Part shown: positions 1 through 64,000 of the stretch, in pieces
Position numbering within the stretch: position 1 is the stretch's first letter
Layout of the letters: each line of letters opens with the position of its first letter
DNA from: a virus
Strand: one strand, 5' to 3'
Virus record (IMG/VR): IMGVR_UViG_3300036826_000261
Location: 1 to 64,000 of that record
Length of the DNA: 64,000 bases
The notes under the pieces: model-generated
Seen by the model: only the letters and a program-made list of their open reading frames with translations
Told to the model about the DNA's origin: nothing
Database searches by the model: none
Program-made: the position numbers and the translations under genes

Positions 1-38
1 CGAACAACACGAAACCAAGGGTAGAGGCCCGTTAGTTC

Positions 39-2471
39 ATGTCTGGGGAACAATATGATTCATCCGCCGTCAGATTGCAACTGCATAGCTTGGGCTACGC
101 GCCGATCCCCAACCACGGCAAACTACCCGGAATCAAGGGATGGAATGCAAGTGACTATGTTGCAAGGGAAATTCTGTTTCGGGGCAACCCGATCGCACGG
201 CTTAAAAGCTGGCTAAAAAGATTTCCCGACGCCCGCACCACCGGCATCCGGATCGAAAACGGGCTGGTCGTCATCGATATCGACTGCGACGACGAGGCCA
301 TGGTGCAGGCGCTGTTGGATGCACTGCAGCGGGTGGCGCCCGGCGTCGCACAGTCCGCGCCGATCCGCTGCGCCAGCGGCAGTTGGAAGCTCGCGATCTT
401 TGCCCGGTTGGAGGGCAAGCCGTTCGTCCGGATCGGCACCCGCAAGTACCAGCGCCCCGGTGATCCACCGAAAAAATACCATCACGTCGAAGCGTTCGGC
501 GGCAAGCCGCTGAAGTCCGGCAAATGCTCGCGGCAATTCGCGATCGACGGTCCGCGCAGCTACACCGACGATGGCGATGTCGAAAGCTGGTACCAGTGGA
601 TGGAAGACGGCCCGCCGCTGTACGAGGTAGCGCTGGCCGATCTGCCGACGATCACCGAAGACCAGATTTGGGAATTGTTCACCGCGTTCGAGGTGCAGGC
701 CGAAGCCTTGGGCTGGACTCGCGTCGAGACCAAGGATGAAGGCCACGGCGAGGGCGACGACATTTTCGATATCGATCCGGAGATCATGCGGTTCGATGTC
801 TTCAACGGCCCGCAACAAATTACTTACAACGATCTGGAAACGTTAGCTCTCACCGAAACCGATTTGCGGGTGTCGCCTGAGTTCATGCCGGACGAACAGA
901 CCGAACGGCCGGATCGCTGCAGCGTGTTTTGGTCGAATCGTTTCGACTGTGCGGTGATCAAGGATTGGAAAACCAACGCACGGCATTACCCGATCGACAA
1001 GGCGCCGGTCGCACAACAGGATTTCGGCGCCAAGCTGCAAGCTTTGGCCGACAAGCTCGGGGTCAAGATGACACCCGGGTGGAGCAAACGGGTCGTCGAT
1101 GAAGTCGAGACGCTCGAAGCCGGCGTGATCACGCAGGACGGTGTCGCTCGGGTGTTCGTGCAGCGCTACGCCAGCACGCTGCGGTTCTGCCATCACACCG
1201 ATGCGTGGTTCGTGTGGACCGGCACTTACTGGAGACGAGACGAAACCAAGCTGGCGTTTCATTTCTGCCGGTTGCTCGGTCGTGAAGTGACGCAGCTCTC
1301 GACCAAGTCGGAAACCAAGGAAGTGCGCAAGATCGCTTTTGCTGGCGGCGTCGAGAAATTCGCCCGCACTGACGTAGAGATCGCCGTGACGTCGGCGGAC
1401 TGGGATCAAGACCCTTATCTGCTCGGCACGCCCGGCGGCACGGTCGATTTGCGCACTGGTAAACTGCGCGATGCCGATCCGGCCGATGGCATCACCAAGA
1501 TCACCGCAGTAACACCGGCTGAGACCGCCGACTGCCCGCGATGGATAAAATTCCTCAACGAGACCTTCAGCGGCGCACAGGACACCATTCGATTCGTGCA
1601 GCAATGGTGCGGCTACTGTTTGACCGGAGATGTCCTCGAGCACGCGCTCGTGTTCGGCTGCGGCAACGGCGGCAATGGCAAGGGCACGCTGCTCGATACC
1701 GTCACCGGCATCATGCAGGACTATGCCGTGACTGCACCGATGGAAACTTTTGTCGCAACCAAGTGGAGCGCGCACCCGACCGAGCTGGCGATGCTGCGCG
1801 GCGCGCGAATGGTCACGGCCTCGGAAACCGAAGAGGGTCGATCGTGGGCTGAAGCCCGCATCAAGCAAATCACCGGCGGCGACAGAATCTCGGCGCGGTT
1901 CATGCACAAGGATTTCTTCACCTACATGCCGTCGTTCAAGCTCACCATTATCGGCAATCACAAGCCGGTGCTGCACTCGATCGATGACGCGATCAAGCGC
2001 CGTTTCAATCTGCTGCCGTTTCTGTTCAAGCCGGCGAAGCCTGATCTGCTGCTCGGTCAGACCTTGCGAGGAGAATGGCCCGGCATCCTGCGTTGGATGA
2101 TCGACGGTTGCCTGGATTGGCAGAAGCATCGATTGATCCGGCCCAAGGCGGTCACAGAGGCGACGACGACCTACTTCAAGGATCAGGATTTGATCGGGCA
2201 GTGGCTGGAGGAATGCTGCGAGATCGCGATCGGCAACCGACGAATATGGACATCATCCAGTCAACTGTTCGCTTCGTGGTCGGAGTTCGCGCGACGGGCT
2301 GGCGAATCCGCCGGCAGCAGCAAAGCGTTCGCCACCGAGCTGGCCCGACGCGGTTTCGAGAAGGGCGAGCAGGGCGATGCCAACGTCAAAGTCCGTTATG
2401 GAATCAGGCTGAAAGGCGCGCTGCGGATCGTGGCGGGCACTGATGTGGATGACGACACGAAAAAAGGTTGA
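39..2471 (+). CDS. Primase-helicase: N-terminal bifunctional PrimPol domain plus D5/P4-family SF3 helicase
   Basis: N-terminal K.P..KGW and VIDID motifs; WDQDPYLLGTPGGTVDLRTG; Walker A GNGGNGKGT; ASETEEG and IKQITGGD.I.ARF motifs. Confidence 0.92.
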   Translation: MSGEQYDSSAVRLQLHSLGYAPIPNHGKLPGIKGWNASDYVAREILFRGNPIARLKSWLKRFPDARTTGIRIENGLVVIDIDCDDEAMVQALLDALQRVAPGVAQSAPIRCASGSWKLAIFARLEGKPFVRIGTRKYQRPGDPPKKYHHVEAFGGKPLKSGKCSRQFAIDGPRSYTDDGDVESWYQWMEDGPPLYEVALADLPTITEDQIWELFTAFEVQAEALGWTRVETKDEGHGEGDDIFDIDPEIMRFDVFNGPQQITYNDLETLALTETDLRVSPEFMPDEQTERPDRCSVFWSNRFDCAVIKDWKTNARHYPIDKAPVAQQDFGAKLQALADKLGVKMTPGWSKRVVDEVETLEAGVITQDGVARVFVQRYASTLRFCHHTDAWFVWTGTYWRRDETKLAFHFCRLLGREVTQLSTKSETKEVRKIAFAGGVEKFARTDVEIAVTSADWDQDPYLLGTPGGTVDLRTGKLRDADPADGITKITAVTPAETADCPRWIKFLNETFSGAQDTIRFVQQWCGYCLTGDVLEHALVFGCGNGGNGKGTLLDTVTGIMQDYAVTAPMETFVATKWSAHPTELAMLRGARMVTASETEEGRSWAEARIKQITGGDRISARFMHKDFFTYMPSFKLTIIGNHKPVLHSIDDAIKRRFNLLPFLFKPAKPDLLLGQTLRGEWPGILRWMIDGCLDWQKHRLIRPKAVTEATTTYFKDQDLIGQWLEECCEIAIGNRRIWTSSSQLFASWSEFARRAGESAGSSKAFATELARRGFEKGEQGDANVKVRYGIRLKGALRIVAGTDVDDDTKKG

Positions 2472-2502
2472 ATGATACTTAAAACGGTTAAATGTTACCA
2501 AC

Positions 2503-2599
2503 CACGAGCCGATACGAGCCGATCTACTATTTCCCGCACGCACGTGCGCGCGCGCACATACGTGAGACGATACGGACGACCAGCTCGTATCGGCTCGTG
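2503..2599. repeat. 17-bp inverted repeat around an alternating purine-pyrimidine tract; putative replication origin
   Basis: CACGAGCCGATACGAGC (2503-2519) and its exact reverse complement (2583-2599); ACGAGCCGAT tandem x2; 30-nt alternating tract at 2535-2564; directly after the primase gene. Confidence 0.6.
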
Positions 2600-2671
2600 A
2601 TGACTCTTGCCGCCGGCTACCAGTGGCGTTATTTGTTTTATATTTTCGCCGGCAAGAACTGAGGGCACGCC

Positions 2672-3031
2672 ATGAAATTCAAGACCGGTGAATCGGTGGT
2701 CTGCATCGACGACAGCTTCACGTGGGCGCGCAAAAAGTACGCGATGTTCAAAATCACGTGGCCGACGCAAGGCTGCTGCTATGTGGTGCGCGGCTATGCG
2801 ATCAAGGGTGACTACCCGGCGATCGTGCTGCGCGGCATCGTCAATCCGAGAATCCCGTACAATGACGGCATCTGGCGTGAGGCTGGATTTTGGGAAGAGC
2901 GGTTCGAGCGCGCGCCGTCGATCGACAACTTGAAGCAGATCGCCGAAACGATCTCGAATATGTTTCCGAAGGCGTTCGAGCGTGACATGCCGGAGTTGGA
3001 AGATTTGGAGGATGCAAATGCAGACGCATAA
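2672..3031 (+). CDS. Hypothetical phage protein
   Basis: GAGGG RBS; FK.GE.VVCIDD N-terminus typical of small phage proteins. Confidence 0.75.
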   Translation: MKFKTGESVVCIDDSFTWARKKYAMFKITWPTQGCCYVVRGYAIKGDYPAIVLRGIVNPRIPYNDGIWREAGFWEERFERAPSIDNLKQIAETISNMFPKAFERDMPELEDLEDANADA

Positions 3032-3608
3032 CGTGGTGATGGAACGCAAGGAAGCATTGACGCTGTTTCGCAAGTACAAGGAGCACAAGCATTACTCGAC
3101 GCCGATCGATCGCGAGGTGCAGCGTGCTTATCAGTTGATCAGTCAGGGCCGGCTGGTGATCAAGGCGCTGCAATCGATCGTCGATGCCGGCCTCGATGCC
3201 GATGGGCATCCCAAGCTGGCGATCGCGCCGGCCGATGCCGAGCGGGTGGTATGCCGGATCGAGAGAAATGGTTCGTGCGTGATGGATTCACGAACCGCGC
3301 AAACTTGGAAACGACATGGTGAACGGTTTATCAGTGAGCGTGCTTATGTCGCGTGGCCGCGCGATACGTTTTCCAATGTGCCGAAAGATGTCTGGAACGC
3401 GCAGGCGCAGGTGCCGATGATCCCGCTGCATTTGAAACCGCAGCGCGCTCTGCCGAATTATCACATCCTGTTCGAAGCGGTGTGGACGAAGGCACCGCCG
3501 CTTGATCCGTTGCTGTTGCGCCGGATCGGCAAGGCCGATCTGTGGGTGGTGTGTGCGGCATGGGACTTGACGGAAGTCGAGCGCGGTGCGTTGGCGACAC
3601 GGGTGTGA
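3018..3608 (+). CDS. Conserved hypothetical phage protein
   Basis: GGAGG RBS; C-terminal ILFEA.W...P.DP.LL.RIG..LW.V.AAWDLT..ER motif; start chosen from the RBS. Confidence 0.8.
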   Translation: MQTHNVVMERKEALTLFRKYKEHKHYSTPIDREVQRAYQLISQGRLVIKALQSIVDAGLDADGHPKLAIAPADAERVVCRIERNGSCVMDSRTAQTWKRHGERFISERAYVAWPRDTFSNVPKDVWNAQAQVPMIPLHLKPQRALPNYHILFEAVWTKAPPLDPLLLRRIGKADLWVVCAAWDLTEVERGALATRV

Positions 3609-3672
3609 ACATGCGAAACAAACACGGCGGCGCGTGCTATCGGTGCGGGCGCTACGTGGCGCAGGGGTGCTT

Positions 3673-3879
3673 ATGACAGTCATCGATCCGAACGATCCGC
3701 TCTACAGCATCGTGGTGATCAACGGCGTTGAATTGAGATCGGACGAAGTGATGGTGCTGCGAACGGTGGTGGACTTGACGGTTGCGTCGTTGAATGCGTT
3801 GCCGTTCGATACGATGCTCGACAAAGGCAGTCACGCGCGCTTGTTGTATATTCAAAAGTTGTTAGCAGACGGAGAATGA
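3673..3879 (+). CDS. Small hypothetical protein
   Basis: ORF coupled to the next gene by an ATGA overlap. Confidence 0.5.
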   Translation: MTVIDPNDPLYSIVVINGVELRSDEVMVLRTVVDLTVASLNALPFDTMLDKGSHARLLYIQKLLADGE

Positions 3880-4454
3880 TTAACGTGACAGTTGCAGAGA
3901 TACTTGGTTGTGGATCGCCAACCAACATGCGTCGCAAAAATGATTTCTACGAAACCGAGAGTCAGCACACGCAGGCGTTGCTCGATGCGATTACAATTGA
4001 CGGCCCGGTGTGGGAGCCGTGTGCCGGCAAGGGCGCGATCTCCAGGGTGCTGCGTGCCAACGGTTTCAAGGTGATCGAAAACGATCTGGTGGCATTTCGA
4101 AAGATCACCAAGGCCAATTTTCTGGATGCTACCAGGGCGAAGGCGTCCACCATCATCACCAATCCGCCCTATAAGCACGCGACACGGTTCATCGAACATG
4201 CGCGCTATCTGAATGTGGAATTTCTGGCGTTGCTGTTGAGCGCGCATTTTCTCAACACCGAACTGCGCTACAAGCTCGTGCAGAGCGTCGGTTATCCGAC
4301 GCACATCTACGGCTTGGTCAAGCGTCCGGATTTCACCGGCGAGGGCTCACCGCCGATGGTGTGCAGTTGGTTCGTATGGGAGCGTTGGGGCGCGCGATCG
4401 TCCAAGTTTCGATTGCTGGACAATCGATCGCGTGAGAGGGTTGCATCACGGTGA
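3876..4454 (+). CDS. Putative amino (N6-adenine-type) DNA methyltransferase
   Basis: DFYET, WEPCAGKGAI (SAM-binding) and ITNPPY catalytic motifs. Confidence 0.8.
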   Translation: MINVTVAEILGCGSPTNMRRKNDFYETESQHTQALLDAITIDGPVWEPCAGKGAISRVLRANGFKVIENDLVAFRKITKANFLDATRAKASTIITNPPYKHATRFIEHARYLNVEFLALLLSAHFLNTELRYKLVQSVGYPTHIYGLVKRPDFTGEGSPPMVCSWFVWERWGARSSKFRLLDNRSRERVASR

Positions 4455-4510
4455 TTATGCGTGTAAGGGCATGACCCACTTGAGGGCTACGTGTATGCTG
4501 GGGCACACGC

Positions 4511-5011
4511 ATGGCAGCCTTCTGGTCGGTCGCACAGACCGAATCGCAACGCGAGAACGTTGCAGCCGCGTTTTTGAAGCAAGCTAATTTCCAAATCTAT
4601 CTTCCGAAAATTCGAACAGGTCACGGCAAGCGCGAGCGCGTGCTGCCGTTGTTTCCTGGCTATGTGTTTGTCGAGATCGTGGATCGCTGGTACGACATCC
4701 GCTGGACGGTCGGCGTGCTGCAACTGCTGTTGGTCGGCGAGCTGCCGGCGCGTGTGCCCGATAGCGTGATGACGTCGATTCGACGGCAAGAGGGTAAGGA
4801 TGGTTTGGTCAAGCTGCCGAAGCCTCGCGGGCTGGTGCGCGGTGATCCGATACGTGTGTTGCGCGGATCGTTCGAGGGTCGGATCGGTGTCTATCAGGGT
4901 TTAAGCAGTTCGCAGCGCTCGAAAATCCTGCTCAGTCTGCTCGGACGTCAGGTGCCGGTGTTGCTGCCGACGCAAGACGTCAAAGCCTTGGCAGCCTCTT
5001 GCGGTGCTTGA
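4511..5011 (+). CDS. NusG/RfaH-family transcription antiterminator
   Basis: PLFPGYVFV (NGN domain) and KOW-like GDPIRVLRGSFEGRIG; lies ahead of the packaging/late genes. Confidence 0.9.
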   Translation: MAAFWSVAQTESQRENVAAAFLKQANFQIYLPKIRTGHGKRERVLPLFPGYVFVEIVDRWYDIRWTVGVLQLLLVGELPARVPDSVMTSIRRQEGKDGLVKLPKPRGLVRGDPIRVLRGSFEGRIGVYQGLSSSQRSKILLSLLGRQVPVLLPTQDVKALAASCGA

Positions 5012-5280
5012 TGTTTTGGCATTATGCTCCGCGCCTCCCAACCGTCAGAAATTGCCGTCAGTTTTCATACGAAGGGCACAAACTGCGTTCAAAGCGCAGC
5101 GTCCGTCGCGCGCAGCGCGCTGTCGAGTTGATTGGGAAAAACGTTTTCCACGGGTAACGGTTGGGAAATTCGTTTCGTCCGTGGAGATGAAGGGGCGATC
5201 AGACATCAGCTAAGACATGTCCTTGTGCCCTCAAGCTGCATGCCTTGGTGCGTCTGATCGCCTCAGCACGTTTGTTCGTC

Positions 5281-5604
5281 ATGACCAGACGCTTCGATCC
5301 CGGAAACGAATGGTACGGACTTGCGCGGTGGAAGAAGCGCAGGCGTGTGCAACTGCGGCAGCATCCACTGTGCAAGCTGTGCGAACAACTACATGGGTTA
5401 ATCGTACCCGCCTCGGTCGTTGATCACGTGGTGCCGCACCGCGGAGATCGCGAACTGTTCGAGAACGGGGAACTGCAATCACTCTGCGTCAAATGCCACG
5501 ACAGCGTCAAGAGGACGATTGAGCAGCGTGGTTACTCTTTGGATATCGGCGTCAACGGTTGGCCTGTCGATCACCGGCATCCCTGCTACAAGGTTCGACA
5601 GTAG
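5281..5604 (+). CDS. HNH endonuclease, terminase-associated (HK97 gp74-like)
   Basis: W...R..QL..HPLC..C, VVDHVVPHRG and LQSLC.KCH motifs; upstream of the terminase genes; start uncertain. Confidence 0.9.
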   Translation: MTRRFDPGNEWYGLARWKKRRRVQLRQHPLCKLCEQLHGLIVPASVVDHVVPHRGDRELFENGELQSLCVKCHDSVKRTIEQRGYSLDIGVNGWPVDHRHPCYKVRQ

Positions 5605-6498
5605 CTTACACCGAGCTGATGGTGTGGTGCGACTGCGACCGATTAGCACGTTATAGTTTTTGCAAGCGTTAAATCCAGTGGGGTAAAAGCATCCTGAAAT
5701 CCTTGGATCGGCCCTTCTTTTCGTGGGTTGCTTTGAGGTTGCTTGTTCGTTTCTGATTCGTGCTGCATGCTGGCAATGGTGGTGCTCAGACTTCGGCTAT
5801 TCAGCAGTTCGGAATATCCGAACAAACAAACAAATAACTTCTGGGTTCCACGGGATCGGGCCGGAAGCGTCCATTTTCCATCGTTCGATCGTAGTTAGAC
5901 CCAGTTCCAGGGCTCGCCAGATGGCCGCCCATGCGTTAGAATGCGCAGGTCTTCACCCGACAAAGGCCCTAGAGGCAAACGCCTCTCAGCGGCCTTCTAA
6001 TCGAAGCGGGTATCAAGGTACGCAAATCACTTAAAAGAGGGGCCAGGGGGGCATTTCGGAAAATCCGAAAGTTCCATATCCTCCGGCGCGGCGGCGCTCG
6101 AATGTTGCCTTATCCTGATACCTATGACTTCCTTGATTTTATTGAAGAATTTCGGCTGTTTGTGTAACTCAGGCAAATCGGGCCGTTTTGGTTATTTGTT
6201 TGCTTCTGTTATTCCGAATTGGCCCGGTGCGGCCCGAACGACGCTTGCAAACCATTGATTTTATTTGGAGAATTTTGGTCTACGACCAGCTCGAAAGCGA
6301 TGCCCAGTGCGTGGCATATAGCTCGGCTGGCGGTATCGCTGGGAGGGTGAACGAACCAGGATTCACCCCTGGATCAACTGAAAACCGGCCGGTTCCAGCC
6401 GGTTCCATTCAAGGTAGCCGGGACCTTCCCTGTGCCGTACCTCGGTGCGCGCCCCGCGCGCAGCGCGTCATCGTCGGGGCGATGCGCGCCGGCACAGC

Positions 6499-6765
6499 CT
6501 AGTCCGGGTTCTTGCGGAACGGCCAGTTGCGCATCGCGTCCGCGATCGTGCGCGCCTCGGCGACCTTTCGATCGAGCCCGCCGGGCTCACAGTCCGGCAC
6601 CAGCAGGCTGGCCTGTATAGCCCACTTGTCCACCAATCCGTCAGCAAGGTTGTCCTGCCCGATCAAGAGAAACACCGGCATGTCCGGGTTCTTGCCGGCG
6701 TGATAGGCGAGCGGGCCTTCGCCGCGCCGCGTGGCGTCGAACAGTTGTTTCGCTGTGATCGTCAT
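6499..6765 (-). CDS. Hypothetical phage protein
   Basis: PVF.L.GQD.LA...V..W and K..EA..IA.AM..W motifs; GGGAGA RBS on the minus strand. Confidence 0.65.
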   Translation of the reverse strand: MTITAKQLFDATRRGEGPLAYHAGKNPDMPVFLLIGQDNLADGLVDKWAIQASLLVPDCEPGGLDRKVAEARTIADAMRNWPFRKNPD

Positions 6766-6778
6766 CGAGGGTTCTCCC

Positions 6779-7303
6779 ATGGCCAAGACCAGTTATCGAT
6801 CGAGCGCGGACCGCGCAACAGACGCCGCAGTCATTCCGGGCGCGCGCGTGCCGCCGCCGAAAGAGCTGGAGCCGGAGGCCGCGAAAATCTGGAACGAGAT
6901 CGTCGGCCGGCTGCCGCCGGACTGGATCACCAACGAGACCAAGCCGCTGTTGAAGGAGTACTGCCGGCATTCGCTGTACGCCGACAGCTTCGCGCGCGAC
7001 ATCGAAATGGTTCGGGCGCATTTGACGGCGTTGAATGCCGCGTTGCCGCCGGAAGACTCGCGGTTGAAGCCGAAGCCGGCGACGTTGAAGGCGATCAGGG
7101 TGACGACGTCCAACCTGCTCGAACTGCACCGCGCGCACGGCTACGAGACCGATCGCATGATCACGCTCGCCACCAAGATGCGCTTCACGCAGCAGAGCAA
7201 GTATTTCCCGGACAAGGCGGCGTCGAAGTCGAAGACCAGCGCGTCGGCGGGTCCGAAGCCCTGGCACGATTGGGGCAACAGCGACAACGATCCGGTCAAC
7301 TGA
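6779..7303 (+). CDS. Terminase small subunit (P27-like)
   Basis: PP..L..EA..IW..IV, LL..YC and LATKMR.T.QS pattern; position between HNH and large terminase. Confidence 0.75.
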   Translation: MAKTSYRSSADRATDAAVIPGARVPPPKELEPEAAKIWNEIVGRLPPDWITNETKPLLKEYCRHSLYADSFARDIEMVRAHLTALNAALPPEDSRLKPKPATLKAIRVTTSNLLELHRAHGYETDRMITLATKMRFTQQSKYFPDKAASKSKTSASAGPKPWHDWGNSDNDPVN

Positions 7304-7580
7304 CGAGGCGATCATGGAAGCGAAAATCTATGAAGCGCGCGATGGATTTGTCGGCTCGGAGATCGGCTCCTACGTCACCCGTGAAGGTATCGATGGCATC
7401 GTGTTGTAGCAGATCGGCAGCCGCGTCGTGCATGTCTATCGCCGTCAGTCCTTGGCGCCGCGTGCGCCGACCATCATCGTCGCCGTCCCGGAAGACCACG
7501 AAGACGTTTTGCGATAGAGCAATAAATCGTGTTCACCAGCATCAGCACGATCGACGGGGGGTTTTACCCGGAGATGGCTC

Positions 7581-7970
7581 ATGCGTTACCTTGTAGCTTC
7601 GATGGTTGTTAGCAGCGTCTGTGCCGGGTTCTATCCTGTCGTGCAGTCGCAGCTCGTGCCGTCGCCTGTCGTTGTCACTGACGTGTCGCGCTATGGCGGC
7701 GACACGGTGCCCGGCAGCATGAACGGCGCCAATCTCACTTACGCTCAAGACGTTTCGATTCCGCCGCCGCCGCATCAGGTCGTGCCGGTAGTCAGGATTC
7801 GCAATCACCATGCGATACGTCATATGTCGTCGCAACAGCTTGCGCAGGCCAGAGCCAAGCTCGAACGTTCGCTCAGGCAAACCAATTTGTTCGGCAGGAA
7901 GTACAACGAAGAATTGGCGCGGATGAAGGGCAAGCGCGCCGCGCTGATCGTTAACGAGACACCGGATTGA
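7581..7970 (+). CDS. Hypothetical protein with signal-peptide-like N-terminus
   Basis: GGAG RBS; hydrophobic N-terminus; coupled to the next ORF. Confidence 0.55.
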   Translation: MRYLVASMVVSSVCAGFYPVVQSQLVPSPVVVTDVSRYGGDTVPGSMNGANLTYAQDVSIPPPPHQVVPVVRIRNHHAIRHMSSQQLAQARAKLERSLRQTNLFGRKYNEELARMKGKRAALIVNETPD

Positions 7971-8506
7971 TGACAGACAGTTCGCCGCGTCCCGACTTTC
8001 CCAAACCGAAATGCCGTGTCGTGTTCGTCGCCGGTCCGCCGGCCGCCGGCAAGTCGAGCTACGTGCGCAAGCACGCCGCTTCTTGCGACATCGTGATCGA
8101 CTTCGATGCGATCGGCTACCAGATGGGCGTCAGCCGCGAGCGCAGTTCGGAACAGATCAATCTGATTCTCGCCGAGCGCAATCGCCGCTTGGCGGCGCTG
8201 GCCGATGAGCCGCCGCAGCGCACCGCGTGGGTGATCGTGACGGCGCCGAGCCGGCAGTTGCGCAAGTGGTGGGGCGATGCGCTCGGCGCCAAACTGATGG
8301 ATCGCGTGCTGGTCTGTGCCGATCGGCAGATTTGTCGTGAGCGTGTTCGTCGCGATCCGACGCGCCGTGGCATGGTCAACAAATATCTGCGGGCGATCGA
8401 TCAATGGTTCGAGCGCGAGAAGAACGACGATCCGGGCTGGCTTGCGCCGGGTTGCGACGCCAATGGCTATCCGCGCGATCAACTCCACCCATGGAATGCG
8501 ACATGA
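7970..8506 (+). CDS. P-loop kinase/AAA_33-like protein
   Basis: VAGPPAAGKSSYV Walker A; IVIDFDAI. Confidence 0.8.
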   Translation: MTDSSPRPDFPKPKCRVVFVAGPPAAGKSSYVRKHAASCDIVIDFDAIGYQMGVSRERSSEQINLILAERNRRLAALADEPPQRTAWVIVTAPSRQLRKWWGDALGAKLMDRVLVCADRQICRERVRRDPTRRGMVNKYLRAIDQWFEREKNDDPGWLAPGCDANGYPRDQLHPWNAT

Positions 8507-8798
8507 CGACGAGATCATGAGCCATGTGTGTCTGTTCGAGGGTATCGGGCTCGGCGTATTGCTCGTGATCGCCGTGTGGGTACTGTCGGCGCATCTTCCG
8601 TGAGAAGAGTTTTTGTCATGACCGGCTGCCGCATGGTGGGGAACACGCAGGGGCAGCCGGCCACTATCCGATGGACTTTCTGCAACGGGGTACGAGGTAG
8701 ATTGTCCTTCGGAATCTGTGCTGGTAACTTGTTTGTTCACGGCCAGTCAATGGCCCTGATGGGGTAGGCACCGCCCTCGCACCAGAGAGGGTACAGCA

Positions 8799-9014
8799 AT
8801 GGCAATTCAACGAGCCTTTGCGCGCGGTGAGCGCGTCAAACTGCAGGAAGCTTTTGCACGTGCGTTGATGGCGAAACGAGATTTGGATTGGCTGAAGCGG
8901 CGCGGCACGGTCACCTATTGCAGTCCGCAGACTGTGTACGTGCGATGGGATGGCCGAAACACGCTTGACAATCTGCCGATCAAGGGCGTCGAGCATGCCG
9001 AGCAGCGCGAGTAA
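8799..9014 (+). CDS. Small SH3-like hypothetical protein
   Basis: GAGGG RBS; F..GERV ... RGTV ... V.V.WDG pattern. Confidence 0.55.
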   Translation: MAIQRAFARGERVKLQEAFARALMAKRDLDWLKRRGTVTYCSPQTVYVRWDGRNTLDNLPIKGVEHAEQRE

Positions 9015-9211
9015 TATCGAGCTGCGTGTTGCGGCGGACGTCTTCGACCAGTGCATCCATGCACTGTTTCCATGTCGCATCGAAATTGGAATACCACCCC
9101 GGATCACCGCGGAAGGTTGCAACGTGCGTGCGCTGCCATATCGGCAGCTTCATCAGCGCGGCCAGCAGGATCAGCGCTGCAAACATAAATACAATTCGAC
9201 GAGTCAAGGAC

Positions 9212-10918
9212 ATGACGCCTCGCAAGCCGAGTACAGAATTTCGTGGTTATAAAAACAACCGTGAGCCGGACCCGTGGTGGAAAGGCGGCGTTGCCAAATC
9301 GCCAAAGGCCGATGCGAAGTCTAGACTGAAGCAGACGCGAGCACGAGCAGCCAAAGCGCGCGAGCGCGCGATGCCCGGCAAGAAGAAGCCGTCCGGCGAT
9401 CAGATCATCGGCTGGATACAGCGAAACTGCTACGTGCCTGAAGGCAAGCTGCTGGGGCAGAACTTTCAGCTCGACGAGTGGCAGAAAGACGAGATCAGGC
9501 GAATTTACGACAACCCGCACGGCACGCGGCGCGCCATCCTGTCGTTTGCGCGCAAGAACGGCAAGACTTCGCTGGCTGCGGTGCTGATGCTGGTCAATCT
9601 GTGCGGCATCTCCGCGATCCCGAACTCTTCGCTGTACTCGGCGGCGCAAAGCCGTGAGCAGGCGGCGCTGATCTTCAATCTGGCTGCCAAGATCGTCCGC
9701 ATGTCGCCGGGTCTGCGCGACGGCGTCACGATCAAGGATTCAACCAAGGAGATGTACTGCCACGAGATCGGCACGCGCTATCGCGCGCTGTCGGCGGAAG
9801 CGTCTACGGCGTTCGGTCTATCCCCGGTTTTCATCGTGCATGACGAGCTGGGGCAGGTTCGCGGGCCGCGCTCGCAACTGTACGAGGCGCTGGAGACCGC
9901 GACCGGCGCGCAGGAGAACCCGCTGTCGATCATCATTTCGACGCAGGCGCCGGCCGACACCGATTTGTTGTCGGTGCTGATCGACGACGCGATCGCCGGC
10001 CACGATCCGCGCGTGATCTGCAAATTGTACACCGCGCCACTGACGGACGATCCGTTTGCCGAGGAGACGATCAAGATCGCCAACCCGGCCTATGGGTCGT
10101 TTCTCAATCCGACCGAAGTCATGGCGATGGCCGACGACGCCAAGCGCATGCCGTCGCGCGAGGCCGAATATCGTAATCTGATTCTGAATCAGCGTGTCGA
10201 AGCAGTCGCGCAGTTCATCGCACCGACGGTGTGGGCGAAGTGCGGCGCGCCGGTCGGCGACATCACCAAGTGTCGCGAAGTCTACGGCGGGCTCGATCTG
10301 TCGGAAGCCAACGATCTCACCGCACTGGTGCTGATCGGCAAGATCGATCAGGTCTGGCACGTCAAGCCATACTTCTGGATGCCGGAAGCCAACATCTTCG
10401 AGCGCGCGAAGACCGATCACGTGCCGTACGATCTATGGCTCAAGCAGGGTTATCTCGAAACGGTGGCCGGCGAAGCGATCACCTACGACGTGATCGCGAC
10501 GCGGGTCTGCGAAATTCTGGCCGAACACCCGGGCTTGCAGAAGATCGCTTTCGATCGCTGGAACTACCCGCAGTTTCGGCCTTGGTTGACGCATCACGGT
10601 TGGACTAATTCAAAGATTGATCAAAAATGGGTCGAGTTTGGCCAAGGTATCCAGAGTATGTCACCGGCTCTGCGCGAGTTGGAAAGCCGGATTCTGCGGC
10701 AGGAGATCGCGCACGGAAATCATCCTGTGCTTAATATGAACGTAGCCAACGCGGTTGTTGAAGGAAACAAAGACGCTGCTTTCACCAAAGATTCTTCGAC
10801 GCGCAAGTTGTCTAAGAAGCGTTCGAATGGCCGCATCGACGGCTTGGTAGCTTTGACAATGGCCATTGGTATCGCGCCGATGGCTGCAAAAGTAGACATC
10901 TCCGCTTTGATAGGGTAA
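9212..10918 (+). CDS. terL: Terminase large subunit
   Basis: ARKNGKT Walker A, IVHDELG Walker B, IIISTQ, GGLDLS, FDRW and RIDG.VA motifs; start chosen at the AAGGA RBS (9371 is an alternative). Confidence 0.95.
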   Translation: MTPRKPSTEFRGYKNNREPDPWWKGGVAKSPKADAKSRLKQTRARAAKARERAMPGKKKPSGDQIIGWIQRNCYVPEGKLLGQNFQLDEWQKDEIRRIYDNPHGTRRAILSFARKNGKTSLAAVLMLVNLCGISAIPNSSLYSAAQSREQAALIFNLAAKIVRMSPGLRDGVTIKDSTKEMYCHEIGTRYRALSAEASTAFGLSPVFIVHDELGQVRGPRSQLYEALETATGAQENPLSIIISTQAPADTDLLSVLIDDAIAGHDPRVICKLYTAPLTDDPFAEETIKIANPAYGSFLNPTEVMAMADDAKRMPSREAEYRNLILNQRVEAVAQFIAPTVWAKCGAPVGDITKCREVYGGLDLSEANDLTALVLIGKIDQVWHVKPYFWMPEANIFERAKTDHVPYDLWLKQGYLETVAGEAITYDVIATRVCEILAEHPGLQKIAFDRWNYPQFRPWLTHHGWTNSKIDQKWVEFGQGIQSMSPALRELESRILRQEIAHGNHPVLNMNVANAVVEGNKDAAFTKDSSTRKLSKKRSNGRIDGLVALTMAIGIAPMAAKVDISALIG

Positions 10919-10924
10919 ACAAAT

Positions 10925-11003
10925 AACGCAACGGCTGGAGCACTTGCAATGCTCCAGCCGTCACTTGACCTAGCAACCTGTCTGGAGGCTGCCATGCCCA
11001 AAG
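10925..11003 (+). promoter_or_regulatory. Structured leader of an endonuclease gene (copy 1)
   Basis: 12-bp hairpin ACGGCTGGAGCA/TGCTCCAGCCGT followed by CACTTGACCTAGCAACCT...GGCTGCCATGCCCAAAG; near-identical copy at 45007-45087. Confidence 0.7.
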
Positions 11004-11530
11004 CTTTGGATATCACAAATCGACGTTTCGGACGACTCATCGCCCGCAAGATAGCGGGTCATGTGCGCGGGAACGGAGGCCAAAGTTATATCGTTTGGTT
11101 ATGCGATTGCGATTGCGGCAATCGAACCAAAGTAACTACAGCCAATCTTAGACAGCCGGGCGGCACAAAGTCCTGTGGTTGTTATTGGCTGGACCTTCAA
11201 GGGTCTCGTAATCTTCGTCACGGTCAAACCCGCAATGGAAAAATTAGCGGTGTGTACAACAGTTGGGCCGGCATGATCTAACGTTGTACTAATCCCAATT
11301 CTCAAGTTTGGAAATACTACGGTGGGCGCGGCATCAAGGTTCACAAGCCTTGGTTTCGTTTCGAAGCTTTCTACGCGTACGTTGGCGATAAGCCAAAAGG
11401 CAAGACGCTAGACCGCTACCCGAATCAAAACGGCGATTACAAACCGGGCAATGTTCGCTGGGCTACGCCAGCAGAGCAGGCCAATAATCGACGTCTTCGA
11501 AAAAGAGGTTACAGGAGAAAATTCAAATGA
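10994..11530 (+). pseudogene. HNH homing endonuclease with an in-frame stop codon
   Basis: WLCDCDCG and SCGC motifs; TAA at 11279-11281 interrupts MI*RC; the same frame continues YGGRGI, LDRYPN.NG.Y.PGNVRWAT..EQANN to TGA at 11530. Confidence 0.85.
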
Positions 11531-12600
11531 ATCGCCACGTGATCGAGCACACGGCGCCACCGGAGCGTGGTTTTCGACGCAATCCGCTGCCTGTCTCACA
11601 AGGCAACTGTTTTGTGCGCATGCTGACCGCCAAGGTGATTGGCCAGTTGCGCAACATGGCACCGATCTCGGTCGCCACCGGAATGTGGCCGAGCGACAGA
11701 ATCACAGCCGAGATTTTGGAACGCGCATCGAGCGCGCCGGCCATGACGGGCGTAGCCGGTTGGGCTGCCGAGCTGACACAGCGGTTGGTCAGTGACGCGA
11801 TCTCGATCATGAGTGGCGTATCGGCCGGCGCCGAAGTGCTGCGGCGCTGCTTGATGCTGGCGTTGGATCGCAACGGCTTTTTGGTGCCGGGTCTGGTGGT
11901 TGACGCTACCGGCGCTTCGTTTGTCGCTGAAGGTGATCCGATCCCGGTGCACAATCTTGCGACGACGCCAGGATCGATTCCGTTTACCAAGCTCGCCAGC
12001 ATCGCGGTTTTGACAAGAGAAATGGTTGAATCGAGCAACGCCGAAGCGCTGATCGGCAACGCGCTGGGACGTGCAGCCGGTTTGGCGCTCGATGCCGTGC
12101 TGTTTTCCAGCGCCGCCGCGACATCAGCAGCGCCGGCTGGCTTGCGCAACGGCATTGGTGCTTTGACGGCAAGCGTCAACACCGATCCGTTCGCAGCGGT
12201 GTTCGAGGACATGGCAACGCTGTTCAACGCGGTCGGTCAAGTCGGCGGTGCCGGCCCGTTTGTTCTGGTTGCGGGTCCCGGCCGCGCGATAACCTTTTCC
12301 ATGCGGGTCGGCGGTGGCGCACAGTTATCGGTTTATCCGGTGGCGTCCAGCTTCGTCGGCAATGACCTGATCGCGATTGCACCACAGGCGATCGCGGCTG
12401 CGCTCGGCACGGAGCCGGTCATCGAGGCAGCAAAGGCCGGTGTTTTGCATATGGACACGGCGCCATCGGCGTCGCCTTCGGCCGGCGCGCGAAAAGAGAT
12501 GTATCAAACCGATTCGATTGCAGTGAAAATGCACTGGCCAGTATCTTGGCTTTTGCGCGATGCGCGCGGCGTGGCGTGGCTGACGCCGGCCTGGAAGTGA
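11527..12600 (+). CDS. HK97-fold major capsid protein paralogue
   Basis: Shares APAMT.VAGWA.EL, FV.EG..IPV, T.EM, LHM and QTDS.A....PV.W blocks with the capsid domain of 18860-21148. Confidence 0.8.
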   Translation: MNRHVIEHTAPPERGFRRNPLPVSQGNCFVRMLTAKVIGQLRNMAPISVATGMWPSDRITAEILERASSAPAMTGVAGWAAELTQRLVSDAISIMSGVSAGAEVLRRCLMLALDRNGFLVPGLVVDATGASFVAEGDPIPVHNLATTPGSIPFTKLASIAVLTREMVESSNAEALIGNALGRAAGLALDAVLFSSAAATSAAPAGLRNGIGALTASVNTDPFAAVFEDMATLFNAVGQVGGAGPFVLVAGPGRAITFSMRVGGGAQLSVYPVASSFVGNDLIAIAPQAIAAALGTEPVIEAAKAGVLHMDTAPSASPSAGARKEMYQTDSIAVKMHWPVSWLLRDARGVAWLTPAWK

Positions 12601-12605
12601 TCACC

Positions 12606-13799
12606 ATGAAGCATTTCGCGCAGTTCGAGCCGCCATCGCTGCCGCCGGTGGTCGTGGTCGAGCACACGCCGAAAGGCTGGCGCGGTCTGACGGCGGACGG
12701 TCAGGTGCTCAACGTGGAATCCGCCAACGGGCATCCGGTCGAGATTCCATTCGGCGGCAATCTCGCGGTGACACGCGCGGGTCAGATCATCGGCTATCGC
12801 GATATTCCGGAGCAACCGACGCCTGGGCTGATCGACAGCTACACGCGCTGCTATGATTTGGCGCTGCGCGCCGTGAGAGCCGGCAGGCTCGACATGGCAC
12901 TGACCCACGTCGAGACCGCGATATCGTTCGTGCCGACGCTAACCGCGCGCTACAACCGCGGCATGATCCTGCTCGAACTCGGACGCTGGCGCGAAGGCTT
13001 CGACGACTACGCGTACGCGATGGAGTACGACACGTCGCCGTACATGCGTCCGGAGTATCGCACGTGCCTCGAATGGGGATTGAAGCGCTGGCGCGGCGAG
13101 GACCTTCGCGGCAAGCGCATTCTGCTGGTGCACGATCACGGGTTCGGCGATTCGATCATGATGCTGCGCTATGTGCGCGTGCTTCAGGCGATGGGCTCCA
13201 ACGTCACGTTGTGGTTGCCGCCGGAGCTGCAACGGCTGGCGGCGCCGCTGGCGAAGGTCACCGGCGAGATCGTGCACGCGGATTATTTCTGTTCGCTGCT
13301 GTTCCTGCTGCACACGCTGCAGCAGACACCGGCGACGATTCCACTGCAGCCGTATCTGTCGGTCGATACGAAATTGCGCGGCAAGTGGCAGGATCGGGTT
13401 GGGCACAAAAAGCCGATCGGCGTGGCGTGGACGCCGGGCCGGACGCACGATGGCGACTACCCGCGCGCCGTTCCGCTCGAATTGTTGCGCAAGGCGTTGC
13501 CTGACGCCGCGCTGGTCAGCGTGCAGCAGCAGGGCGCTGAAGAAGCGCAGGCGTTCGGTGTCGAGCACTACACGTTCGAGGATTTCGCCGACTGTGCGGG
13601 ACTGATGGCATGTTGCGATCGGATCATCACCGTAGACACCGCCGCCGTCCACCTCGCGGGCGCTGTCGGTCATTCGCGGATTTCGCTGTTGCTTGGTCAT
13701 TGGGCAAGCTGGCGCTGGTTGTCGCCGTTGTACGAGAACGTTTGCATTTATAGGCAGGCGCCGCCGGGTGATTGGAGCGGCGTGCTGAAATTGCTTTGA
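12606..13799 (+). CDS. TPR-containing glycosyltransferase (GT9-like)
   Basis: TPR-like helices; W.GE.L.GKRILL...GFGD.IM.LRY and ITVDTAAVHLAGAVG motifs. Confidence 0.85.
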   Translation: MKHFAQFEPPSLPPVVVVEHTPKGWRGLTADGQVLNVESANGHPVEIPFGGNLAVTRAGQIIGYRDIPEQPTPGLIDSYTRCYDLALRAVRAGRLDMALTHVETAISFVPTLTARYNRGMILLELGRWREGFDDYAYAMEYDTSPYMRPEYRTCLEWGLKRWRGEDLRGKRILLVHDHGFGDSIMMLRYVRVLQAMGSNVTLWLPPELQRLAAPLAKVTGEIVHADYFCSLLFLLHTLQQTPATIPLQPYLSVDTKLRGKWQDRVGHKKPIGVAWTPGRTHDGDYPRAVPLELLRKALPDAALVSVQQQGAEEAQAFGVEHYTFEDFADCAGLMACCDRIITVDTAAVHLAGAVGHSRISLLLGHWASWRWLSPLYENVCIYRQAPPGDWSGVLKLL

Positions 13800-13916
13800 G
13801 TGACGGGGTTGGGGAATCCCGGGGAGCCATCATGAACAGCAACCGTCTGATTCGACGACAGCGGCAACGCGAAGATTTTCTCGATCGTTTTCTCGACGAG
13901 ATCGACGATAAAACAG

Positions 13917-14465
13917 TTGATGAGGACGTGCGGTTTGATCTGGTATCAAAACAGGTTCGAGGTGCTGCGCCACGCGGCGGCGATAACACCCACTGAAGGT
14001 CTGGTGCTTGAGTTCGGCGTGGCTTCAGGAAGCACTGTTCGTTGCTTAGCCGAAACACCAGCATTGTGCGAGCGATCCATCTACGGGTTCGATTCGTTCA
14101 AGGGTTTGCCAGAACCATGGGCGTCGTATCCGGTCGGACATTTCGCTTGCGACATTCCAGAGGTGCCAAAAAATGTCGGGCTCGTGGTGGGGATGTTCGA
14201 ACATACGATCAAGCCGTTTTTGCTGGTTCATCCGAACAACGTTGCGCTGCTTCATATTGATTGCGATCTCTACTCCAGCGCTCGGTGTGTACTTGAGCAG
14301 CTCTCACCCCGAATCGTCTCCGGTACTGTTATCGTGCTAGACGAGTATTTCATTCTTGTTGAGCACGAGCAGCGGGCTTTCAACGAGTGGCTGTCGAAGA
14401 CGGGCCGCAGGTTTCGCAAGGAAGCGCGATCTGTCGAACAGTTGTGCGGCGTGATCGAAAGCTAG
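13917..14465 (+). CDS. Class I SAM-dependent methyltransferase (TylF/MycF-like)
   Basis: LEFGVASG, YGFDSFKGLPE.W, LLHIDCDLYSS and VIVLDEY motifs; start uncertain. Confidence 0.85.
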   Translation: MMRTCGLIWYQNRFEVLRHAAAITPTEGLVLEFGVASGSTVRCLAETPALCERSIYGFDSFKGLPEPWASYPVGHFACDIPEVPKNVGLVVGMFEHTIKPFLLVHPNNVALLHIDCDLYSSARCVLEQLSPRIVSGTVIVLDEYFILVEHEQRAFNEWLSKTGRRFRKEARSVEQLCGVIES

Positions 14466-14502
14466 AAAAGCCTTCTCCCGGAGTTGCAATAGCGGGCGGT
14501 CA

Positions 14503-16914
14503 ATGCTAGATAACAGGCATGGACGAGAACAAACAAACAACCGAGACGGCGGAAGAGCGCGAGAAGTTGTTGAATCAGCTCGACGCGACTGGCCGCAGTC
14601 TGGTCGAGCGGATTCTGGCGCAGCATCCGGAGCTGACGGCGGCGGAAGCGATCGCGCACGTCCAGGAGATGGGCGGGCTGTAGTCTCGCGCGGCGGCGGT
14701 GCTGGCCACGATGTGTCCGGCGAGCCGCGCGACGAGCAGGGCCGTTGGACCGATGGCGGCGGCGATGGTAGCGACAGCTATTCCAGCAGCCCGCCGAGTT
14801 CACGTGAAAAAGACAAGCATGTCGCAGCGGTCTACAAGCCGACTGGCGCTGCGGTTACCGCAGCCAAGAAAGCCGGTCGCACGCCGCTGGAATTTCATCA
14901 ACTGACGGCGGACGGTAATCAGCGTTTCCACGATGCGATCATTAAGGCGAAAGAAAACCTGAAGTTCGGCGCGTCGGTGCATGCCTACGATGCCGCTGAC
15001 TATCGCGGCATGAAGACCTACGTGACGCCCGACGACAAGGCCGGCTTCGCGCTCAAGCCGGACGGTGATATCGTATCCGCATTCAGTCAGTCGAAGGCCA
15101 AGCGCGCCGGTGATTCGATTTTGGCGTTGGCGGTGCAGCACGGTGGCCGCAAGCTCGACGCGTTCGACACGGTGCTGCCGGCGATCTACAGCGACAACGG
15201 CTTTCGCGCAGTGGCGCGGATTCCCTGGAACGAAGAGTACAAGCCGGCCGATTGGGACAAGAACACGTTCAAGAAATTCAACGGCGGCAAGCCGGATGTC
15301 GTGTTCATGGTGCACGATCCGGCAAACGCCGCGCCCTACAAGCCGGGCGACGGCAAGCGCGTGTCGAGTTACGAGGAAGGTGTTGCCGAGCAGGACAAGG
15401 CGCTGAAGGAGATCGAGAAGGGGCGCGAGCATCCGGGCAAGGGCTATTCCCAGAACGCCTATGTCGATCATCAGGGCGTGATTCACACCTCGAACGTTTA
15501 TGACGCGCAGCGCGCGCTGTTCGAGGATCGCAAGGTCGAGCTGACGCAGGTCAAGCAGATATCGACCTTGATCAAGCGGCTCGGTGAGACCGCCGCGGAG
15601 ATGGCCGAGCACGGTGAAACTGCGCCGACCTTCAATCTCTGCAACGTCAGCGTCAAGGGCACCAACTTGTTTTGCGCCGACCAGATTGGCATTCCGCGCG
15701 TCGAGATGCCGGTGATCCGCGCCGGCAAGACCAAGGACTTCATCAAGCATCTCAAGAAGCTTGGCTACAAGATCGAAGAGACCAAGGAGGAAGCGCGCAA
15801 TCTTCGTGCCACACAGAACGAGATCAGTGGTACTAAGGTCGCTGCCGCGATGGCGCGGATCAAGCAGGAAGGTTTCTACAAACGTCTCGTGGTGTCGCGT
15901 GATGATTACATTCTCGATGGTCATCATACCTGGGCTGGTCAGCTCGGGCTCGACGCCAAGGATGGCGATCTCGAAGATGACGGCCGCGAAGTCAAGATCG
16001 CGCGGGTCGATATCTCGATCACCAAGTTGCTCGAAGAAGCCGAGAAGTGGACCGGCGGCGCCGGCAAGAAGCCGGCCAGCGAAGCGCCAAAGGGTTATCA
16101 GTTCGTCACGCTGCGCGAGGCGCAGCGGTTACTGGACGTGACGACCTACCAGAAGTTCGTCCTGATTGCGGGGCAGTTTCTTACAGCCAATGGCCATCTC
16201 GCGCGTGGCATCGAGAACATTCGGATCACGGTGCCGATTGCGCGCGAGTTTGACGACGCGCTGCATCCGCATCAGCCGGCCGGGCAGGGTGGTGGTCAGT
16301 TCGCGCCGACCGGCGGCAGTGACAAGCCGGCGGCGCCGAAGAAGCCGGCGGCGTCGCCGGCAGCGGCAGCAGAACCGGCTCAACTACAACCTGAACCTCC
16401 GGGATACGGATTGTCGCCAGCCGAGCACGACAAGCTCGATGATTGGACAATGGGCGAGCCGAAATCGGCGGCCTACAGCAAGATGCGCAAAGACCCGAAG
16501 ATGATCGCGATCATGGCCAAGCTGCCCAAGTACGAGGGCACGGTTTATCGCGGCACATCGTTCTACAAAGGCAAGATCGGTTCGATCAAGGTCGGGAGCA
16601 TCGAAGACATCATCGGCAAGACGTTCGATATCTCCAAGCTGTCATCGTCATCGACTGATGGTGCAAAGGCTGCGGAATTTGCTGTAAATGACGTGCTGAG
16701 CCCGACGACCGGTGAGCTGAAAAAAGGCTATACGGCCGTGGTTTTCAAGATGGATCAGATGAGTGGACATCAGGTGCCGTCGGATATCGATCGCGGCGTC
16801 GAGAAAGAAGTCGTGCTGATGCCGCACACTACTTTTCAGGCGATCAATGTCGCCGATATGACGGAAGCGACCAATGGTGTGAAGTACAAAGAAGTCACGA
16901 TGAGGGAAGTATGA
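14503..16914 (+). CDS. Polyvalent protein with GNAT-like, ParB/Srx-like and C-terminal ADP-ribosyltransferase-like domains
   Basis: EPRDEQGRWT motif; GGRKLDAFDTVLP.IY...GF; LRATQ.EI and D.YILDGHH.W; LPKYEGTVYRG...SSSS...EKEVVL (R-S-E ART pattern); the true start is probably near 14700. Confidence 0.75.
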   Translation: MLDNRHGREQTNNRDGGRAREVVESARRDWPQSGRADSGAASGADGGGSDRARPGDGRAVVSRGGGAGHDVSGEPRDEQGRWTDGGGDGSDSYSSSPPSSREKDKHVAAVYKPTGAAVTAAKKAGRTPLEFHQLTADGNQRFHDAIIKAKENLKFGASVHAYDAADYRGMKTYVTPDDKAGFALKPDGDIVSAFSQSKAKRAGDSILALAVQHGGRKLDAFDTVLPAIYSDNGFRAVARIPWNEEYKPADWDKNTFKKFNGGKPDVVFMVHDPANAAPYKPGDGKRVSSYEEGVAEQDKALKEIEKGREHPGKGYSQNAYVDHQGVIHTSNVYDAQRALFEDRKVELTQVKQISTLIKRLGETAAEMAEHGETAPTFNLCNVSVKGTNLFCADQIGIPRVEMPVIRAGKTKDFIKHLKKLGYKIEETKEEARNLRATQNEISGTKVAAAMARIKQEGFYKRLVVSRDDYILDGHHTWAGQLGLDAKDGDLEDDGREVKIARVDISITKLLEEAEKWTGGAGKKPASEAPKGYQFVTLREAQRLLDVTTYQKFVLIAGQFLTANGHLARGIENIRITVPIAREFDDALHPHQPAGQGGGQFAPTGGSDKPAAPKKPAASPAAAAEPAQLQPEPPGYGLSPAEHDKLDDWTMGEPKSAAYSKMRKDPKMIAIMAKLPKYEGTVYRGTSFYKGKIGSIKVGSIEDIIGKTFDISKLSSSSTDGAKAAEFAVNDVLSPTTGELKKGYTAVVFKMDQMSGHQVPSDIDRGVEKEVVLMPHTTFQAINVADMTEATNGVKYKEVTMREV
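14519..14683 (+). CDS. 54-aa hypothetical protein (absent from the ORF track)
   Basis: Manual translation MDENKQTTETAEEREKLLNQLDATGRSLVERILAQHPELTAAEAIAHVQEMGGL*; overlaps the doubtful 5' end of the 803-aa ORF. Confidence 0.55.
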   Translation: MDENKQTTETAEEREKLLNQLDATGRSLVERILAQHPELTAAEAIAHVQEMGGL

Positions 16915-18500
16915 GCGAAGACAGGCTCGGCGCTCGCATCACGGAAGAGACCGACGACACGGAATGGCTCACGCCGGTCGGGCAGAAGTTTGATCCGAAC
17001 GAACCGCGTGATGAGCAGGGTCGCTGGACCGATGGCGGCGGCAGTGATGACGCCGGGTCGAGCAAGCCGGTCGGCGGTGGCGGCAAGGAAGGCGGTCAAG
17101 GCAAGAAAAAGGTCGAGAAGCTCGCCGATTTCCAGAAGGACGGCGTGCGTATCGATGCCAGTACGGCGGCCGACGACGCCAAGGCGCAAAAATTTCTAGA
17201 GCGCTGGAATGATAAGATCGGCGAGGCGCCGGCCGAGTTCAAGCAGGAATTTCTCGGTGGCCTCAACGGCACGATGAAAGTTGGTTACGACGAACGCGAA
17301 GACCGAATCGATATCGACGGCCAGATCAAGGACGACAACGGCAGCACGATCGCGGATTATACGCGTTATGTTTTTCCTGGCCAGAACCGGGCCTATTCCG
17401 CTTACTTTGAAGTCAAACGCGCAGCGCAGCACGGAAAAGGTGGCCAGAACATCGGCAAGACGCTGCTTAAAGCCAACGTCGAGATGTATCAGAAGCTCGG
17501 TCTCGACAAGGTTACGGTGTCGGCCAATCTCGATGTCGGCGGCTACGCCTGGGCGAAATACGGCTACGTGCCGACGCGCAGTTCATGGGATTCATTGCGC
17601 GGCGCGATCGCCGACAAGCTGAACGACAACGGTGATCGCGCCAGCCATCGCGCGTCAGGTTCGGGTTATACGCCAGAAGAGTGGGATGCGATCGGTAACG
17701 ACGATCAAAGCCGGATCGAGCGGGCATGGATGGAGTCGGTGCGCGACGAGTTCGTTCAATCCGAAGAGCAGAACTACCGCGAGAGCGGGCAGGCGATGGA
17801 AGATGCCAAGCGCCAGCTCGCCGACAATTTCGATCCAACCGACAAATGGGCCGTGGCCGCGCTCAAGACGTGGCGCGAAGGGCTCGACGACGAAGGCAAG
17901 AGCATTCCCTACACCAACGAGGAATTGCTTAACGCGGTGACGATAGACGATTACTCGTCGCGCTATGGCGAGGGTCGTGACGATCCTGACATCGAGATCG
18001 ACGACAAGCAGCTTCCTGATTTGCAGCCTGGACAGGGGACGCTGCCCGGCATCGAGGTAGCGCCTGCGCTTAGCGATGACACACGCGACAAAATCGTTAG
18101 TGTGCTTACTGAGGCGTTCAACGAACAGGCTGAAACCGACGCCGACAACGCTGATTATACGCCGGATGATCACTACATTCGCGAGTCCATGGGCGAGTAC
18201 TGGGATTCGATGAGCGATCGCGACAAGTACGCCTGGGCCGAACGCAACAGCGAGTTGCCGGAATATCCGCTCGATGACGACGAGGATGTCGAGCCGGTCG
18301 AAGTAGCGGATGACACACAGCGCAGTGCGCTGTTGAAATTGACCGATAGCAATAATCCGAAGGCGCTGTGGGCGATCGCCGATTCACCGGCGGGCAAGGA
18401 TTTGCTGCTCAATACCACTTGGTCCGGTGTGCTTGATCTCAAGGACAAGGACACCATGGATCGTTTCAACGCCTACGTCGGCAAAAAGAAGGCCGCTTGA
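16911..18500 (+). CDS. Acidic protein with a GNAT-like domain and a KFDPNEPRDEQGRWT motif
   Basis: IGK.LL.....Y..LG...V...AN..VGGYAWAKYGY; long acidic insertion; ATGA-coupled to the previous gene. Confidence 0.75.
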   Translation: MSEDRLGARITEETDDTEWLTPVGQKFDPNEPRDEQGRWTDGGGSDDAGSSKPVGGGGKEGGQGKKKVEKLADFQKDGVRIDASTAADDAKAQKFLERWNDKIGEAPAEFKQEFLGGLNGTMKVGYDEREDRIDIDGQIKDDNGSTIADYTRYVFPGQNRAYSAYFEVKRAAQHGKGGQNIGKTLLKANVEMYQKLGLDKVTVSANLDVGGYAWAKYGYVPTRSSWDSLRGAIADKLNDNGDRASHRASGSGYTPEEWDAIGNDDQSRIERAWMESVRDEFVQSEEQNYRESGQAMEDAKRQLADNFDPTDKWAVAALKTWREGLDDEGKSIPYTNEELLNAVTIDDYSSRYGEGRDDPDIEIDDKQLPDLQPGQGTLPGIEVAPALSDDTRDKIVSVLTEAFNEQAETDADNADYTPDDHYIRESMGEYWDSMSDRDKYAWAERNSELPEYPLDDDEDVEPVEVADDTQRSALLKLTDSNNPKALWAIADSPAGKDLLLNTTWSGVLDLKDKDTMDRFNAYVGKKKAA

Positions 18501-18503
18501 GCG

Positions 18504-18704
18504 ATGCCGAAGCCTGAAAAAGAATTGTACTACCGCGACAAGGGCAAGCGGCATGATGAGACATTGCACACGCCGATTCTCGCTGAGGGCGACCACGCAG
18601 CCGCGCAGAAGATCAGCGACAAGGTCGCGCGTGAGATCGGTTTAACCGACGCCGAGATCGAGGCATTGCACGCGCCAGTCCCACCGAAGAAGACAGGCAA
18701 GTAA
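18504..18704 (+). CDS. Small hypothetical protein, possibly partner of the upstream effector
   Basis: Starts 3 nt after the upstream stop codon. Confidence 0.6.
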   Translation: MPKPEKELYYRDKGKRHDETLHTPILAEGDHAAAQKISDKVAREIGLTDAEIEALHAPVPPKKTGK

Positions 18705-18859
18705 GACACCAGCATTGTGAGCCCGGGGGGTCGCGATGTGAGTGAACGATGGTGTTCGGCCCGCTAGACAACGTTTCCAAACAAACCTGGATTCTGATCG
18801 TTGTGATCGCCGTTGTGGTGGTCACGGCGATTTTGTTGGTTCAGCTATAGGAGAAGCTC

Positions 18860-21148
18860 ATGCCGATCAAGCCGCACAAGGGCGAGAGCCAAAGCGATTT
18901 CATGGGTCGCTGCATGCATGAGCTTGGCCAGAGCGACACCGAGCGTCCGCAGGATCAGAAGGTCGCGATCTGCATGAGCGCGTGGCGTGATGCGCATGGC
19001 GGTGAGCCGCCGAAGAAGTCGTGCGATCCGAACGACTATGACGACGATGAGCACGAAGAGTTTATGGCCGATTGTATCGATGAAGGCGGCGACGAAGACG
19101 AATGCGCAATGCGCTGGAACGAGGAACGCGGCGCAAAGCCGCCGGTGCAGCGCGTCGAGCATAAGCCACTGTATCACAAGACCCACAGCGGCACCGTGCA
19201 GGAAATGGAGTTCGTCATGTCTGACGAAACCGTTGATCGCATGGGTGATGTGATCTCGGCGAGCGGCTGGGAGCTGGAGAACTTCCACAAGAATCCGGTT
19301 TGTCTGTTCAATCACAGGGCTGATTTCCCGATCGGCCGATGGAAAAATCTGCGCGCTGAGAAAGGCGCGCTGCGCGGCTATTTGCAACTGGCACCGGAGG
19401 GCACTTCACCGCGGATCGACGAAATTCGACGGTTGGTCGAGGCCGGGATTCTGTGTTCGGTCTCGGTCGGTTTTCATCCGCTTGAAAGTGAGCCGCTCGA
19501 CAAGAAAGCCGGTTCGTTCGGCGGCATGCGTTTTCTTAAGCAGGAATTGATCGAAACTTCGCTGGTCAGCGTGCCGGCGAACCCGAATGCCTTGGCGATT
19601 GCCAAATCGCTGGGGGTCAGCTCCGCAACAATCGACGTCGTCTTCGCCAAGCACGGCAACAGAGAGGACGTCAGGACGCGGGACTTCACTGCCAAGCACG
19701 GCAACACGTCTCATGATCGAAGGGGCAGGATTATGCCCGAAGTTCAACTGTCACAACGCATTATCGATCTGCAGCAGCAGATCGCGAACCTGCAAGAAGG
19801 ATTGCAGGCGCATCTCGATAAGATGGACGACACCAATGTCAGCGATGCTGATATGCAGAAGACCAACGATTACAACGCAAGAATCACGCAGATGCGTAAC
19901 AACCTTGCGGGGTTGATCGAGTCCGAAAAGAATCTCGCCGCGTCGGTGGATTCTGTTGTCGATCAGCGGCGGCAACGCGCGCTGGCGACGACATCGATGA
20001 GCAGAGACCCGGAGATCGTCAGTCCGGCAATTCTCAGGCAGTCGAAAAAGGACTGGGAACCGATCGACTACCTCGTGCACGCAGGTGTTTGCCACGCGCT
20101 GGCGAAAATCTGCGGAACGTCGCCGCACTTCGAGATGACGCGCATCTACGGCAACGACGACGCGCACAAGACGGTGCTCGACTGGACCATGCGCGCAGCC
20201 GCAGCACCGGCCATGACGACGGTGGCCGGCTGGGCGCAGGAGCTGGTGCATCAAATCTACGCTGACATGATGGCGCTGCTGTTGCCGCAGTCGGTGTTTC
20301 CGCGGTTCTCTGCCAAGGGCATGACGCTGAGCTTCGGCAACGCCGGCAAGATTCTGCTGCCGACGCGCTCGGCAACGCCGTCGATCGCCGGCTCGTTCGT
20401 CGGTGAAGGCATGGCGATCCCGGTGCGGCAAGGTGCGTTCACCAGCCAGACCTTCACGCCGAAAAAGATGGGCGTGATCACGACTTGGACTCGCGAGATG
20501 GGCGACCACAGCATTCCCGCGATCGAGGGCGTGCTGCGTGAAGCCATCCAGCAGGACACTGCGATCTCGCTGGATTCGGTTCTACTCGACGCCAATGCGG
20601 CGACCACGATCCGTCCGGCTGGTCTCCTGAACGGTGTCGGTGCGACGACGGCGACGGCCGGCGGCGGTGTTGCGGCGGTGGTCGGCGATATCAAGGCTCT
20701 GCTTGGTTCGCTGGTCACGGCGACTAAGGGCAATGTTCGTTCCCCGGTATGGCTGATGAACCCGGTGGACATGCTGTCGGCCTCGTTGGTGTTTGCCGCC
20801 AACACTGGCACGTTCCCGTTCCGCGACGAGATCGGTCGCGGCACGCTGAACAATATCCCGATCATCGACTCGGCCACGGTGACGGCCAAGACGGTGATCC
20901 TGACCGACGCGGCGGATTTTGTCGTCATGCAAGGCGACAACGTGCGCTTCGACATCTCGGATCAGGCGACGTTGCACATGGAAGACACCAATCCGCTCGA
21001 TCTGGTGTCCGGATCGCCCGGTGTCGTGGCGTCGCCGCAGCGCTCGCTGTTCCAGACCGACAGCCTCGCGCTGCGCATGGTCTTCCCGGTGAACTGGGCG
21101 TTCCGCCGCAGCGGCATGGTCAGTTGGACCCAGAATGTGACATGGTAG
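18860..21148 (+). CDS. HK97-type prohead protease-major capsid protein fusion
   Basis: AGGAG RBS; DR.GDVI...GW, NPV.LFNH, SVSVGF and ELIETSLVSVPANP protease motifs; coiled coil, then capsid domain. Confidence 0.93.
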   Translation: MPIKPHKGESQSDFMGRCMHELGQSDTERPQDQKVAICMSAWRDAHGGEPPKKSCDPNDYDDDEHEEFMADCIDEGGDEDECAMRWNEERGAKPPVQRVEHKPLYHKTHSGTVQEMEFVMSDETVDRMGDVISASGWELENFHKNPVCLFNHRADFPIGRWKNLRAEKGALRGYLQLAPEGTSPRIDEIRRLVEAGILCSVSVGFHPLESEPLDKKAGSFGGMRFLKQELIETSLVSVPANPNALAIAKSLGVSSATIDVVFAKHGNREDVRTRDFTAKHGNTSHDRRGRIMPEVQLSQRIIDLQQQIANLQEGLQAHLDKMDDTNVSDADMQKTNDYNARITQMRNNLAGLIESEKNLAASVDSVVDQRRQRALATTSMSRDPEIVSPAILRQSKKDWEPIDYLVHAGVCHALAKICGTSPHFEMTRIYGNDDAHKTVLDWTMRAAAAPAMTTVAGWAQELVHQIYADMMALLLPQSVFPRFSAKGMTLSFGNAGKILLPTRSATPSIAGSFVGEGMAIPVRQGAFTSQTFTPKKMGVITTWTREMGDHSIPAIEGVLREAIQQDTAISLDSVLLDANAATTIRPAGLLNGVGATTATAGGGVAAVVGDIKALLGSLVTATKGNVRSPVWLMNPVDMLSASLVFAANTGTFPFRDEIGRGTLNNIPIIDSATVTAKTVILTDAADFVVMQGDNVRFDISDQATLHMEDTNPLDLVSGSPGVVASPQRSLFQTDSLALRMVFPVNWAFRRSGMVSWTQNVTW

Positions 21149-21213
21149 ACTTTACTTTACTGGTATCATACTGATAGGGTGCCCTCTGTCAACTTAAAAA
21201 CAGAGGGTATCCA

Positions 21214-21894
21214 ATGCGCCAATTGACAATCGAGAAAGGCGACAAATTCGGAAAACTTACGGTGATCCGAGAGGTTGCTAAGATTGGTCATTACCGGGCT
21301 TTCAAGCTCAAATGTGAATGCGGAAACACCACGACGGTTAAGCTCAACGCGTTGCGCAAGAAAAAACGTCCAACACTTTCGTGTGGATGTTTGCATATCG
21401 CATCCTTGGGTAATCGTCGCACACATGGGATGTCAAAGACACTGACTTATACGACATGGCTAGCGATGAAGAATCGTTGCGAAAATCTGAGCCACAAAGC
21501 CTATGTGAACTATGGTGGACGCGGCATTCGTGTTTGCAAGCGGTGGCAAAAGTTCGAGAATTTCCTCGAAGATATGGGGGAGCGACCGAACGATCAGTCT
21601 GAGATCAGTCGCATAAACAACGATGGCAATTATCAACTTGATAATTGCGAATGGACCGATGACGGGACGGCGCAGATTCGCAACCGTCGAAAACAAAAAG
21701 ATACGAGCAGTCGATTTCGTGGTGTTGATTATTGGGTGTCCAATAACAGTGTCACCGAAGGCTGGCGTGCTCGTATCACGATTGACGGCAAGCTACATCA
21801 CATCGGTCTGTTCGACCGGGAAAAGAAAGCAGCGCGTGCCTACGATGAAGTCGCGCGTTTGCATAAGGGATACATTCTCAACTTCCCGAAATGA
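21214..21894 (+). CDS. HNH-AP2 homing endonuclease-like protein
   Basis: CECG, SCGC, YGGRGI.VC..W..FENF..DMG; AP2 domain SRFRGV...WRARI...G.F..E..AA.AYD; lower GC. Confidence 0.88.
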   Translation: MRQLTIEKGDKFGKLTVIREVAKIGHYRAFKLKCECGNTTTVKLNALRKKKRPTLSCGCLHIASLGNRRTHGMSKTLTYTTWLAMKNRCENLSHKAYVNYGGRGIRVCKRWQKFENFLEDMGERPNDQSEISRINNDGNYQLDNCEWTDDGTAQIRNRRKQKDTSSRFRGVDYWVSNNSVTEGWRARITIDGKLHHIGLFDREKKAARAYDEVARLHKGYILNFPK

Positions 21895-22044
21895 AAATTA
21901 TGAACGTCGGCACTTATGCATAGGTGCCGGCGTTGAGATGTCGCGTTCCTCGTGGTGACGGAGTCCTTGACCGACACGGGGCGTCTGGGCGGAAGTGACA
22001 GCAAATGGGCTTCCGCCCCTTTTTCCCGAACAACGGAGATCATC

Positions 22045-22353
22045 ATGGCTGAACAGCATTTGAGTGAAAACGCACGGCGCGAGCTGGAGGCGAACCGCGA
22101 GGCGCGTGCCGAATCCTATCGGCAGTTCGCCGAACGCACCAAGGGCAAACCGACGCCGACGCAGGACGAGAACGATCGCGCCATGCTCGGCGAATCTTTT
22201 ATCGGTGTCGAGCACGAGCATGACGGCTCCGATCCTGATCCGAACGAGGAACAGCGTCGGCAGTTCGAAGCGCAACGCGGCGGCAGCTATCAGACGCGGC
22301 AAACGCAGGCGCGTCCGGCGCATCAGCCGTCAAAGCCGGCATCATCGAGCTAA
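22045..22353 (+). CDS. Hypothetical head-region protein
   Basis: GGAG RBS; KPTPTQ.ENDRA.LG and YQTRQ motifs. Confidence 0.75.
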   Translation: MAEQHLSENARRELEANREARAESYRQFAERTKGKPTPTQDENDRAMLGESFIGVEHEHDGSDPDPNEEQRRQFEAQRGGSYQTRQTQARPAHQPSKPASSS

Positions 22354-22417
22354 CAACAACCAAACGGCCCCGGTCTTTGCCGGGACCGTTGTCTCCAGCG
22401 CAAAGGTCCGGCATGTC

Positions 22418-23881
22418 ATGGGCGCTCGCGAGTTGCTCGCGCGTGGATTGCGCACGCTTACCAAGGCGGTCGAAGGCGCGCCGCGACCAGGGCCGTACAG
22501 TCTACCCGTTACGGGCGGCTGGCTGCCGGACGGCAGTCCGACCAACTGGTGGCAGCTCGGGCAGGACCCGAATCCGTATGGCACGCGATCGGCGATGGTG
22601 GAAGCGTGCATATCGGCCTACTCGCAGACCATCGCGATGTGCCCCGGCGATCACTGGCGCAAGAAACCCAAGGGCGGACGCGAGCGTGTCGCCAATTCGG
22701 CGCTGTCGCGCATCCTGAAGAAGCCTAACGCTTACCAGACGCCGTCCGATTTCATGCTCAATGCGGTGCGGCAGGTCTATCTCGACGGCAATGCGTACGC
22801 GCTGGCGCTGCGCAATGACCGTTTCGAAGTTTCAGAATTGCATTTGATGGACACACGGCTGTGCAAGCCGGTCGTCGCGACTACCGGTGATGTGTTCTAC
22901 CGGTTAGCCGGTAACGCCGTGATCGAGAAAATGATGCTCGACGAATACCCGCTCTTGGTGCCGCAGCGGGACGTTCTGCACATCCGCTTGCACGCCGACC
23001 GGCGATACCCGTTTCCGCTGTGGGGCCAGACGCCGTTGCTGTCGGCCGCAGCGGACATGGCGACAACGGATGCGGTGATGTCGCAACAGATTCAGTTTTA
23101 TCTGAATCAGGCGCGGCCATCGGCGGTGCTGACCACTGATCTCGATCTCGACGCCGATCAGGTAGTGGCGTTGCAGGATCGCTGGGATGAGCGGTCGCGT
23201 GCGATGGCGCAGGGCAAGACGCCGGTGTTGACTCACGGCCTGAAGGTGATGCCATGGGCGTCGGTCGGTCGCGATGCGCAGCTCGCCGAACTGTTGAAAT
23301 TCTCGAAAGAGAATATCGCGCTGGTGTTTCGCGTACCTTTGGCGGTGCTCGGGCTCGGCGGCGCGACCTTCGGATCGACCGAAGCGCTGATGCAGTTCTG
23401 GATTTCGACCGGTCTGGGATTTGCGCTCAACCATGTCGAGCAGGCGTTCGATCGGCTGTTTCAGCTCAAGGGCCAGCCGGATGAGTACACCGAGCTATCA
23501 ACCAAGGCGTTGCTGCGCTCGGCGGCCAAGGATCGCATCGAGGCGTTGAAGGAAGGCGTCATGGGCGGCATCTACTCGCCCAACGAAGCGCGCAACGAAG
23601 AGGATTTGGATAGTGTGCCGTTCGGCGACGAGCCGCGCGTGCAGCAACAAGTGGTGCCGTTGAGCGCGGCTTCAGCCATTCAACCGGGCGCAGGCGGCGC
23701 GACGGGGCCGCATCCGCCGCCCGCGCCGCCGGCCGGCGGCCAGCCGCCTGCGGGAGGCGTGCCGATCGTTTCGTCTCAACCATCTTCGAAAGCCGACAGT
23801 TATGACGATGCAGCCTCAATCGAACGGGAAAGCCGACGAATTTTTGCTGCCGCCGCCAGAGTCTACCGACATCCTACTTGA
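22418..23881 (+). CDS. Phage portal protein (HK97 family)
   Basis: V.ACI..Y.QTIA, L..PN.YQT, GNAYA, VLHIR, IA.VFRVP and SPNEAR..E.L motifs. Confidence 0.93.
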   Translation: MGARELLARGLRTLTKAVEGAPRPGPYSLPVTGGWLPDGSPTNWWQLGQDPNPYGTRSAMVEACISAYSQTIAMCPGDHWRKKPKGGRERVANSALSRILKKPNAYQTPSDFMLNAVRQVYLDGNAYALALRNDRFEVSELHLMDTRLCKPVVATTGDVFYRLAGNAVIEKMMLDEYPLLVPQRDVLHIRLHADRRYPFPLWGQTPLLSAAADMATTDAVMSQQIQFYLNQARPSAVLTTDLDLDADQVVALQDRWDERSRAMAQGKTPVLTHGLKVMPWASVGRDAQLAELLKFSKENIALVFRVPLAVLGLGGATFGSTEALMQFWISTGLGFALNHVEQAFDRLFQLKGQPDEYTELSTKALLRSAAKDRIEALKEGVMGGIYSPNEARNEEDLDSVPFGDEPRVQQQVVPLSAASAIQPGAGGATGPHPPPAPPAGGQPPAGGVPIVSSQPSSKADSYDDAASIERESRRIFAAAARVYRHPT

Positions 23882-25628
23882 TGCGTGGCGCAAGATTCTC
23901 GGCGAAACGCTGGCGGAAGAGCGCGCCAATTGGCAGCGCAGTCGCGAATTGTCGGAAGCGCGATCCGCGCAGATCATCGCCGAGCTGAAGACGCAATCGA
24001 TGCAGCTCGTCACCGAGCTGGCGACGCGCACGTTCGAGTTGGAGCGCAAGCTTGAAGCATTGGTGCATCAGAAGTTGTCCGATGCCGAAGTCATGATAAA
24101 AGATCGCTTGTCCAACTTGCGCGATGGTGCGCCCGGCGAGAAGGGTGAGCGCGGCGAGCGCGGCGAGAAAGGTGATCCGGGTGGCATCGGGTTAACAGGG
24201 CCGCAAGGCTATGCCGGTGAACGCGGCGAAAAGGGTGAACGCGGTGCTGTAGGTGCGCCCGGGCCGCAAGGATCGCAGGGCGAGCGCGGCGAGAAGGGCG
24301 AGCGCGGTGACGTTGGTACTGTCGGGGAGACGGGCGAAAAAGGTGATCGGGGCGAGCGGGGCGAACCAGGAGAAAGAGGCGAACATGGCGAAAAAGGCGA
24401 GCAAGGCGAAAAAGGCGAGCAAGGCGAAAAGGGCGAGCGCGGCGAACAAGGACCGCGCGGTGAAGCGGGTACGCCCGGGCGGCAAGGCGAAAAAGGCGAA
24501 AAAGGCGAAGCGGGCGAGGACGGCAGCGACGGACTGACCATCATCGGACCCGAAGGCCCGTGCGGGCCTTCCGGTCCGCGTGGTGAGCGCGGCGAGACCG
24601 GGCGGGAAGGTCTGCGCGGTCAGCCGGGCGCAATGGGTCCGGTCGGCGGGCAAGGCCCGCGCGGCGAACCGGGCGAGCCCGGTGCACCGGGTGCGGATGG
24701 CCCGGCAGGTCCGGCAGGCTCGGTCGGTCCAAGCGGACCACCGGGCGAGTCCGGCGCACCGGGCGATATCGGCCCGATGGGTCTGCGCGGACCTATGGGC
24801 GAGCGCGGTGAGCGCGGTGAGCGCGGCGCCAAGGGCGATCCCGGCGATATCGTGATCGGTCCGCAAGGGCCTGCAGGCGAACGTGGTGAGCGCGGCGCAC
24901 CGGGCGCGCATGGTCCGACAGGTCCGGTCGGTCCACGCGGTGAACAGGGCAAGCCGGGGCGTGACGGAGTTGACGGAGTACGCGGCGCACCGGGCGCGCA
25001 TGGTCCGACAGGTCCGGCTGGTCCGCGCGGCGAGCCGGGTCTACCTGGGCGTGACGGAGCTGACGGAGCGCGCGGCGCCGATGGCGCACGTGGCGCCGAC
25101 GGCGCGCCGGGGCGTTTGCCGCCGGTCAAGCAGTGGCAAGCCGACGTCGTGTATTATGCCGGCGACGTGGTGAGCCACGAGCGCGGATCGTATCAGGCGC
25201 TGAAAGACACCAGCCGGCAGCCGGGCCGTAATCACGATTGGATTTGCATCGCCAGCGGCGGCGTCGATGCACGGTCGCCGCATGTGCGCGGCACCTATGA
25301 TCCAACGGCCAGCTATCAGGCGCTCGACATCGTTGTCAGCAACGGCGGCAGTTTCATCGCCAGGAAAGACGATCCGGGCGAGCTGCCGGGCGACGGCTGG
25401 CAATTGATGGCGCGGCAAGGCCAGCGCGGCGTTGCCGGCGAGAAGGGCGAACGCGGCGAGCCCGGCGCACCGGGAGCGAAAGGCGAGCCCGGCGAGGTGG
25501 TGTTCAAGGGCTGGACCCATGACTGGAAAAACTTCGTTGCCGTGCCGCTGATGGCCGATGGCAAGCGTGGTCCGACCTTGGAGCTGCGCGGTTACTTCGA
25601 GCAATTCCAGAAAGACACCGATGGCTGA
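23802..25628 (+). CDS. Collagen-like (Gly-X-Y) virion protein
   Basis: Long GEKGERG/GPXG tracts; C-terminal Y..GDVV...GS and GTYDP...Y..LDIV modules. Confidence 0.88.
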   Translation: MTMQPQSNGKADEFLLPPPESTDILLDAWRKILGETLAEERANWQRSRELSEARSAQIIAELKTQSMQLVTELATRTFELERKLEALVHQKLSDAEVMIKDRLSNLRDGAPGEKGERGERGEKGDPGGIGLTGPQGYAGERGEKGERGAVGAPGPQGSQGERGEKGERGDVGTVGETGEKGDRGERGEPGERGEHGEKGEQGEKGEQGEKGERGEQGPRGEAGTPGRQGEKGEKGEAGEDGSDGLTIIGPEGPCGPSGPRGERGETGREGLRGQPGAMGPVGGQGPRGEPGEPGAPGADGPAGPAGSVGPSGPPGESGAPGDIGPMGLRGPMGERGERGERGAKGDPGDIVIGPQGPAGERGERGAPGAHGPTGPVGPRGEQGKPGRDGVDGVRGAPGAHGPTGPAGPRGEPGLPGRDGADGARGADGARGADGAPGRLPPVKQWQADVVYYAGDVVSHERGSYQALKDTSRQPGRNHDWICIASGGVDARSPHVRGTYDPTASYQALDIVVSNGGSFIARKDDPGELPGDGWQLMARQGQRGVAGEKGERGEPGAPGAKGEPGEVVFKGWTHDWKNFVAVPLMADGKRGPTLELRGYFEQFQKDTDG

Positions 25629-26280
25629 ATACACGGTCAAGGTTCTGGTGCCGGCCACCGGCACTGATCTGTTGACGCTTGACGAAGCCAAGATGTGGCT
25701 GGGCATCACTGCGGGCGACACCTCGCAAGATGCGCTGATCGCAAGCTTGATCGACGTGTTTTCCGAAGAGATCGCCGAGCGACTCAACCGGCATCCGACG
25801 GTGACGATCGGCTATGAGGAAGTGCAAGAGACATGGCGCGATACGCAGAACGGCCGGATTCATCTGTCGCATTATCCGGTCAAGCAAGCCGATCTCATCA
25901 GCGTGTCGGACGCCGGTGTGATGCTGACGCCAGATCAGTACGAGCTTGCCGAGAACTCCGGCAAGCTGTCCAATATCAGTGTCGGCGGCGCCGAGCCGGT
26001 GAGTTGGACGCATCCGGTCGTGGTGCACTACAAGGGCGGCTACGCGTTGCCGGACGACTGCCCATTTCCACTGAAACGCGCGGTGGTGCTGTTGATCCGT
26101 GAGGAACGGATTCGCATGGTGCAGATGCAGACCGCCGGCATTCGTCAGATTTCGCACAAGGAAAGCCGGGTGGCGTTCTTCGATCCGAACGCGCTGTTGA
26201 TTCACTCGGCCAGCGCCAAGTCGCCGACGCTGCAGGCGCTCGACAGCATTCTGTATCACTACATGCGGTTCCCGGTCTGA
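25621..26280 (+). CDS. Head-tail connector protein (gp6-like)
   Basis: DLLTLDEAK..LGI and Y.GGY.LP...P..LK.AV motifs. Confidence 0.8.
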   Translation: MAEYTVKVLVPATGTDLLTLDEAKMWLGITAGDTSQDALIASLIDVFSEEIAERLNRHPTVTIGYEEVQETWRDTQNGRIHLSHYPVKQADLISVSDAGVMLTPDQYELAENSGKLSNISVGGAEPVSWTHPVVVHYKGGYALPDDCPFPLKRAVVLLIREERIRMVQMQTAGIRQISHKESRVAFFDPNALLIHSASAKSPTLQALDSILYHYMRFPV

Positions 26281-26648
26281 TGTTCAACATCGAAGCGCGC
26301 ACCGAGAAGATCATCGAACGGTTCGATGCGATGACCGAGAAGCTCGACACGTTCGGGGCTACCGACATGCCGAACGAGCTGACCGCTTGGCAGGTCGAGG
26401 ACATGCACCGGAGATATCCGGAAACCAAGGTAGAAGAGGATCAGGCGAGCACGGAGATTTTCCCGCGTTCGCGCACTTATGCGCAGACGCATCCGCATCG
26501 GGTGGCGAAGCCACGGCGACAGATCGCCGCGATGCCGGTGCTGCGTCGTCAAACGAAATTGCAGCATCCGGTGCTGCGTCAGGCGCTGCTCGACATGCTG
26601 CATACGCGCATGGCCACGCTGCTCAACGGAAAGATCACATGGCGATAA
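26280..26648 (+). CDS. Hypothetical neck-region protein
   Basis: Translationally coupled within the neck gene block. Confidence 0.65.
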   Translation: MFNIEARTEKIIERFDAMTEKLDTFGATDMPNELTAWQVEDMHRRYPETKVEEDQASTEIFPRSRTYAQTHPHRVAKPRRQIAAMPVLRRQTKLQHPVLRQALLDMLHTRMATLLNGKITWR

Positions 26649-27025
26649 ATTTCTCGGTGACGAACTATCTGCCGGCGCAGAACATCTTCGGGCGCAGCAT
26701 CACGGTCTACCCGATCAAGTCACAGCCGGGCGAGCCGGCTTATGTCGCTCGCGGCATTCTGGAAACGCGCGGCACCGCGATCCAGACCGATGCCGGCATG
26801 GTGGTGATGTCGGATCAGGAAACCATTCTGGATATCCGTGAAGCCGAGTTCGGCGTGATGCCGGTGCAAGGCGACTTGATCGAGATTCCGGCCGAGAACA
26901 GCATTCCGGCGGCGGGCACCTTCGAGATCACCGATGCGGCGTGGAATGGTGGCGGTGAAGTGACGTTGACGATCCGGCGCTACGAGCCGCCATCGAACAC
27001 CTTCGTGATTCCCACAGCGAGCTGA
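26639..27025 (+). CDS. Head-tail joining protein (lambda gpFII-like)
   Basis: Beta-rich; P.QGD.I and GGGEVTL motifs; position. Confidence 0.7.
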   Translation: MAINFSVTNYLPAQNIFGRSITVYPIKSQPGEPAYVARGILETRGTAIQTDAGMVVMSDQETILDIREAEFGVMPVQGDLIEIPAENSIPAAGTFEITDAAWNGGGEVTLTIRRYEPPSNTFVIPTAS

Positions 27026-27738
27026 TGCGGCTTCCTCCGGAAAACATCGACACCGGCAACACCGGCACGATCCTGGACACCCAAAGCTATGCCTGGGTGC
27101 TGCTCGATTGGGTGTTCAATCGGCTGTCGAATGATCCGTTTTTTGTCAACTTCACGGTGGCGCGGATTTCGTCGGCGCTGCCGGTCGAGGTGTGGAATCA
27201 GGTGCCGTTTCTCGGGGTGTTTCTCACCGACGAACCACTGACGCCGGACAGCGCGATCAACCAGACAACGGTTCGGTTCGCGCACAGTGTGCAGATTGGT
27301 TTTCAGATCATCCTGCGCAACAACGACAGCGACAAGCTTCTGAAAGACCTTGATGCGGTGTCGTGGTTCATTCTGCGCACGCTGTTGCGCGACAGCGACT
27401 TGACCAACATGTTCGACAACGCGTCCGGGGCGGCGTTCGAGGGCTTTACGAGTGGCCGGGTGTCGAAGCCGCGTTATGGTCTTTCCGGCAGCAAGAACGA
27501 AACGCCGGTCGCGGAACGCGTGGTCAGTCTGACCTTCCGGTTCGTGACGATCTGGGCGCCGTACGGTTTCGACGATCTCGATCAGATTGTAGTGACGACG
27601 GCGTTTCCGATCGGCGGCACTGCGCAGGAGCAGGCGGCGGTCGAGCAGGTCACGCTGGTTTACGATTTCACCGAACAGACAGTCACACGCAAGGCTTTTG
27701 GGCGCGCGACCAGCATCGGCCGGGCGCAAGGCGTCTAA
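27025..27738 (+). CDS. Putative tail completion/terminator protein
   Basis: Position before the sheath gene; size. Confidence 0.6.
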   Translation: MRLPPENIDTGNTGTILDTQSYAWVLLDWVFNRLSNDPFFVNFTVARISSALPVEVWNQVPFLGVFLTDEPLTPDSAINQTTVRFAHSVQIGFQIILRNNDSDKLLKDLDAVSWFILRTLLRDSDLTNMFDNASGAAFEGFTSGRVSKPRYGLSGSKNETPVAERVVSLTFRFVTIWAPYGFDDLDQIVVTTAFPIGGTAQEQAAVEQVTLVYDFTEQTVTRKAFGRATSIGRAQGV

Positions 27739-27750
27739 CAACATCAGGAG

Positions 27751-28119
27751 GTGGTCATGGTGGACGAACAGATGAATGCTGGATTGGCAGAGCGCGAGCA
27801 GCGCAAGGCTGAGCGTGTGAAGCGGGTGCGTGAAACGGCCGGCTTGCCGCCGGTGCGCGTGCTGCCGGCCAATGATCTGATGCGCAAGCATCTGCGGCAT
27901 CCGTCCAACAAAATCGGTTTTCGCGCCGAGGGCAGTGCCGAGTGGCCCAATGACAGCTTCACGCAGATGCGTTTGCGCGACGGCGATATCACGTTGGAGG
28001 AAAAGCCGGCCGGACAGGAAGCTGGCACGCAGCCGCAACCGCAGCCTGAAGCATCGCAAGGGCACGCCGAGACGCACAGCAGTCAAGGATCAGCACAGGG
28101 CGGTGAGCCCACCACCTGA
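27751..28119 (+). CDS. Mu gp38/DUF2635-like protein
   Basis: EWPNDSFT..RLRDGDI motif directly before the sheath gene; AGGAGG RBS. Confidence 0.7.
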   Translation: MVMVDEQMNAGLAEREQRKAERVKRVRETAGLPPVRVLPANDLMRKHLRHPSNKIGFRAEGSAEWPNDSFTQMRLRDGDITLEEKPAGQEAGTQPQPQPEASQGHAETHSSQGSAQGGEPTT

Positions 28120-28146
28120 CAACTCTAACTTCTTTGGAGGGCTAAC

Positions 28147-29715
28147 ATGCCTGTCTCATTTGCCAACATTCCTGCCAACATAAAGGTCCCATTGTATTGG
28201 GTCGAAGTGGACCCTTCGATGGCGGGTCTGCCAAGTATCAATCTACGCGCACTGTTGGTTGGTATCAAGACCACCGCAGGCGCGGCGCCGGCAGATATTC
28301 CGCTGCCGATCGGCAGTCAGGCGCAAGCCGACGCTGCGTTCGGTCAGGGCAGCGAACTGTCCCGGATGTTCACTGCGTTCTACGCCAACAATTTCGCCAA
28401 CGAGGTATGGGGCTTGCCGGTGGCCGAACCGATCGGCGGTGTCGCGGCGAGCGGCACGATCACGTTCACGACGCCACCGACCGCAGCCGGCACTGTCGAT
28501 TTCTATATCGGCGGCGTGCATGTGCCGGTTAACGTGGCGACGACGGACACCGTGACCACGATGGCGGCGGCAACCGCAGCGGCGATCAACGCGATGGATG
28601 AGTTGCCGGTGACTGCGTCGGCGGCGGTTGGCGTGGTGACGTTGACTTGTCTGTGGAAGGGCATTCTCGGCAACGACATCACGGTGCAAATGAACTACTA
28701 CGGCACGCGCGGCGGTGAAATCACACCGCCCGGGCTCGCCGTGACGCTGCCGGCGACCGGTCAGTTGGCCGGCGGCACCGGCACGCCGATCTTTACCAAT
28801 GCAATCCTCAACATGGGTGAAGAACCGTTCGAGTATGTCGCGATGCCGTACACCGATTCGACGTCGTTGGCGGCGTGGAACCAGGAATACGGTTTCACAG
28901 ATACTGGACGCTGGGGTTGGCAGCGGCAATTGTTCGGCCATGTGTTCTCGGCCAAGCGCGACACCTATTCCAATCTGATCACGTTCGGCGGCACGGTGAA
29001 CTCCGGTGTCGAGTCGATCATGGCGGTCGAAGTCAAGGCGCCGTCGCCGGTGTTCGAATGGACGGCGGCTTATGTGGCCAAGGCGCAGCGCGCTTTGATC
29101 AATGATCCGGCGCGACCGTTGCAGGCGCTGACTTTGAACGAGATCAAGGCCGCGACGATCAACAACCGGTTCAAGTTCTCCGAATTGAACTCGCTGGCGT
29201 CAACCGGGTTCGCGATCCAGAAGATCGGCGGTGATGGTCAGCCGATGATTGCGCGAGAGAACACGACTTATCAGCTCAATCTCTACGGCCAGCCGGACGA
29301 TGCTTATGAGCTGGTCACCACGCTGGCGACGCTGGCCAAGCTGCTGCGCAATCAGCGGCAGGCGATCACCAGCAAGTATCCGCGGCACAAGCTGGCCAAT
29401 GACGGCACCAAGTTCGGACCGGGTCAGGCGATCGTGACGCCGGGTATCATCAAGGGCGAGCTGGTCGCGCAGTACAGTCAGGACATGTTCTCCGGGCTGG
29501 TCGAAGACCTGACCAATTTCAAGGCGCATCTGATTGTCGAGCGCGATCCCGACAATCCGAACCGCGTCAACGTGCTGTACCCGCCCGATTTGGTCAATCA
29601 ACTGCGCATCTTCGCCGTGCTGGCGCAATTCCGTCTGCAGTACGATCGTGGCGTAGACACCGCTATCATCGGACCGGCATCGCCGCCGTTCAACGCCGCG
29701 TCGGGCAACCCATAA
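28147..29715 (+). CDS. Contractile tail sheath protein (Mu gpL-like)
   Basis: SF.NIP.N..VPL.WVE.D, FGQGS.L..M, DPARPLQ.L, KYPRHKLA.DG and AIVTP motifs. Confidence 0.95.
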   Translation: MPVSFANIPANIKVPLYWVEVDPSMAGLPSINLRALLVGIKTTAGAAPADIPLPIGSQAQADAAFGQGSELSRMFTAFYANNFANEVWGLPVAEPIGGVAASGTITFTTPPTAAGTVDFYIGGVHVPVNVATTDTVTTMAAATAAAINAMDELPVTASAAVGVVTLTCLWKGILGNDITVQMNYYGTRGGEITPPGLAVTLPATGQLAGGTGTPIFTNAILNMGEEPFEYVAMPYTDSTSLAAWNQEYGFTDTGRWGWQRQLFGHVFSAKRDTYSNLITFGGTVNSGVESIMAVEVKAPSPVFEWTAAYVAKAQRALINDPARPLQALTLNEIKAATINNRFKFSELNSLASTGFAIQKIGGDGQPMIARENTTYQLNLYGQPDDAYELVTTLATLAKLLRNQRQAITSKYPRHKLANDGTKFGPGQAIVTPGIIKGELVAQYSQDMFSGLVEDLTNFKAHLIVERDPDNPNRVNVLYPPDLVNQLRIFAVLAQFRLQYDRGVDTAIIGPASPPFNAASGNP

Positions 29716-29742
29716 GCATTTCTCAAATAGCAGGAGGATAAA

Positions 29743-30108
29743 GTGGCGACACGCTTCGCAGGGACCGCCTTTGTGTCGGTCGATGGTCAGCAATACGCAT
29801 TGCGCGGCAATTTGACCGTGTCTCCGTCACCGGTCGAGCGCACCATGATCGCCGGCCAGGACGGCGTTCACGGTTACCAGGAATTGCCGCGCGTGCCTTA
29901 CGTGGAAGGTGATTTCTCCACGATCCCCGGCTTCAGTCTTGAGACGCTGTTGACGCAGACCGATTCCACGGTGATCGCGCAATGCGCCAACACTTACGAG
30001 TACGTGCTGCACAACGCGGTGATCAAGGGCGGCTTCGAGGCCAACACCCGCGATGGGCAGGTGCGGATTCGCTGGGAAGGTCTAAATTGCGAAGAAATCC
30101 AACTGTAG
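29743..30108 (+). CDS. Tail tube protein (Mu gpM-like)
   Basis: AGTA...VDG and GQDGVHGY.E.P..P motifs; AGGAGG RBS. Confidence 0.9.
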   Translation: MATRFAGTAFVSVDGQQYALRGNLTVSPSPVERTMIAGQDGVHGYQELPRVPYVEGDFSTIPGFSLETLLTQTDSTVIAQCANTYEYVLHNAVIKGGFEANTRDGQVRIRWEGLNCEEIQL

Positions 30109-30110
30109 CG

Positions 30111-30198
30111 CGTCTAATCGCGACTTAGTCCGCACGTGAAGTCGGACAAGAGCTTAACAGCCGTCTTGCGACAGCCAGAGCGTCGTCGCGATTAGGCG
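30111..30198 (+). ncRNA. Candidate structured intergenic RNA
   Basis: 14-bp closing stem 30111-30124/30185-30198 (one G-U pair) enclosing smaller hairpins. Confidence 0.35.
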
Positions 30199-30248
30199 AC
30201 AAGCAGACATTAGCACAAACCCCTGAAACAAGAAACGGAGCTGGGCCG

Positions 30249-30452
30249 ATGACTCAGCGCACTGACGATCGACGGCTGAAGCATTTCGCCTACACGCATC
30301 TGCCGCCGGCCTATCAAGAAATCAGCAAGCCGTGCTGCGAGCTGGCCGAGCACATGGCGAAGCTGTTGCCGGACAATCCCGAACTGACGGCCGGCTTGCG
30401 CAAGCTGCTCGAAGCCAAGGACTGCTTCGTGCGCGCCCGCATCGAAGGCTGA
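30249..30452 (+). CDS. Small helical-hairpin phage protein
   Basis: F.Y.HLP...Q..SKP and E...GLRKLLEAKDC.VRA motifs; GGAG RBS. Confidence 0.8.
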   Translation: MTQRTDDRRLKHFAYTHLPPAYQEISKPCCELAEHMAKLLPDNPELTAGLRKLLEAKDCFVRARIEG

Positions 30453-30488
30453 ACAAACTCACCGGAAGCCAACACAGGAGTTGTTACC

Positions 30489-30917
30489 ATGTCGATAGCT
30501 GACGCTACCGAAAACGCTATTCTCTTGCTGATTTTCAACGCTACCACCTGGGCGAACTACGCCAACAATGCTTCGACGTCGCCGGAGACCAACATCATTT
30601 GCGCGTTGCACACCGCAGACCCCGGTGACGCCGGCGCGCAGAATACGTCCGAGATCGGCTATTCGTCCTATGCGCGGGTCAACGTCGCGCGCACCTCGGG
30701 CGGCTGGACGGTGACCGCCAACAGCGTCAGTCCGGTCGCCGCGATCAACTTCCCGGCCGGCACCGGCGGCTCCGGCACTGCATCGTTCTTCTCGACCGGC
30801 AAGTCCGGCGGCGGCGCTTCGCCGATTTTGTGGAGCGGTACAGTAACACCTAATATCGTGTGCGGCAGCGGTGTCACGCCGAGCCTCTCGACGGCGACGA
30901 CGATCACGCTTGACTAG
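30489..30917 (+). CDS. Small tail/virion structural protein
   Basis: ENAIL.LIFN, ALHTADPG and Y.SYARV.V.R motifs; AGGAG RBS. Confidence 0.8.
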   Translation: MSIADATENAILLLIFNATTWANYANNASTSPETNIICALHTADPGDAGAQNTSEIGYSSYARVNVARTSGGWTVTANSVSPVAAINFPAGTGGSGTASFFSTGKSGGGASPILWSGTVTPNIVCGSGVTPSLSTATTITLD

Positions 30918-30942
30918 GATGCAGCGTGAAAACCGGGAGATC

Positions 30943-31011
30943 ATGAAGGCGATCGTCTTCATGATTGTCGTCGGGCTGATCGTTTATGTTCTGGCGATGT
31001 GGCTGGGTTGA
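30943..31011 (+). CDS. 22-aa hydrophobic peptide
   Basis: Manual translation MKAIVFMIVVGLIVYVLAMWLG*; GGGAG RBS. Confidence 0.4.
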   Translation: MKAIVFMIVVGLIVYVLAMWLG

Positions 31012-31012
31012 C

Positions 31013-31120
31013 GTGATGCCGTCATTTGCGACGGCGATCACCTTGAGCCAAGCCTGCCAATACCCTGCTTGGCCTCGCCGGGGGCACGCCGTGACACGTC
31101 CCGCCAAACCATGCCTAAGA
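31013..31120 (-). ncRNA. Solo GGY-NN guide RNA cassette 1
   Basis: Minus strand: TAGGCAT-GGTTT-GGCGG-GACGT-GTCAC-GGCGT-GCCCC(C)-GGCGA-GGCCA-AGCAG-GGTAT(T)-GGCAGGC..., ending in a hairpin at 31041-31013. Confidence 0.8.
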
Positions 31121-31126
31121 GCTTTG

Positions 31127-31155
31127 CAGCTAGGTGTGCTCAGCAGCCCTGTCAA
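31127..31155 (-). promoter_or_regulatory. Sigma70-type promoter for solo guide cassette 1
   Basis: TTGACA (31155-31150), 17 nt, TAGCTG; 9 nt upstream of the TAGGCATGG leader. Confidence 0.7.
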
Positions 31156-31175
31156 CCTGTGAAAGTAAATGAATC

Positions 31176-31634
31176 ATGGATAGTTGCAAGGCTATGCGAG
31201 AATGCCTCGAAGAGATGGATGTCGATGGCGCCCGTTCACTCTGGCATCTTATTGCGCCCAACATGCCGCAGCCGAGAAGTAATTACGAGGCCGCTTGCAC
31301 ATTGCACATGGCAAGGACAACCGCAACGTGGATGACACCACGTCAGCGTTATTACAGCCATCGTTGGTGCCTCGATCACGGCGTGATGTCATTGCTGCCG
31401 GATCACGAGAAGCCGGCAGCCGAGCGGATGTATCCGCAAGTCGCAAGTTCGGTCGGCATCTCGGTGAAGGGGATATCCGATCTGACGGCGCCGGTGGTGC
31501 CGCATGTGCGCAGCGCGATGGAGCACGCGGTGCTCGAAGCCTACGCCGACGGCCGCAAGGACGACATTCCGCATATCAAGCTGCGGATGAAAGAGGCGCG
31601 CGCCACGACGATGCGCAAGCTGTTGGGGAAATGA
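31176..31634 (+). CDS. Hypothetical protein
   Basis: Protein-like ORF within the tail operon. Confidence 0.7.
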   Translation: MDSCKAMRECLEEMDVDGARSLWHLIAPNMPQPRSNYEAACTLHMARTTATWMTPRQRYYSHRWCLDHGVMSLLPDHEKPAAERMYPQVASSVGISVKGISDLTAPVVPHVRSAMEHAVLEAYADGRKDDIPHIKLRMKEARATTMRKLLGK

Positions 31635-31647
31635 ATGGAGTGTCCCA

Positions 31648-31920
31648 ATGGCTCAAACGCTGGTGCTGATCGATTACGATCTAGAGACCCACGAAATCAG
31701 GAGGATTATTCATCCGGAGGACGATACGCAGATCGTCCAGCATCCGTGTGAGTCCGGCAATCATGAGCGATGGGGCCGCGTCGAAGCGGATCACAAGCGC
31801 TTTCCGATCGTGATCGATGAAGCAGGAAACGCCCGGCCGCTGTACGGTTTGCAGGAATGCATCGACGAAGTTGAGCGCGTCACCGGACGTCGGCCGCGAA
31901 TGATGCCACATAACGAGTAG
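31648..31920 (+). CDS. Hypothetical protein
   Basis: GGAG RBS. Confidence 0.65.
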   Translation: MAQTLVLIDYDLETHEIRRIIHPEDDTQIVQHPCESGNHERWGRVEADHKRFPIVIDEAGNARPLYGLQECIDEVERVTGRRPRMMPHNE

Positions 31921-31925
31921 CCACG

Positions 31926-34900
31926 ATGGCTACTTATGTTTTTGTTGTCAGTGGCACGACGACCGGCGCACCGCCCGGTGATTATCAGGCCACGGGCTCG
32001 ACCTGGGACGTTATCGGCGGTGGTGGTTCGGGCGCAGTTGCCAGTGGTGGCGTGCAGCCGAATGCTGGTGGCGGTGGTGGTTGGTCGCAGATCGTCAACG
32101 TCGCGTGGTCGTCGGCGCAGACCGTGCAAATCGGTCAAGGCGGCGCGGCGAAATCGACCACCAACACGGCCGGCGCGGCGGGCACCGCGACATGGGCACG
32201 CATCGACGGTGGCGGCACCGCGCCTGCGACGACCGCGCAAGGCGTCTTAGCCAATCCCGGCAGTGGCGGCCTCGTCGGCAGCGGGACTGGCACGGCCGGC
32301 GGTTCGGTCACCGGCGCAGTTGGCACCACGACGCGCGCGGGCGGCAATGCCGGCGCTGAAAATGATACATCGTACGCCGGTCCCGGCGCTGGCGGCGCAG
32401 CCGGTCCGGGCGGCGCGGGCGGCACGGGTGGCGCTGATTCGCAGAACGGTCCGTACGGCGGCTCAGCTGGCGGCGGCGCCAATGGCGGCGGCGGTGCAGG
32501 CGGCGCCACCACGGGCGGGCAAGTTGGCACCCAAGGCGGTGCGTCGATCTCGACCGGCAATCAGACCGGCGCATCGGGCGGCACCACCAATACGGCGCCG
32601 ACAGCCGCGAACGCGGGCAGCAATGGATCAGGCGGCGGCGGTGGCTCTGGTAGTACTTCGTCGGGCACGGCAGCCGGGCGCGGTGGCGACGGCGGCGCCG
32701 GCAAGGAATACGATTCGTCGCACGGCTCCGGCGGTGGCGGCGGATCGGGTGGCGGCAACACCGCAGGCGGCACCAACGGTCAAGGCGGCACCGGTGGTCT
32801 GTACGGCGGTGGTGGCGGCGCATCGGGCTCCGGCAGTTCGGGTCTCGGCACTTCCGGCGCAGGCGCGCAGGGTCTGCTCGCGATCACCTACACGCCGAGC
32901 GGCGGGGCGCCGACGTGGGCCTTTGTCGGCGTCACAAGTGTCGTATCAGTTACAGCAGCAACGCACACGCTGAGCGAACCCGCAGGTGTGCAGCAGGGCG
33001 ACTTGCTCGTTGCTGTGATTTCATCGCGTATTGCTTCCACGACATCGATCACCTTGCCATCTGGCTGGTCGCTGGTCGCTGAGGCAAAGAACAATAACAC
33101 GCTCACGACGTCGAGTGCCGCAGCATCCGGCATGATGGCGTACTGCGTGCGGGGCGCCTCGGCGCCAAGCTTTACTTTTACGCACCCGACTGCACCCAGT
33201 GTTGCGCTAGGCTATGTCGTTGCTTATCGCAACAACGATCCGAGCCCTTTGGACGTCCATACGGCTTGGACCACAGCGACGAACACGACAGCTGTTTCCG
33301 GCGCAGGCGTCACTACGGGTTTTGCTTCAGACCTGATCGTGGTTGGCACCTGTGGCGGTCAGGAGGCGACGTGGACAGCGTTGTCTGCGGCAACCGATCC
33401 GTCCGGGGCTAGCGGCACTGGTGGCCAGACCGGAAACCCGGTGACGGGGTCTTGGCTGGAGCGCGCTGAAAACACTACTACGACCGGCGCCGACACGTCG
33501 TTGGGAATCTTCGATGCGGTACGCGGCACGGCCGGCGCGACTGGCAATATATCGGTCACAGCCGGGACGGCTGCGGCGCATGTGCTCGTCATTGGCGCCT
33601 TCAAGCTTGCGCCGCCCGCTGGCAATAACGGCGCGGCGGCGGGCACTGGTACTGCGAGCGCGGTCGGCACCGGGCTCAAGATCGCGCAGGGTGCCGCAGC
33701 GGGCACATCTACCGCGAGCGCGACCGGCAGTGGTGCGGGCAGCGGCCAAGGCGTCGCGAGCGGCACCGGTGCAGCGAGCGCGGTCGGCATCGGGCTCAAG
33801 ATTGCGCAGGGTGCTGCAGCGGGCACATCTACCGCGAGCGCGACCGGCAGCGGCGGCGCTGTTGCTCCGGCTTTCGTGCAGCACGTTACGCCGAACGCGT
33901 TTCAAGGCGGCAGTTCTGCAAGTGCGACCGGCGCGGCGGTGGGCGTCGGCAATTGCGTCGTCGGCGCGGTGTCGTGGCAGCGCGCCGACACGCTCGATCT
34001 CACGTCGGTCACCGACGACAAGGGCAACACTTACACGATCGTGGATCGTGGAGGCGATCCAGGTAACGCACAGACTCACGTCACTTTCATTCTCTGGAAT
34101 ATCACCAACGGCCCTTCGACGATCACGGCGAACTTCAGCCAGTCTGAAGGCATCAACGACATCGTCTGGGATGAATATTCGGGAGTTCTGACTACCGATC
34201 CGCGCGATGGTCACGCGATCAATCTGCAAAGTCCCGCCAGCAACACCACCGATGCGGCGACGTCGGGCAGCATTACGACCACCGTCGCCAACGATCTGAT
34301 CTGGTCGTCGATCGTTGATTGCCAAGGCTCCAGTCAGAACGGCTACGCGGCGGGCACCGGCTACACCAAGCGCGGCACGTTCTGGCTTTCTGGTTACGGC
34401 GCGACCGAAGACAAGACCCTGGCCACGCCGGGCAGTGTCGCCGGCACGTGGACGCTGACCACTTCGTCGGTTGTTGCGGTTGCGGTGATCGCGCTGAAGC
34501 CGGCTTTGCCGGCTGGTGCCGGCAGCGGTGCGGCTGCGGGCACCGGCGCCGCCAACGGCGTCGGACAATCGACGGCGGTGGCTGCCGGGTCGGCCGCCGG
34601 CACTTCGACCGCGAGCGCGACCGGCAGCGGAGCGAGCAACAGCACGGGGTCGAGCGCAGGCACCGGCGCAGCGAGCGGCGTCGGGCGCAGCACATTCCTC
34701 GCCACGGCAGTCGCGACCGGCACGGGCGCGGCCTCGGCGACCGGGACTGCGGCAGCGGCCGGCACAGGCAATGCGTCGGGCGCGGGTGCAGCGTCCGCCA
34801 CCGGGGCCGCCACGGTGGTGGCGACCGGCAGCACCGCCGGCACCAGCAGCGCGCAGGCGCAAGCCGCCGGGCAGGGCGCGACGTCCGGAACCGGCACGGC

Positions 34901-36650
34901 AACGGGCATTGGGCGGGCCACAGCCGCCGCTACAGCGGCGTCCGCCGCGACCGGCACCGCGACAGCCGCCGGCACCGGGATCGTCTCAGCGCCCGGCGCC
35001 GCTGCGGGAACAGGCGCTGCAGCGGCCACCGGGGCGGCGCTGTTCAGCGCCACCGGCAGCGCGGCGGGAACCGGTATTGCGCTGGGGGTGGCGCCGAGCC
35101 TTGGCAGCGCCACCGGCATCGGTGCGGCCAGCGCGGTCGGACAATCGACAGCGGCGGCGGTCGGCAGCGCGACGGCGACCGGCACCGCCACGGCGACCGG
35201 TACCGGCATCATCTTTTCGCCTGGGGCGGCGGCCGGCACCGGCGCGGCCAACGCCACCGGATCGGGCGTCGGCGTCACACAAGGCGCTGCCGCCGGCACC
35301 GGCGCGGCGTCCGGGGTCGGACAGTCTACAGCGGTTGCGACCGGATCGGCGGCGGGCGTCGGGGTCGCGTCAGGGGTCGGGCTCGCCAGTGCGCAGGGCG
35401 CTGCCGCCGGCCTCGGCGCGGCGTCCGGGATCGGGCGATCGACGGCGCTGGCGACCGGCAACGCGGCCGGCACAGGCACCGCGTCTGGAATTCAGCAAGG
35501 CACCTCGATCGCGGTTGCCGCCGGCACCGGGTCGGCACAGGCGCAAGCCGCTGGGCAAGGTGCCGCTGCCGGTCTCGGCGCGGCCAGCGCGACCGGCCAA
35601 GCGACGGCGCGCAGCCCGGGCAATGCCGCCGGTACCGGCGCGGCACAGGCGCGAGCCGCCGGGCAAGGGGCGACGTCCGGCGTTGGAACGGCTTCTGGCA
35701 TCGGCGCCAGCCTCGCCAGTGCGGTCGGCGCAGCGGCCGGCACTGGCACAGCGGCGGCGCAATCGTTGCAGGGTGGGCTCGGCAGCGCCGCCGGCACCGG
35801 TGTGGCGAGCGGCATCGGGCGATCGACGGCGGCAGCCGTCGGCAGTGCGGCTGGTCTCGGGTCGGCGGCGGCGGTCGCCAGCAGCCTGTCGATTGGCGCG
35901 GCCACCGGCACCGGCGTGGCTTCGGCGGTTGGCGTCGGGGCGAGCAATTCGGTCGGCGCATCTGCCGGAGTCGGCAGCGCGGCGGCGCAATCGCTGCAGG
36001 GCACGGTCGGCGTTGCCGCCGGCACCGGGACGGCCACTGGCGCCGGGGCGGCGTTGGTTCGGCAGCCGGGCAGCGCGGCCGGGATCGGCGCAGCCAACGC
36101 GGTCGGCACCGGCATCTTTGTCGCGGTCGGGTTTAGCTCCGGTCTCGGCGGCGACACCGGCGAGGCGACGGCGCTGGCGTCGGCGCAAGGCCATGCCGTC
36201 GGCACCAGCACGGCGACGGCGCCGGGCAGCGGGTTCGAGATCGGCGACGGCAGCGCCGCCGGTCACGGCGTCGCGACCGGTGTCGCCAAATCGGTCAATG
36301 CCGGCGTCGGCGCGGCGGCCGGGCTCGGCACGCTGCAGGCGGTGGCGCGGGTTATCGGTGCAGGCGTCGCGCAGGAAGCGTCCGATGTCGCCAATGGCGT
36401 CGCTTATTGGGTGCCGGAAGGCACCGCGCAGGAAGCGCCCGACACCGCGCACGGCACCAGCGGCAAGCGCTTCAGCGAGGATTTCATTGCCGAGATCGCG
36501 CCGCCGCCGGAGCTGGCGGGCGAGATCGAACCGACACCGGCGTTCACCGGGCGCAAGCGCTCGGCCGATCTGGTGGCGCAACTGTCCGCCGCGTCCGCGT
36601 TCACTGGGCGCACGCGCAACAGCCAAGATTTTATCGGACGCATGCCATGA
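31926..36650 (+). CDS. 1574-aa Gly/Ala/Thr-rich virion-associated protein
   Basis: Gly-rich N-terminus, two beta-rich domains (GDLLVAVI...LPSGW; VTDDKGNTY) and dozens of G.AAGTG.AS.VG repeats. Confidence 0.85.
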   Translation: MATYVFVVSGTTTGAPPGDYQATGSTWDVIGGGGSGAVASGGVQPNAGGGGGWSQIVNVAWSSAQTVQIGQGGAAKSTTNTAGAAGTATWARIDGGGTAPATTAQGVLANPGSGGLVGSGTGTAGGSVTGAVGTTTRAGGNAGAENDTSYAGPGAGGAAGPGGAGGTGGADSQNGPYGGSAGGGANGGGGAGGATTGGQVGTQGGASISTGNQTGASGGTTNTAPTAANAGSNGSGGGGGSGSTSSGTAAGRGGDGGAGKEYDSSHGSGGGGGSGGGNTAGGTNGQGGTGGLYGGGGGASGSGSSGLGTSGAGAQGLLAITYTPSGGAPTWAFVGVTSVVSVTAATHTLSEPAGVQQGDLLVAVISSRIASTTSITLPSGWSLVAEAKNNNTLTTSSAAASGMMAYCVRGASAPSFTFTHPTAPSVALGYVVAYRNNDPSPLDVHTAWTTATNTTAVSGAGVTTGFASDLIVVGTCGGQEATWTALSAATDPSGASGTGGQTGNPVTGSWLERAENTTTTGADTSLGIFDAVRGTAGATGNISVTAGTAAAHVLVIGAFKLAPPAGNNGAAAGTGTASAVGTGLKIAQGAAAGTSTASATGSGAGSGQGVASGTGAASAVGIGLKIAQGAAAGTSTASATGSGGAVAPAFVQHVTPNAFQGGSSASATGAAVGVGNCVVGAVSWQRADTLDLTSVTDDKGNTYTIVDRGGDPGNAQTHVTFILWNITNGPSTITANFSQSEGINDIVWDEYSGVLTTDPRDGHAINLQSPASNTTDAATSGSITTTVANDLIWSSIVDCQGSSQNGYAAGTGYTKRGTFWLSGYGATEDKTLATPGSVAGTWTLTTSSVVAVAVIALKPALPAGAGSGAAAGTGAANGVGQSTAVAAGSAAGTSTASATGSGASNSTGSSAGTGAASGVGRSTFLATAVATGTGAASATGTAAAAGTGNASGAGAASATGAATVVATGSTAGTSSAQAQAAGQGATSGTGTATGIGRATAAATAASAATGTATAAGTGIVSAPGAAAGTGAAAATGAALFSATGSAAGTGIALGVAPSLGSATGIGAASAVGQSTAAAVGSATATGTATATGTGIIFSPGAAAGTGAANATGSGVGVTQGAAAGTGAASGVGQSTAVATGSAAGVGVASGVGLASAQGAAAGLGAASGIGRSTALATGNAAGTGTASGIQQGTSIAVAAGTGSAQAQAAGQGAAAGLGAASATGQATARSPGNAAGTGAAQARAAGQGATSGVGTASGIGASLASAVGAAAGTGTAAAQSLQGGLGSAAGTGVASGIGRSTAAAVGSAAGLGSAAAVASSLSIGAATGTGVASAVGVGASNSVGASAGVGSAAAQSLQGTVGVAAGTGTATGAGAALVRQPGSAAGIGAANAVGTGIFVAVGFSSGLGGDTGEATALASAQGHAVGTSTATAPGSGFEIGDGSAAGHGVATGVAKSVNAGVGAAAGLGTLQAVARVIGAGVAQEASDVANGVAYWVPEGTAQEAPDTAHGTSGKRFSEDFIAEIAPPPELAGEIEPTPAFTGRKRSADLVAQLSAASAFTGRTRNSQDFIGRMP

Positions 36651-37069
36651 ACCTTGTCGATCTGTTTGCAGGAGATGACTGGCAACTGAACTTCACGCTG
36701 CTCAACGCGGACGGCACGCCGTTCGATCTGACCGGCGGTCCGCAACTGCTGTGGACTTTGCTTAATCGGCTGAACCATCGGCTGATCGAATCCAACGAAG
36801 TCACTTACTCGATCACCAACGCGACTGCAGGTCAGTTCTCGGTATTGGTGCCGGCGATGATCACGACACGGCTGGCGGCGGCGATCTGCGAGCACGTGTT
36901 GCGGGTGATCTCCGGCGGTGTCGCCGCGACGCCATTCGCTGGACAGATCAACGTGCATGTCGATCCGTGGGCGGCGGCGCCGGCACCGTCGCAGAGCAAC
37001 GTCGTCAACATGACGGCGAAGCTGCGTCGTGATCAGGATCGCGCGGCCGGCGAAGGGCGGGTCGGATGA
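36647..37069 (+). CDS. BppU-like Ig-fold tail/baseplate protein
   Basis: GDDW...FTL...DGTPFDLTG and AT.GQF.V motifs. Confidence 0.65.
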   Translation: MNLVDLFAGDDWQLNFTLLNADGTPFDLTGGPQLLWTLLNRLNHRLIESNEVTYSITNATAGQFSVLVPAMITTRLAAAICEHVLRVISGGVAATPFAGQINVHVDPWAAAPAPSQSNVVNMTAKLRRDQDRAAGEGRVG

Positions 37070-37440
37070 CCGTCAGCTATATCGCGGCGCTGAAGACCAC
37101 GCGGATGCAGGCGGTGATCAACGCGATCGATGCCGGCACGGCGGGCACGCTGGAGATGGGCACCGCCGGTATGGGCACGGTGCTGGTGACGTTCAGCCTG
37201 AACAAGCCGTCGTTCTCGCTGTCGGGCGACACCATCACGATGATCGGCGCGCCGAAATTCGCTGCCGCCAGCGCCACCGGCACGGCCGCCAATGCGCGGA
37301 TCAGGAGCAGCACCGGCAGCGTCATCGTGTCGGGTTTGACGATCGACACCGCTGGCGCCGACATCAACTTGAACGACACCAACATCGTGGCCGGCCAGAA
37401 CGTCACGCTGTCGAGTTTCTCGATTACGCATGCACCATAG
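37066..37440 (+). CDS. Small virion structural protein
   Basis: ATGTA..ARI and DI.L...NI.AGQ.VT.SS..ITH motifs. Confidence 0.7.
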   Translation: MTVSYIAALKTTRMQAVINAIDAGTAGTLEMGTAGMGTVLVTFSLNKPSFSLSGDTITMIGAPKFAAASATGTAANARIRSSTGSVIVSGLTIDTAGADINLNDTNIVAGQNVTLSSFSITHAP

Positions 37441-37449
37441 GGAGAGCAC

Positions 37450-37875
37450 ATGAATAAGCCCGAACGCGAAGGCTTTGTGAAAGACGAACCGGTCGAGATG
37501 AAGGACGTCACGCCGCAACATGACACTGAACTGGATTTGCCGCAGGACGCGCCGGAATGGCCGCTGACGATCAAGCTGCTGCACAAGCCGATCCAGAAAT
37601 CGCGCACCGAGATGCTGCACGAGATCACGTTTCGCGAGCCGAATACGCTCGACATCGTCCGCTGCGGCGGCAACCCGTGTCGGATCGAAATCGCCGATGT
37701 CGGCGGCAGTCGCGCGGTGTTCAACGCCGTGATCGACGACCGCAAGATGATGACGCTGATGGCCAATCTGTCCGGGCTGCTGGAGCCGCAGATTCAGAAG
37801 ATGGACCCGCGAGACTATAACAGTTGCGCTTATCGGTTGCGCAGCTTTTTTCTCCCGGAGCAAGGTCTCTTCTAG
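37450..37875 (+). CDS. Tail assembly chaperone (Mu gp41/P2 gpE-like)
   Basis: L.KPI, I.FREP...DI, MDPRDY and FF C-terminal motifs; precedes the tape measure gene. Confidence 0.85.
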   Translation: MNKPEREGFVKDEPVEMKDVTPQHDTELDLPQDAPEWPLTIKLLHKPIQKSRTEMLHEITFREPNTLDIVRCGGNPCRIEIADVGGSRAVFNAVIDDRKMMTLMANLSGLLEPQIQKMDPRDYNSCAYRLRSFFLPEQGLF

Positions 37876-38063
37876 AAGGCGGCCTTGCTCCGAATCCGGA
37901 GGAAATGATTATCAACGCTTATCGGTTGGCGGATCGTTACAAACAAGACCCGATGACGTTTTTGCAGCAACCGTTGTCGCAAATAAACATGCACGTTTAC
38001 TACACGCTCAAACTGATCGAGTTGCAGAACGCGGCACGGGCGCGTGAGAATGAAGACGAGTGA
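37846..38063 (+). CDS. Probable -1 frameshift extension of the tail chaperone (E+E'-like)
   Basis: T6 run at 37846-37851; the -1 frame is open to 38063 (YRLA..Y..DP..FL). Confidence 0.6.
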
Positions 38064-38070
38064 AAAGCAT

Positions 38071-38257
38071 GAAGGGTGACCCGTTCCCAGATCACCCTTC
38101 ACTTGTGCCGACCATGACGAGACCGGCCCGGCCAGACGGCGCCAAGGCCAAACCCCGACAAACCACGCCTGCCAAGTCTGGCTTTGCTTGGCCAAATCTT
38201 ACCGCGCCAGACCTTGTCGCGCCGAACCGCGCCTGTCCTCGCCTGCCATGCCTAAGA
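38071..38257 (-). ncRNA. Solo GGY-NN guide RNA cassette 2 (two units)
   Basis: Minus strand: TAGGCATGGCA, 14 pentamers, GGCA, about 8 pentamers; ends in hairpin GAAGGGTGA/TCACCCTTC (38071-38100) followed by ATGCTTTT. Confidence 0.85.
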
Positions 38258-38264
38258 ATTGGTG

Positions 38265-38293
38265 TAGGTAGTTTATTTGTTTGCGACTGTCAA
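38265..38293 (-). promoter_or_regulatory. Sigma70-type promoter for solo guide cassette 2
   Basis: TTGACA (38293-38288), 17 nt, TACCTA; 10 nt upstream of the TAGGCATGG leader; same geometry as cassette 1. Confidence 0.7.
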
Positions 38294-38310
38294 GTTCGGG
38301 AATCGTTGTA

Positions 38311-40806
38311 ATGGCGACTGAACAAGAGCAACTGGAACTTGTCGTCACGCTTGATGATCAAGAAGCGCTGGCGAAGCTTGCCAATCTGAAAAATCAACTG
38401 GCCAACATGGGGTCAGGGTCTTCGGGGTTTGGCAAGGTCGGTGAGAGTGTCGAGCGTGCAACCAAAGGCGTCAAGGATTTAAGCTTCGAGATCGCCAAGG
38501 GCACGTTCTGGGGCAACATGTTTGCCGAGGCAGGCAAGGAAGTTCTCAAGTTCGGCGAAAAAGTTGTCGAGAGCGCGACGGACATCCAAGGGTTATCGAA
38601 ATCGATCGTCGATCTTTCGACGACCGCTTCGCGCATGGGAACAAGTTTAGGTCAACTGCGCTCCAATCTGCGCGTGTTCGATGAAATGGGAGTCGATGCC
38701 GGCAAGGCCACTGCGACATTGCAGGGTTTGGCCGATTCGATGGGCGATCTGCAAACGATTAACGGTCGGCTGCGCGGTCAATTGCGCAGTGGCGGATTTC
38801 TCGAACTACAGGAGATGCTGAAGGTTCTGCAAGACGCTGACGAGGCGAAGACGGTCGAAGAGTTCGGCGAGACCATGCGCAAGGCCGCCGAGAAGGTGCG
38901 GGAGCGTTGGACCGATCTCGCCGGTCCTGAAAAAGGCGCAGAGATGCAGCGGCGGTTTCTGGCGTTGCTCAAGGCGCCGGAGCTGGATCAGCTCGAAGGC
39001 AAACTCGGCAAAATAAACAAACAACAAGATGAGTTTTCCAAAAGACAGGAAACCATTCTGAAGCAATTCTACGCGGCTAGTCGCGGTATGGCGGAAGGTC
39101 TTGAGCGCATCGGGCAAGCGATCGGCACGGTGGTTGCAGCGATGAATTTGCCGTGGATGCAGACATTGGCCGACACGTTCAAAGCTGGTGCGGAATACGC
39201 CGAACGCATTGCGCTGGCGCTGACCAAGTTGAATGTCACACCAACAGAGGCAAAAAGCGCGATCCAAGACACGTTCGGCAAGTTTGGTCTAGGTGTGCCG
39301 GCGCCGAGTTTCAACGAGCGTTTCGGGACATGGCCCGGTGCGACCGCGGCGCCGATGAAATTCATCGGCGGCAGTGTGCAGGGCGGTGAGTGGGACAGCC
39401 GCAATTTCACGGCCAGCGGCAACGATTTTTGGCGCAATCTGCAGGGTCGCGGCGACGTCGATATCGAAGACCGGCGCAATCTCGAAGATAACACCGATCA
39501 GACCAAACAGCTCACTGAGCAGATGCGCCAGCTCAATGATGCATTGACCAATCCGATGGCGACGGGACGTGGCGGCGGCTTGGCTGCGATGGGCGCAGCG
39601 CTCGGTCTCGGCGATCTCGGCGGTGGCGGTGGCGGCGGCGGTGGCGGCGGCGGCGGCGGTCGTGCGCGACCGTGGGCGCTACGCAGTCCGAGTGATGCGC
39701 CTTACGGCAATGATGCTGGACCCGGCACCGGCAAGGGTGCCGGTGAATCCCCTGCGGCCATGGGTGCCCCACCGGGTCCCGGCGGTCCTGGTGGCATTAC
39801 GGCGCCGGCCGGGACGCCGATCATGCGCGGCGGCACTACAACGGTGACGACGGCGAGCGGGCACAAGTTTCAGGTTGCTGCCGCCTACGCGAAAAATTTC
39901 CAGGGCTTCATCAACGATTACGAAGCGGCTGGCGGTGTCATCGGTCCCAATTCCGGCACGCTTGGCAGTCGGCCGAGCAATGCATCTGGACATCCGATCG
40001 GTACGGCGTTCGATCTCAATCAAGTCGCGCGCAACGTTCGCAAGGGTGGCGTATCGCTGCCGCAGGAGCAAGAGGAAGCGCTGGCGAAAAAATGGGGTCT
40101 TGTCTCGGGCAGCCAGTGGCGCAATCCCGATGCCGGACATTTCGGCATTCGCAGCGCCAAGGCAGCGCGCGACGCGTTGATCGCCAATGGCGTGCCGGAG
40201 GGTGAAGCCAACAAGATCGTCGGCGGTGCCGCCAGCGGCGGGGCGGTCGGCGGCAGTGCCGGTGATGCCGCCAAGGTTAGGGGCTCATGGTTCGGCAACG
40301 CACCGGGTTGGCATGACCCATCCGAGCCGGTGGATAGTCCGAAGAGCAATCGGCCCGGCATTGCGTTGCCGTCCAAAGCGACGCTTGGTCAGATGTTCGA
40401 GGTGACGACGCCGGACGGTCGCAAATTTATGTTGCCGCAAACCGATGTCGGACCGGCAGCGCGCACCGGGCGCGGCGTTGATATCACGGCGGCAGCGGCG
40501 GCGAGGATGGGTTATACCGCGAAGAATTTTCCGACCGATGAACGCTTCATGGTGCAGCCGGCGTCCAAAAGCATGGACGCAGCGATTGCCCGTGGCGCGG
40601 AGCTGGATAAGGAGCGCGAAACGACGGTGACCGGCAAAGGCCATTTGAAAGTCGATATCAATGGCCCACCCGGCACGCGAGCGAGCGCGACGGGCGAAGG
40701 GCTGCTGAAAGACACCTCGATTTCGCGTGCGACGCAGATGGCGCCGGCCAGCTCCGGGCCGACCAATCCGGCCGGCGACACGCCGTACGTGTTCGGCGGG
40801 ACTTAA
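38311..40806 (+). CDS. Tape measure protein with C-terminal M15-like peptidase and DPBB/RlpA-like domains
   Basis: Helical N-terminal half; S.H..G.AFDLN...WGL.SG..W...D..HF; TDVGP...TGR.VDIT..AA; position after the chaperone. Confidence 0.8.
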   Translation: MATEQEQLELVVTLDDQEALAKLANLKNQLANMGSGSSGFGKVGESVERATKGVKDLSFEIAKGTFWGNMFAEAGKEVLKFGEKVVESATDIQGLSKSIVDLSTTASRMGTSLGQLRSNLRVFDEMGVDAGKATATLQGLADSMGDLQTINGRLRGQLRSGGFLELQEMLKVLQDADEAKTVEEFGETMRKAAEKVRERWTDLAGPEKGAEMQRRFLALLKAPELDQLEGKLGKINKQQDEFSKRQETILKQFYAASRGMAEGLERIGQAIGTVVAAMNLPWMQTLADTFKAGAEYAERIALALTKLNVTPTEAKSAIQDTFGKFGLGVPAPSFNERFGTWPGATAAPMKFIGGSVQGGEWDSRNFTASGNDFWRNLQGRGDVDIEDRRNLEDNTDQTKQLTEQMRQLNDALTNPMATGRGGGLAAMGAALGLGDLGGGGGGGGGGGGGGRARPWALRSPSDAPYGNDAGPGTGKGAGESPAAMGAPPGPGGPGGITAPAGTPIMRGGTTTVTTASGHKFQVAAAYAKNFQGFINDYEAAGGVIGPNSGTLGSRPSNASGHPIGTAFDLNQVARNVRKGGVSLPQEQEEALAKKWGLVSGSQWRNPDAGHFGIRSAKAARDALIANGVPEGEANKIVGGAASGGAVGGSAGDAAKVRGSWFGNAPGWHDPSEPVDSPKSNRPGIALPSKATLGQMFEVTTPDGRKFMLPQTDVGPAARTGRGVDITAAAAARMGYTAKNFPTDERFMVQPASKSMDAAIARGAELDKERETTVTGKGHLKVDINGPPGTRASATGEGLLKDTSISRATQMAPASSGPTNPAGDTPYVFGGT

Positions 40807-40809
40807 ACC

Positions 40810-41412
40810 ATGCCGACGATCCGCGAATTGCCAAGCGCGTGGCGCGAACGGTTGTTGCCGGCGCATTTCGACGGCCGGATGTTTCATGTCGAGAGCGGTT
40901 CACGTGAATCCGGTCGTCGGGTCGTCGTGCATGAATTTCCGAAAAAAGAGGACCCTTATTCCGAGGACATGGGCAAGCGCGCGATTGCGTTCACGGTGCG
41001 TGGTTATTGCATTGTCTATCCGCACGATGACCCGTCCGCGACATCGCTCTATCGCCAGGATTATCAGATCGCGCGCGATGCGTTGATTGAGCGGTTGGAA
41101 ACCGGCGGCACGGGCGTGCTGCAACTGCCGACGCTGGCGCCGCTCAAGGTAAAGTGTCAGCGCTACCGGATCACGGAGGAAGAAAAAACCGGTGGCTATT
41201 GCGTGTTCGACATGCAGTTCATCGAGGCCGGCGTGCAGCCGTTCATGCCGAACGTCGATACGGCAACGAACCTTCGCATGCAGGCGGATCAGCTCAAGCA
41301 GCAGGTCGCCAGTGTCTGGGCCGCGCAACGCGCCAAGACCGGTCTTGAGGATACCAGACTCAAATTCTTGACCGGACCGCCGCCGCCGAGCACAGGCACG
41401 CAACGACGATGA
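40810..41412 (+). CDS. DNA circularization protein, N-terminal domain (Mu gpN-like)
   Basis: WR..L.PA.F.G..F.V, GRR.VVHEFP and EDMGK motifs. Confidence 0.9.
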   Translation: MPTIRELPSAWRERLLPAHFDGRMFHVESGSRESGRRVVVHEFPKKEDPYSEDMGKRAIAFTVRGYCIVYPHDDPSATSLYRQDYQIARDALIERLETGGTGVLQLPTLAPLKVKCQRYRITEEEKTGGYCVFDMQFIEAGVQPFMPNVDTATNLRMQADQLKQQVASVWAAQRAKTGLEDTRLKFLTGPPPPSTGTQRR

Positions 41413-42077
41413 TCAAAACCGACGCCGTTGAAGCGCAGAAAATTCTAGACCCTGTTCTGGTGTCGCTGTTGAGCTGGGCGGCGACCACGGGGCGCGCCGG
41501 GTCGGCGTTGCGCACCATGGTCGGCGACGTGCGGGCCTACGCAATGCCGCTGTTGCAGAATGACATGATCGAGTTGCCGCTGATGACCTGCTTCAATCTG
41601 GCGGTCGCCACCGGCATCAACATCTATCAGGTCGAGACGGTGCGACGTACCGCAGCCGCACAGCCGGCGGTGTCGGTCGGCGCGATCATGACCAAGGATA
41701 CGCTGATCCAGATCGCGCTGGCGACGGCGGGCGTGGTGATCGCCAATATGACGTTCACCAGCCGGCAGGATGTCGATCAGATCAGAAACGCCGTCAACGT
41801 CGCGTTTGCGGAGATCGAGGAAATCCTCGCCGATCAGATGGACGCGATGTCGTGGCGCGCGGTGATCAAGCTGCACGCGGCGATCATCCATCATCTGGTC
41901 GAGACCGCGCGGCCGTTGCCGCGCATGCTGAACTACCGCTTCGCGGATTCATTGCCGAGCGTGGTGCTGGCGCATCGATTGTACGCCGACGCGTCGCGCG
42001 CCGACGAGCTGGTCAAGGAAAACAAGATCGTGCATCCGGGTTTCTGTCTGCGCCAAGGGCAGGCGTTGTCGTCGTGA
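41409..42077 (+). CDS. Mu gpN C-terminal-like protein
   Basis: LPS.VLA.RLY.DA.RADEL...N.I.HPGF motif. Confidence 0.8.
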   Translation: MIKTDAVEAQKILDPVLVSLLSWAATTGRAGSALRTMVGDVRAYAMPLLQNDMIELPLMTCFNLAVATGINIYQVETVRRTAAAQPAVSVGAIMTKDTLIQIALATAGVVIANMTFTSRQDVDQIRNAVNVAFAEIEEILADQMDAMSWRAVIKLHAAIIHHLVETARPLPRMLNYRFADSLPSVVLAHRLYADASRADELVKENKIVHPGFCLRQGQALSS

Positions 42078-42262
42078 TGTTCTGGGTGGAAATCGCCATC
42101 GCGACGATCATCGGCTTTCTGGTCGGCGTGGTGACGATGGGCACGTTTCTCAAGAGCGTCAGAAACATCGAGATGGAGGATCGGATCGTCAGCATGATTC
42201 GCGATGCGCAAGAGCGAGCGCTGCGGGATCGCGAGGTGCCGCCGGGTCCGCCCAAGAGTTGA
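42077..42262 (+). CDS. Small membrane protein
   Basis: N-terminal hydrophobic helix; TGATG coupling. Confidence 0.55.
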   Translation: MFWVEIAIATIIGFLVGVVTMGTFLKSVRNIEMEDRIVSMIRDAQERALRDREVPPGPPKS

Positions 42263-42269
42263 GTTGACC

Positions 42270-43739
42270 ATGGACCGGCTTTACATCAGTCCGCTGCCGC
42301 AACCGAAAAGCGGTTACGAGGCGCCGGATACTCCGCAGTTTGGTCCGCAGGCCAATCAGAACGGCGTGCTCGACGCCGCGATCGCGCTGGACCACATCGT
42401 GACGCGGCCGGACTTGGTGCGGGTCGATGCGGACGGCAGCATCAGCGAGATCGCGACGCTGATCGTCGGCGGTCTGAAGTTCGAAGACTGGGAATCGGTG
42501 TGGATTCAGTGGAGCTGGGCCGACGCGTTCTCGCAATTCAGGTTCTCCTGCGCCGAGCGCGAGCCGTATCCGCTGCCGGGACAGGTGCTGCAATTCGCGC
42601 CGGGCACCACGGTCGAAATCTATCTCGGCGGCGTGCAGGTGATCACCGGCGTGATCATCACCCGGCAGGTGGCCTACGACGCGGAAAGCCATGTCGTGCA
42701 GTTGCAAGGCGTCAGTTCGTCATGGTTCGCGGCGCGTTCCGGCATCGATCACAAGACATCGGATTTCGATGGCAAGAGCTTCACGCAGATCGCGTCCGAG
42801 ATACTGGGGCCGACCGGCGTCGGGTTCACGACGGTCGGTGAGATCGACGAAACGCCGTTCAAGTCGGGCGCGACGCCGTCGGCCGGCGAGACCATCATCG
42901 CGTTTCTGGAGCGGCTGGCGCGCGATCGCAAGATCATCGTCAGCAACACGCCGGATGGAAAATTCTTGTTCATCGGTGACCACGAGTGGCCGCCGACTGG
43001 CGATCTGATCGAGGGTATCAATATCAAAAAGATGCAATGCGTGATCTCCAGCGACACGGCGTATTCGGATTTTGTCGTCAAGGCGCAGAAGGCGGCAAGC
43101 GATTCCGAGTGGGGCGCCAAGGCCAGCGAGCAGGAAGCGCGGGTCAAGGGCTCGCTCGGTCCGTACAGCATCCTGCTCACCGCGATCGAGCATCCGGTGT
43201 GGACGGCGGCGGAAGTCGCCAAGCGGGCGCAGACCGAAAAGATGTGGAATGACGATCTCGGCCGGATCGACGCCAATGTGCTGGTCTATGGCTGGTTTCG
43301 CCCGTTGCCGCAGGTGATGCAGACCAACACGCCGCCGGACATGACGCTCGGCGGACCGACCACCGGGCATACGCTGTGGATGCCGGGCGACGACGTGATC
43401 GTGCATTCGCCGATGGCGATGCTGTATCAGCAGCCGCTGAAGATTCGCACGGTGACATGGACGCAGGACAACAACGGCGGCACGCAGACATTGCTGCAAT
43501 GTACCTTGCCGGAAGGTCTCAATGGGCATCCGGTGCCCAAGGCGCGGTCTGATCCCAACAAGCCGGCGGAAACACCGGCCGATCAACCGGAAAATCCGCC
43601 GGTCGATCCGCCGACACAAGCGCCGGCCACCGTGTCGCCGCCCGGCGATTGGATGCCGGACTGGCTGAGGCGCCTGCAGATCGGTCCGACGTTCGATGAG
43701 CGGTTCGGCAACTGGCCGAACAATGCACCGGGGGGTTGA
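42270..43739 (+). CDS. Baseplate hub protein (Mu gp44/gpP-like)
   Basis: F..WESV.I, GET...FLERLAR, LIEG.NI and LW.PG..V.V motifs. Confidence 0.85.
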   Translation: MDRLYISPLPQPKSGYEAPDTPQFGPQANQNGVLDAAIALDHIVTRPDLVRVDADGSISEIATLIVGGLKFEDWESVWIQWSWADAFSQFRFSCAEREPYPLPGQVLQFAPGTTVEIYLGGVQVITGVIITRQVAYDAESHVVQLQGVSSSWFAARSGIDHKTSDFDGKSFTQIASEILGPTGVGFTTVGEIDETPFKSGATPSAGETIIAFLERLARDRKIIVSNTPDGKFLFIGDHEWPPTGDLIEGINIKKMQCVISSDTAYSDFVVKAQKAASDSEWGAKASEQEARVKGSLGPYSILLTAIEHPVWTAAEVAKRAQTEKMWNDDLGRIDANVLVYGWFRPLPQVMQTNTPPDMTLGGPTTGHTLWMPGDDVIVHSPMAMLYQQPLKIRTVTWTQDNNGGTQTLLQCTLPEGLNGHPVPKARSDPNKPAETPADQPENPPVDPPTQAPATVSPPGDWMPDWLRRLQIGPTFDERFGNWPNNAPGG

Positions 43740-43763
43740 TCACGCAAGAGGAACGATCAACCG

Positions 43764-44012
43764 ATGAAGACGGCTTTGATTCTGTTAGCACTGGCGCACG
43801 CATCGCCGGTGCACGAGTTCTACAGCGACGCCTGCTGCGCCGGTCAGCACTGCCATCCGGTGCCGTGCGAGGAAGTGATTTCGACCGACAACGGTTGGAT
43901 ATGGCACGGTCGTAATTTCGAGAAGCACATGCTGCGCATCGCGCCGGACGGCGCCTGTCATGTCTGCGTCGCCGCCGCGCCGGTTTGTATCTATCTGCCA
44001 CCAAAGGTCTGA
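43764..44012 (+). CDS. Small secreted Cys-rich protein
   Basis: Signal-like N-terminus; H..Y...CC....C.PV.C and DG.CHVC motifs. Confidence 0.7.
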   Translation: MKTALILLALAHASPVHEFYSDACCAGQHCHPVPCEEVISTDNGWIWHGRNFEKHMLRIAPDGACHVCVAAAPVCIYLPPKV

Positions 44013-44014
44013 TC

Positions 44015-44995
44015 ATGCATCGCTCGACACCCGCGGACACCTTGCGTCGCGCCTATGACAGCGGCGGCTGTCGTACCTGCATCGACAAGGTCGATGACAG
44101 CCGCATGATGCAGGAGATGGCGGGAAATTTCATGAAAGGGGAGTCCCGCAAGGCGCTGGAGGCGGCGCAGAACTACGGCTTTTCGTCGGTGGTGATGCCA
44201 GCGACCAAGGGCAGCGATGGTCAGATTCAGGAATGCGCCGAGGGGTTTATTTCCTTTCTGGGCGGCAACCGGTCGTTTCCGGTCTGCACGGTGATGGATG
44301 ATCGACGGCATCGGCCGATGCAGTTGCCGCCGGGCGCCAGCGCGCAGTACGGACCGAACACCGACTACGGCCGCGCGCTGACCTTGATCAAGCCGACGCC
44401 GCAGGACCAAGGCAGTTCGGGCGGCTCGTCCGGCGGCGGCGGCAGCACACGCGATTCCAGCGGTGGCGGCAGCAGTAGCAGCGGCGAGTACGGCGCGTTC
44501 ATGGTGGTGCCGCATCCGCAGGAATATGCCTCAATGCGGCACATTAACAACAAGAAGCAGCCGCGACCGCAAGGCGCGATGGGCACGCAGCAAGGCGGCG
44601 GCGGCGGCGGCCAGTCGCAACAGGGCGATCAGCAGCAACAGTACAATCACGAGAAGGGCGACAGCATCAACACCGAGATGCGTTGCACCAACAGCCGCAT
44701 CGAGTTTCGCAGCGGCGACACCGTGGTCGGCTACTACGACAAGAGCGCGTCGAAATGGGCGTTCATCGGCGAGGTGCATCTCGGCGTCGAGAGTGCTTCA
44801 CATCGGGTGTACGGCGTCAACGGCGATGTCGGCATGACCACGGCATCATCCGGTAGCGGCGCGGTGCTGGTCAATGCGACGCAGCCGGGACCGCCAACCT
44901 CATTGGACAATCAACCCTACGTGCTGGCGATGGAGCAGCGGTTCGAGGCGCGCATCGCCGAGCTGGAAGCAAGACTTGCCGCACTGGGAGGCTGA
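44015..44995 (+). CDS. Baseplate spike protein (Mu gp45-like)
   Basis: E..QNYGFSS, GGNRS.PV....DDRRHR and L.PG...QY motifs. Confidence 0.85.
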   Translation: MHRSTPADTLRRAYDSGGCRTCIDKVDDSRMMQEMAGNFMKGESRKALEAAQNYGFSSVVMPATKGSDGQIQECAEGFISFLGGNRSFPVCTVMDDRRHRPMQLPPGASAQYGPNTDYGRALTLIKPTPQDQGSSGGSSGGGGSTRDSSGGGSSSSGEYGAFMVVPHPQEYASMRHINNKKQPRPQGAMGTQQGGGGGGQSQQGDQQQQYNHEKGDSINTEMRCTNSRIEFRSGDTVVGYYDKSASKWAFIGEVHLGVESASHRVYGVNGDVGMTTASSGSGAVLVNATQPGPPTSLDNQPYVLAMEQRFEARIAELEARLAALGG

Positions 44996-45006
44996 TATAC
45001 AATAGA

Positions 45007-45087
45007 AACGCAACGGCTGAAGCATTGGAAGTGCTCCAGCCGTCACTTGACCTAGCAACCTTGTAGGGAAGGCTGCCATGCCCAAAG
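45007..45087 (+). promoter_or_regulatory. Structured leader of an endonuclease gene (copy 2)
   Basis: Near-identical to 10925-11003. Confidence 0.7.
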
Positions 45088-45698
45088 TTCTGTCTAGCAC
45101 AAACCAACGCAAGAAGCAGTGTGCGGCTGCATCTCGTCGATATAGAGCCAAGCATAAGCAGAAACACGCTGCGCTGAACCTTGTCAGTTACTACCGATTA
45201 AAATCTGATCCTGAGTGGTTAGCGAAACGTCGCGCTAAGGCGACGATAAACGCACGAAAATGGCGTGCCGCAAACCCTGAAAAATGTCGAGCAGCACAGC
45301 GTCGATATCGCAATAAAGATAACAACCGAGAAAAAATAAACCAACGAACTAAACGATGGTTAGCAGCCAATCCAGACCAACTTTTGAAACGTCGTGCGCA
45401 GTCCTTAGCTTGGGCGAAAGCCAATCTAGGTTTGCATCGTAAATACAAACTAGGCATCACGCCAGAACAGTTTGGTGCAATGCTAGAATCTCAACAGCAT
45501 AGATGTTTGGTTTGTCGGATCGATTTGCGAACACTGCGCGGGAAAAACGTTCATCTTGATCATTGCCATAGCACAAACCGTGTTCGAGGAATTTTGTGCC
45601 ACGGATGCAATACAGCTCTTGGTTTCATGAAAGAGAATGCCGCTAATTTGAGGGCGCTAGCGGACTACATAGAAGGGTTCTCGACATGTCGTGTCTGA
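45078..45698 (+). CDS. Endonuclease VII-domain homing endonuclease
   Basis: GIT...F..M...Q...C..C and HLDHCH....VRGILC..CN..LG motifs; basic N-terminal repeats; low GC. Confidence 0.88.
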   Translation: MPKVLSSTNQRKKQCAAASRRYRAKHKQKHAALNLVSYYRLKSDPEWLAKRRAKATINARKWRAANPEKCRAAQRRYRNKDNNREKINQRTKRWLAANPDQLLKRRAQSLAWAKANLGLHRKYKLGITPEQFGAMLESQQHRCLVCRIDLRTLRGKNVHLDHCHSTNRVRGILCHGCNTALGFMKENAANLRALADYIEGFSTCRV

Positions 45699-45934
45699 AT
45701 CTGGCTTTCCTCGAAAATTTGATCGTCTGGGTGATCATCGTCGCGGCGATCGTCGCGGTCATCAAGCTGCTGTTGCCGCCGCTCAACTCTTTCACGCCGT
45801 TCGGCATTCCACTCGGGCAGATCGTGATGATCATTCTCTACGCGATCATCGCGATCTTGATCGTGTATCTGATCTTCAGCCTGCTGGCGTGTCTGCTCGG
45901 GAGCGGCCCGCCCTTTCATACCCTTCGACCATAG
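45686..45934 (+). CDS. Small two-TM membrane protein, holin-like candidate
   Basis: Two long hydrophobic segments. Confidence 0.6.
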   Translation: MSCLNLAFLENLIVWVIIVAAIVAVIKLLLPPLNSFTPFGIPLGQIVMIILYAIIAILIVYLIFSLLACLLGSGPPFHTLRP

Positions 45935-46046
45935 CGGCCAAGTCGAAGTCACGCCACCGAACCCGGCGACGCCTGACCATCCCAGTCAGGTGGCGCCGCT
46001 GCCGCCTGAACCGCCGCCGCCACCGAGCATTTGCAAAGGCTGCTGA

Positions 46047-48410
46047 ATGCCCGACATCCGTCTGGTGCAGAACAGGCTGTTTCCCGGTCAGGGCGTGGTG
46101 CAGACCGATTGGCTGTTGCGCAGCAACGGCACGCTTGACGACACGCAGGCGTTGGCCACCGCGATCATTGTCGCGCTCGGCACTGATCGGTTGGCCGACT
46201 CAAGCGACACGCTGCCGGACCCCGATGACACCAACCGGCGCGGCTGGTGGGGCGATTATCAGGCGCAGGACATCTGGGACGGCTGGCCGATCGGCTCGCG
46301 GCTGTGGCTGCTGCAGCGGTCCAAGATCACCGGACCGGAAGCCCGCGAGGGCGCCACCACGGTGCTGGTCACGCAGTACATCCGCGAATGTATCCAGCCG
46401 TTCATCGACCGGCGCATCGGGTCGAGCTTCACGGTCGAGGCCACCCGGGTCGGCAAGGAGCAGATCGACGCGCTGATCCGCATCTATCGCGGGCCGATTG
46501 TCGAAATCGAACTGCGCTACGCCATTCTGTGGGATGAAACCACGCCGCAGGCGACGCCGCCCGCGCCCTGGGCGCCGCTGGCGCCGATGACGAATCGCGG
46601 TCGTGGATCGGCGCGCGGCACCGGCAGCGCGGTCGCCGATGGCGACATGATCATCGATGCAGGTGTTGCCAAGGGTGCTGCGGCGTCGGCGGGCAGCACG
46701 GCGAGCGGTGTCGGCACCAAGAAGCTGACGTCGATCGGGATGGCGCCGGCCGGAATTATTGGCGTGGCGGCGGTCGGCAACTGGAAGATCGCCGTGCCCG
46801 GCGCGGCGGCTGGACATGGCAGCGCGGCGGCGGTGCCGACCGTGTTCGGTGGGGTGGGTGCGGCGAGCGGCATCGGCGTTCTTAACGGCTACAGCGCGGT
46901 CGCGACCAGCTACACCGATATCTACAACGTGCAGAATGTCGCCGGTTGGCAGGACTTTGCAGGCTATCGTGGGTCGTATCGGCAGGTCGTGCAACTGATC
47001 GGCGACAGTCAGGGCAAGATTCGGATTCTGGTCGAGCAGTTCTGCGATGCGGCAGCGGGTCATTTCTCCGATACGACGCATGTGTCGTTCGGCAAATGGG
47101 CGGGCACTAATGCGGACACCACGACGACACCGGTCGAATTGAAATTTGGCGGTGTGTCCGGCTTCACCGGGCCGCGCTCCGGTGCGCAGTTTCAAACACT
47201 GTTGTCCGACACGGTGGCGCATCCCGGTTTCACCTTGGCGACGGGCGATTCGATCGTCGTCATCTTCGATACGCCGACCAGCGATGCGACGGCGCATCTC
47301 GGCGGCGAAGCCTGGGGCGAAGGCGCGTCATCGTTCTGGTGGTGGAATAACTCGCCGCTGGAGACTTGGAATATCGCCGCACCGGGTGTCACGGCTGGCG
47401 GCACCAGTTCGCAGGTGGTCGCGCTGTCCAAGGTGCAGACCGCGCCGGCTGGTCCGACCGCGTCGATCGCGGTCGGCGCGGCAAGCGGCAGCGGCACGGC
47501 GCACGGTGTTGGTCCGCCCGCGACCATCACGGGCACTGGCGCGGCTTCGGCCACCGGCGCGGCGAGTGGGGTTTACGCTACGGCGACGTTGATCTGGGCT
47601 GACGAGTTCACGGCACCGCTTAATCTAGCGTCGGATTCCAATCCGAACGGCACGTGGCGGCCGAACGCGATCTGGCAAGATATCAACCAGGGCTACCAGG
47701 ACTTCGCCGGCACCAACTGGGATATCTCGCCGAACGATCCGGCGTGGGCGGCTTATCCGCCTTATAGTCAATCCGGCAGCGTGCTGACGCTGTATTCGTT
47801 CCGGATGCCGTCCGACATGGTCGCGCATACCCGCGCGCAGATGGACGCGCAGGGCAATTCCAATCCGGTGCCGGCGTGGTGCGGTTGTCAGTTGTCTACC
47901 AACTCGGTGGTGCGCAAGTTCAAGCAGCCCTACTATGTCGAATGGAAAGCGCGCTGGCCGATCGATGGCCAAGGCATGTTCCCGGCGCTGTGGATGTTCT
48001 CCAGCGATTTCAGTCTCGATCCGCAGAACAAGGGTTCGGCCGAGATCGACATGCTGGAGATCAACGGGCATGGCGGCTGGTTCAATACCAATCTGCATCA
48101 GCGTAACACCGATCACAGCGGCTATGACTCGGCAGGCTACGGGCCGTTCACCGGCGACACGCAGGGTTGGCACACTTACGGTGTCGATCGGACGTCCACC
48201 TACATTCGGTTCTATCGCGACAACGTGCTGCTCTATGAAGCAACCGGCACCGATGCGTCATGGTTCAACGACGTCAACATGGACATCCTGATCAACTTCG
48301 CGATGGATGCGTACTGGTTTTACAGTTACGGCCTCAATTCCGATACCACCACGCCGTCGCCGATGACGATGGAGGTTGACTATGTCCGCGTCTACTCCAG
48401 CAAGCCCTAA
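46047..48410 (+). CDS. Mu gp46-like baseplate protein fused to a GH16 glycoside hydrolase domain
   Basis: AL.TDR, RRGWWGD and GSRLWLL.RSK motifs; C-terminal LIW.DEF, PALWM, EIDMLE, WHTYG and M.VDYVRVY motifs. Confidence 0.85.
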   Translation: MPDIRLVQNRLFPGQGVVQTDWLLRSNGTLDDTQALATAIIVALGTDRLADSSDTLPDPDDTNRRGWWGDYQAQDIWDGWPIGSRLWLLQRSKITGPEAREGATTVLVTQYIRECIQPFIDRRIGSSFTVEATRVGKEQIDALIRIYRGPIVEIELRYAILWDETTPQATPPAPWAPLAPMTNRGRGSARGTGSAVADGDMIIDAGVAKGAAASAGSTASGVGTKKLTSIGMAPAGIIGVAAVGNWKIAVPGAAAGHGSAAAVPTVFGGVGAASGIGVLNGYSAVATSYTDIYNVQNVAGWQDFAGYRGSYRQVVQLIGDSQGKIRILVEQFCDAAAGHFSDTTHVSFGKWAGTNADTTTTPVELKFGGVSGFTGPRSGAQFQTLLSDTVAHPGFTLATGDSIVVIFDTPTSDATAHLGGEAWGEGASSFWWWNNSPLETWNIAAPGVTAGGTSSQVVALSKVQTAPAGPTASIAVGAASGSGTAHGVGPPATITGTGAASATGAASGVYATATLIWADEFTAPLNLASDSNPNGTWRPNAIWQDINQGYQDFAGTNWDISPNDPAWAAYPPYSQSGSVLTLYSFRMPSDMVAHTRAQMDAQGNSNPVPAWCGCQLSTNSVVRKFKQPYYVEWKARWPIDGQGMFPALWMFSSDFSLDPQNKGSAEIDMLEINGHGGWFNTNLHQRNTDHSGYDSAGYGPFTGDTQGWHTYGVDRTSTYIRFYRDNVLLYEATGTDASWFNDVNMDILINFAMDAYWFYSYGLNSDTTTPSPMTMEVDYVRVYSSKP

Positions 48411-48517
48411 ACCCAAAGAAGACCCGGCGCCGATTCCGAGCGTTCCGAACGCGCCGCGCGGACGCACCGAGTGGCCGCCGCACTACGACAACCCGCCAGA
48501 AAAGAAAATCGCGTAGC

Positions 48518-49621
48518 ATGCCCTGGTCAACTCCGACGCTTTACGACGTGCGCGTGCTGGTGCGCGATTCGATTCAGGCCATGCTGCCGGGTGCCGACGC
48601 GATGGTCCCGAACAGCGTGCTGCGCGTGCTGTCGGACAGCCAGGGCGCGCAATGTCACGCCGTCTTGCAATATGTAGATTGGCTGGCCAGACAGCTTTTG
48701 CCGGACACCGCCGAAACGGAGTGGTTGGATCGACACGGCAAAATCTGGTTGAAGAACGCCGACGGATCGACCGGGCGCAAAGCCGCCACGCTGGCGTCCG
48801 GTACCGCGACGTTCACCGGTGTGTTCAGCACCATCATTCCGATCGGTCAGCAGCTCGTGGCCGGCGAGATCGGTTACGAGACTACGGCGCAGATCGAAAT
48901 CGATGTCGATCCGACGCCGTGCCCGGTGCGGGCGCTCGATCCGGGCACGATCGGCAATCTCGATCCGGGCACCGTGCTCAATCTGACCGATGCGCCGATT
49001 GGCGCCGATGCCGGCGCTACCGTGGTGACGATGTCCGGCGGCACCGATGAAGAGACCGACGAAGAATTGCGGGTGCGTGTTCTGATGCGCATTCAGCAGC
49101 CGCCGATGGGCGGCGACGCCAACGATTATGTCGCCTGGGCGCTGGCGGTGCCGGGAGTGACGCGGGCCTGGGCGATCTCCGAGATGGGCGCCGGCACGGT
49201 GACTGTGCGCTTCATGATGGATGATCTGCGCGCCAGCAACGGCGGCTTTCCGACTGACGATGATATCACGATGGTGACCGGCTACATCGACACCGTGCGT
49301 CCGGTGACGGTGAAGGATCGCTGGGTGCTGGCGCCGATCCCCGAATACATCAACTTCACGATCAAGGGTCTGTTGCCGGACACCGATCCGTACCGTGTCT
49401 CGATCGAGGATGCGGTGCGCACCATGCTGCGCAACAAGGCCGCACCGGCGCAGACCATCAACGGCGTTCCGATCCCGGCGCAGACGATCTACGCGGCATG
49501 GGTGTCGGAAGCCATCATGAGCGTGAGCGGCGTGATCGGCTTCACGCTTTTGATGGACGATCATCCGATGCCTTACAACGGTTCACTCGCGGTGCTCGGA
49601 ACAATTCTCTATGAGCGATAA
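48518..49621 (+). CDS. Baseplate J-like protein (Mu gp47)
   Basis: Q..PDTA..E.L.RH, GG.D.E.D..LR.R and PP.GG...DY..WAL.VPGV.RAW motifs. Confidence 0.93.
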   Translation: MPWSTPTLYDVRVLVRDSIQAMLPGADAMVPNSVLRVLSDSQGAQCHAVLQYVDWLARQLLPDTAETEWLDRHGKIWLKNADGSTGRKAATLASGTATFTGVFSTIIPIGQQLVAGEIGYETTAQIEIDVDPTPCPVRALDPGTIGNLDPGTVLNLTDAPIGADAGATVVTMSGGTDEETDEELRVRVLMRIQQPPMGGDANDYVAWALAVPGVTRAWAISEMGAGTVTVRFMMDDLRASNGGFPTDDDITMVTGYIDTVRPVTVKDRWVLAPIPEYINFTIKGLLPDTDPYRVSIEDAVRTMLRNKAAPAQTINGVPIPAQTIYAAWVSEAIMSVSGVIGFTLLMDDHPMPYNGSLAVLGTILYER

Positions 49622-50501
49622 GCATATCCGCCGCGACGGCGACGACTACGGCACTGAGCTGATGCTGTTGCTGCCGAGCGGGCAGGCATGGCCGAAAGAC
49701 CCTGGCTCGACGCTCGATCTCGTGATCCGCGGTTTGGCATTCTACTACGGCGTAGTCGATGGCCGTGCCGCCGATCTGTTGGAGATCGAAAGCGATCCGA
49801 CGCAAACCACCGGTGCGTCGTTGCTGCCGGATTGGGAGCGCAACTGGGCGCTGCCCGACGCCTGCGAGGTGCATCCGCCGACCGACGATCAGGGACGCCG
49901 CGACGAACTGATGTTCAAGATGACGCTGCTGGGACGACCGGACCGGCAGTTCTTCATCGACTGGGCGGCACGGCGCGGCGAGACCATCACGATTAGGGAG
50001 TACGCGCCGTACATGTGCGGCATTTCTCGGGTCGGCGAAACGCGAGTTATTACTACGGCGCAGAACAGGACGCCGATATCGCAACATAAGTCAGCGGCGT
50101 TGTCGGCGCCGCCAGTGTCACCACCGCCGCCGGTGCTGTCGTTGTCGGCATCGCCGCCGATGGTCGAGGGGTTCGTGATTTCGCCCGGCGCCGCGAGCGG
50201 TCACGGCGTTGCGATGGGGATTCCGTCGGGCGTGCGGATTTCGGCTGGCGCGGCGGTTGGCACGAGCTACGCGACATCGAAGCCGTCCAATGTCGCGGGC
50301 GACGTGATGTACGATCAATATTATCGCTGGCAACTCGGTCCGACCGGGCTGCGCTACTACTGGCTGGTCGATCTCGAACACACGCTGACCGGCATCGAGT
50401 GCCTGTTCCGCCGCTACAAGCCGGGCCACACCCACGTCGTGTTCACCTATCGCTCGCAGCTCGATCGCGCCATCAGCCTCTATCCGTGGCTCGGAGTGTA
50501 G
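49611..50501 (+). CDS. Baseplate wedge protein (Mu gp48/DUF2313-like)
   Basis: LLP.G.AW, LLPDWER...LPD.C and EC...RYKP.HT motifs. Confidence 0.88.
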   Translation: MSDKHIRRDGDDYGTELMLLLPSGQAWPKDPGSTLDLVIRGLAFYYGVVDGRAADLLEIESDPTQTTGASLLPDWERNWALPDACEVHPPTDDQGRRDELMFKMTLLGRPDRQFFIDWAARRGETITIREYAPYMCGISRVGETRVITTAQNRTPISQHKSAALSAPPVSPPPPVLSLSASPPMVEGFVISPGAASGHGVAMGIPSGVRISAGAAVGTSYATSKPSNVAGDVMYDQYYRWQLGPTGLRYYWLVDLEHTLTGIECLFRRYKPGHTHVVFTYRSQLDRAISLYPWLGV

Positions 50502-50504
50502 AGA

Positions 50505-51311
50505 ATGAAGTACAACTCGCCATGGAACGATCCGGACACCAACGATCCTTATGTCAACGGCCAGCCGGCGCAGGGCGTCGAAGGCAGCGTGATTCCGGCC
50601 GAATCGATCGAGTACCCGCAGCGCGAGATCGTCAACACCATCGCGCAGAACGGTTTCTTTCCGACCAACAGCGACACCAATCAGCTCGGTCGCGCGGTGC
50701 AGCTCGATCTGTGCAACTTCGGGGTCGATTACGGCATCGCCAACGAAATGGCCGTGACGCTCGATCCGACGCCGCTCAACTATCATGTCGGTCTGAAGAT
50801 TTTCATTCTGGTCGCGCAGGCGAACTCCGGCGCGACCGTGCTCAATGTTAACGGGCTCGGCGCGGTGCCGGTGCGGCATCCTGATTTGACCGAGCTGTCG
50901 CCGGGTGACGTGATCCCCGGCGGCATCGCGCTGGTCTATCACGACGGCACGCAATTCCAGCTCTTGTTCGGCGCCAAGTCGGCGGCGGGGCCGGCAGGAC
51001 CGCAAGGCGCCACCGGACCGGCAGGAGCGACCGGCGCGACCGGCGCCACCGGCGCGACCGGCGCCAAGGGCGACAAGGGCGCGACCGGGCCGCAAGGCCC
51101 GTCAGGCGCACCGGCTTCGCTGATCGTCGGGCTCGGCGGCATCGGCTCGTATTTGTTCAACATCACCTATCTGGGCGTCTACGACGATTCGAGCCTGACC
51201 TACGCGATCAATCAACTGGGCTACGGCGGCACCTGGGCGCAGCACGGCATCGTGCAGCAAGGCTGGTTCTCCGGCGCGCTGGCCGAGTTCTTAGGCCAGA
51301 GGATCGCGTGA
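50505..51311 (+). CDS. Tail fibre protein 1
   Basis: YVNG...G..GS.IP...IE.PQREIVN; N.GA..LN.NG.G; short collagen tract. Confidence 0.8.
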
Positions 51312-52141
51312 TGCAGTACAATCCGCCGTGGGACGCCTTCGAGGCGGGACTGTTCGACGCGCCTTATGTCAACGGCGACGAGCACAAGGGCATCGCCGGC
51401 AGCATCATTCCGCCGCAGGCGATCGAGCTGCCACAGCGCGAGATCGTCAACTTCATCACGCAGAACGACATCAGCCCGTCCAATGCCGATCTCACGCAGC
51501 TCGGTCGCGCGCTGCAGCTCGATCTGTGCAACTACGCGGTTGACACCGGCGTGCCGAACGCGCTTGCCGTGACGATCGATCCGACGCCGAAAACTTATCA
51601 GGCCGGTCTGAAGCTGTTCATTCTGGTCAACTACGCCAACACCGGCGCCACGACATTGGTGATCAACGGCATCTCGCCGGTGCATCCGGTGCCGGTGCGG
51701 CATCCCGGCGGCGTGGTCGAGCTGGCGCCGAACGATCTGTTACCGAACGCCATTGCGCTGGTCTATTACGACGGCACGGTGTTTCAACTGCTGTTCTCGG
51801 CGCGGCCGACCGCAGGACCAGCCGGCGCGATCGGTGCGCAAGGTCCGCAAGGCGCCACTGGCGCCACCGGCGCCACCGGGGCGAAAGGCGTCAGAGGCGA
51901 CACCGGTGCCGCCGGGCCGCCCGGTCCGGCGGGCAGTTCAGCCGGACTGATCGTCGGCTATGGCGGCGTCGGCAGTCTGGGCTTCTTCAACACTTACTAT
52001 TCGATCTATGACGCCACGTCCTTGAACTACGCGCTCAACGCGCTGCTGGGCGTCGGCGGCACGTGGTCGGATCGCGGCACCGTGACGCAAGGCTGGTACT
52101 CCGGCGCGTTGACCGAGTTCATGGCGCAGAGGATCGCATGA
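51311..52141 (+). CDS. Tail fibre protein 2 (full-length paralogue of fibre 1)
   Basis: Same motifs end to end, including QGW.SGAL.EF..QRIA. Confidence 0.8.
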   Translation: MQYNPPWDAFEAGLFDAPYVNGDEHKGIAGSIIPPQAIELPQREIVNFITQNDISPSNADLTQLGRALQLDLCNYAVDTGVPNALAVTIDPTPKTYQAGLKLFILVNYANTGATTLVINGISPVHPVPVRHPGGVVELAPNDLLPNAIALVYYDGTVFQLLFSARPTAGPAGAIGAQGPQGATGATGATGAKGVRGDTGAAGPPGPAGSSAGLIVGYGGVGSLGFFNTYYSIYDATSLNYALNALLGVGGTWSDRGTVTQGWYSGALTEFMAQRIA

Positions 52142-52479
52142 TCAACACCACGCGCACCATCGTCTCGGCTGTCAATCCGGTCCGCTATCAGGATGATTTC
52201 GCGGTGTGGCTGAAGGTCTGGTTCGAAGAGTTGAGCGAACCAGTGCTGTTCTGCGCGATCCCGTTCGATGTCGAAGTGCACGGCCGCGAGCTGTGGATCA
52301 GGGCGATGGCCGGCGAATACGGCCCGGTCGATGTGCGGCCGAAGCCTGACATGCCGGTCGGCCGGTTCAAGATCACGCGGCTGCCGGGACCGCGACTGAT
52401 CCAGATGATCGAGAGCAAGCAGTTCTGTTGCGAGCCGCTGGCCGATGACGATACCAACGGGCCGATCAAATGGCGATGA
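52138..52479 (+). CDS. Tail fibre assembly/chaperone-like protein
   Basis: DVE.HGRELW..A.AGEYGP motif; directly after the fibre genes. Confidence 0.65.
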   Translation: MINTTRTIVSAVNPVRYQDDFAVWLKVWFEELSEPVLFCAIPFDVEVHGRELWIRAMAGEYGPVDVRPKPDMPVGRFKITRLPGPRLIQMIESKQFCCEPLADDDTNGPIKWR

Positions 52480-52841
52480 CGCTTGATCTAACCACCTATA
52501 CCGATTCCGATCTGGTCGAGAGCTTCATCTATCAGCTCGTGGACGGCACGCCGATCGATCTGACCGGCTACTCGTTGCGCATGCACGTGCGCAAGCACGC
52601 GGAAGACGCTACCGCGCTGTTCGAGTGCTCGACCTTCAACGGACTGATCTGGTGGAATGATATCGTGGGCGGCGCGTTCACCCTGCAGATACCCGTCGCG
52701 ATCCTGGTATCGCTGTCGCCCGGCACCTACACGCAATCGCTGATCGCCACGCAGCCGGTGTCGCTGCTGCGGCGTGATTTGTGGCGCGGCTCGTTGATCC
52801 ACGCCGCCGGTCCGACACGTTGGGATTTGGGCACGCTATGA
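52470..52841 (+). CDS. BppU-like Ig-fold protein
   Basis: [10 protein letters not shown]...M.VR motif. Confidence 0.65.
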
Positions 52842-54124
52842 CCAGAAAAATTATCGGCGAACAACACCCCAACGTGCGGGCGGGCACCAGTCCGCCGCAT
52901 CCTGCGCAAACCGATTCGACCGTGCCGGTCACCGACGTGGTGCAGATCGGTCCGCCGGGGCCGCCCGGCCCGAACGGTCCGCCGGGACCGCCCGGCCCGA
53001 CTGGCGCGGTCGGGCAGACCGGTCCGCAGGGGCCGCAAGGCCCGCAGGGACCGCAAGGCCCGCAGGGCTCGCAAGGCCCGCAGGGACCATCCGGGCCGCC
53101 CGGCGGCCTCGGCGAAGCGCCGAGCGACAGCACGTCCTACGGCCGCAGAAACGCGGCGTGGTCGTCGGTCACCGAAGAGGCGCCGAACGACGGCCAGACC
53201 TACGGTCGCAAGAACAAGGCATGGGTGGTCGGCGGCGGCGGTGGCGCCACGGTCACCGCGTCGGATACGCCGCCGGGCTCGCCGAGCGCCGGCAGCCTGT
53301 GGTTCAACACAACCAACGGCCAGCTCTACATCTATTTCAACGACGGCACATCGTCGCAATGGGTGTTCGCGTCGGGTGGCGTGCAGAATCAACCGCAGGT
53401 GCCGCGCGGCGCGCTCGGCGGGTTGACGCTGTCCACGGCGGGCAGTTCGGCGACGTTCACGGTGCAGCCCGGACGCGCTGCGGATTCCACCGCTGCATTG
53501 CTGATGAACCTCGCATCGGCGATGAACAAGACCACCAGCGCATGGGCGGCGGGCAGCGGCAACGGCGCGCTCGACACCGGCGCGATCAGCGCGGCGGCTT
53601 GGTACCATGTCTTTTTGATCATGAACCCGACGTCGGGCGCGGTCGATATCCTGATCTCGCTGTCGGCGACGGCACCGACCATGCCGTCCGGCTACACGCT
53701 GTTCCGGCGCATCGGCTCGATGCTGACCGCGTCGTCGCTGTGGGTGAAATTTTCGCAGCGCGGCGACGAATTTTTGTGGGATGCGCCGGTCGTCAACGCC
53801 AGCGCAGTCGCGTTCACCGTGACTGCGACATTGCTGGCGCTGGGTGTGCCGCCGGGGATTCAGGTCAACGCGTTCGGGCAGGTGCGCGCCGACTACGCCA
53901 CCAACGCGGCGACTTTCACGCTGTCATCGCCGGACATCACGGCGCCGGTGGTCGGCAGCGCCACGTCATCGTTGGTGGTCTCGGGTACTTCCACCAACTC
54001 GGTCAGTTACTTCAACATCCGCACCAACACCGCGCAGCAAATCCGTTATCAGGCCAACGGCACCGGTCCGACCTTCAGCCTGGGCACGTTCGGCTGGATC
54101 GATCGTCGCGGCAAGGACGATTAG
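52838..54124 (+). CDS. Tail fibre/spike protein with collagen and fibritin-foldon-like motifs
   Basis: GPQ tract; two EAP.D...YGR.N.AW motifs; G.LWF.T..G.LYIY; MPSGYT..RRIGS. Confidence 0.8.
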
Positions 54125-54125
54125 C

Positions 54126-55640
54126 ATGCTGGATTTTCCCAATTCGCCATCGCTCAATCAGTTGTTTCCGACCACCAACCCGCAATGGCAGTGGAACGGC
54201 ACGGCGTGGACGCCCTATGTGCTGTCGCAGGTGTCCGGGCTGCAGGTCAAGGTTCGGGTGTTCACTTCGACGCAGACCTACGCGCCGACGCCCGGCTTGC
54301 AATTCGCAATGGTTGAATGTCTCGGCGGCGGTGGCGGTGGCGGCGGCTGCGGCGGCGCTGCATCGCAATCGGTCGGGTCGGGCGGCGGCGCGTCCGGCTC
54401 GTACTCGCGGTCGCTGTTGAGCGCCGCGCAGATCGGCGCGTCACAGGCCATTACCATCGGCGCGGCGGGCTCTGGCGGCGCGTCCGGGCAGAACAACGGC
54501 GGCACCGGCGGCCAGACATCGTTCGGTGCACTGGTGACGGCGCCGGGCGGCGGCGGTGGTGTCGCCGGCAGCGGCGCGGCCAGCCCGTCGAACGGCATTG
54601 CCGGCGCGGCGGGTGTCGGTGATTTCGCGATCCGAGGCAATGATGGCGGTTCCGGCATGTACGTGCCTTCGGCCACCGCGACCGCCTATGGCGGCTTCGG
54701 CGCGCCGAGCCAGTTCGGCGGCATGGCGTGCGCGCTGCAAGCGGCGTCATCGGCCTCGAACGGCAGTACGGGCAAAGGTTACGGTGCGGGTGGCTCGGGC
54801 GGCGCCTCGATGGGCGTTGCGACCACGGCGTCCGGCGGCGCCGGTGTCGCGGGCGTCTGTATCGTCACCGAGTTCGGCAATTTCGGCTATGTGCCGCCGA
54901 TCTTCGTCATGCGTTCGTATCTCGCCGGCTATACGTTGTCATCGCCAGGGTCTTCGAGCTTGTTCACGGCGCAGCCGGGACAAGCCGCCGATTCGACCAA
55001 TGCCGACTACATCAGCCTGACGGCGGCGATCAACAAATCCACTAGTGCGTGGGCGGCCGGCACCGGCAATGGCGGGCTCGACACCGGCGCGATCGCGATC
55101 AACACGTGGTACCACGTTTTCGCGATCAAGAACCCAACGACAAATGTCGTCGATATTCTGATTTCGCTATCGGCGACGGCGCCGACCATGCCAAGCGGCT
55201 ACACGCTGTTCCGGCGCATCGGTTCGATCAAGACCAATTCGTCATCGCAATGGAAGGGGTTCAGCCAGCGTGGTGATGAATTTATCCTGACTGAAACGCT
55301 GACCCAAGATGTTAACACAACAACTCTCGGCACAACGGCGACGCCGTACACCTTGGCGTCGGTTCCGAGCGGCATTCAGGTCATCGCGATGTTTCGCGGC
55401 TCGATGCAAAACGCAGCAGGAAACGCCATCACGATTTCGTCACCGGATGAATTGTCGGTGGCGGTCAACACCCCCGCCGGCAACTTGACGATCTCGAATG
55501 GCGCTGGGTTGACAGTTGATTTCCAACTGCAGCTTCGAACTAACACAAGTCAGCAGATTCGCGCGGTGTCGCTGAATGCGAACACAACTTTCTATGTCGT
55601 GCCGTACGGTTGGCTCGATCGGCGCGGCCAAGACAACTAA
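54126..55640 (+). CDS. Gly-rich tail fibre-related protein
   Basis: DFP.SP...Q and W.W.GTAW N-terminus; Gly-rich domain; C-terminal domain paralogous to the previous gene. Confidence 0.8.
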   Translation: MLDFPNSPSLNQLFPTTNPQWQWNGTAWTPYVLSQVSGLQVKVRVFTSTQTYAPTPGLQFAMVECLGGGGGGGGCGGAASQSVGSGGGASGSYSRSLLSAAQIGASQAITIGAAGSGGASGQNNGGTGGQTSFGALVTAPGGGGGVAGSGAASPSNGIAGAAGVGDFAIRGNDGGSGMYVPSATATAYGGFGAPSQFGGMACALQAASSASNGSTGKGYGAGGSGGASMGVATTASGGAGVAGVCIVTEFGNFGYVPPIFVMRSYLAGYTLSSPGSSSLFTAQPGQAADSTNADYISLTAAINKSTSAWAAGTGNGGLDTGAIAINTWYHVFAIKNPTTNVVDILISLSATAPTMPSGYTLFRRIGSIKTNSSSQWKGFSQRGDEFILTETLTQDVNTTTLGTTATPYTLASVPSGIQVIAMFRGSMQNAAGNAITISSPDELSVAVNTPAGNLTISNGAGLTVDFQLQLRTNTSQQIRAVSLNANTTFYVVPYGWLDRRGQDN

Positions 55641-55655
55641 CAGAGGTTTCACGAC

Positions 55656-56420
55656 ATGGACCTGTTCGTCATCACACTGGCCGATGGCATTCCGATTGCC
55701 GGCGACGGCGATGTCAAGACCATCAACGCGCTGATGGAAGACGGCGCGCTTGCCACCATCGGGCGGCTGTCGGACGCGGCAGTGACGTCAACCGACGCCA
55801 CGCCGGTCTCGGTGGTCTCGCTGCTGAAGCAGCTCTCGTCCACTATGCAGGACATCCGCGGCGATCTGCCGTCGTCGCTCGGCACCGGCGGCGGGCTCAA
55901 GATCGAGGGCTCGGGCACGCCGCTGCCGGTCACCGGCACATTGACGACCGTCGAGAACCAGGGCGCGGTCGCGGTGACGACGTTCACCTGCGGCACCTCG
56001 CCTTACGGTGCCGGCGAGGTGGTCGGCGTCGGCGGCGGCAACGCCGCGCTGTTCTTCGCCGCGATCGCTACCGGCGCGGCGGCGATCGAAATCCGCTCGG
56101 CGGAACTGATGATCGCCCGGAGCGCGGTGATCTCCGGCGAAACCACCTACCGGCTGCACCTCTACAATGTCACACCGCCGTCGGCACTGGCTGATAGCGT
56201 GGCGTTCGATCTGGCGGCCGGTGACCGTTCGGCCTATCTCGGCTATATCGATTTCGGCACCTTGCAGGTGCTGGGCTCGACGCTGTTTTCCGAAGTGCTC
56301 AATGTCGGCAAGATGATGAAGACCGCCAGTGCCGGCATCTACGGCTATCTGCAGACCATCGGCGCGTTCACGCCGACCGCTGCGCAGTACCGCATCACGC
56401 TGGGGGCGCGACAACAGTGA
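55656..56420 (+). CDS. Hypothetical virion-associated protein
   Basis: GAGG RBS; beta-rich. Confidence 0.65.
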   Translation: MDLFVITLADGIPIAGDGDVKTINALMEDGALATIGRLSDAAVTSTDATPVSVVSLLKQLSSTMQDIRGDLPSSLGTGGGLKIEGSGTPLPVTGTLTTVENQGAVAVTTFTCGTSPYGAGEVVGVGGGNAALFFAAIATGAAAIEIRSAELMIARSAVISGETTYRLHLYNVTPPSALADSVAFDLAAGDRSAYLGYIDFGTLQVLGSTLFSEVLNVGKMMKTASAGIYGYLQTIGAFTPTAAQYRITLGARQQ

Positions 56421-56427
56421 GGACCGC

Positions 56428-56688
56428 ATGGCACTTGTGCAAGTCGATATGAGCAACTGTGTGGTCGTATCGCCCCGCGACAGCATGACACTGGGGGAGT
56501 TGATCGCGATCGCCCGGGAATGCAAGAACTTCAGCCTACGCGATCTCGAACGCGCCACCGGAATTTCGTCCGCGCTGCTCAGCCAGATCGAGACCGGCAA
56601 GATCAAGAATCCGAGCTTCGCCAAGGTGGTGCGGATCACCCGCGCGCTGGGCATCAGCCTGGATCGCGCCGCGAGCACCGTGCGATGA
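56428..56688 (+). CDS. XRE-family HTH regulator
   Basis: SLRDL...TGIS...LSQIETGK..NPS motif. Confidence 0.85.
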   Translation: MALVQVDMSNCVVVSPRDSMTLGELIAIARECKNFSLRDLERATGISSALLSQIETGKIKNPSFAKVVRITRALGISLDRAASTVR

Positions 56689-56772
56689 GCTGCGCCCGCT
56701 GCCGCGCGATTCGCCAGATGGTGCGGGCGGCATTGAACTGGCCGTCGCGGTCGCCCGCGACGGCCAAGCCGG

Positions 56773-57093
56773 TCACTTTGAGAAGTGCGCCTCCAGCGCG
56801 TCGCAGCACAGCCGCAACTGGGCGCCGCGTCCGGTCACCGCCATATACCTGACGTCGAGCAGTTTGCAGATCGCGCCGGCCAGCAACGCGGCGTCCATGC
56901 CGCGTGCCGAGCGGGCGCCGTTTTTCAGTGTGAGCCCTTTCATGTCTTCCGGGTTGGCTCGCACTTTATGCGGCTTGATCGAACCGGTTAACCCGAACAC
57001 CTGGGCGAAGCTCTCGACGCCGGCTTCGCTGATGAAGGCGTGATCGTAGGCGCGCAGGTTCTTGATGGCATTCAACTTGACTGGATCAGGCAT
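56773..57093 (-). CDS. Hypothetical protein
   Basis: GGAG RBS; AT-rich promoter-like region upstream (57150-57180). Confidence 0.65.
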   Translation of the reverse strand: MPDPVKLNAIKNLRAYDHAFISEAGVESFAQVFGLTGSIKPHKVRANPEDMKGLTLKNGARSARGMDAALLAGAICKLLDVRYMAVTGRGAQLRLCCDALEAHFSK

Positions 57094-57331
57094 TTTCAAA
57101 ACTCCGTTGTGTGGTTCATCAACACGCCAAGCATAGCAAATCGATTTTCGCCAGATCGTGTAATTTGTTTGTTTGCAAGTGTGATGTACTACACTGTCGG
57201 CAGAAATCAACCGCGAAACAAACTTGTTGACTCGGAAAACGCTGGAGCAAGCGGGCCTGAATCGACCAGTGTGACGCGCGCAAGCATCGGGAGTTGAGCT
57301 GCAACAATTCGTGAAGCGAGGGGGAAATGCC

Positions 57332-57592
57332 ATGAACACACTTGTGGTTTGGTACGTGCTTCTCACCACCGTTCCGGGATCGCTGCTGACCTACGCGCGG
57401 CCGATCGGCCCGTTCACCTACGAGCAGTGCCATCGCATGGGCGAGGTGGTGCGCGACATGAAGTGGTCGGAGATCGCCTCGATCGAGTGCCGCAAGGCCG
57501 TCCGGTTCGAGGTGTGCGAGCTGCCGGACATGCCGCACACCAACTGCTGCTGCCCGATCTTCGAGCGCGGCAAGGGAGACCGATTGCTATGA
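57332..57592 (+). CDS. Small secreted Cys-rich protein
   Basis: Hydrophobic N-terminus; ATGA coupling to the amidase gene. Confidence 0.55.
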   Translation: MNTLVVWYVLLTTVPGSLLTYARPIGPFTYEQCHRMGEVVRDMKWSEIASIECRKAVRFEVCELPDMPHTNCCCPIFERGKGDRLL

Positions 57593-58551
57593 AAATTGTC
57601 ATATCGTCTGGCCATGGCCTCTATGTCCGTGGCGCCAGCGGGATACTCGACGAAGTCGATGAGGCGCGTCAGGTGGTCGAGGCGGTCGCCACGCATCTCG
57701 ACGCGCTCAACGTGGCCGTGACGGTGTTTCACGACGACGTGTCCCGGTCGCAGGATGAAAATCTGGAGCGCATCACCGATTTCCACAACGCGCAGGGCGC
57801 GCACGATCTCGATATCTCGGTGCACTTCAACTGCTACGAACAGACCAGCGAGCCGCGCGGCGTCGAGGTGCTGTTCGTGTCGGATTCCGATCTCGCCGAC
57901 GACTTGTCGAGCGCGATCGCGGCGTGCAGCGGCCTGATCGATCGCGGGCCGAAGCACCGCGACGATCTGTACTTTCTCAACAACACCGAGTCGCCGGCGA
58001 TCCTGATCGAGGTGTGCTTCGTCGATAGCAAGGCCGACGCCGAGATTTATCAGGCCAAGTTCGACGCGATCTGTCGCACCATCGCCGACATCGTGTCCGG
58101 CAACCCGGCGAAGCAGCCGCTGCCGCCGCCGCAGGTGCTGCTGCACGACACCGGGCCGTGCTCGTGGTTCGGCGGCCCCGACGACACCGGGGTCGATGCC
58201 GACGAAGGTCTGGCGTTTCTCTACGACTACGACGACGCGCCGCATCTGTTTCTCGACGAACAGCCGGCCGGCACCAGCGGGCTGGCGCGGCGGCTCGATC
58301 CGAACCGGCCGTACATCGCCTGTCGTTGGGACTACGATGTGACGCCGAAATCCATGCTGGCCGATCCGCGTCAGATCGCGATGGTGCGCGCGGTCAAGAA
58401 CGGCAAGTGCGCGTTCGCGTGGCCGGCGGACTGGGGTCCGCACCAGGACACGGGACGCGTTGCCGATCTATCACCGCGGCTGCTCGATCTGCTCGACATC
58501 GAGACCGACGACGATGTCGAAGTGATCTATCCAGCGAAGCGCAAAGCGTGA
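57589..58551 (+). CDS. N-acetylmuramoyl-L-alanine amidase (Amidase_3) plus DPBB-like domain
   Basis: ISSGHG, DISVHFN and AILIEVCFVDS motifs; C-terminal DWGP..TGRVADLS. Confidence 0.9.
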   Translation: MKIVISSGHGLYVRGASGILDEVDEARQVVEAVATHLDALNVAVTVFHDDVSRSQDENLERITDFHNAQGAHDLDISVHFNCYEQTSEPRGVEVLFVSDSDLADDLSSAIAACSGLIDRGPKHRDDLYFLNNTESPAILIEVCFVDSKADAEIYQAKFDAICRTIADIVSGNPAKQPLPPPQVLLHDTGPCSWFGGPDDTGVDADEGLAFLYDYDDAPHLFLDEQPAGTSGLARRLDPNRPYIACRWDYDVTPKSMLADPRQIAMVRAVKNGKCAFAWPADWGPHQDTGRVADLSPRLLDLLDIETDDDVEVIYPAKRKA

Positions 58552-58555
58552 TGCC

Positions 58556-58798
58556 ATGTTGAGTCTCGCTGTCGTGCTGATCAGTCTGCACGCGCCGAAC
58601 GGTGACAAGATCGATGTCAATCCGGACAGCATCACCAGCATGCGCGACCGCGCGGCGCAGCACGATGCCGACGAGAGCTTGGTGGCCAAGGGCATCGAAT
58701 GCATGATCAATCTGAGCGACGGTAAATATGTTTCGGTGACCGAGCACTGCGACAAGGTGCGTGAACTGATCAAGGCTGCAACGGGAGCGGACAAATGA
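58556..58798 (+). CDS. FlbD-like small protein
   Basis: L...NG..I.VNPD.I and I.LSDG....V.E....V motifs. Confidence 0.6.
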   Translation: MLSLAVVLISLHAPNGDKIDVNPDSITSMRDRAAQHDADESLVAKGIECMINLSDGKYVSVTEHCDKVRELIKAATGADK

Positions 58799-59595
58799 GC
58801 GAACCGATCAATCCGCTGGTCGTCGATCTGTCGCACTGGGATTTGGCGGACGACTATGACGCGGTGAAAGCTGCCGGCATTGTCGGCGTGATTTTCAAGG
58901 CGACCGAAGGCCAGAGTTACACCGACGCTACCTATGTGCAGCAGCAGCAGGCGGCGAAGAAAGCCGGCCTGAAATGGGGCGCCTATCACTTCGCCGACGG
59001 CAGCGACGTCGATGGTCAGGTGGACAACTTCATGAACTTCGCCTGCCCCGATCCCGATGAGCTGTTCTGTCTCGACTGGGAGGACAATCCCGGCGGCAGC
59101 AAGATGTCGCTCGATCAGGTCAAGGATTGGATCACCCAAGTCGAAAACCGGCTGGAACGGCCGGGCGAGTGCGTGCTGTACGGCGGCAACACCATCAAGG
59201 AAGCGCTCGACGAAGCCGATGAGTTTTTATCGCAGCGCCGGCTGTGGCTGTGCCAGTACGGCAGCGATCCGTCGTGGCCGGACACCTGGGACATCTACTG
59301 GCTGTGGCAGTACACCGATGGCGAGTACGGCCCGGCGCCGCACGCGATCGACGGCATCGGTCCGTGCGACATCAATTCCTACAGCGGTCCAACCGAGCAG
59401 TTGATCGCGGAATGGGCGGCAGGCCACGCGCAGCCGGCACCGCCGCCGCGACCGCCGCAGCCGTCGATCGATCAGGTCAACGTCCTGATCGCGGCGCCGG
59501 CCGGCGTGGTGGTCAAGGTGCGGCAATTGCAGCTCGGTCACGGCCTGTCACGCAAGACCTTCAAGGAGCTGCGCCAGCAGGAAGCCAATCCTTAA
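58795..59595 (+). CDS. GH25 lysozyme (endolysin)
   Basis: VDLSHW, KATEG, GAYHF, LDWE and LWQYT motifs. Confidence 0.92.
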   Translation: MSEPINPLVVDLSHWDLADDYDAVKAAGIVGVIFKATEGQSYTDATYVQQQQAAKKAGLKWGAYHFADGSDVDGQVDNFMNFACPDPDELFCLDWEDNPGGSKMSLDQVKDWITQVENRLERPGECVLYGGNTIKEALDEADEFLSQRRLWLCQYGSDPSWPDTWDIYWLWQYTDGEYGPAPHAIDGIGPCDINSYSGPTEQLIAEWAAGHAQPAPPPRPPQPSIDQVNVLIAAPAGVVVKVRQLQLGHGLSRKTFKELRQQEANP

Positions 59596-59635
59596 AACTA
59601 CATGAGCGCCTCGGGGGTACCGGGAGCTGACTGCC

Positions 59636-59950
59636 ATGTACACGCCAGAGCTGGCGCGACGCACCATCGTGGTGCTCGCGATGCTCGTCGTATTGGCCTC
59701 CGGCAGCGTGCGCGGTGATTCGCCTCTGCATCTGATTCACGTGCACGGCCCGGACGGCGAGCAGGAAATCGACGTCAATGTGCAGGAGATTTCCTCGATC
59801 CGACAGCCGCGCGAGAACACCGAACAGCATTTCGCCAAGGGTATGAACTGCATGATCTACATGACCAACGGCAAGTTCATTCCGACATCGGAAACTTGCA
59901 AAGAGATCGTGAAGTTGATCGCCGCACTCGATGCGACGACCGACAAGTAA
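59636..59950 (+). CDS. FlbD-like small protein with signal peptide (paralogue of 58556-58798)
   Basis: IDVN...I.S.R, AKG..CMI....GK and E.C..I motifs shared with 58556-58798. Confidence 0.65.
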   Translation: MYTPELARRTIVVLAMLVVLASGSVRGDSPLHLIHVHGPDGEQEIDVNVQEISSIRQPRENTEQHFAKGMNCMIYMTNGKFIPTSETCKEIVKLIAALDATTDK

Positions 59951-59953
59951 TTC

Positions 59954-60418
59954 ATGGGGGTGCCAGTGGAGCAACTGGAGATCACGTTCGGTGGTCCGCT
60001 GCGCATTGTCGTGGAGCAACCGCAGCCGACCGACATCACAGCCCGGCTGACAATCATCATCAACGGTTTCAAGATCACAGGAGAACGCCTGATGTACACG
60101 CTGCCCGTCGATCATTTCGCGCAAATGGAAGTCTCTTACGTCGATGCCAAGGGCAACCCGGCCGAGATCGACGGCCCGGTGACGTGGCAGTCGTCGGACG
60201 ACACGGTCGTAACGCTCGATGTCGATCAGTCGGATTCCTCGATCGTCAAGGTGACGCCGGTCGGCAAGATCGGACAGGTGCAGATCACCGCGACCGCAGA
60301 CGCCGATCTCGGCGCCGGTGTCAAAACCCTGGTCACGCCATGCGATATCGAAGTTGTCGCCGGAGAGGCAGTTGCCGGCACCATCCAGCCGCTCGGTGAG
60401 CCTCAGCCGATCGGATAA
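59954..60418 (+). CDS. Ig-like domain protein
   Basis: D..GNPA..DG...W.SSD and ADADLG.GV motifs. Confidence 0.7.
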   Translation: MGVPVEQLEITFGGPLRIVVEQPQPTDITARLTIIINGFKITGERLMYTLPVDHFAQMEVSYVDAKGNPAEIDGPVTWQSSDDTVVTLDVDQSDSSIVKVTPVGKIGQVQITATADADLGAGVKTLVTPCDIEVVAGEAVAGTIQPLGEPQPIG

Positions 60419-60443
60419 CTCTGAACCAGCAAAGGAGACTTGA

Positions 60444-61178
60444 ATGGCGACCATGTCGAAAAAGGCAATCATCACCTGGGAGACCGACGACGGCAGCGGG
60501 CCGCCGGTCGGCATCTGGCCGGAGCCGGGCTATCCGGCGCACCCGATTGCGCCGGGCGGACCGCCGCCGGGCGTGTGGCCGGGACCGGGCTATCCGGCGC
60601 ACCCGATCGTGATTCCGCCGGACAAGCCCGGTGAGCCGCCGACCGTGATCTGGCCGGGGCCGGGCTATCCGGCGCATCCGATCGCGCCGGGCGGACCACC
60701 GCCGGGTTATTGGGGTGGCGTGGCGCCGCCGTTGCCGACACATCCGATCGCACCGGGTGGACCGCCGCCGGGCATCTGGCCGGGGCCGGGCGTGCCGACG
60801 CCGCCGATCCATTATCCGCCGATCATCTGGCCGCAGCCGCCGGAGGGCGGACCGCCGATCGCGATCGATCCGGGACATCCCGAACATCCGATCGTAATTC
60901 CGACACCGCCCGGCACGGTGTGGCCGCCGGATGCATCTATCGAGCATCCGATCGTGCTGCCGCTGCCGCCGGAAATCTGGCCGAAGCCGGGGGTGCCGAC
61001 GCATCCGATCGTGATTCCGCCGGAGCAGCCACCGGAGAAGCCGCAACTGATCACGTGGTATGCCGGCTGGTCGGACAAGACCGGTTGGGTCGTGGTCGGC
61101 GTGCCGAACGTGCCGCATCCGACGCCGTCGAAGGCCGGCGGACCGGGCGGACCGGGCGGGCCGAAGAAAGGGCCATGA
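60444..61178 (+). CDS. Proline-rich repeat protein
   Basis: AGGAG RBS; repeated WPGPGYPAHPI and P.HPIV.P units. Confidence 0.8.
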   Translation: MATMSKKAIITWETDDGSGPPVGIWPEPGYPAHPIAPGGPPPGVWPGPGYPAHPIVIPPDKPGEPPTVIWPGPGYPAHPIAPGGPPPGYWGGVAPPLPTHPIAPGGPPPGIWPGPGVPTPPIHYPPIIWPQPPEGGPPIAIDPGHPEHPIVIPTPPGTVWPPDASIEHPIVLPLPPEIWPKPGVPTHPIVIPPEQPPEKPQLITWYAGWSDKTGWVVVGVPNVPHPTPSKAGGPGGPGGPKKGP

Positions 61179-61220
61179 CGTCGCCGTAAACAACCGTTTC
61201 AACCTTCCTCCCTAGACTTG

Positions 61221-61257
61221 AGCCGGGTGGCCCTCCAAGCGCCCGGCTTTCTTTTTT
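61221..61257 (+). terminator. Rho-independent terminator ending the late/lysis operon
   Basis: AGCCGGG...CCCGGCT stem followed by TTCTTTTTT. Confidence 0.85.
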
Positions 61258-61362
61258 GCCTGCACGATGTTTTTGCCGGCGAAAAATTTTCTTGACTTTT
61301 CGCCAAACCCGTCGCTCGCTTCCCGGATTCGTAAAATCAAAATGCTAAAGGGAGAGAAGCAA

Positions 61363-62241
61363 ATGGCGAAAAAGGCACCCGTCAGTGAAATCATCGAAAT
61401 CCAAGCTATCGAAATGGCGTCGCTGGATTTCCATGTGGTCGGCACCAGCCCGTTCATCATGCATCGCTTCAGTCAGAAGGCGTGGCAGGAATTGCTGCTG
61501 CCGTCGATCCGCGAAAACCGCGCTAGTCTCGAACAGAAGCTCAAGCATGATCCGTATGCAGAATTTCGTGGCGCGTTCTATCGCAACAGCAATCCGCGCG
61601 CCAAGACGGCGTACCATATTCCAAACGGCGCGTTTCACGGCGCGATCGCCAGCGCCGCGCTCGACATGCCGGGTGCCAAGAAGGCGCAGATCGAGCGGTT
61701 GACCAAGATCACCAGCGTCAACATCGAACTGTATGGCATCCCGAAAATCTTTTGCAGCATGGTGCGTAACAGCGACATCTCGCGCACGCCAGATGTGCGC
61801 ACCCGGCCGATCTTCCCGCGCTGGGCGTGCACGGTTTCGGTGCGCTACGCGAAGAACGCGTTGACGGCCAAAGCCGTCGCCAATCTGTTCGGCGCGGCGG
61901 GCGAGATCATCGGCATCGGTGATTGGCGCGGTCAGAAGGGCGGACCGTTCGGCGCGTTCCGCACCAACGTGTCGGTGAACGATAAAGAGTTCAAGAGCAT
62001 CTTGAAGGAAGGCCGCGTCGCGCAATTGAAAGCTTACGACAAACCGTTGTTCTACGATGAAGACACGGAAGAAATTTTAACGTGGTTCGCCACCGAGGTG
62101 CGCCGCCGTGAGTTGGAAGGCAAGATGCGCAGCGATAACGTCAAGGAGTTTCGCGTTATCACCGAGCGCGGCAAGGAGCGCGGCAACGGCGAGTTGGTGA
62201 GCCTTGACGACAAGCGGCGGACCCGTCGAAAGGCCGCGTGA
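61363..62241 (+). CDS. Stand-alone RAMP/Cas7-like RNA-binding effector protein
   Basis: First-strand motif VVGTSPFIMH, helix motif IP..AF.GAI..AA, RPIFPRW and C-terminal Gly-rich loop AGEIIGIGDWRGQKGGPFG.F; GGGAG RBS; adjacent to the GGY-NN array. Confidence 0.8.
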   Translation: MAKKAPVSEIIEIQAIEMASLDFHVVGTSPFIMHRFSQKAWQELLLPSIRENRASLEQKLKHDPYAEFRGAFYRNSNPRAKTAYHIPNGAFHGAIASAALDMPGAKKAQIERLTKITSVNIELYGIPKIFCSMVRNSDISRTPDVRTRPIFPRWACTVSVRYAKNALTAKAVANLFGAAGEIIGIGDWRGQKGGPFGAFRTNVSVNDKEFKSILKEGRVAQLKAYDKPLFYDEDTEEILTWFATEVRRRELEGKMRSDNVKEFRVITERGKERGNGELVSLDDKRRTRRKAA

Positions 62242-62735
62242 TGGCGAAAGCCACCAAACACGACCGCATCAAAGCGGCGTTGGAAGCGATCAGGCGCTCG
62301 CATCGCGGGCGCTTGACGGCGCGGGCCGTGGTCGAGGCGGCCAAAAATCCTAGGCACCCGTTGCACAGTGAATTTGAATGGAACAACCAGAAAGCAGCGG
62401 ATCAGCAACGCTTGGAGCGTGCGCGCGAACTAATCAGATACGTCACGGTCGTGGTCGTTGATGCAACGCGTAAAGTCGAAACACGATTTTATGCGCACGA
62501 TCCGCGAACGCCGCATCGTGAAGGCTATGTCAGCATCTTGGAGATGAACCGCCGCGATGCTGAACAAGATGTGGTCAACGCTATCGCGATCTGTCAATCG
62601 ACGATCGATCGCGCGCTCAGCAAAGCGGAATTTCTCAGCGCGAAGCATCGTGGTGTTTCACGATTGTTGAAAAATGCAGTTGCTACCCTTGCCGCCGCGC
62701 ATGATCTGCTCGAAGGCTCGGCGGCAGCGGCGTGA
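62238..62735 (+). CDS. Partner protein of the RAMP-like gene
   Basis: LT...VV.AA.....PLH..FEW....AA...RL..AR.LIR motif; GTGA overlap with the RAMP gene. Confidence 0.8.
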   Translation: MMAKATKHDRIKAALEAIRRSHRGRLTARAVVEAAKNPRHPLHSEFEWNNQKAADQQRLERARELIRYVTVVVVDATRKVETRFYAHDPRTPHREGYVSILEMNRRDAEQDVVNAIAICQSTIDRALSKAEFLSAKHRGVSRLLKNAVATLAAAHDLLEGSAAAA

Positions 62736-62740
62736 AGTCA

Positions 62741-62961
62741 TAGGCATGGCAGGCTAGGCAAGGTGCGGCCCGGCCGGAGTAGGTTCGGTGCGGCAAGGCA
62801 GGCATGGCCCGGGAGACGCGGTGAAGCGTGTCCGTGATCTGGTAGCGTCGGGTAAGGCGGCGTTGGATGGGGTGAGGCGAGGCAGGCTTGGTCAGGTCTG
62901 ACGAGACTGGGCGCGGTAGGTTTTGGCGCGGTACGGCAAGGCGTGATGCGGTAAGGCAGGC
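62741..62961 (+). ncRNA. GGY-NN guide array, block 1 (three units)
   Basis: TAGGCATGGCAGGC leader; GGCA delimiters at 62748, 62797, 62881 and 62955; 5-nt periodicity. Confidence 0.85.
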
Positions 62962-63219
62962 ATGGCCAGAAACACAGCGGATAAGGTTCTCGAAAACAAG
63001 TTGCGGCTGATCGCCAAACGGCGGGGTTTGTTTCTTTCGAAATCCCGTCGTCGCGATCCGTTTGCGCTCGACTTTGGTTATGAGTTGAGAGACGCGCAAC
63101 AGCACGTCATCGAAACAGCGTGCAGTCTTACTCGAATCGAAAACTTGTTAGCTCTCGGTCGGACGGGGCGGAAACGTTTAACAGTCGAAGGATGGCGTCA
63201 CATCATCCTTGGTAAGTAG
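62962..63219 (+). CDS. Small basic protein embedded in the guide array
   Basis: KV.EN.LR..A.R.GL.L.KSRRRDP.A.D.G motif; non-repetitive sequence between the two array blocks. Confidence 0.7.
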   Translation: MARNTADKVLENKLRLIAKRRGLFLSKSRRRDPFALDFGYELRDAQQHVIETACSLTRIENLLALGRTGRKRLTVEGWRHIILGK

Positions 63220-64000
63220 GCATGGCAGGCGTGGCCGGGCCGGGTTGTCCCCGGTGTGGCAGAGCATGGCAGCGCAGGGTTGACATGGCAGGGCAGGCAG
63301 GGTCCGTCGTGGTCGCGCGGGATTGGGCGGGGCAAGGCACGGCACGATGCTGGTCTGGCGAGGCGTGGCAGGCATGGCTGGATCAGGCGTGACGAAGCTT
63401 GGTGTAGCTAGGCCGGGTGCAGTGTAGGCATGGCGAGGCAGGCGCGGCGGGACAAGGTCCGATATGGCGTGGCGCGGTCTGGTTCGGTCTGGCCGGGTTT
63501 GGCAGGCAAGGTGCGTCGAGGCCAAACATGGTGTGACAAGGTACGGCGCGGCCTGATCTGGGCTCGACTGGGCAGGCGCGGTGGGTTCTGGCTCGACATG
63601 GTTAGGCGAGGCCCGGTGATGCCCGGCATGTTGAAGTGCGTCCTGGCAGGCGTGGCGGGGGTGCGTGCGAGGCGGGACCGGGCAAGGTCGGGCACGTTAT
63701 ATGGTCTGGCTGGGCACGGCTTGGCGGGTCACGGCAAGGCACGGCCGGCAAGGTTTGTCCGGAACCGGTTTGGCTTGGCGAGATGCGATTAGGCGAGGCG
63801 AAGCGAGGCCGGCTAAGCGTGACTTGGTCGGGTAGACGTGGCCGGGCACGGTAGCGGCGTGGATCGGCCGGCGACGCTAGGCTTGTCGTCGATCGGCATG
63901 ACATGGCGCGGCACGGCGAGGCGTGGTTCGGCCGGCGCGATTAGGTGTGGTCGGAATCGGCATGGCTCGGTGTCGCGTGGTCTGGCGTGGCTCGGCTGGG
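63217..64000 (+). ncRNA. GGY-NN guide array, block 2 (at least 11 units, truncated by the window end)
   Basis: Leader TAGGCATGGCAGGC; GGCA/GGCC delimiters at 63224, 63292, 63367, 63437, 63501, 63571, 63645, 63743, 63807, 63866 and 63930; many units are exactly 4+5n nt. Confidence 0.9.

What the first reader, a model, noticed from the sequence alone, without database searches (positions are those of the whole stretch)
30825..31155. Solo guide decodes to the adjacent tail gene at codon positions 1-2; the phage's own copy is synonymously recoded
Seen: the NN pairs of the minus-strand cassette, reverse-complemented, read AT CT TG TC GG AC GT AC CC AA AT. The gene 200 nt away (30825-30857) reads ATT TTG TGG AGC GGT ACA GTA ACA CCT AAT ATC (ILWSGTVTPNI). 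Skipping each third base, 9/11 dinucleotides (19/22 nt) match. The only two mismatches are Leu CTn vs TTG and Ser TCn vs AGC, so the guide is compatible with the identical peptide. Leu, Ser and Arg are the only residues that can change codon positions 1-2 silently. The stretch is also unusually A/T-ending for this GC-rich gene. Hand binomial estimate: about 2e-9 per position at uniform composition. Inference: the code is NN-skip-NN and so is insensitive to wobble mutations; the guide targets the ancestral allele in related phages while this phage has escaped by recoding.
Basis: partly seen in the sequence, partly recalled or inferred. Interest (0 to 1): 0.96.

Follow-up and report, generated by a model that had tools for sequence, protein, structure and literature searches.

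The report
Solo VIPR guide beside recoded target
A soil phage carries a stand-alone guide-RNA gene of the recently described VIPR silencing system; its code spells the neighbouring tail-fibre-like gene as rival phages carry it, while the phage's own copy differs only by silent leucine and serine codon switches, so this is a new example of a known system with one neat twist.

Summary
On the minus strand, 31112-31056 is 11 NN+GGY units. Read with one skipped base, their NN pairs match 30825-30856 at 19/22. None of 4000 shuffled guides reached 19.

The kind is already published as VIPR, in 2026 bioRxiv preprints: a Vipr RAMP protein plus vrRNAs made of GGY/NN pentamers, read by a '1 nt skip rule' in which the skipped base falls on the wobble position.

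This 72.7-kb phage has:
- vipr (61363-62241);
- an accessory gene;
- a 2.4-kb staggered array;
- two solo cassettes.

The 22/22 pattern hits 28 sites in 26 IMG/VR contigs, and all 28 lie in frame in homologues of the adjacent Gp80-like gene. It hits none in 596 Gb of prokaryote genomes.

The own allele's three mismatches are all silent (Leu CTN>TTG, Ser TCN>AGC). They pair with the guide's 3' units.

Not shown: expression, and whether 19/22 escapes. That is 86% NN identity, above the 80% cut-off the preprints use to call targets.

This scan has noted VIPR before on other DNA: 67 notes in at least 62 genomes, several of them 'guide beside recoded target'.

Verdict: a new member of a known kind.

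The parts
31056..31112 (-). Guide region of the solo vrRNA: 11 NN+GGY units (NN = AT TT GG GT AC GT CC GA CA AG AT, 5'->3' on the minus strand).
   Evidence: parse; 7/11 perfect GGY, two 6-letter units; 19/22 to 30825, skip 1 only.
31113..31118 (-). Leader TTAGGC. With the first unit it forms TTAGGCATGG, which is shared with the second solo cassette. TAGGCATGG also occurs 4 times in the main array.
   Evidence: TAGGCATGG: 4 on the plus strand in the main array, 2 on the minus strand at 38254 and 31117; alignment.
31127..31155 (-). Promoter-like stretch: TTGACA (31155-31150), a 17-nt spacer, then TAGCTG (31132-31127). The same layout precedes the second solo cassette.
   Evidence: Sequence; alignment of the two upstream regions (TTGACAG and CTA.CT conserved). 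The consensus scanner did NOT call a promoter, because the second hexamer is poor.
31052..31055 (-). 4-letter unit AGGC, the punctuation that ends guide blocks in this phage's arrays.
   Evidence: 4-letter units AGGC/CGGC cut all arrays into blocks of about 9-16 units.
31013..31041 (-). 3' hairpin after the guide (stem GUGAU.GCCGUC / GACGGCAUCAC). It is not followed by a T run.
   Evidence: 63-nt fold -28.6 kcal/mol, z -4.84, 0 of 200 shuffles as stable; no terminator called.
30825..30857 (+). The phage's own copy of the guide's footprint: codons ATT TTG TGG AGC GGT ACA GTA ACA CCT AAT ATC (ILWSGTVTPNI), scoring 19/22. The mismatches fall in Leu and Ser codons and pair with vrRNA units 10 and 8.
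30489..30917 (+). Gp80-like fibre/virion gene (142 aa) that holds the footprint.
   Evidence: PF23140, E 1e-8; phrog_240; 111 relatives confirmed by tblastn in IMG/VR, best 80 kept.
30918..31175 (.). 258-nt insertion between the gp80-like gene and the next gene. It holds a 22-codon hydrophobic ORF (30944-31011, plus strand) and the solo cassette (minus strand).
   Evidence: the next gene follows within 39 nt in 28 of 38 unique sequences where it was found; no pentamer cassette in the larger gaps of 8 relatives.
61363..62241 (+). vipr, the RAMP-type effector gene (292 aa). It lies 30.2 kb from the solo cassette.
   Evidence: PDB 36pp_D, SUSP1 Vipr, E 0.0046; profile E 1.1e-7, alignment over the thumb Arg and the GDWR G-loop; R148, D187, W188 and R189 invariant in 21 sequences; 671 homologues.
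62238..62735 (+). Accessory (vap-like) gene, 165 aa, overlapping the end of vipr.
   Evidence: homologue beside vipr and arrays in 11 other loci; phrog_15946; viral hypothetical families only.
62741..64000 (+). Main staggered vrRNA array. It runs on to about 65170 of the contig, beyond the window, and is interrupted by an 85-aa ORF at 62962-63219.
38110..38253 (-). Second solo cassette, with two guide blocks of 14 and 11 units. It has the same leader and promoter-like layout and ends in a terminator hairpin at 38102-38069.
   Evidence: (block 1 scores 21/28 at 38359-38399 in the adjacent gene; 3 of 200 shuffles do as well).

Best explanation
The cassette is a stand-alone ('solo') VIPR guide-RNA gene. 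It seems to have its own promoter-like signal, leader and 3' hairpin, and it is inserted antisense just downstream of a Gp80-like virion gene in a VIPR-positive phage.

**Inferred from the published mechanism.** Vipr protomers made from the locus 30 kb away would coat the RNA, one per pentamer. They would bury each GGY and present the NN pairs. The filament would then bind double-stranded DNA in which the NN pairs match two bases out of every three, forming a gapped R-loop that blocks transcription.

**Shown here.** The guide's 22 informative letters equal codon positions 1-2 of the conserved ILWSGTVTPNI segment, as carried by many related phages.

**Inferred function.** The guide probably silences the late/tail operon of related phages or prophages that meet this phage in one cell. 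The phage's own allele differs at three read letters. All three are silent switches between the two codon families of Leu and Ser, and they pair with the guide's 3' units. Those are the units that engage first in the solved SUSP1 system. I read this as self/non-self discrimination.

**Not shown.** That the own allele really escapes. The order of events (recoding first, or guide first) is also open.
For: **Kind.**
- The vipr homologue matches the solved SUSP1 Vipr (E 0.0046 alone, 1.1e-7 with a 21-sequence profile). The alignment puts R148/D187/W188/R189 on R138/D177/W178/R179, the residues that paper 10.64898/2026.04.26.720927 says hold G2, G1, G2 and Y3.
- vipr and the 165-aa gene sit beside GGY/NN arrays in 14 and 11 other IMG/VR loci.

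**Guide.**
- It has 11 units, within the published range of 9-16.
- Its boundaries are set by the leader and a 4-letter unit.
- Its GGY quality of 7/11 lies within the main array's range: mean 0.71, with 8 of 29 blocks at or below 0.64.

**Code.** Only skip 1 gives a match, and 0 of 4000 shuffles reach 19/22.

**Target.**
- 28 of 28 exact IMG/VR sites are in frame in gp80 homologues.
- There are 0 exact sites in the 596-Gb prokaryote collection.
- The other 31 guide blocks of this phage give 0 hits at >=90% in the 1.8 Mb of fetched loci. The solo guide gives 59.

**Self allele.**
- All 3 mismatches are synonymous and lie in vrRNA units 8 and 10 of 11.
- In SUSP1, R-loops grow 3'->5' from subunits 8-12.
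- The own-type pattern occurs in 2 IMG/VR contigs, against 26 for the guide type.

**Layout.**
- The cassette is an insertion absent from relatives.
- Three own guides have near-matches in the genome, and each lies next to its near-match: solo31-gp80, solo38-adjacent gene, and first array guide-vipr. The other 29 blocks have none above chance.
Against: - **No evidence of transcription.** The one RNA run gave contigs only at 30380-30635 and 31691-31841. The promoter scanner called nothing.
- **Imperfect repeat units.** Four of 11 units lack a perfect GG, and two units have 6 letters (2/11, against 16/375 in the main array). The preprint says that perturbing GGY motifs abolished silencing.
- **The own allele may still be bound.** It keeps 86% NN identity. 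That is above the >=80% threshold used to call natural targets, and above any self hit reported in the preprints' sets. It equals the family median. I found no mismatch-tolerance data in the main texts.
- **No sign of family-wide escape selection.** TTR at the footprint Leu is 5/46 and AGY at the Ser is 22/54, both inside the range of other Leu/Ser columns.
- **G001.** It has the own-type allele and a vipr, but no gp80 guide was found in its main array.
- **VIPR type.** I could not establish the type or its vrRNA processing, because the supplements are closed.
Confidence: 0.75

Rival explanations
1. Self-regulation. The solo vrRNA is aimed at the phage's own late operon. A partly mismatched (19/22) Vipr-vrRNA complex sits on the 3' part of the own gp80-like gene and tunes or times transcription into the downstream tail genes.
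For: - 86% NN identity exceeds the >=80% cut-off used for target calls.
- The guide lies 205 nt from its own site.
- Two other guides also sit next to their near-matches.
Against: - Perfect 22/22 sites exist in 26 other viral contigs. A self-regulator would be expected to match its own gene best.
- All three mismatches are silent and sit at the guide's 3' units, where the SUSP1 complex engages first.
- The preprints report no self hits >=80% in their sets.
Confidence: 0.1
2. Decaying relic. The cassette is a former vrRNA that is no longer made or no longer loads Vipr. Its match to gp80 alleles is history, not function.
For: - 4 of 11 units have a degenerate GGY, and two units have 6 letters.
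- No promoter or terminator was called.
- There is no RNA cover.
- No conserved type II-like tail was identified.
Against: - All 22 informative letters are intact against natural alleles. Drift would hit NN as readily as GGY.
- GGY quality is inside the range of the main array.
- The -35 TTGACA, spacing and leader are shared with the second solo.
- The 3' hairpin is stable (z -4.84).
Confidence: 0.12
3. Chance resemblance between a G-rich intergenic stretch and a nearby coding sequence.
For:
- One unit needs an extra letter.
- The global test of all arrays against the own genome shows no general excess: 9-pair windows scoring 15/18 number 13 against 9.0 expected, and those scoring 16/18 number 3 against 1.3.
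Against: - 0 of 4000 shuffles reach 19/22.
- Both mismatched codons are the alternate synonymous family.
- The full guide equals 28 natural sites, all in frame in homologues of the adjacent gene, and none in 596 Gb of prokaryote genomes.
Confidence: 0.01

Closest known systems
Solo (orphan) vrRNAs of VIPR systems: F5 satellites and SUSP1-like phages (bioRxiv 10.64898/2026.10.15.759431; abstract, sections 6, 8, 9 and 17, and passages read)
   Same: - A stand-alone GGY/NN guide far from any vipr. The paper's caller labels an array 'solo' when the nearest Vipr lies beyond 20 kb; here it is 30.2 kb away.
- The target is wobble-aligned and lies inside a coding sequence of a competing element.
- The self-match score is lower than the non-self score, which the paper reads as avoidance of autoimmunity.
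   Different: - The carrier here is VIPR-positive.
- The target is a virion (Gp80-like) gene of sibling phages, not vipr, vrRNA loci, satellites or REP decoys.
- The guide sits directly beside the carrier's own mismatched allele.
- All mismatches are synonymous Leu/Ser family switches. I did not find this point in the main texts of the three VIPR preprints (term searches; supplements closed).
VIPR systems with staggered vrRNA arrays (bioRxiv 10.64898/2026.04.26.720920; Results, Discussion and the Fig. S18 legend read)
   Same: - A Vipr RAMP gene plus one accessory gene, followed by a long tail-less array of YNNGG units.
- One guide ends where the next begins. Here this is marked by 4-letter units.
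- Guide blocks of about 9-16 units, read by the 1-nt skip rule.
   Different: - This Vipr is 292 aa, against about 200 aa for SUSP1.
- I could not assign one of the seven types.
- The array is about 2.4 kb and holds an embedded 85-aa ORF.
Type II VIPR of Escherichia phage SUSP1 (PDB 36pp; bioRxiv 10.64898/2026.04.26.720927; Results read)
   Same: - The residues that hold the GGY motif are conserved (thumb Arg and the G-loop Asp-Trp-Arg).
- There is one pentamer per protomer.
- The geometry is 2 paired letters plus 1 skipped letter on the target.
   Different: - Sequence similarity is confined to about 47 residues (E 1.1e-7 with a profile).
- No pseudoknot tail was identified. The solo ends in a plain hairpin instead.
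Free-standing homing endonucleases of T-even phages that cut a relative's allele while the linked own allele is resistant ('marker exclusion'; recalled from memory, no call)
   Same: A weapon gene lies next to the carrier's own resistant copy of the target. Weapon and immunity are therefore inherited together in crosses between related phages.
   Different: Protein-guided DNA cutting and gene conversion, against RNA-guided transcriptional silencing. There is no evidence here that the cassette spreads by recombination.

Membership tests
VIPR (Viral Interference Programmable Repeat) | A Vipr protein (minimal RAMP) is encoded in the same genome. | tested here: met
   61363-62241. PDB 36pp_D (SUSP1 Vipr): E 0.0046 with the single sequence and 1.1e-7 with profile A1.
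VIPR (Viral Interference Programmable Repeat) | The residues that hold the GGY motif (SUSP1 R138, D177, W178, R179) are conserved. | tested here: met
   The HMMER alignment puts tRPIF and GiGDWR on YRPIF and GVGDWR. R148, D187, W188 and R189 are invariant in 21 homologues. The residue roles come from the paper.
VIPR (Viral Interference Programmable Repeat) | The vrRNA has 9-16 tandem pentamers with conserved GGY and variable NN. | tested here: met
   11 units at 31112-31056. 7 of 11 have a perfect GGY and two units have 6 letters. The same make-up is seen in 29 main-array blocks.
VIPR (Viral Interference Programmable Repeat) | The target is read by the 1-nt skip rule, with skipped bases on codon wobble positions. 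| tested here: met
   Skip 1 gives 19/22; skips 0, 2, 3 and 4 give <=15. 28 of 28 exact IMG/VR sites are in frame with the skip at codon position 3. This is computational only.
VIPR (Viral Interference Programmable Repeat) | An accessory vap gene lies next to vipr. | tested here: inconclusive
   A 165-aa gene overlaps the end of vipr and is conserved beside vipr in 11 other loci. No family name was found. Whether it is one of vap1-6 needs the closed supplements.
VIPR (Viral Interference Programmable Repeat) | The RNA is expressed and bound by Vipr, and it represses a matching target. | not testable with these tools
   Only two short RNA-library contigs fall on neighbouring genes, and none on the cassette.
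Solo vrRNA (as defined in 10.64898/2026.10.15.759431, Methods passage) | [quoted passage not shown] | tested here: met
   vipr starts 30.2 kb from the cassette on the same 72.7-kb contig. The phage itself is VIPR-positive, unlike the paper's VIPR-null phages.
Type II VIPR vrRNA | An invariable 3' tail of about 40 nt with a pseudoknot follows the last repeat. | tested here: inconclusive
   A stable plain hairpin follows the guide. The tails of the two solos align poorly. I had no type II tail sequence to compare with.
Diversity-generating retroelement (variable region plus template repeat) | A second near-identical copy of the variable stretch lies nearby, together with a reverse transcriptase. 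| tested here: not met
   No repeat of 30780-30917 was found within 29500-32500. I considered this at the outset because of the A/T-rich 3' end of the gene, and dropped it.

The most novel reading that the evidence does not exclude
Guide and resistant allele form a linked weapon-plus-antidote block. The vrRNA silences the common allele of a virion gene in sibling phages that share the cell. The immediately adjacent own allele is immune through switches between the two codon families of Leu and Ser. These switches, with Arg, are the only synonymous changes a wobble-blind reader can see. Tight linkage keeps recombinants from inheriting the guide without the immunity, and could let the block spread through a mosaic phage population, much as homing-endonuclease 'marker exclusion' does. 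If so, VIPR should leave a footprint of codon-family choice at six-fold-degenerate residues, and 'synonymous escape is impossible' would need qualifying.
Probability: 0.3. Interest if true: 0.65.

Novelty: new member of a known kind. Interest (0 to 1): 0.4.

Why it matters
The system itself is therefore not new.

What this locus adds is a clean natural self/non-self pair. One guide meets 26 natural contigs with a perfect target, and its own neighbouring allele differs only by three silent letters at the two six-fold-degenerate residues.

The VIPR preprints argue that skipping the wobble base closes off synonymous escape. This allele shows the loophole: Leu, Ser and Arg. It also gives a ready-made test of how many mismatches Vipr tolerates, and where.

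The guide-beside-own-allele layout occurs three times in this genome, and other agents of this scan have noted it on other DNA. I did not find it described in the main texts of the preprints. It may say something about how such guides are kept or spread.

Tried and rejected
- **DGR idea.** I thought of a diversity-generating retroelement because the 3' end of the gene is A/T-rich. I dropped it: there is no template copy.
- **Known RNA families.** Rfam gave no family at gathering score in the window, and there are no tRNAs.
- **Global decoding test.** All array windows of 9 pairs against the own genome gave no clear excess over shuffles. The decoding claim therefore does not generalise to self-targets.
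- **Second solo cassette.**
  - Relatives of the adjacent gene's first 200 aa: none found in IMG/VR.
  - Exact 14-pair pattern: 0 hits.
  - Its non-self target therefore stays unknown.
- **Other VIPR phages.**
  - The guides of G001 and G004 do not hit gp80.
  - A strict period-5 search for gp80-type guides in all fetched loci printed nothing. It also misses the own cassette because of its 6-letter unit, so it is a weak negative.
- **Promoter and terminator scan.** No promoter or terminator was called at the cassette.
- **RNA run X7.** Its contigs lie only at 30380-30635 and 31691-31841, and there is no cover over the cassette. This says nothing either way. DNA runs X1 and X2 hold the stretch unchanged, but they may be its source.
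- **Family tree.** The careful tree did not finish. Only the quick, poorly resolved tree was used.
- **Accessory protein.** The Atlas look-up gave unnamed viral clusters only.
- **Supplements of the preprints.** They are closed. They may hold type assignments, tail logos, mismatch data and self-targeting tables that bear on my claims about what is or is not in print.
Full report
**What is in the sequence.**

The window is the first 64 kb of a 72,692-nt single-contig virus record with 61.6% G+C.

On the minus strand, 31112-31056 consists of eleven units of two variable letters followed by GGY: AT-GGT, TT-GGC, GG-GAC, GT-GTC, AC-GGC, GT-GCC, CC-(C)GGC, GA-GGC, CA-AGC, AG-GGT, AT-(T)GGC. The block is preceded by TTAGGC and closed by a four-letter unit AGGC.

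The same grammar fills about 2.4 kb at 62741-65170 on the plus strand, and 38253-38110 on the minus strand:
- Four-letter units AGGC/CGGC cut these arrays into blocks of mostly 9-16 pentamers.
- TAGGCATGG opens both solos and occurs four times in the main array.

**Is the match more than chance?**

With one skipped base the guide scores 19/22 at 30825-30856. This is the single best place on both strands of the genome; the next best scores 16. Skips of 0, 2, 3 or 4 bases give at most 15. None of 2000 pair-order shuffles and none of 2000 letter shuffles reaches 19.

The guide's ends did not have to be chosen, because the leader and the four-letter unit set them. An alternative parse continues for two more units, which match nothing.

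The two mismatched codons are Leu TTG (guide CT) and Ser AGC (guide TC). The guide is therefore compatible with the very peptide ILWSGTVTPNI.

I fetched relatives of the 142-aa product from IMG/VR. This product matches Pfam PF23140, a podophage fibre protein, and lies just after the tail sheath and tube genes. The fetch kept 80 loci, of which 79 gave a gene.

In a codon alignment of these 79 loci:

| Score out of 22 | Loci |
|---|---|
| 22 | 4 (L121, L123, L137, L148) |
| 21 | 8 |
| 20 | 19 |
| 19 | 11 |
| 18 | 12 |
| below 18 | 25 |

Scanning IMG/VR for the exact degenerate pattern gave 28 sites in 26 contigs. All 28 are in frame inside gp80 homologues of 48-78% identity. Twenty-seven encode ILWSGTVTPNI and one encodes MLWSGTVTPNI.

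Three controls bear on this result:
- The same pattern has no match in the 596-Gb collection of prokaryote genomes.
- The pattern of the phage's own allele (TT..AG) occurs in only two IMG/VR contigs.
- The phage's other 31 guide blocks serve as internal controls. They give no hit at 90% or more in the 1.8 Mb of loci I had fetched, while this guide gives 59.

**What it is.**

A phmmer search of the 324-aa ORF upstream of the main array hit one solved structure, 'SUSP1 Vipr protein' (36pp_D, E 0.0046). That led to three 2026 bioRxiv preprints, which describe VIPR:
- Vipr is a small RAMP protein. It coats vrRNAs made of 9-16 YNNGG repeats, buries each GGY and presents the NN pairs.
- The NN pairs bind double-stranded DNA by a '1 nt skip rule'. 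The skipped base mostly falls on the codon wobble position.
- The outcome is transcriptional silencing of competing mobile elements.

I read Results and Discussion of 10.64898/2026.04.26.720920, Results of 10.64898/2026.04.26.720927, and several sections of 10.64898/2026.10.15.759431.

The evidence that this phage carries such a system:
- With a 21-sequence profile the match to SUSP1 Vipr improves to E 1.1e-7.
- The alignment puts the invariant R148, D187, W188 and R189 on R138, D177, W178 and R179. The structure paper says these residues hold G2, G1, G2 and Y3.
- Homologues of this vipr are found in 14 other IMG/VR loci, and homologues of the overlapping 165-aa gene in 11, next to pentamer arrays.
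- The four-letter punctuation fits the 'staggered arrays' whose vrRNAs overlap by one nucleotide (Fig. S18 legend).

The cassette lies 30.2 kb from vipr. It therefore meets the distance criterion for a 'solo' vrRNA (Methods passage).

**Anatomy of the solo cassette.**

Relatives have the next gene, a homologue of 31176-31634, within 39 nt of the gp80 stop in 28 of the 38 unique sequences where it was found. The window has a 258-nt gap. The larger gaps of eight relatives hold small ORFs, not pentamers. The cassette, together with a 22-codon hydrophobic ORF at 30944-31011, is therefore an insertion.

Both solo cassettes share this layout:
- TTGACA, a 17-nt spacer and a TA.CT. hexamer, eight or nine letters before TTAGGCATGG. 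The consensus scanner called no promoter at either cassette.
- A stable 3' hairpin (z -4.84 and -4.72). Only the second is a called terminator.

Perfect GGY units number 7 of 11. That is within the main array's spread (mean 0.71, with 8 of 29 blocks at or below 0.64). Two 6-letter units in 11 is more than the array's 16 in 375.

**Self against non-self.**

The vrRNA pairs with the sense strand of the gene. The three mismatches to the own allele fall in vrRNA units 10 and 8 of 11. In the family, variation is concentrated in footprint codons 1-4, which pair with units 8-11. GTVTPNI, which pairs with units 1-7, is nearly fixed. In SUSP1, subunits 8-12 near the 3' end are resolved first and the R-loop grows 3' to 5'. 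The mismatches therefore sit where they might matter most. That is an inference carried over from another VIPR type.

For 'recoding':
- All three mismatches are silent.
- The nearest relatives carry CT/TC.
- TT/AG alleles appear in at least four separate places on a quick, poorly resolved tree.

Against 'escape' as a settled claim:
- 19/22 is 86% NN identity. The preprints call natural targets at 80% or more and report no self hit at that level.
- The own allele sits at the family median.
- I found no mismatch-tolerance data in the main texts.
- Alternate codon families at the footprint (Leu 5/46, Ser 22/54) are within the range of other Leu and Ser columns.
- G001, a complete 62.7-kb relative with the own-type allele, has a vipr (40% identity), but no gp80 guide was found in its main array. 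G004, which has a 22/22 allele, also has a vipr, at 61% identity.

The A/T-ending codons of the footprint (GC3 4/11 against 0.80 for the gene; 2.4% of windows in other genes are as low) are unexplained. The published mechanism reads no identity at the skipped base.

**A pattern within this genome.**

Of 32 guide blocks of eight or more units, three have an own-genome match that shuffles rarely or never equal:

| Guide | Score | Near-match site | Shuffles doing as well |
|---|---|---|---|
| This one (solo31) | 19/22 | adjacent gp80-like gene | 0 of 200 |
| Block 1 of the second solo | 21/28 | 38359-38399, in the adjacent gene | 3 of 200 |
| First block of the main array | 16/18 | 61555-61580, inside vipr | 0 of 200 |

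Each lies next to its near-match. For the first array block, one of 120 Vipr homologues carries a peptide compatible with that guide.

The preprints describe vipr-targeting guides, and lower self than non-self scores for vrRNA-targeting guides. I did not find the guide-beside-own-allele layout, or Leu/Ser family switching, in their main texts. The supplements were closed.

Other agents of this scan have reported the same layout on other DNA: 67 VIPR notes in at least 62 genomes, several of them 'solo guide beside recoded target'. Those are unchecked notes and not independent evidence.

**Context and limits.**

- Prophage-borne relatives of the gp80 gene occur in records of Aminobacter niigataensis (21/22), Phyllobacterium and Sphingobium. 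Of 14 loci, 10 score 18 or more. The host is probably an alphaproteobacterium, but this is only a guess.
- The stretch is present unchanged in soil-metagenome DNA runs that may be its source. One metatranscriptome run gave two short contigs on neighbouring genes and none on the cassette, which settles nothing.
- A fold comparison of Vipr could not be run.

**Verdict.**

The reading is right on the code and on the target, and unproven on escape. The locus is a new member of a known kind. Its small but testable twist is synonymous self/non-self discrimination through six-fold-degenerate codons, with guide and resistant allele linked.

Noticed in passing
window 38110-38253 (-), with 38359-38399 (+): A second solo vrRNA cassette with two guide blocks (14 and 11 units), the same leader and promoter-like layout, and a terminator hairpin. 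Block 1, read in the same sense as the gene, matches the start of the adjacent large gene at 21/28, and two of the seven mismatches are Leu CT/TT switches. No relative or exact target was found in IMG/VR.
   Followed up: partly
window 62748-62796 (+), with 61555-61580 (+): The first guide block of the main array matches the phage's own vipr gene at 16/18 (0 of 200 shuffles do as well). The guide spells FAEYRGAFY where the own protein has YAEFRGAFY. One of 120 Vipr homologues carries the guide-compatible peptide.
   Followed up: partly
window 62962-63219 (+): An 85-aa ORF with no family match is embedded between two parts of the vrRNA array. Its ATG lies in an AGGCATGGC motif like those that open array sections.
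   Followed up: no
window 30944-31011 (+): A 22-codon hydrophobic ORF (a single membrane-helix-like peptide) shares the 258-nt insertion with the solo cassette. It is absent from the relatives examined.
   Followed up: no
window 30825-30857 (+): The footprint's third codon positions are unusually A/T: GC3 is 4/11, the lowest window in a gene with GC3 0.80. The published mechanism reads no identity at skipped bases, so this is unexplained. A recombination patch from a lower-GC relative is possible.
   Followed up: partly
L211 10764 and 11208; L219 1514 and 1958: Two viral contigs carry tandem gp80 paralogues 444 nt apart, both with a perfect 22/22 site for this guide.
   Followed up: no
window 24280-25500 and 50990-53090 (+): Many 9-nt-period (Gly-X-Y, collagen-like) tandem repeats lie in several ORFs. 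There is also a 1574-aa glycine-rich ORF at 31926-36650.
   Followed up: no
G001 26970-27355 (-) and G004 25127-25382 (+): Two related phage records carry their own vipr plus short GGY/NN arrays with different leaders (no TAGGCATGG). None of their 7 and 4 parsed guides hits gp80 or this phage above chance.
   Followed up: partly

What the first reader, a model, noticed from the sequence alone, without database searches (positions are those of the whole stretch)
38071..38400. Second solo guide cassette matches the 5' end of the neighbouring tape measure gene
Seen: unit 1 NN = GA CA GC TC GC AA CT GC AA TT CA AA CA TT, compatible with DQASAKLANLQNQL. The tape measure gene at 38359-38400 is CAA GAA GCG CTG GCG AAG CTT GCC AAT CTG AAA AAT CAA CTG (QEALAKLANLKNQL). 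In the same skip-wobble register, 8/14 dinucleotides and 21/28 nt match (hand estimate about 4e-8 per position). Two of the mismatches are synonymous Leu TT/CT swaps. This guide has the coding-strand sense, whereas cassette 1 is antisense. Inference: the target is dsDNA rather than mRNA, and the real target is a homologous tape measure gene in a related phage. I could not assign unit 2 (GT TT GG TT CT GC CT CG).
Basis: partly seen in the sequence, partly recalled or inferred. Interest (0 to 1): 0.92.

Follow-up and report, generated by a model that had tools for sequence, protein, structure and literature searches.

The report
Solo VIPR guide beside tape-measure gene
This is a stand-alone guide-RNA gene of the recently described phage VIPR silencing system; its guide fits the start of the tape measure gene as related phages carry it, while the phage's own neighbouring copy is altered and fits less well.

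Summary
The minus strand of 38070-38296 has a promoter-like site, a TTAGGCATGGCAGGC leader, 14 GGY-NN pentamers and an intrinsic terminator. The system is already published. The phage encodes a Vipr homologue (61363-62241; profile E 3.7e-44 to PDB 36pp "SUSP1 Vipr protein") and a 2.4-kb staggered array.

The 21/28 match to 38359-38399 is the unique best site in the 72.7-kb genome (next best 18). Shuffled guides reach it in 1 of 300, 0 of 300 and 0 of 200 trials.

In all six tape-measure relatives found, the best hit is the orthologous site (20-23/28; two reach 82%, above the published 80% cut-off). None of the six carries the cassette. The phage's own DDQEALA replaces the family's DDQAS motif and is unique among 66 relatives, giving a self match of 75%. 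No target above 82% was found.

The sister cassette matches 22/22 in 4 of 80 relatives, against 19/22 for its own neighbouring gene.

Verdict: a new member of a known kind. The placement of guides beside near-cognate own genes recurs (6 of 374 units; 0 in four controls) and may be new. The scan noted this stretch twice, on this genome only.

The parts
38288..38293 (-). TTGACA, a -35-like hexamer of the cassette's own promoter. It is followed after 17 nt by TACCTA (38265-38270).
   Evidence: Read directly. Cassette 1 has the same layout (TTGACA-N17-TAGCTG-N8-TTAGGCATGG). The strict sigma-70 scan lists no promoter here, so this is inferred.
38241..38255 (-). Leader TTAGGCATGGCAGGC. The same 14-mer opens both parts of the main array.
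   Evidence: exact copies at 38241-38254 (-), 62741-62754 (+) and 63217-63230 (+). 6 matches with up to 2 mismatches against 0.39 expected; 0 of 100 shuffles reach 6.
38174..38243 (-). Guide: 14 GGY-NN pentamers (vrRNA unit 1), bounded on both sides by a GGCA|GGC junction of the staggered type.
   Evidence: caller: n=14, GGY conformity 0.57; the main-array units range 0.40-0.88.
38103..38173 (-). No target could be assigned.
   Evidence: (13/16, 179 of 200 shuffles as good).
38059..38102 (-). Intrinsic terminator for the minus-strand RNA: a 15-pair stem followed by GCTTTTCACT. It overlaps the stop codon of the upstream plus-strand gene.
   Evidence: stem 38102..38069. The same hairpin appears in the fold.
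38359..38399 (+). Near-cognate site in the phage's own tape measure gene (codons 17-30, QEALAKLANLKNQL), 21/28.
38311..40806 (+). Tape measure gene (831 aa).
   Evidence: It follows the tail assembly chaperone (Pfam PF10109, E 2.3e-10). Its relatives are long tail proteins. PHROG 2013 'lytic tail protein', E 2.1e-4.
37450..38063 (+). Tail assembly chaperone pair (37450-37875 and 37824-38063). In relatives the second gene abuts the tape measure gene.
61363..62241 (+). vipr gene (RAMP/Cas7-like effector of the system).
62238..62735 (+). Accessory (vap-like) gene coupled to vipr.
   Evidence: homologues beside arrays in 21 of 121 loci; phrog_15946, E 2.4e-14.
62741..64000 (+). Main staggered vrRNA array. 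It runs on to 65180 of the genome, beyond the window, and is interrupted by an 85-aa ORF at 62962-63216.
31020..31175 (-). Sister solo cassette 1, with the same promoter-like site and leader. Its guide matches the adjacent gene at 30825-30856.

Best explanation
38059-38296 (minus strand) is a self-contained vrRNA gene of this phage's VIPR system, placed 23 kb from the vipr locus, between the tail assembly chaperone and tape measure genes.

By analogy with the published mechanism, Vipr protomers would coat the RNA one per pentamer, hold each GGY, and present the NN pairs. The NN pairs would read double-stranded DNA with one target base skipped per unit, and the bound complex would block transcription.

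The 14-unit guide spells the conserved N-terminal motif of this tape measure family (DQASAKLANLQNQL at codon positions 1-2). Its likely targets are tape measure genes of related competitors: co-infecting phages, resident prophages, or satellites that carry a tape measure homologue. The phage's own copy has a lineage-specific extra codon and a Ser-to-Leu change inside the footprint (DDQEALA) and drops to 75%, below the published 80% call. The guide therefore sits beside the allele that is least fitted to it. I infer that this linkage keeps guide and spared allele together when related phages recombine.

Shown here: the anatomy, the Vipr homologue, the statistics of the match, the orthologous hits in relatives, and the atypical own allele. 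Inferred: transcription, loading on Vipr, silencing, sparing of self, and the linkage argument.
For: System identity:
- A profile of 65 array-adjacent proteins, with the window's protein first, hits PDB 36pp_D 'SUSP1 Vipr protein' at E 3.7e-44.
- The pairwise alignment keeps the thumb Arg and the G-loop GDWR, which the cryo-EM preprint names as GGY contacts.
- The AF2 model has pLDDT 87, and its top Foldseek hits are Cas7-family subunits such as Csm3 (E 9.6e-6).
- A homologue lies beside a GGY array in 73 of 121 loci, on the same strand in 70 of the 73.

Guide and target:
- 21/28 is the unique best site in the genome.
- Of 28 units with at least 8 pentamers in this phage, only this one (0 of 200 shuffles) and the first array unit (5 of 200) have a self match that shuffled guides rarely reach.
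- In 6 of 6 tape measure relatives the best site in the locus is orthologous: 20, 23, 22, 23, 21 and 22 of 28.
- Guide units 1-5 score 10/10 in 4 of the 6 relatives, 9 and 8 in the other two, and 6/10 in the own gene.
- None of the 6 has a cassette. In five of them the chaperone stop and the tape measure start overlap or lie up to 4 nt apart, against 247 nt here.
- 50 of 66 protein relatives have DQAS, DxAS or DQAT at this place; 0 of 66 have the own arrangement.

Sister cassette:
- Its 11-unit guide scores 22/22 in 4, at least 20 in 31 and at least 18 in 55 of 80 relatives, against 19/22 for the own gene. The own mismatches are Leu CTN>TTG and Ser TCN>AGC.

Recurrence:
- Among 374 units in 120 other phage loci, 10 have an in-locus match with p<=0.01, and 6 of those lie within 320 nt of the guide.
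- Reversed guides and skips of 0, 2 and 3 give 5, 0, 3 and 4 such hits, with 0 within 320 nt.
- One case (L051) is again a minus-strand solo just upstream of a tape measure gene (25/32; PHROG 305, E 3.6e-8). That gene is unrelated to this one.

Literature: solo vrRNAs, self scores lower than rival scores, and satellites that carry tape measure homologues are described in 10.64898/2026.10.15.759431.
Against: - No target better than 23/28 was found. The relatives (71-82%) bracket the own score (75%), and L126 scores lower than self.
- The 80% line is a bioinformatic cut-off from the preprints, not a measured binding threshold. I read no mismatch-tolerance data.
- Only 8 of 14 scaffolds are strict GGY, and the preprint says that perturbing GGY abolishes silencing. 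It also notes frequent internal degeneracy.
- No 3' tail like the SUSP1 pseudoknot was recognised.
- The strict promoter scan finds nothing.
- Cassette 1 scores 86% against its own gene, above the published cut-off. 'Self is spared' is therefore not a clean rule in this phage.
- A tape measure protein can be supplied in trans, so silencing a rival's copy is not obviously harmful to the rival unless the block is polar on downstream genes.
Confidence: 0.6

Rival explanations
1. Self-regulation. The vrRNA binds the phage's own tape measure start despite 7 mismatches and tunes or times late tail-gene transcription.
For: The best site in the whole genome is the phage's own neighbouring gene. Cassette 1 matches its own gene 14/14 over 7 units and 19/22 overall. 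Near-cognate sites next to guides recur in other phages at 70-78%. Published vrRNAs silence from either strand.
Against: A regulator of self should keep full complementarity, but the own allele is the outlier of its family exactly inside the footprint. Cassette 1 fits 31 of 80 relatives better than it fits self. The preprints report no self hits at >=80%.
Confidence: 0.15
2. Relic. The cassette is a decaying vrRNA left from a past conflict. The match records history, and the RNA no longer directs silencing.
For: GGY conformity is 8 of 14. The 3' half is degenerate, has a register slip and has no assignable target. No high-identity target was found.
Against: The leader is identical to the array's. 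There is a clean 15-pair terminator. Both GGCA|GGC junctions are intact. The conformity lies inside the main array's range of 0.40-0.88. The stretch is identical in contigs of independent soil runs, although these show no variation anywhere in the region, so the point is weak.
Confidence: 0.15
3. Decoy or competitor RNA. The cassette titrates a rival phage's Vipr, or redirects it, as satellite solo vrRNAs do.
For: Solo vrRNAs that redirect a helper phage's VIPR to decoy sites are published.
Against: This phage has its own vipr and a large array. The guide maps to a protein-coding motif of a phage gene, not to a multi-copy host repeat. No host genome was available to scan.
Confidence: 0.04
4. 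Chance resemblance between a G-rich periodic spacer and the neighbouring gene.
For: Only 75% identity, and many possible registers.
Against: It is the unique genome-wide best site. Shuffles reach it in 1 of 300, 0 of 300 and 0 of 200 trials. It is adjacent to the guide, in the codon register, and the orthologous site is the best hit in 6 of 6 relatives.
Confidence: 0.02

Closest known systems
VIPR (Viral Interference Programmable Repeat) systems, in particular those with 'staggered' vrRNA arrays (bioRxiv 10.64898/2026.04.26.720920; Results, Discussion, three Methods sections and figure legends read)
   Same: A Vipr RAMP protein with a coupled accessory gene; GGY/NN pentamer RNAs; the 1-nt skip with the skipped base on the wobble position; targets on either strand; phage-borne. 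Junctions of 5n+4 spacing fit the '1 nt overlapping' staggered arrays of the fig. S18 legend.
   Different: This guide gene lies 23 kb from vipr, inside the tail operon and antisense to it, with its own promoter-like site and terminator. No pseudoknot tail was seen. The Vipr here is 292 aa with a helical C-terminal extension, against about 200 aa. I could not assign one of the seven types, because the supplements are closed.
Solo/orphan vrRNAs of F5 satellites and VIPR-null SUSP1-like phages (bioRxiv 10.64898/2026.10.15.759431; abstract, sections 7, 8, 9, 17, 25 and passages read)
   Same: A vrRNA standing alone. Guides aimed at relatives' genes. Self scores lower than rival scores. In VIPR-null phages the solo sits where the targeted gene (vipr) lies in rivals, so the guide is again linked to a spared 'allele'.
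   Different: Those elements lack vipr, whereas this phage has it. Their targets are vipr, vrRNAs, satellites or host REP repeats, not a structural gene next door. Enterobacterial phages there, a soil phage here.
Free-standing homing endonucleases of T-even phages (marker exclusion); recalled, no call
   Same: A selfish weapon sits beside the resistant version of the locus that it attacks in related co-infecting phages, so weapon and immunity are inherited together.
   Different: An RNA-guided binder rather than a nuclease. No evidence here of gene conversion or of spread of the linked segment.
Class 1 CRISPR Cas7 backbones and phage-borne mini-arrays / solitary repeat units; the Cas7 likeness tested by fold, the mini-arrays recalled
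   Same: RAMP fold (Foldseek top hits Csm3/Cmr4/Cas7-11); periodic base flipping by a thumb; guides carried by phages against rivals.
   Different: A 5-nt unit with only 2 reading bases; the guide is encoded in the repeats themselves; no spacer acquisition genes and no nuclease were seen.

Membership tests
VIPR system | A Vipr (minimal RAMP) protein encoded in the same element | tested here: met
   Window 61363-62241. Profile A1 against PDB 36pp_D 'SUSP1 Vipr protein', E 3.7e-44; pairwise E 0.0034 with the thumb Arg and G-loop GDWR aligned; Foldseek top hits are Cas7-family; PHROG 4652.
VIPR system | vrRNA made of tandem GGY/NN (YNNGG) pentamers, 9-16 per guide | tested here: met
   14 pentamers at 38174-38243 (-), 8 of them strict GGY. 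The preprint's own search accepted 4 or more repeats because of 'frequently observed internal degeneracy'.
VIPR system | NN positions match a target under the 1-nt skip rule, with the skip on the codon wobble | tested here: met
   21/28 in frame with the tape measure codons; skip 0 gives 18 and skip 2 gives 19. The orthologous in-frame sites score 20-23/28 in 6 of 6 relatives.
VIPR system | A natural target at >=80% NN match and no self hit at >=80% (published calling rule) | tested here: inconclusive
   Self is 75%. 2 of 6 relatives reach 82%, and none goes higher. Protein-level bounds reach at most 26/28 (P0007).
VIPR system | A conserved structured 3' tail capping the guide (pseudoknot in the SUSP1 clade) | tested here: not met
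   The two solos share only TTGGCAGGCNTGG after the guide, and the 3' region is degenerate pentamers plus a terminator. The preprint describes staggered arrays in which one vrRNA's end is the next one's start, so a tail may not define this type.
VIPR system | Expressed small RNA that co-purifies with Vipr and silences a matching reporter | not testable with these tools
   No RNA run holds the stretch.
Solo vrRNA (as published: a vrRNA on an element without vipr or vap) | Absence of vipr/vap from the carrying element | tested here: not met
   vipr and a vap-like gene are present at 61363-62735 of the same 72.7-kb record. This is a dispersed vrRNA of a VIPR-positive phage, 'solo' only in position.

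The most novel reading that the evidence does not exclude
The recurrent placement of guides right beside a near-cognate stretch of the phage's own DNA may be a footprint of how VIPR guides are born. On this reading, positions 1-2 of the neighbouring codons are copied in cis into a GGY scaffold, as a primitive form of adaptation, and the source gene then escapes by indels or by Leu/Ser six-fold codon switches. The placements are two of two solos here, plus L051, L092, L102 and L103; overall 6 of 374 units against 0 in four controls. No adaptation mechanism for VIPR is described in the texts I read.
Probability: 0.07. Interest if true: 0.9.

Novelty: new member of a known kind. Interest (0 to 1): 0.45.

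Why it matters
The system itself is no longer new. This locus still adds three testable points to a months-old field.

1. A VIPR-positive phage scatters extra guide genes, each with its own promoter-like site and terminator, inside its structural operons.

2. Each such guide sits beside the phage's own, less well fitted version of the gene that it fits in relatives. An unrelated phage has the same chaperone | antisense guide | tape measure layout. Such linkage would make guide plus spared allele a selfish unit when related phages recombine.

3. The phage's own genes show how the wobble-skipping code can be escaped without loss of the protein: Leu CTN/TTR and Ser TCN/AGY switches in cassette 1, and a one-codon insertion in the tape measure gene. 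The preprints argue that escape needs amino-acid changes.

The locus also extends VIPR with staggered arrays to soil phages of 62% G+C. The array here holds about 36 called units.

Tried and rejected
Readings held before the Vipr hit and then dropped, each superseded:
- a TRAP-like ring-protein binding RNA (triplets at 5-nt spacing);
- a Rho-utilisation tract on the C-rich strand;
- two-tetrad G-quadruplex arrays;
- helical phasing of DNA (mean period 4.9 does not fit 10.5).

Searches and checks that gave nothing useful:
- Rfam: no family at gathering score in the window. At E<=0.1 in five array-bearing loci the only hit was an unrelated int-alpA RNA.
- tRNA scan: none.
- First literature search (pentanucleotide / bacteriophage / noncoding RNA / periodicity): nothing relevant among the 15 papers listed.
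- Tape measure relatives: the single-protein scan of viral contigs found none, and genome contigs with alignment A2 found none. Ten large relatives that share the cassette-1 target gene have no match to the first 300 residues of this tape measure.
- Half-guide exact scans of viral contigs returned 35 and 111 stretches. Rescoring gave nothing above 23/28. The 22-23 scores in the second set fall in unrelated genes (mostly A+T-rich sites) and are what 16 forced matches plus chance give.
- Unit 2: no target.
- No RNA holder listed for the stretch.
- Contigs of four soil DNA runs laid on 36000-41000 are identical over the cassette, so they say nothing about variation.
- MAFFT of the two cassette 5' parts misaligned the promoters. 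The shared TTGACA-N17-TAnCTn layout is read by eye.
- Supplementary tables of the three preprints were closed. They may already list dispersed vrRNAs or guide-adjacent targets. My statement that this placement is not in print rests only on the sections and passages named.

Rows dropped:
- Alignment A1 used 65 of the 73 homologues; 8 with odd lengths or cut ends were left out.
- The unit tests used only units of at least 8 or 9 pentamers and truncated guides at 16 units.
- The self scans (window genome) and the in-locus scans masked the arrays themselves.
Full report
WHAT IS THERE. The window is the first 64 kb of a 72,692-bp phage record (G+C 61.6%, rated 98% complete). Between the stop of the second tail assembly chaperone gene (38063) and the tape measure start (38311) lie 247 nt that code for nothing on the plus strand.

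On the minus strand these 247 nt read as follows:
- TTGACA (38293-38288), a 17-nt spacer, then TACCTA (38270-38265);
- 9 nt, then the leader TTAGGCATGGCAGGC (38255-38241);
- 14 pentamers of the form GGY-NN (38243-38174), then a GGCA junction;
- a further, degenerate run of pentamers with a 1-nt register slip;
- a 15-pair hairpin followed by GCTTTTCACT (38102-38059).

A sliding test for 5-nt periodicity picks out this stretch, three short stretches I did not follow up (1186-1266, 12501-12586, 47571-47671), and a 2.4-kb region at 62.7-65.2 kb. That region is a plus-strand array of the same pentamers. It is cut into units of 5n+4 nt by AGGC/CGGC junctions and opens twice with the same 14-mer leader. 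A second solo cassette with the same promoter-like layout and leader lies at 31020-31175.

WHAT KIND OF THING IT IS. The hits include phages of 30-50% G+C. I called ORFs around these arrays and clustered them. One protein family, which includes window 61267-62241, lies beside the array in 73 of 121 loci and on the array's strand in 70 of those 73. A second family, which includes window 62238-62735, does so in 21 loci. Pfam has neither family. PHROGs lists them as 4652 and 15946, both of unknown function.

A profile of 65 of the 73 proteins hits one solved structure, PDB 36pp 'SUSP1 Vipr protein', at E 3.7e-44. That name led to three 2026 preprints. They describe VIPR systems as follows:
- a roughly 20-kDa RAMP protein, Vipr, polymerises on vrRNAs built of 9-16 GGY/NN repeats;
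- the NN pairs read double-stranded DNA with one target base skipped per unit, and the skipped base usually falls on the codon wobble;
- either strand can be targeted, no PAM is needed, and the outcome is transcriptional silencing of competing phages and satellites;
- 'staggered' arrays with 1-nt overlapping vrRNAs exist, as do 'solo' vrRNAs on satellites and on phages that have lost vipr.

The window's protein keeps the thumb arginine and the G-loop GDWR that the cryo-EM work names as the GGY contacts. Its AF2 model (pLDDT 87) resembles Cas7-family subunits.

IS THE MATCH REAL? The guide's 28 informative bases match 38359-38399 at 21 positions. This is the only site in the genome, on either strand, above 18. 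Shuffled guides reach 21 in 1 of 300 trials (unit order), 0 of 300 (bases) and 0 of 200; other skip lengths give 18-19. Of the 28 units of this phage with 8 or more pentamers, only two have a self match that shuffled guides rarely reach. One is this unit. The other is the first array unit, which fits the vipr gene itself at 18/24 (5 of 200 shuffles). The match lies in the codon frame, with the skipped base on the wobble. It is real.

WHAT DOES THE GUIDE AIM AT? The tape measure family is rare. Six DNA relatives were found (35-44% identity: one metagenome contig and five viral contigs), along with 66 protein relatives.

- In each of the six loci, the best NNx site on either strand is the orthologous stretch of the tape measure gene. 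The scores are 20, 23, 22, 23, 21 and 22 of 28. Two reach 82%, above the >=80% line that the preprints use to call natural targets. The own gene, at 75%, is below that line; the preprints found no self hit above it.
- The difference is concentrated in guide units 1-5 (GA CA GC TC GC, i.e. DQASA). These score 10/10 in four relatives, 9 and 8 in the other two, and 6/10 in the own gene. The own gene reads DDQEALA, with one extra codon and Ser replaced by Leu.
- Among the 66 protein relatives, 31 have DQAS, 15 DxAS and 4 DQAT at this place. None has the own arrangement.
- None of the six DNA relatives has a cassette. In five of them the chaperone and tape measure genes overlap or lie up to 4 nt apart.

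The phage that carries the guide is thus also the one whose target site is atypical.

The weak point is that no allele fits better than 82%. Every guide dinucleotide occurs in at least one relative at its proper place. The best bound from protein sequence alone is 21-26/28, and two exact half-guide scans of the viral collection found nothing better.

THE SISTER CASSETTE gives a clearer version of the same pattern. Its first seven units match the adjacent gene (30489-30917) 14/14, and its eleven units match 19/22 (0 of 300 shuffles). Eighty relatives of that gene were fetched. The guide fits the orthologous site 22/22 in 4 of them, at least 20 in 31 and at least 18 in 55. None of the 40 best-scoring loci, the ones whose rows I inspected, shows a GGY array within the 2.5-kb flanks.

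The own gene encodes the same peptide, ILWSGTVTPNI. It differs from the guide only through Leu TTG (50 relatives have CTN) and Ser AGC (38 have TCN). Only 4 of 80 relatives combine TTR with AGY. These are the synonymous changes that a wobble-skipping reader can still see. However, 19/22 is 86%, which is above the published cut-off, so sparing of self is not shown.

A RECURRING LAYOUT. I called 374 units in the 120 other array-bearing loci and looked for each unit's best site within its own locus.
- Ten units beat 99% of shuffles at 70% identity or more, and six of these sites lie within 320 nt of the guide.
- Reversed guides and skips of 0, 2 and 3 give 5, 0, 3 and 4 hits, none within 320 nt.
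- Four of the six near sites lie in the codon frame of a neighbouring gene: L051, L092, L102 and L103. For L102 the frame is my own reading of the output.
- L051 repeats the present layout. It has a minus-strand solo between an upstream gene and a tape measure gene (PHROG 305, E 3.6e-8), with the guide fitting codons 1-16 at 25/32. That tape measure shows no sequence similarity to this one.

MECHANISM, AND HOW SURE. I take the following as well supported (about 0.9 each): the cassette is a vrRNA gene, and its guide is cognate to the tape measure family's N-terminal motif.

I take the following as the most likely function (about 0.55). The guide silences tape measure genes, and by polarity the tail genes behind them, in related competitors, while the own diverged allele is bound poorly. 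[quoted passage not shown] The closeness of guide and spared allele would keep the two together during recombination; this step is inferred.

The rivals are self-regulation (0.15), a relic (0.15), a decoy (0.04) and chance (0.02). Expression could not be examined, because no RNA run holds the stretch.

NOVELTY. The system, the code and solo vrRNAs are in print as 2026 preprints. This is therefore a new member of a known kind. Three points may be new:
- dispersed vrRNA genes inside the structural operons of a VIPR-positive phage;
- their position beside the near-cognate own gene;
- the escape routes visible in the own alleles.

I did not find these points in the sections and passages I read (listed in the Tried and rejected section, under the closed supplements). 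The supplements were closed and may bear on this.

Noticed in passing
window 62737-62796 vs 61555-61589: The first unit of the main array near-matches the phage's own vipr gene on the opposite strand (18/24; 5 of 200 shuffles as good). This fits published 'vipr-targeting' guides aimed at rivals.
   Followed up: partly
window 62962-63216: An 85-aa basic ORF sits inside the array between two TAGGCATGGCAGGC leaders, and its ATG lies in a GGCATGGCC motif. It has no Pfam or PHROG hit.
   Followed up: partly
window 37846-37852; also L127, L129-L131: A run of T followed by C (TTTTTTC here, TTTTTTTC in L127 and L129-L131) lies near the end of the first chaperone gene. It looks like the usual tail-chaperone frameshift site.
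   Followed up: no
L007 3968-4582; L086 2926-3253; L013 8312-8680: In other phages the pentamer tracts alternate with a conserved 40-60-nt block. In L007 and L086 this block is hairpin-containing, which looks like the published tailed array type. L013 has an A+T-rich repeat instead.
   Followed up: no
L051 7162-7334: An unrelated, 69% G+C phage contig has the same layout: a minus-strand solo vrRNA between the upstream gene and the tape measure gene. Its guide fits tape measure codons 1-16 at 25/32, and its -35-like TTGACG overlaps the tape measure ribosome-binding region.
   Followed up: partly
G001-G010 (records behind L280, L289, L293, L294, L301, L303, L310, L315, L319, L343): Ten 54-73-kb relatives share the cassette-1 target gene at 59-77% identity but have no match to the first 300 residues of this tape measure protein. 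The tail module is therefore mosaic.
   Followed up: partly
window 38311-40806, residues 556-611: The tape measure protein has a weak Peptidase_M15_4 match (E 0.0012, below the Pfam cut-off). Relatives carry lysozyme-type domains (PF00959, PF18013), which suggests a lytic tape measure.
   Followed up: no
L007 1635-1704: An int-alpA RNA (Rfam RF02996, 36.8 bits, just above the gathering score) lies about 2 kb upstream of a VIPR locus.
   Followed up: no

What the first reader, a model, noticed from the sequence alone, without database searches (positions are those of the whole stretch)
61363..64000. Phage RNA-guided system: lone RAMP/Cas7-like gene, partner gene and GGY-NN pentamer guide array
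Seen: after the late-operon terminator come a 292-aa protein with RAMP hallmarks (GTSP first strand, IP..AF.GAI helix, C-terminal Gly-rich loop) and a coupled 165-aa gene. About 1 kb of non-coding DNA with strict 5-nt periodicity follows. It divides into at least 14 units, each a 4-nt GGCA/GGCC delimiter followed by 9-18 pentamers with a near-constant GGY triplet and a variable NN. Example, 63437-63500: GGCA GGCGC GGCGG GACAA GGTCC GATAT GGCGT GGCGC GGTCT GGTTC GGTCT GGCCG GGTTT. There are no CRISPR direct repeats and no cas1/cas2 or nuclease in this locus. Established: Cas7/RAMP proteins polymerise along guide RNAs with a fixed nucleotide period. Inference: each protomer holds a GGY and presents the NN for pairing, so repeat and spacer are interleaved. 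I recall a recent report of such an architecture (VIPR) but could not verify it, so novelty needs a literature check.
Basis: partly seen in the sequence, partly recalled or inferred. Interest (0 to 1): 0.98.

Follow-up and report, generated by a model that had tools for sequence, protein, structure and literature searches.

The report
Phage VIPR system with staggered guide array
This soil phage carries a VIPR system, a recently described virus-borne relative of CRISPR in which a single Cas7-like protein reads guide RNAs made of GGY-NN five-base repeats, so the locus is a real and large example of a known kind, not a new one.

Summary
A 292-aa gene (61363-62241) and an overlapping 164/165-aa gene (62241-62735) are followed by a same-strand GGYNN pentamer array. 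The array runs past the window end to contig position 65169: 392 pentamers and 31 four-base register breaks, 28 of them GGCA or GGCC.

The interpretation also holds, but it is in print. Two April 2026 bioRxiv preprints and one of October 2026 describe VIPR: a Vipr RAMP protein, a vap gene, and vrRNAs of alternating GGY/NN. They also describe 'staggered' arrays with 1-nt overlaps, which fits the 4-nt delimiter here.

- **Protein:** a family profile hits the solved SUSP1 Vipr protein (E 1.1e-7). Four GGY-contact residues are conserved, and the predicted fold matches Cas7-type RAMPs.
- **Co-occurrence:** 80 of 80 IMG/VR loci with a homologue carry a same-strand pentamer tract beside it.
- **Targeting:** under the published 1-nt-skip rule, the first guide matches a related phage's vipr gene 18/18, in codon register. 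The phage's own copy matches 16/18. Targets of the other guides were not found.
- **Not shown:** expression, processing and binding.

Verdict: new member of a known kind. The scan's earlier notes on this genome had flagged the same stretch.

The parts
61221..61257 (+). Hairpin plus T-run that ends the upstream late (tail fibre, endolysin) genes
   Evidence: Read directly: arms 61221-61229 and 61240-61248, then TTTCTTTTTT. Below-threshold Rfam suhB/mmgR match at 61192-61263 (32.8 bits against a gathering score of 41). Upstream genes are endolysins and tail fibres.
61363..62241 (+). vipr: 292-aa Vipr (RAMP, Cas7-like) protein; core about aa 16-203, conserved helical extension about aa 205-252, disordered basic tail 257-292
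   Evidence: phmmer against PDB: 36pp_D 'SUSP1 Vipr protein', E 0.0034; profile of 36 homologues, E 1.1e-7. R148, D187, W188 and R189 are invariant and align with SUSP1 R138, D177, W178 and R179. AF2 mean pLDDT 79.2. Foldseek top hits are Cas7-type RAMPs, best 6xn3_F at E 1.7e-5. PHROG 4652, E 5.4e-19.
62241..62735 (+). vap-like accessory gene, 164 aa, start overlapping the vipr stop
   Evidence: tblastn homologue next to vipr in 76 of 84 related loci. PHROG 15946, E 2.5e-14. AF2 pLDDT 92.9: N-terminal helices plus a small sheet, then a C-terminal helical hairpin. Only weak PadR/winged-helix resemblance, E 0.17 or worse.
62741..62969 (+). vrRNA array, block 1: TAGGCATGGCA leader, then GGYNN units closed by GGCA
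   Evidence: Phase tracking.
62752..62796 (+). Guide 1 (9 pentamers), predicted to target the vipr gene of related phages
   Evidence: 1-nt-skip scan: 18/18 on the vipr of L006, 17/18 on L013 and L014, 16/18 on the phage's own vipr. No hit of 15 or more under skip 0 or 2. Shuffled guides give 0-4 hits. An IMG/VR-wide exact scan refound the L006 contig.
61555..61580 (-). Near-match of guide 1 in the phage's own vipr gene (16 of 18 bases; codons YAEFRGAF)
   Evidence: 1 of 200 shuffled guides reaches 16 in the own genome.
62962..63219 (+). Non-periodic insert that splits the array; holds an orphan 85-aa ORF and a promoter-like site (63178-63206) 10 nt before the second leader
   Evidence: No homologue in 84 related loci and none but itself in the 5.8-billion-protein search. 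No Pfam, PHROG, NCBIfam or PADLOC match. TTAACA-17-CATCAT.
63217..64000 (+). vrRNA array, block 2; continues to contig position 65169 (L107 1-1169)
   Evidence: No Rfam family and no hammerhead in it.
38108..38255 (-). Solo vrRNA cassette with the same TTAGGCATGGCA leader, upstream TTGACA-17-TACCTA, downstream hairpin terminator 38102-38069
   Evidence: Its 14-pentamer guide matches the neighbouring tape-measure gene at 38359-38399 in 21 of 28 bases (4 of 200 shuffles reach this) and a relative's similar peptide stretch (DNASAGLANIRTQ against QEALAKLANLKNQL) in 21 of 28; positional homology not established.
31046..31118 (-). Second solo vrRNA cassette (TTAGGCATGG leader, upstream TTGACA-17-TAGCTG)
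   Evidence: Its target was not tested here.

Best explanation
The locus is a VIPR (Viral Interference Programmable Repeat) system of a roughly 73-kb soil phage: vipr, a vap-like accessory gene, and a long 'staggered' vrRNA array.

Inferred by homology with the studied SUSP1 system:
- The array is transcribed rightward. The sources would be the vipr-vap operon, a second promoter-like site at 63178-63206, and, for the two solo cassettes, their own promoters.
- Vipr protomers polymerise along the RNA, one per pentamer. The thumb arginine (R148) and the G-loop GDWR (187-189) hold each GGY, and the NN pair is presented.
- The NN pairs read double-stranded DNA with one base skipped between pairs. 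In a coding target that is codon positions 1-2, with the wobble base ignored.
- Binding silences transcription of the target.

My inference for this array: the 4-nt unit GGCA/GGCC shortens one repeat by a base. This ends one filament register and starts the next, so about 30 guides of roughly 9-14 pentamers lie head to tail with no tail or ribozyme between them.

At least one guide is aimed at the vipr gene of rival relatives, while the phage's own copy differs at two of the read bases. The system most likely serves competition between related phages.

Shown here: gene homology, fold, conserved contact residues, array anatomy, co-occurrence, and one in-silico target. Not shown: transcription, processing, RNP formation, DNA binding and silencing.
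For: 1. Sequence link to a solved Vipr. PDB 36pp_D 'SUSP1 Vipr protein' is the only significant PDB hit, at E 0.0034 with one sequence and 1.1e-7 with the profile.
2. SUSP1 residues R138, D177, W178 and R179 contact G1, G2 and Y3, and alanine at D177 or R138 abolishes silencing (section 5 of 10.64898/2026.04.26.720927). They align with R148, D187, W188 and R189, which are invariant in 36 of 36 family members.
3. The fold is Cas7-type RAMP.
4. GGYNN array with hypervariable NN.
5. 80 of 80 IMG/VR homologue loci hold at least 100 bases of same-strand tract within -1000 to +3500 of vipr. Tract density is 12.5% near vipr and 0.18% elsewhere. GGCA is the commonest register break in those loci (560 cases), and 70 of 80 loci have a GGCA or GGCC break. 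4 of 4 GenBank phage loci (Gordonia Pipp and ODay, Cy-LDV1, LESphi2) also have tracts.
6. vap-like neighbour in 76 of 84 loci.
7. Viral setting: endolysins and tail fibres upstream; the contig is an IMG/VR virus record, CheckV 98% complete.
8. Guide 1 follows the published 1-nt-skip rule. It matches 18/18 in a relative's vipr with the skipped bases on wobble positions. All nine hits of 15/18 or more lie at the same vipr site. There are none under skip 0 or 2.
9. The preprints describe staggered arrays with 1-nt overlap, vipr-targeting guides and solo vrRNAs.
Against: - No expression data: no RNA run holds this DNA, so transcription and the processing sites are untested.
- Only 1 of 27 main-array guides of 7 or more pentamers has a clear predicted target. 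Four others, scanned as exact 10-NN cores over IMG/VR, gave 0 hits each. Scans of about 1.2 Mb of related phage DNA gave only marginal hits.
- Strict GGY holds in only 69% of pentamers, and 13 six-base breaks are unexplained.
- The Vap fold could not be tied to the DNA-binding folds the preprint names.
- This Vipr is 90 aa longer than SUSP1 Vipr, and the sequence alignment to it covers only about 50 residues.
- The VIPR type (I-VII) could not be assigned, because the supplementary data are closed.
Confidence: 0.92

Rival explanations
1. A degenerate or orphan CRISPR-Cas remnant: a lone Cas7 left from a class 1 system, with the G-rich tract unrelated to it.
For: The best structural matches are Csm3/Cmr4/Cas7 chains of type III, VII and I systems.
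Against: - There are no direct repeats of CRISPR type.
- No PADLOC hit for the three locus proteins and the first two ORFs downstream of the array, the only ones scanned.
- The tract co-occurs with the gene in 80 of 80 loci.
- The only PDB sequence hit is a Vipr, not a Cas protein.
Confidence: 0.02
2. The pentamer tract acts as DNA, not RNA: for example a protein-binding array, a G-rich structure (G-quadruplex), a packaging site or a recombination hotspot. The RAMP-like protein would then bind nucleic acid for another purpose.
For: - The tract is 45% G on one strand.
- Contigs from other soil runs show rearranged or shortened versions of the array. A loose end at 62893 continues with letters that I matched by eye to about 65060, as expected of recombinogenic repeats.
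Against: - The strand of the tract follows the strand of vipr: 47,634 tract bases near vipr on its strand, against 1,675 on the opposite strand in all 80 loci.
- Solo cassettes sit between a promoter-like site and a hairpin terminator.
- The NN code of guide 1 reads a coding sequence in codon register.
- In SUSP1 the homologous tracts are shown to be RNAs bound by Vipr (Results of 10.64898/2026.04.26.720920).
Confidence: 0.03
3. It is a VIPR system, but its main job is regulation of the phage's own genes, for example timed shut-off of vipr and of tail genes. The near-matches would be tolerated as real targets.
For: - Guide 1 matches the phage's own vipr in 16 of 18 bases (1 of 200 shuffles reach this).
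- The solo guide at 38243 matches the adjacent tape-measure gene in 21 of 28 bases (4 of 200 shuffles reach this).
- Both solo cassettes lie beside structural genes.
Against: - The perfect match of guide 1 is in a rival's gene, not the phage's own.
- The preprints report that guides score lower on self than on relatives and that no self hits pass 80% NN match.
- 25 of 29 guides show no own-genome match beyond shuffled controls. A fifth guide's match (64867; 25 of 200 shuffles) and the 64315 match are out of codon register.
Confidence: 0.08

Closest known systems
VIPR systems (Vipr + vap + vrRNA), type II of Escherichia phage SUSP1 and a Pseudomonas fulva prophage (bioRxiv 10.64898/2026.04.26.720920 and .720927)
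   Same: - Single RAMP protein with thumb and G-loop.
- Conserved GGY-contact residues.
- Adjacent small accessory gene.
- Same-strand GGY/NN pentamer RNAs of about 9-16 repeats.
- Phage-borne; no cas genes.
- A guide that follows the 1-nt-skip rule on a coding target.
   Different: - No conserved 3' tail or pseudoknot after each guide; guides abut through a 4-nt GGCA/GGCC unit.
- About 30 delimited units over 2.2 kb, against four vrRNAs in SUSP1.
- This Vipr has 292 aa against 202, with a conserved C-terminal helical extension (invariant Q221, A224, P228, D232, W241, R249).
- Sequence similarity is confined to the thumb-to-G-loop part.
- The Vap was not matched to any named vap class.
'Staggered vrRNA arrays' of other VIPR types (legend of fig. 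S18, same preprint; legend only was readable)
   Same: - Individual vrRNAs start where the previous one ends, with a 1-nt overlap. This is what a GGCA unit followed by GG amounts to if read as GGCAG sharing its last G.
- There is no ribozyme between guides.
   Different: I could not see the figure or the data files. Whether the published example uses GGCA, belongs to this Vipr clade, or has six-base breaks, leaders or inserts is unknown.
Solo vrRNAs and vipr-targeting guides (bioRxiv 10.64898/2026.10.15.759431, section 8 read)
   Same: - Stand-alone guide cassettes away from the vipr locus.
- Guides aimed at relatives' vipr genes, with lower self-match scores.
   Different: - In the preprint the solo guides are mostly on satellites or on VIPR-null phages of Enterobacteriaceae and carry a tail.
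- Here they sit in a VIPR-positive soil phage, next to structural genes, with the TTAGGCATGGCA leader of the main array.
Class 1 CRISPR backbone filaments (Cas7, Csm3, Cmr4)
   Same: RRM core, thumb and glycine-rich loop. The protein polymerises on a guide with a fixed nucleotide period and flips bases out at each step (fold match; mechanism from established knowledge and the preprints).
   Different: - Period 5, not 6.
- The conserved and variable parts are interleaved within every repeat, instead of repeat plus spacer.
- No Cas5, Cas6, large subunit, Cas1 or Cas2.
- No CRISPR array.

Membership tests
VIPR | Vipr protein: RAMP homologous to characterised Vipr proteins | tested here: met
   PDB 36pp_D SUSP1 Vipr, E 0.0034; profile E 1.1e-7; Cas7-type fold.
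VIPR | Thumb Arg and G-loop D-W-R that hold the GGY bases | tested here: met
   R148, D187, W188 and R189 align with SUSP1 R138, D177, W178 and R179 and are invariant in 36 of 36 sequences. H17, E71 and M72 lie outside the aligned stretch and were not mapped.
VIPR | Candidate vrRNAs: at least four YNNGG (GGYNN) tandem repeats beside vipr, on its strand | tested here: met
   392 pentamers; 25 runs of four or more strict GGYNN, all in the array.
VIPR | Conserved GGY, hypervariable NN | tested here: met
   Position frequencies; all 16 dinucleotides are used at NN.
VIPR | vap accessory gene next to vipr | tested here: met
   Overlapping start; homologue beside vipr in 76 of 84 loci.
VIPR | Vap belongs to one of the named classes vap1-6 (DNA-binding, nuclease or helicase) | tested here: inconclusive
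   Only weak PadR/winged-helix rows (E 0.17 or worse). VIA-align matched only the C-terminal helical hairpin. The N-terminal domain was not searched alone.
VIPR | Minimal locus without cas genes or a CRISPR array; viral genome | tested here: met
   PADLOC none for the 5 proteins scanned (the three locus proteins and the first two ORFs downstream of the array); no CRISPR-type repeats; endolysins and tail fibres upstream; virus record, CheckV 98%.
VIPR | Targets follow the 1-nt-skip rule | tested here: met
   For guide 1 only: 18/18 in a relative's vipr in codon register; skip 0 and 2 give no hit of 15 or more. For the other 26 main-array guides no target was found.
VIPR | vrRNAs are expressed, processed and bound by Vipr; the complex binds DNA and silences | not testable with these tools
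   No RNA run holds the stretch. This needs bench work.
VIPR, staggered-array architecture | Successive vrRNAs overlap by 1 nt, with no tail or ribozyme between them | tested here: met
   31 four-base units, 28 of them GGCA/GGCC, each followed directly by GG. No Rfam hammerhead or other family in the array. The comparison rests on the legend of fig. S18 alone.
VIPR type II (SUSP1-like) | Invariable 3' tail with conserved structure after each repeat tract | tested here: not met
   Units abut through 4-nt breaks. No conserved stretch longer than the TAGGCATGGCA leader recurs.
CRISPR-Cas class 1 | Repeat-spacer array and multi-subunit cas operon | tested here: not met
   Only the Cas7-like fold is shared.

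The most novel reading that the evidence does not exclude
This soil-phage clade may be a VIPR lineage whose biology goes beyond what the preprints show. In this reading:
- Guides are delimited purely by a one-base-short repeat (GGCA) that acts as a ruler stop for the Vipr filament, with no tail, ribozyme or Cas6-like nuclease.
- Arrays grow to 30 or more guides by tandem duplication and point divergence. Examples: guides at 64673 and 64797 share their first four NN pairs, and those at 64206 and 64271 share a CC-CG-A(A/C)-CG core.
- Promoter-terminator solo cassettes placed next to the phage's own, recoded copy of a target gene add further guides.
- The conserved C-terminal extension of Vipr adds a function that is absent from SUSP1.

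If so, the array is a heritable, evolvable record of rival phages, a non-Cas1 route to 'memory'.
Probability: 0.2. Interest if true: 0.6.

Novelty: new member of a known kind. Interest (0 to 1): 0.4.

Why it matters
VIPR has been in print only since April 2026 and has been studied mainly in one E. coli phage. This locus adds several things.

- The same machinery is present in a 98%-complete soil phage, with one of the longer arrays one could hope to dissect.
- The GGCA-delimited, tail-less architecture is the rule in this Vipr clade: 560 GGCA breaks, and 70 of 80 loci with a GGCA or GGCC break.
- Standard repeat finders and gene callers miss or mis-annotate such arrays. TRF reports only fragments here, and in Gordonia phage Pipp the tract is annotated as a protein gene.
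- It supplies a ready test pair for self versus non-self discrimination by two read bases: guide 1 with the rival vipr site at 18/18 and the own site at 16/18.

It does not open a new field.

Tried and rejected
- **Pfam and NCBIfam** gave nothing for the three ORFs. PADLOC gave nothing.
- **blastn of the locus against GenBank phages:** no match.
- **Genome-contig scan with the Vipr profile:** one weak hit, in a Dehalococcoidia MAG. No host could be named.
- **Exact IMG/VR scans** with the central ten NN pairs of guides 63441, 63934, 64867 and 65114 gave 0 hits each. The method works, because the guide-1 control refound its target. Two further guide-1 hits (L109 and L110, identical) fall in another ORF out of codon register and are taken as chance.
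- **Wider local scans** of own genome plus L001-L085, then L086-L106. Apart from guide 1, only marginal excesses over shuffles: 62836 at 16/18 against a maximum of 15; 63747 at 19/24 against 18; solo 38243 at 21/28 against 20.
- **Own-genome near-matches** of guides 64315, 64867, 64126 and 63703 are out of frame and were dropped.
- **Earlier notes that guides decode a JAB/MPN HTHP motif or an integrase motif.** I reproduced the decoding of two of them by hand only. Their DNA cores had no exact IMG/VR hit, and the phage itself has no Prok-JAB match. Left open.
- **Vipr with Vap complex prediction:** no verdict, score 0.00.
- **Vap structure:** Foldseek found nothing at E <= 1e-3. VIA-align wide matched only the helical hairpin. 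The Atlas gave viral hypothetical clusters only.
- **Sequencing runs:** no RNA holder is listed. Contigs of four soil runs show strain differences. 17 listed differences fall in the array: 9 at NN, 3 at Y, 5 at position 2, 0 at position 1. This is too few to test constraint. One run shows a 'skips 250' joint with a side of 21, which is too weak to use.
- **Promoter scan** found no consensus site before vipr or the solo cassettes. The TTGACA-17-TAnnTn sites were read by eye.
- **Supplementary files** of the preprints are closed. I therefore could not check the VIPR type of this clade, whether it is among the 667 published systems, or the content of fig. S18.


Full report
**What is there.** The window is bases 1-64000 of a single 72,692-base contig. 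The contig is an IMG/VR virus record, linear, with CheckV completeness 98%. Upstream of the finding lie tail-fibre genes and two endolysins, then a hairpin with a T-run at 61221-61257 (read).

Next come a 292-aa ORF (61363-62241) and a 164-aa ORF whose ATG overlaps the first gene's stop (62241-62735). From 62741 the + strand becomes 42-46% G with a strict five-base period. G autocorrelation at lag 5 is 0.39-0.40, against 0.03 or less in coding DNA. Period-5 power reaches 24.4, against a window median of 0.63.

The tract does not stop at the window's end. It runs to 65169.

**Anatomy of the array.** A phase-tracking parse gives 392 complete pentamers with consensus G(90%) G(81%, A 13%) Y(94%) N N. 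Strict GGY holds in 272 of 392.

There are 50 register breaks:
- 31 are four-base units (20 GGCA, 8 GGCC, 3 other), each followed at once by GG;
- 13 are six-base units;
- 6 are other.

The stretches between four-base units measure 14-144 nt, with a median of 64. Sixteen of 29 are 4 mod 5 and nine are 0 mod 5; the latter carry one six-base unit.

The array is split at 62962-63219 by a non-periodic insert. It holds an 85-aa ORF with no relative anywhere. It also holds a promoter-like TTAACA-17-CATCAT that ends 10 nt before the second TAGGCATGGCA leader.

The same leader opens block 1 (62741) and two minus-strand solo cassettes at 38255-38108 and 31118-31046. Each solo cassette is preceded by TTGACA, a 17-nt spacer and a TAnnTn hexamer, 8-9 nt upstream of the leader (read; the scan's stricter rule did not list them). 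The first cassette is followed by a 15-bp hairpin terminator.

TRF and the direct-repeat finder see only fragments and 60-80% look-alikes. There is no CRISPR-type repeat. Rfam finds nothing in the array and no hammerhead.

**The protein.** Pfam and NCBIfam are blank. PHROG 4652, of unknown function, matches at E 5.4e-19.

Against PDB sequences the only significant hit is 36pp_D, 'SUSP1 Vipr protein'. It scores E 0.0034 with the single sequence and E 1.1e-7 with a profile of 36 homologues, over the thumb-to-G-loop part.

The VIPR structure preprint (section 5 read) reports that in SUSP1 Vipr G1 is held by H17 and D177, G2 by R138 and W178, and Y3 by R179 among others. Alanine at D177 or R138 abolishes silencing. 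In the printed alignment these four residues fall on R148, D187, W188 and R189 of the window's protein, and all four are invariant in the family alignment.

The AlphaFold model (mean pLDDT 79.2) gave 22 Foldseek matches at E <= 1e-3. The listed ones are Csm3, Cmr4/Cmr6, type VII Cas7, Cas7-11/gRAMP, type III-D effector and type I-A Cascade chains; the best is 6xn3_F at E 1.7e-5.

The protein is 90 residues longer than SUSP1 Vipr. Residues of about 205-252 form conserved helices, and 257-292 are disordered.

**The partner.** The second gene has homologues beside vipr in 76 of 84 related loci. It also has homologues in Gordonia phages and Cy-LDV1 next to their vipr homologues.

Its model is confident (pLDDT 92.9): three helices, a small sheet and a long helical hairpin. 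Fold searches gave only weak PadR/winged-helix rows or hairpin look-alikes. I call it vap-like by position and conserved synteny, not by class.

**Co-occurrence.** The family has 436 members at E <= 1e-3 in the large protein collection. In IMG/VR, 91 stretches encode a relative, and the best 80 were fetched.
- All 80 carry at least 100 bases of same-strand pentamer tract within -1000 to +3500 of vipr.
- Tract density is 12.5% there and 0.18% in the rest of the loci.
- The opposite strand holds 1,675 tract bases in all.
- GGCA is by far the commonest register break (560), and 70 of 80 loci have a GGCA or GGCC break.
- Four of four GenBank phage loci also have tracts. In Gordonia phage Pipp the tract is annotated as a protein gene.

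The 185,579-species genome collection gave one weak hit. This clade is therefore seen almost only in viral contigs, and the host stays unknown. The DNA occurs in soil metagenome runs of six studies, two of them possible sources.

**What is known.** A literature search found three bioRxiv preprints.
- *10.64898/2026.04.26.720920* (Results, methods sections 18 and 20, and figure legends read) defines VIPR. It comprises a phage-borne ancestral RAMP (Vipr), a vap gene, and vrRNAs of 9-16 YNNGG repeats whose NN pairs read double-stranded DNA with one skipped base, causing transcriptional silencing. It lists seven types. Among the array architectures it names 'staggered arrays with overlapping vrRNAs', in which vrRNAs derive 'from 1 nt overlapping positions'. 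It also names ribozyme-interspersed arrays.
- *10.64898/2026.04.26.720927* (abstract and section 5 read) gives the filament structure.
- *10.64898/2026.10.15.759431* (abstract and section 8 read) describes solo vrRNAs and guides aimed at relatives' vipr genes, with lower self-match.

The window's locus meets every sequence-level criterion of VIPR. It matches the staggered architecture and not the tailed type II one (see the membership test).

**Targets.** I took the 27 main-array and 2 solo guides with 7 or more in-phase pentamers. I scanned about 0.9 Mb (own contig plus L001-L085) under skip lengths 0-3, with 30 shuffles of NN order as control.

Guide 1 (62752-62796) gave 18/18 under skip 1, against a shuffle maximum of 15. 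All nine sites with 15/18 or more lie at one place in vipr genes, encoding xAE(F/Y)RGxx, with the skipped base on the wobble position. The scores are:
- L006: 18
- L013 and L014: 17
- own gene, L005 and L037: 16
- three others: 15

Skip 0 and skip 2 gave none, and shuffles gave 0-4. An exact IMG/VR-wide scan refound the L006 contig. It also found two identical out-of-register hits that I take as chance.

In the own genome no guide exceeds 16/18. The solo guide at 38243 matches the neighbouring tape-measure gene 21/28 (4 of 200 shuffles reach this). It also matches a relative's similar peptide stretch (DNASAGLANIRTQ against QEALAKLANLKNQL) 21/28 against a shuffle maximum of 20; I did not establish that the two sites are positionally homologous. 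This is suggestive only.

For the remaining guides nothing convincing was found:
- four exact 10-NN scans of IMG/VR returned 0;
- 21 further related loci gave marginal values.

Several guides are diverged duplicates of one another. This suggests growth of the array by duplication.

**Mechanism, with its status.**
- *Shown here:* homology, fold, conserved GGY-contact residues, array grammar, strand-linked co-occurrence, and one codon-register target in a rival's vipr with two mismatches in the phage's own copy.
- *Inferred from SUSP1:* one protomer per pentamer, NN presentation, 1-nt-skip DNA reading, silencing.
- *My inference:* the four-base unit ends one filament register and begins the next, so it defines guide boundaries without a tail or ribozyme. 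The six-base units and the short 2-5-pentamer segments before some GGCA units are unexplained.
- *Untested:* expression, since no RNA run is listed (reported only as tried). The Vipr-Vap complex job gave no verdict.

**Verdict.** Novelty is that of a new member of a known kind, with some locus features whose novelty I cannot judge because the supplements are closed:
- array size;
- leader motif;
- promoter-bearing insert;
- solo cassettes in a VIPR-positive phage;
- Vipr C-terminal extension.

The scan's own earlier notes on this genome had already flagged this stretch and several guide-target ideas. I tested the guide-1 idea and it holds. I tested the tape-measure idea partly. The JAB and integrase ideas remain open.

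Noticed in passing
window 38108-38255 (- strand), terminator 38069-38102: Solo vrRNA cassette with the TTAGGCATGGCA leader, upstream TTGACA-17-TACCTA and a 15-bp hairpin terminator. Its 14-pentamer guide matches the adjacent tape-measure gene in 21 of 28 bases.
   Followed up: partly
window 31046-31118 (- strand): Second solo cassette (TTAGGCATGG leader, upstream TTGACA-17-TAGCTG). Its target was not examined here.
   Followed up: partly
window 62962-63219: An orphan 85-aa ORF sits inside the array, with no relative in 84 related loci or in the large protein collection. Its 3' end carries a promoter-like site aimed at the second array block. It may be a spacer with a promoter and not a gene.
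   Followed up: partly
window 62893, joined to about contig 65060 (L107 about 1060): In contigs of two soil runs (X3, X4) the sequence after 62893 continues with letters that I matched by eye to about 65060. This is as expected of a strain variant lacking about 2.2 kb of the array. In run X5 the unit at 63437-63521 is replaced or duplicated.
   Followed up: no
window 61192-61263: Below-threshold Rfam match to the alphaproteobacterial sRNA family suhB/mmgR (32.8 bits against a gathering score of 41) over the terminator hairpin before vipr. Probably just the hairpin; at most a faint host hint.
   Followed up: no
L001 4614-4883 (Gordonia phage Pipp gene 43): A GenBank-annotated 'hypothetical protein' CDS lies on the GGYNN tract next to the Vipr homologue (gene 42). 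It is likely a mis-called ORF over a vrRNA array.
   Followed up: no
L107 648-692 / 772-816 and 210-257 / 270-317 (contig 64648-64816, 64210-64317): Pairs of guides are 78-79% identical and share runs of NN pairs, as if arrays grow by tandem duplication and divergence.
   Followed up: partly
window 60444-61178: A 244-aa proline-rich ORF with repeated PGYPAHPI(A/V)PGGPPPG motifs lies just before the terminator. It has no PHROG match.
   Followed up: no
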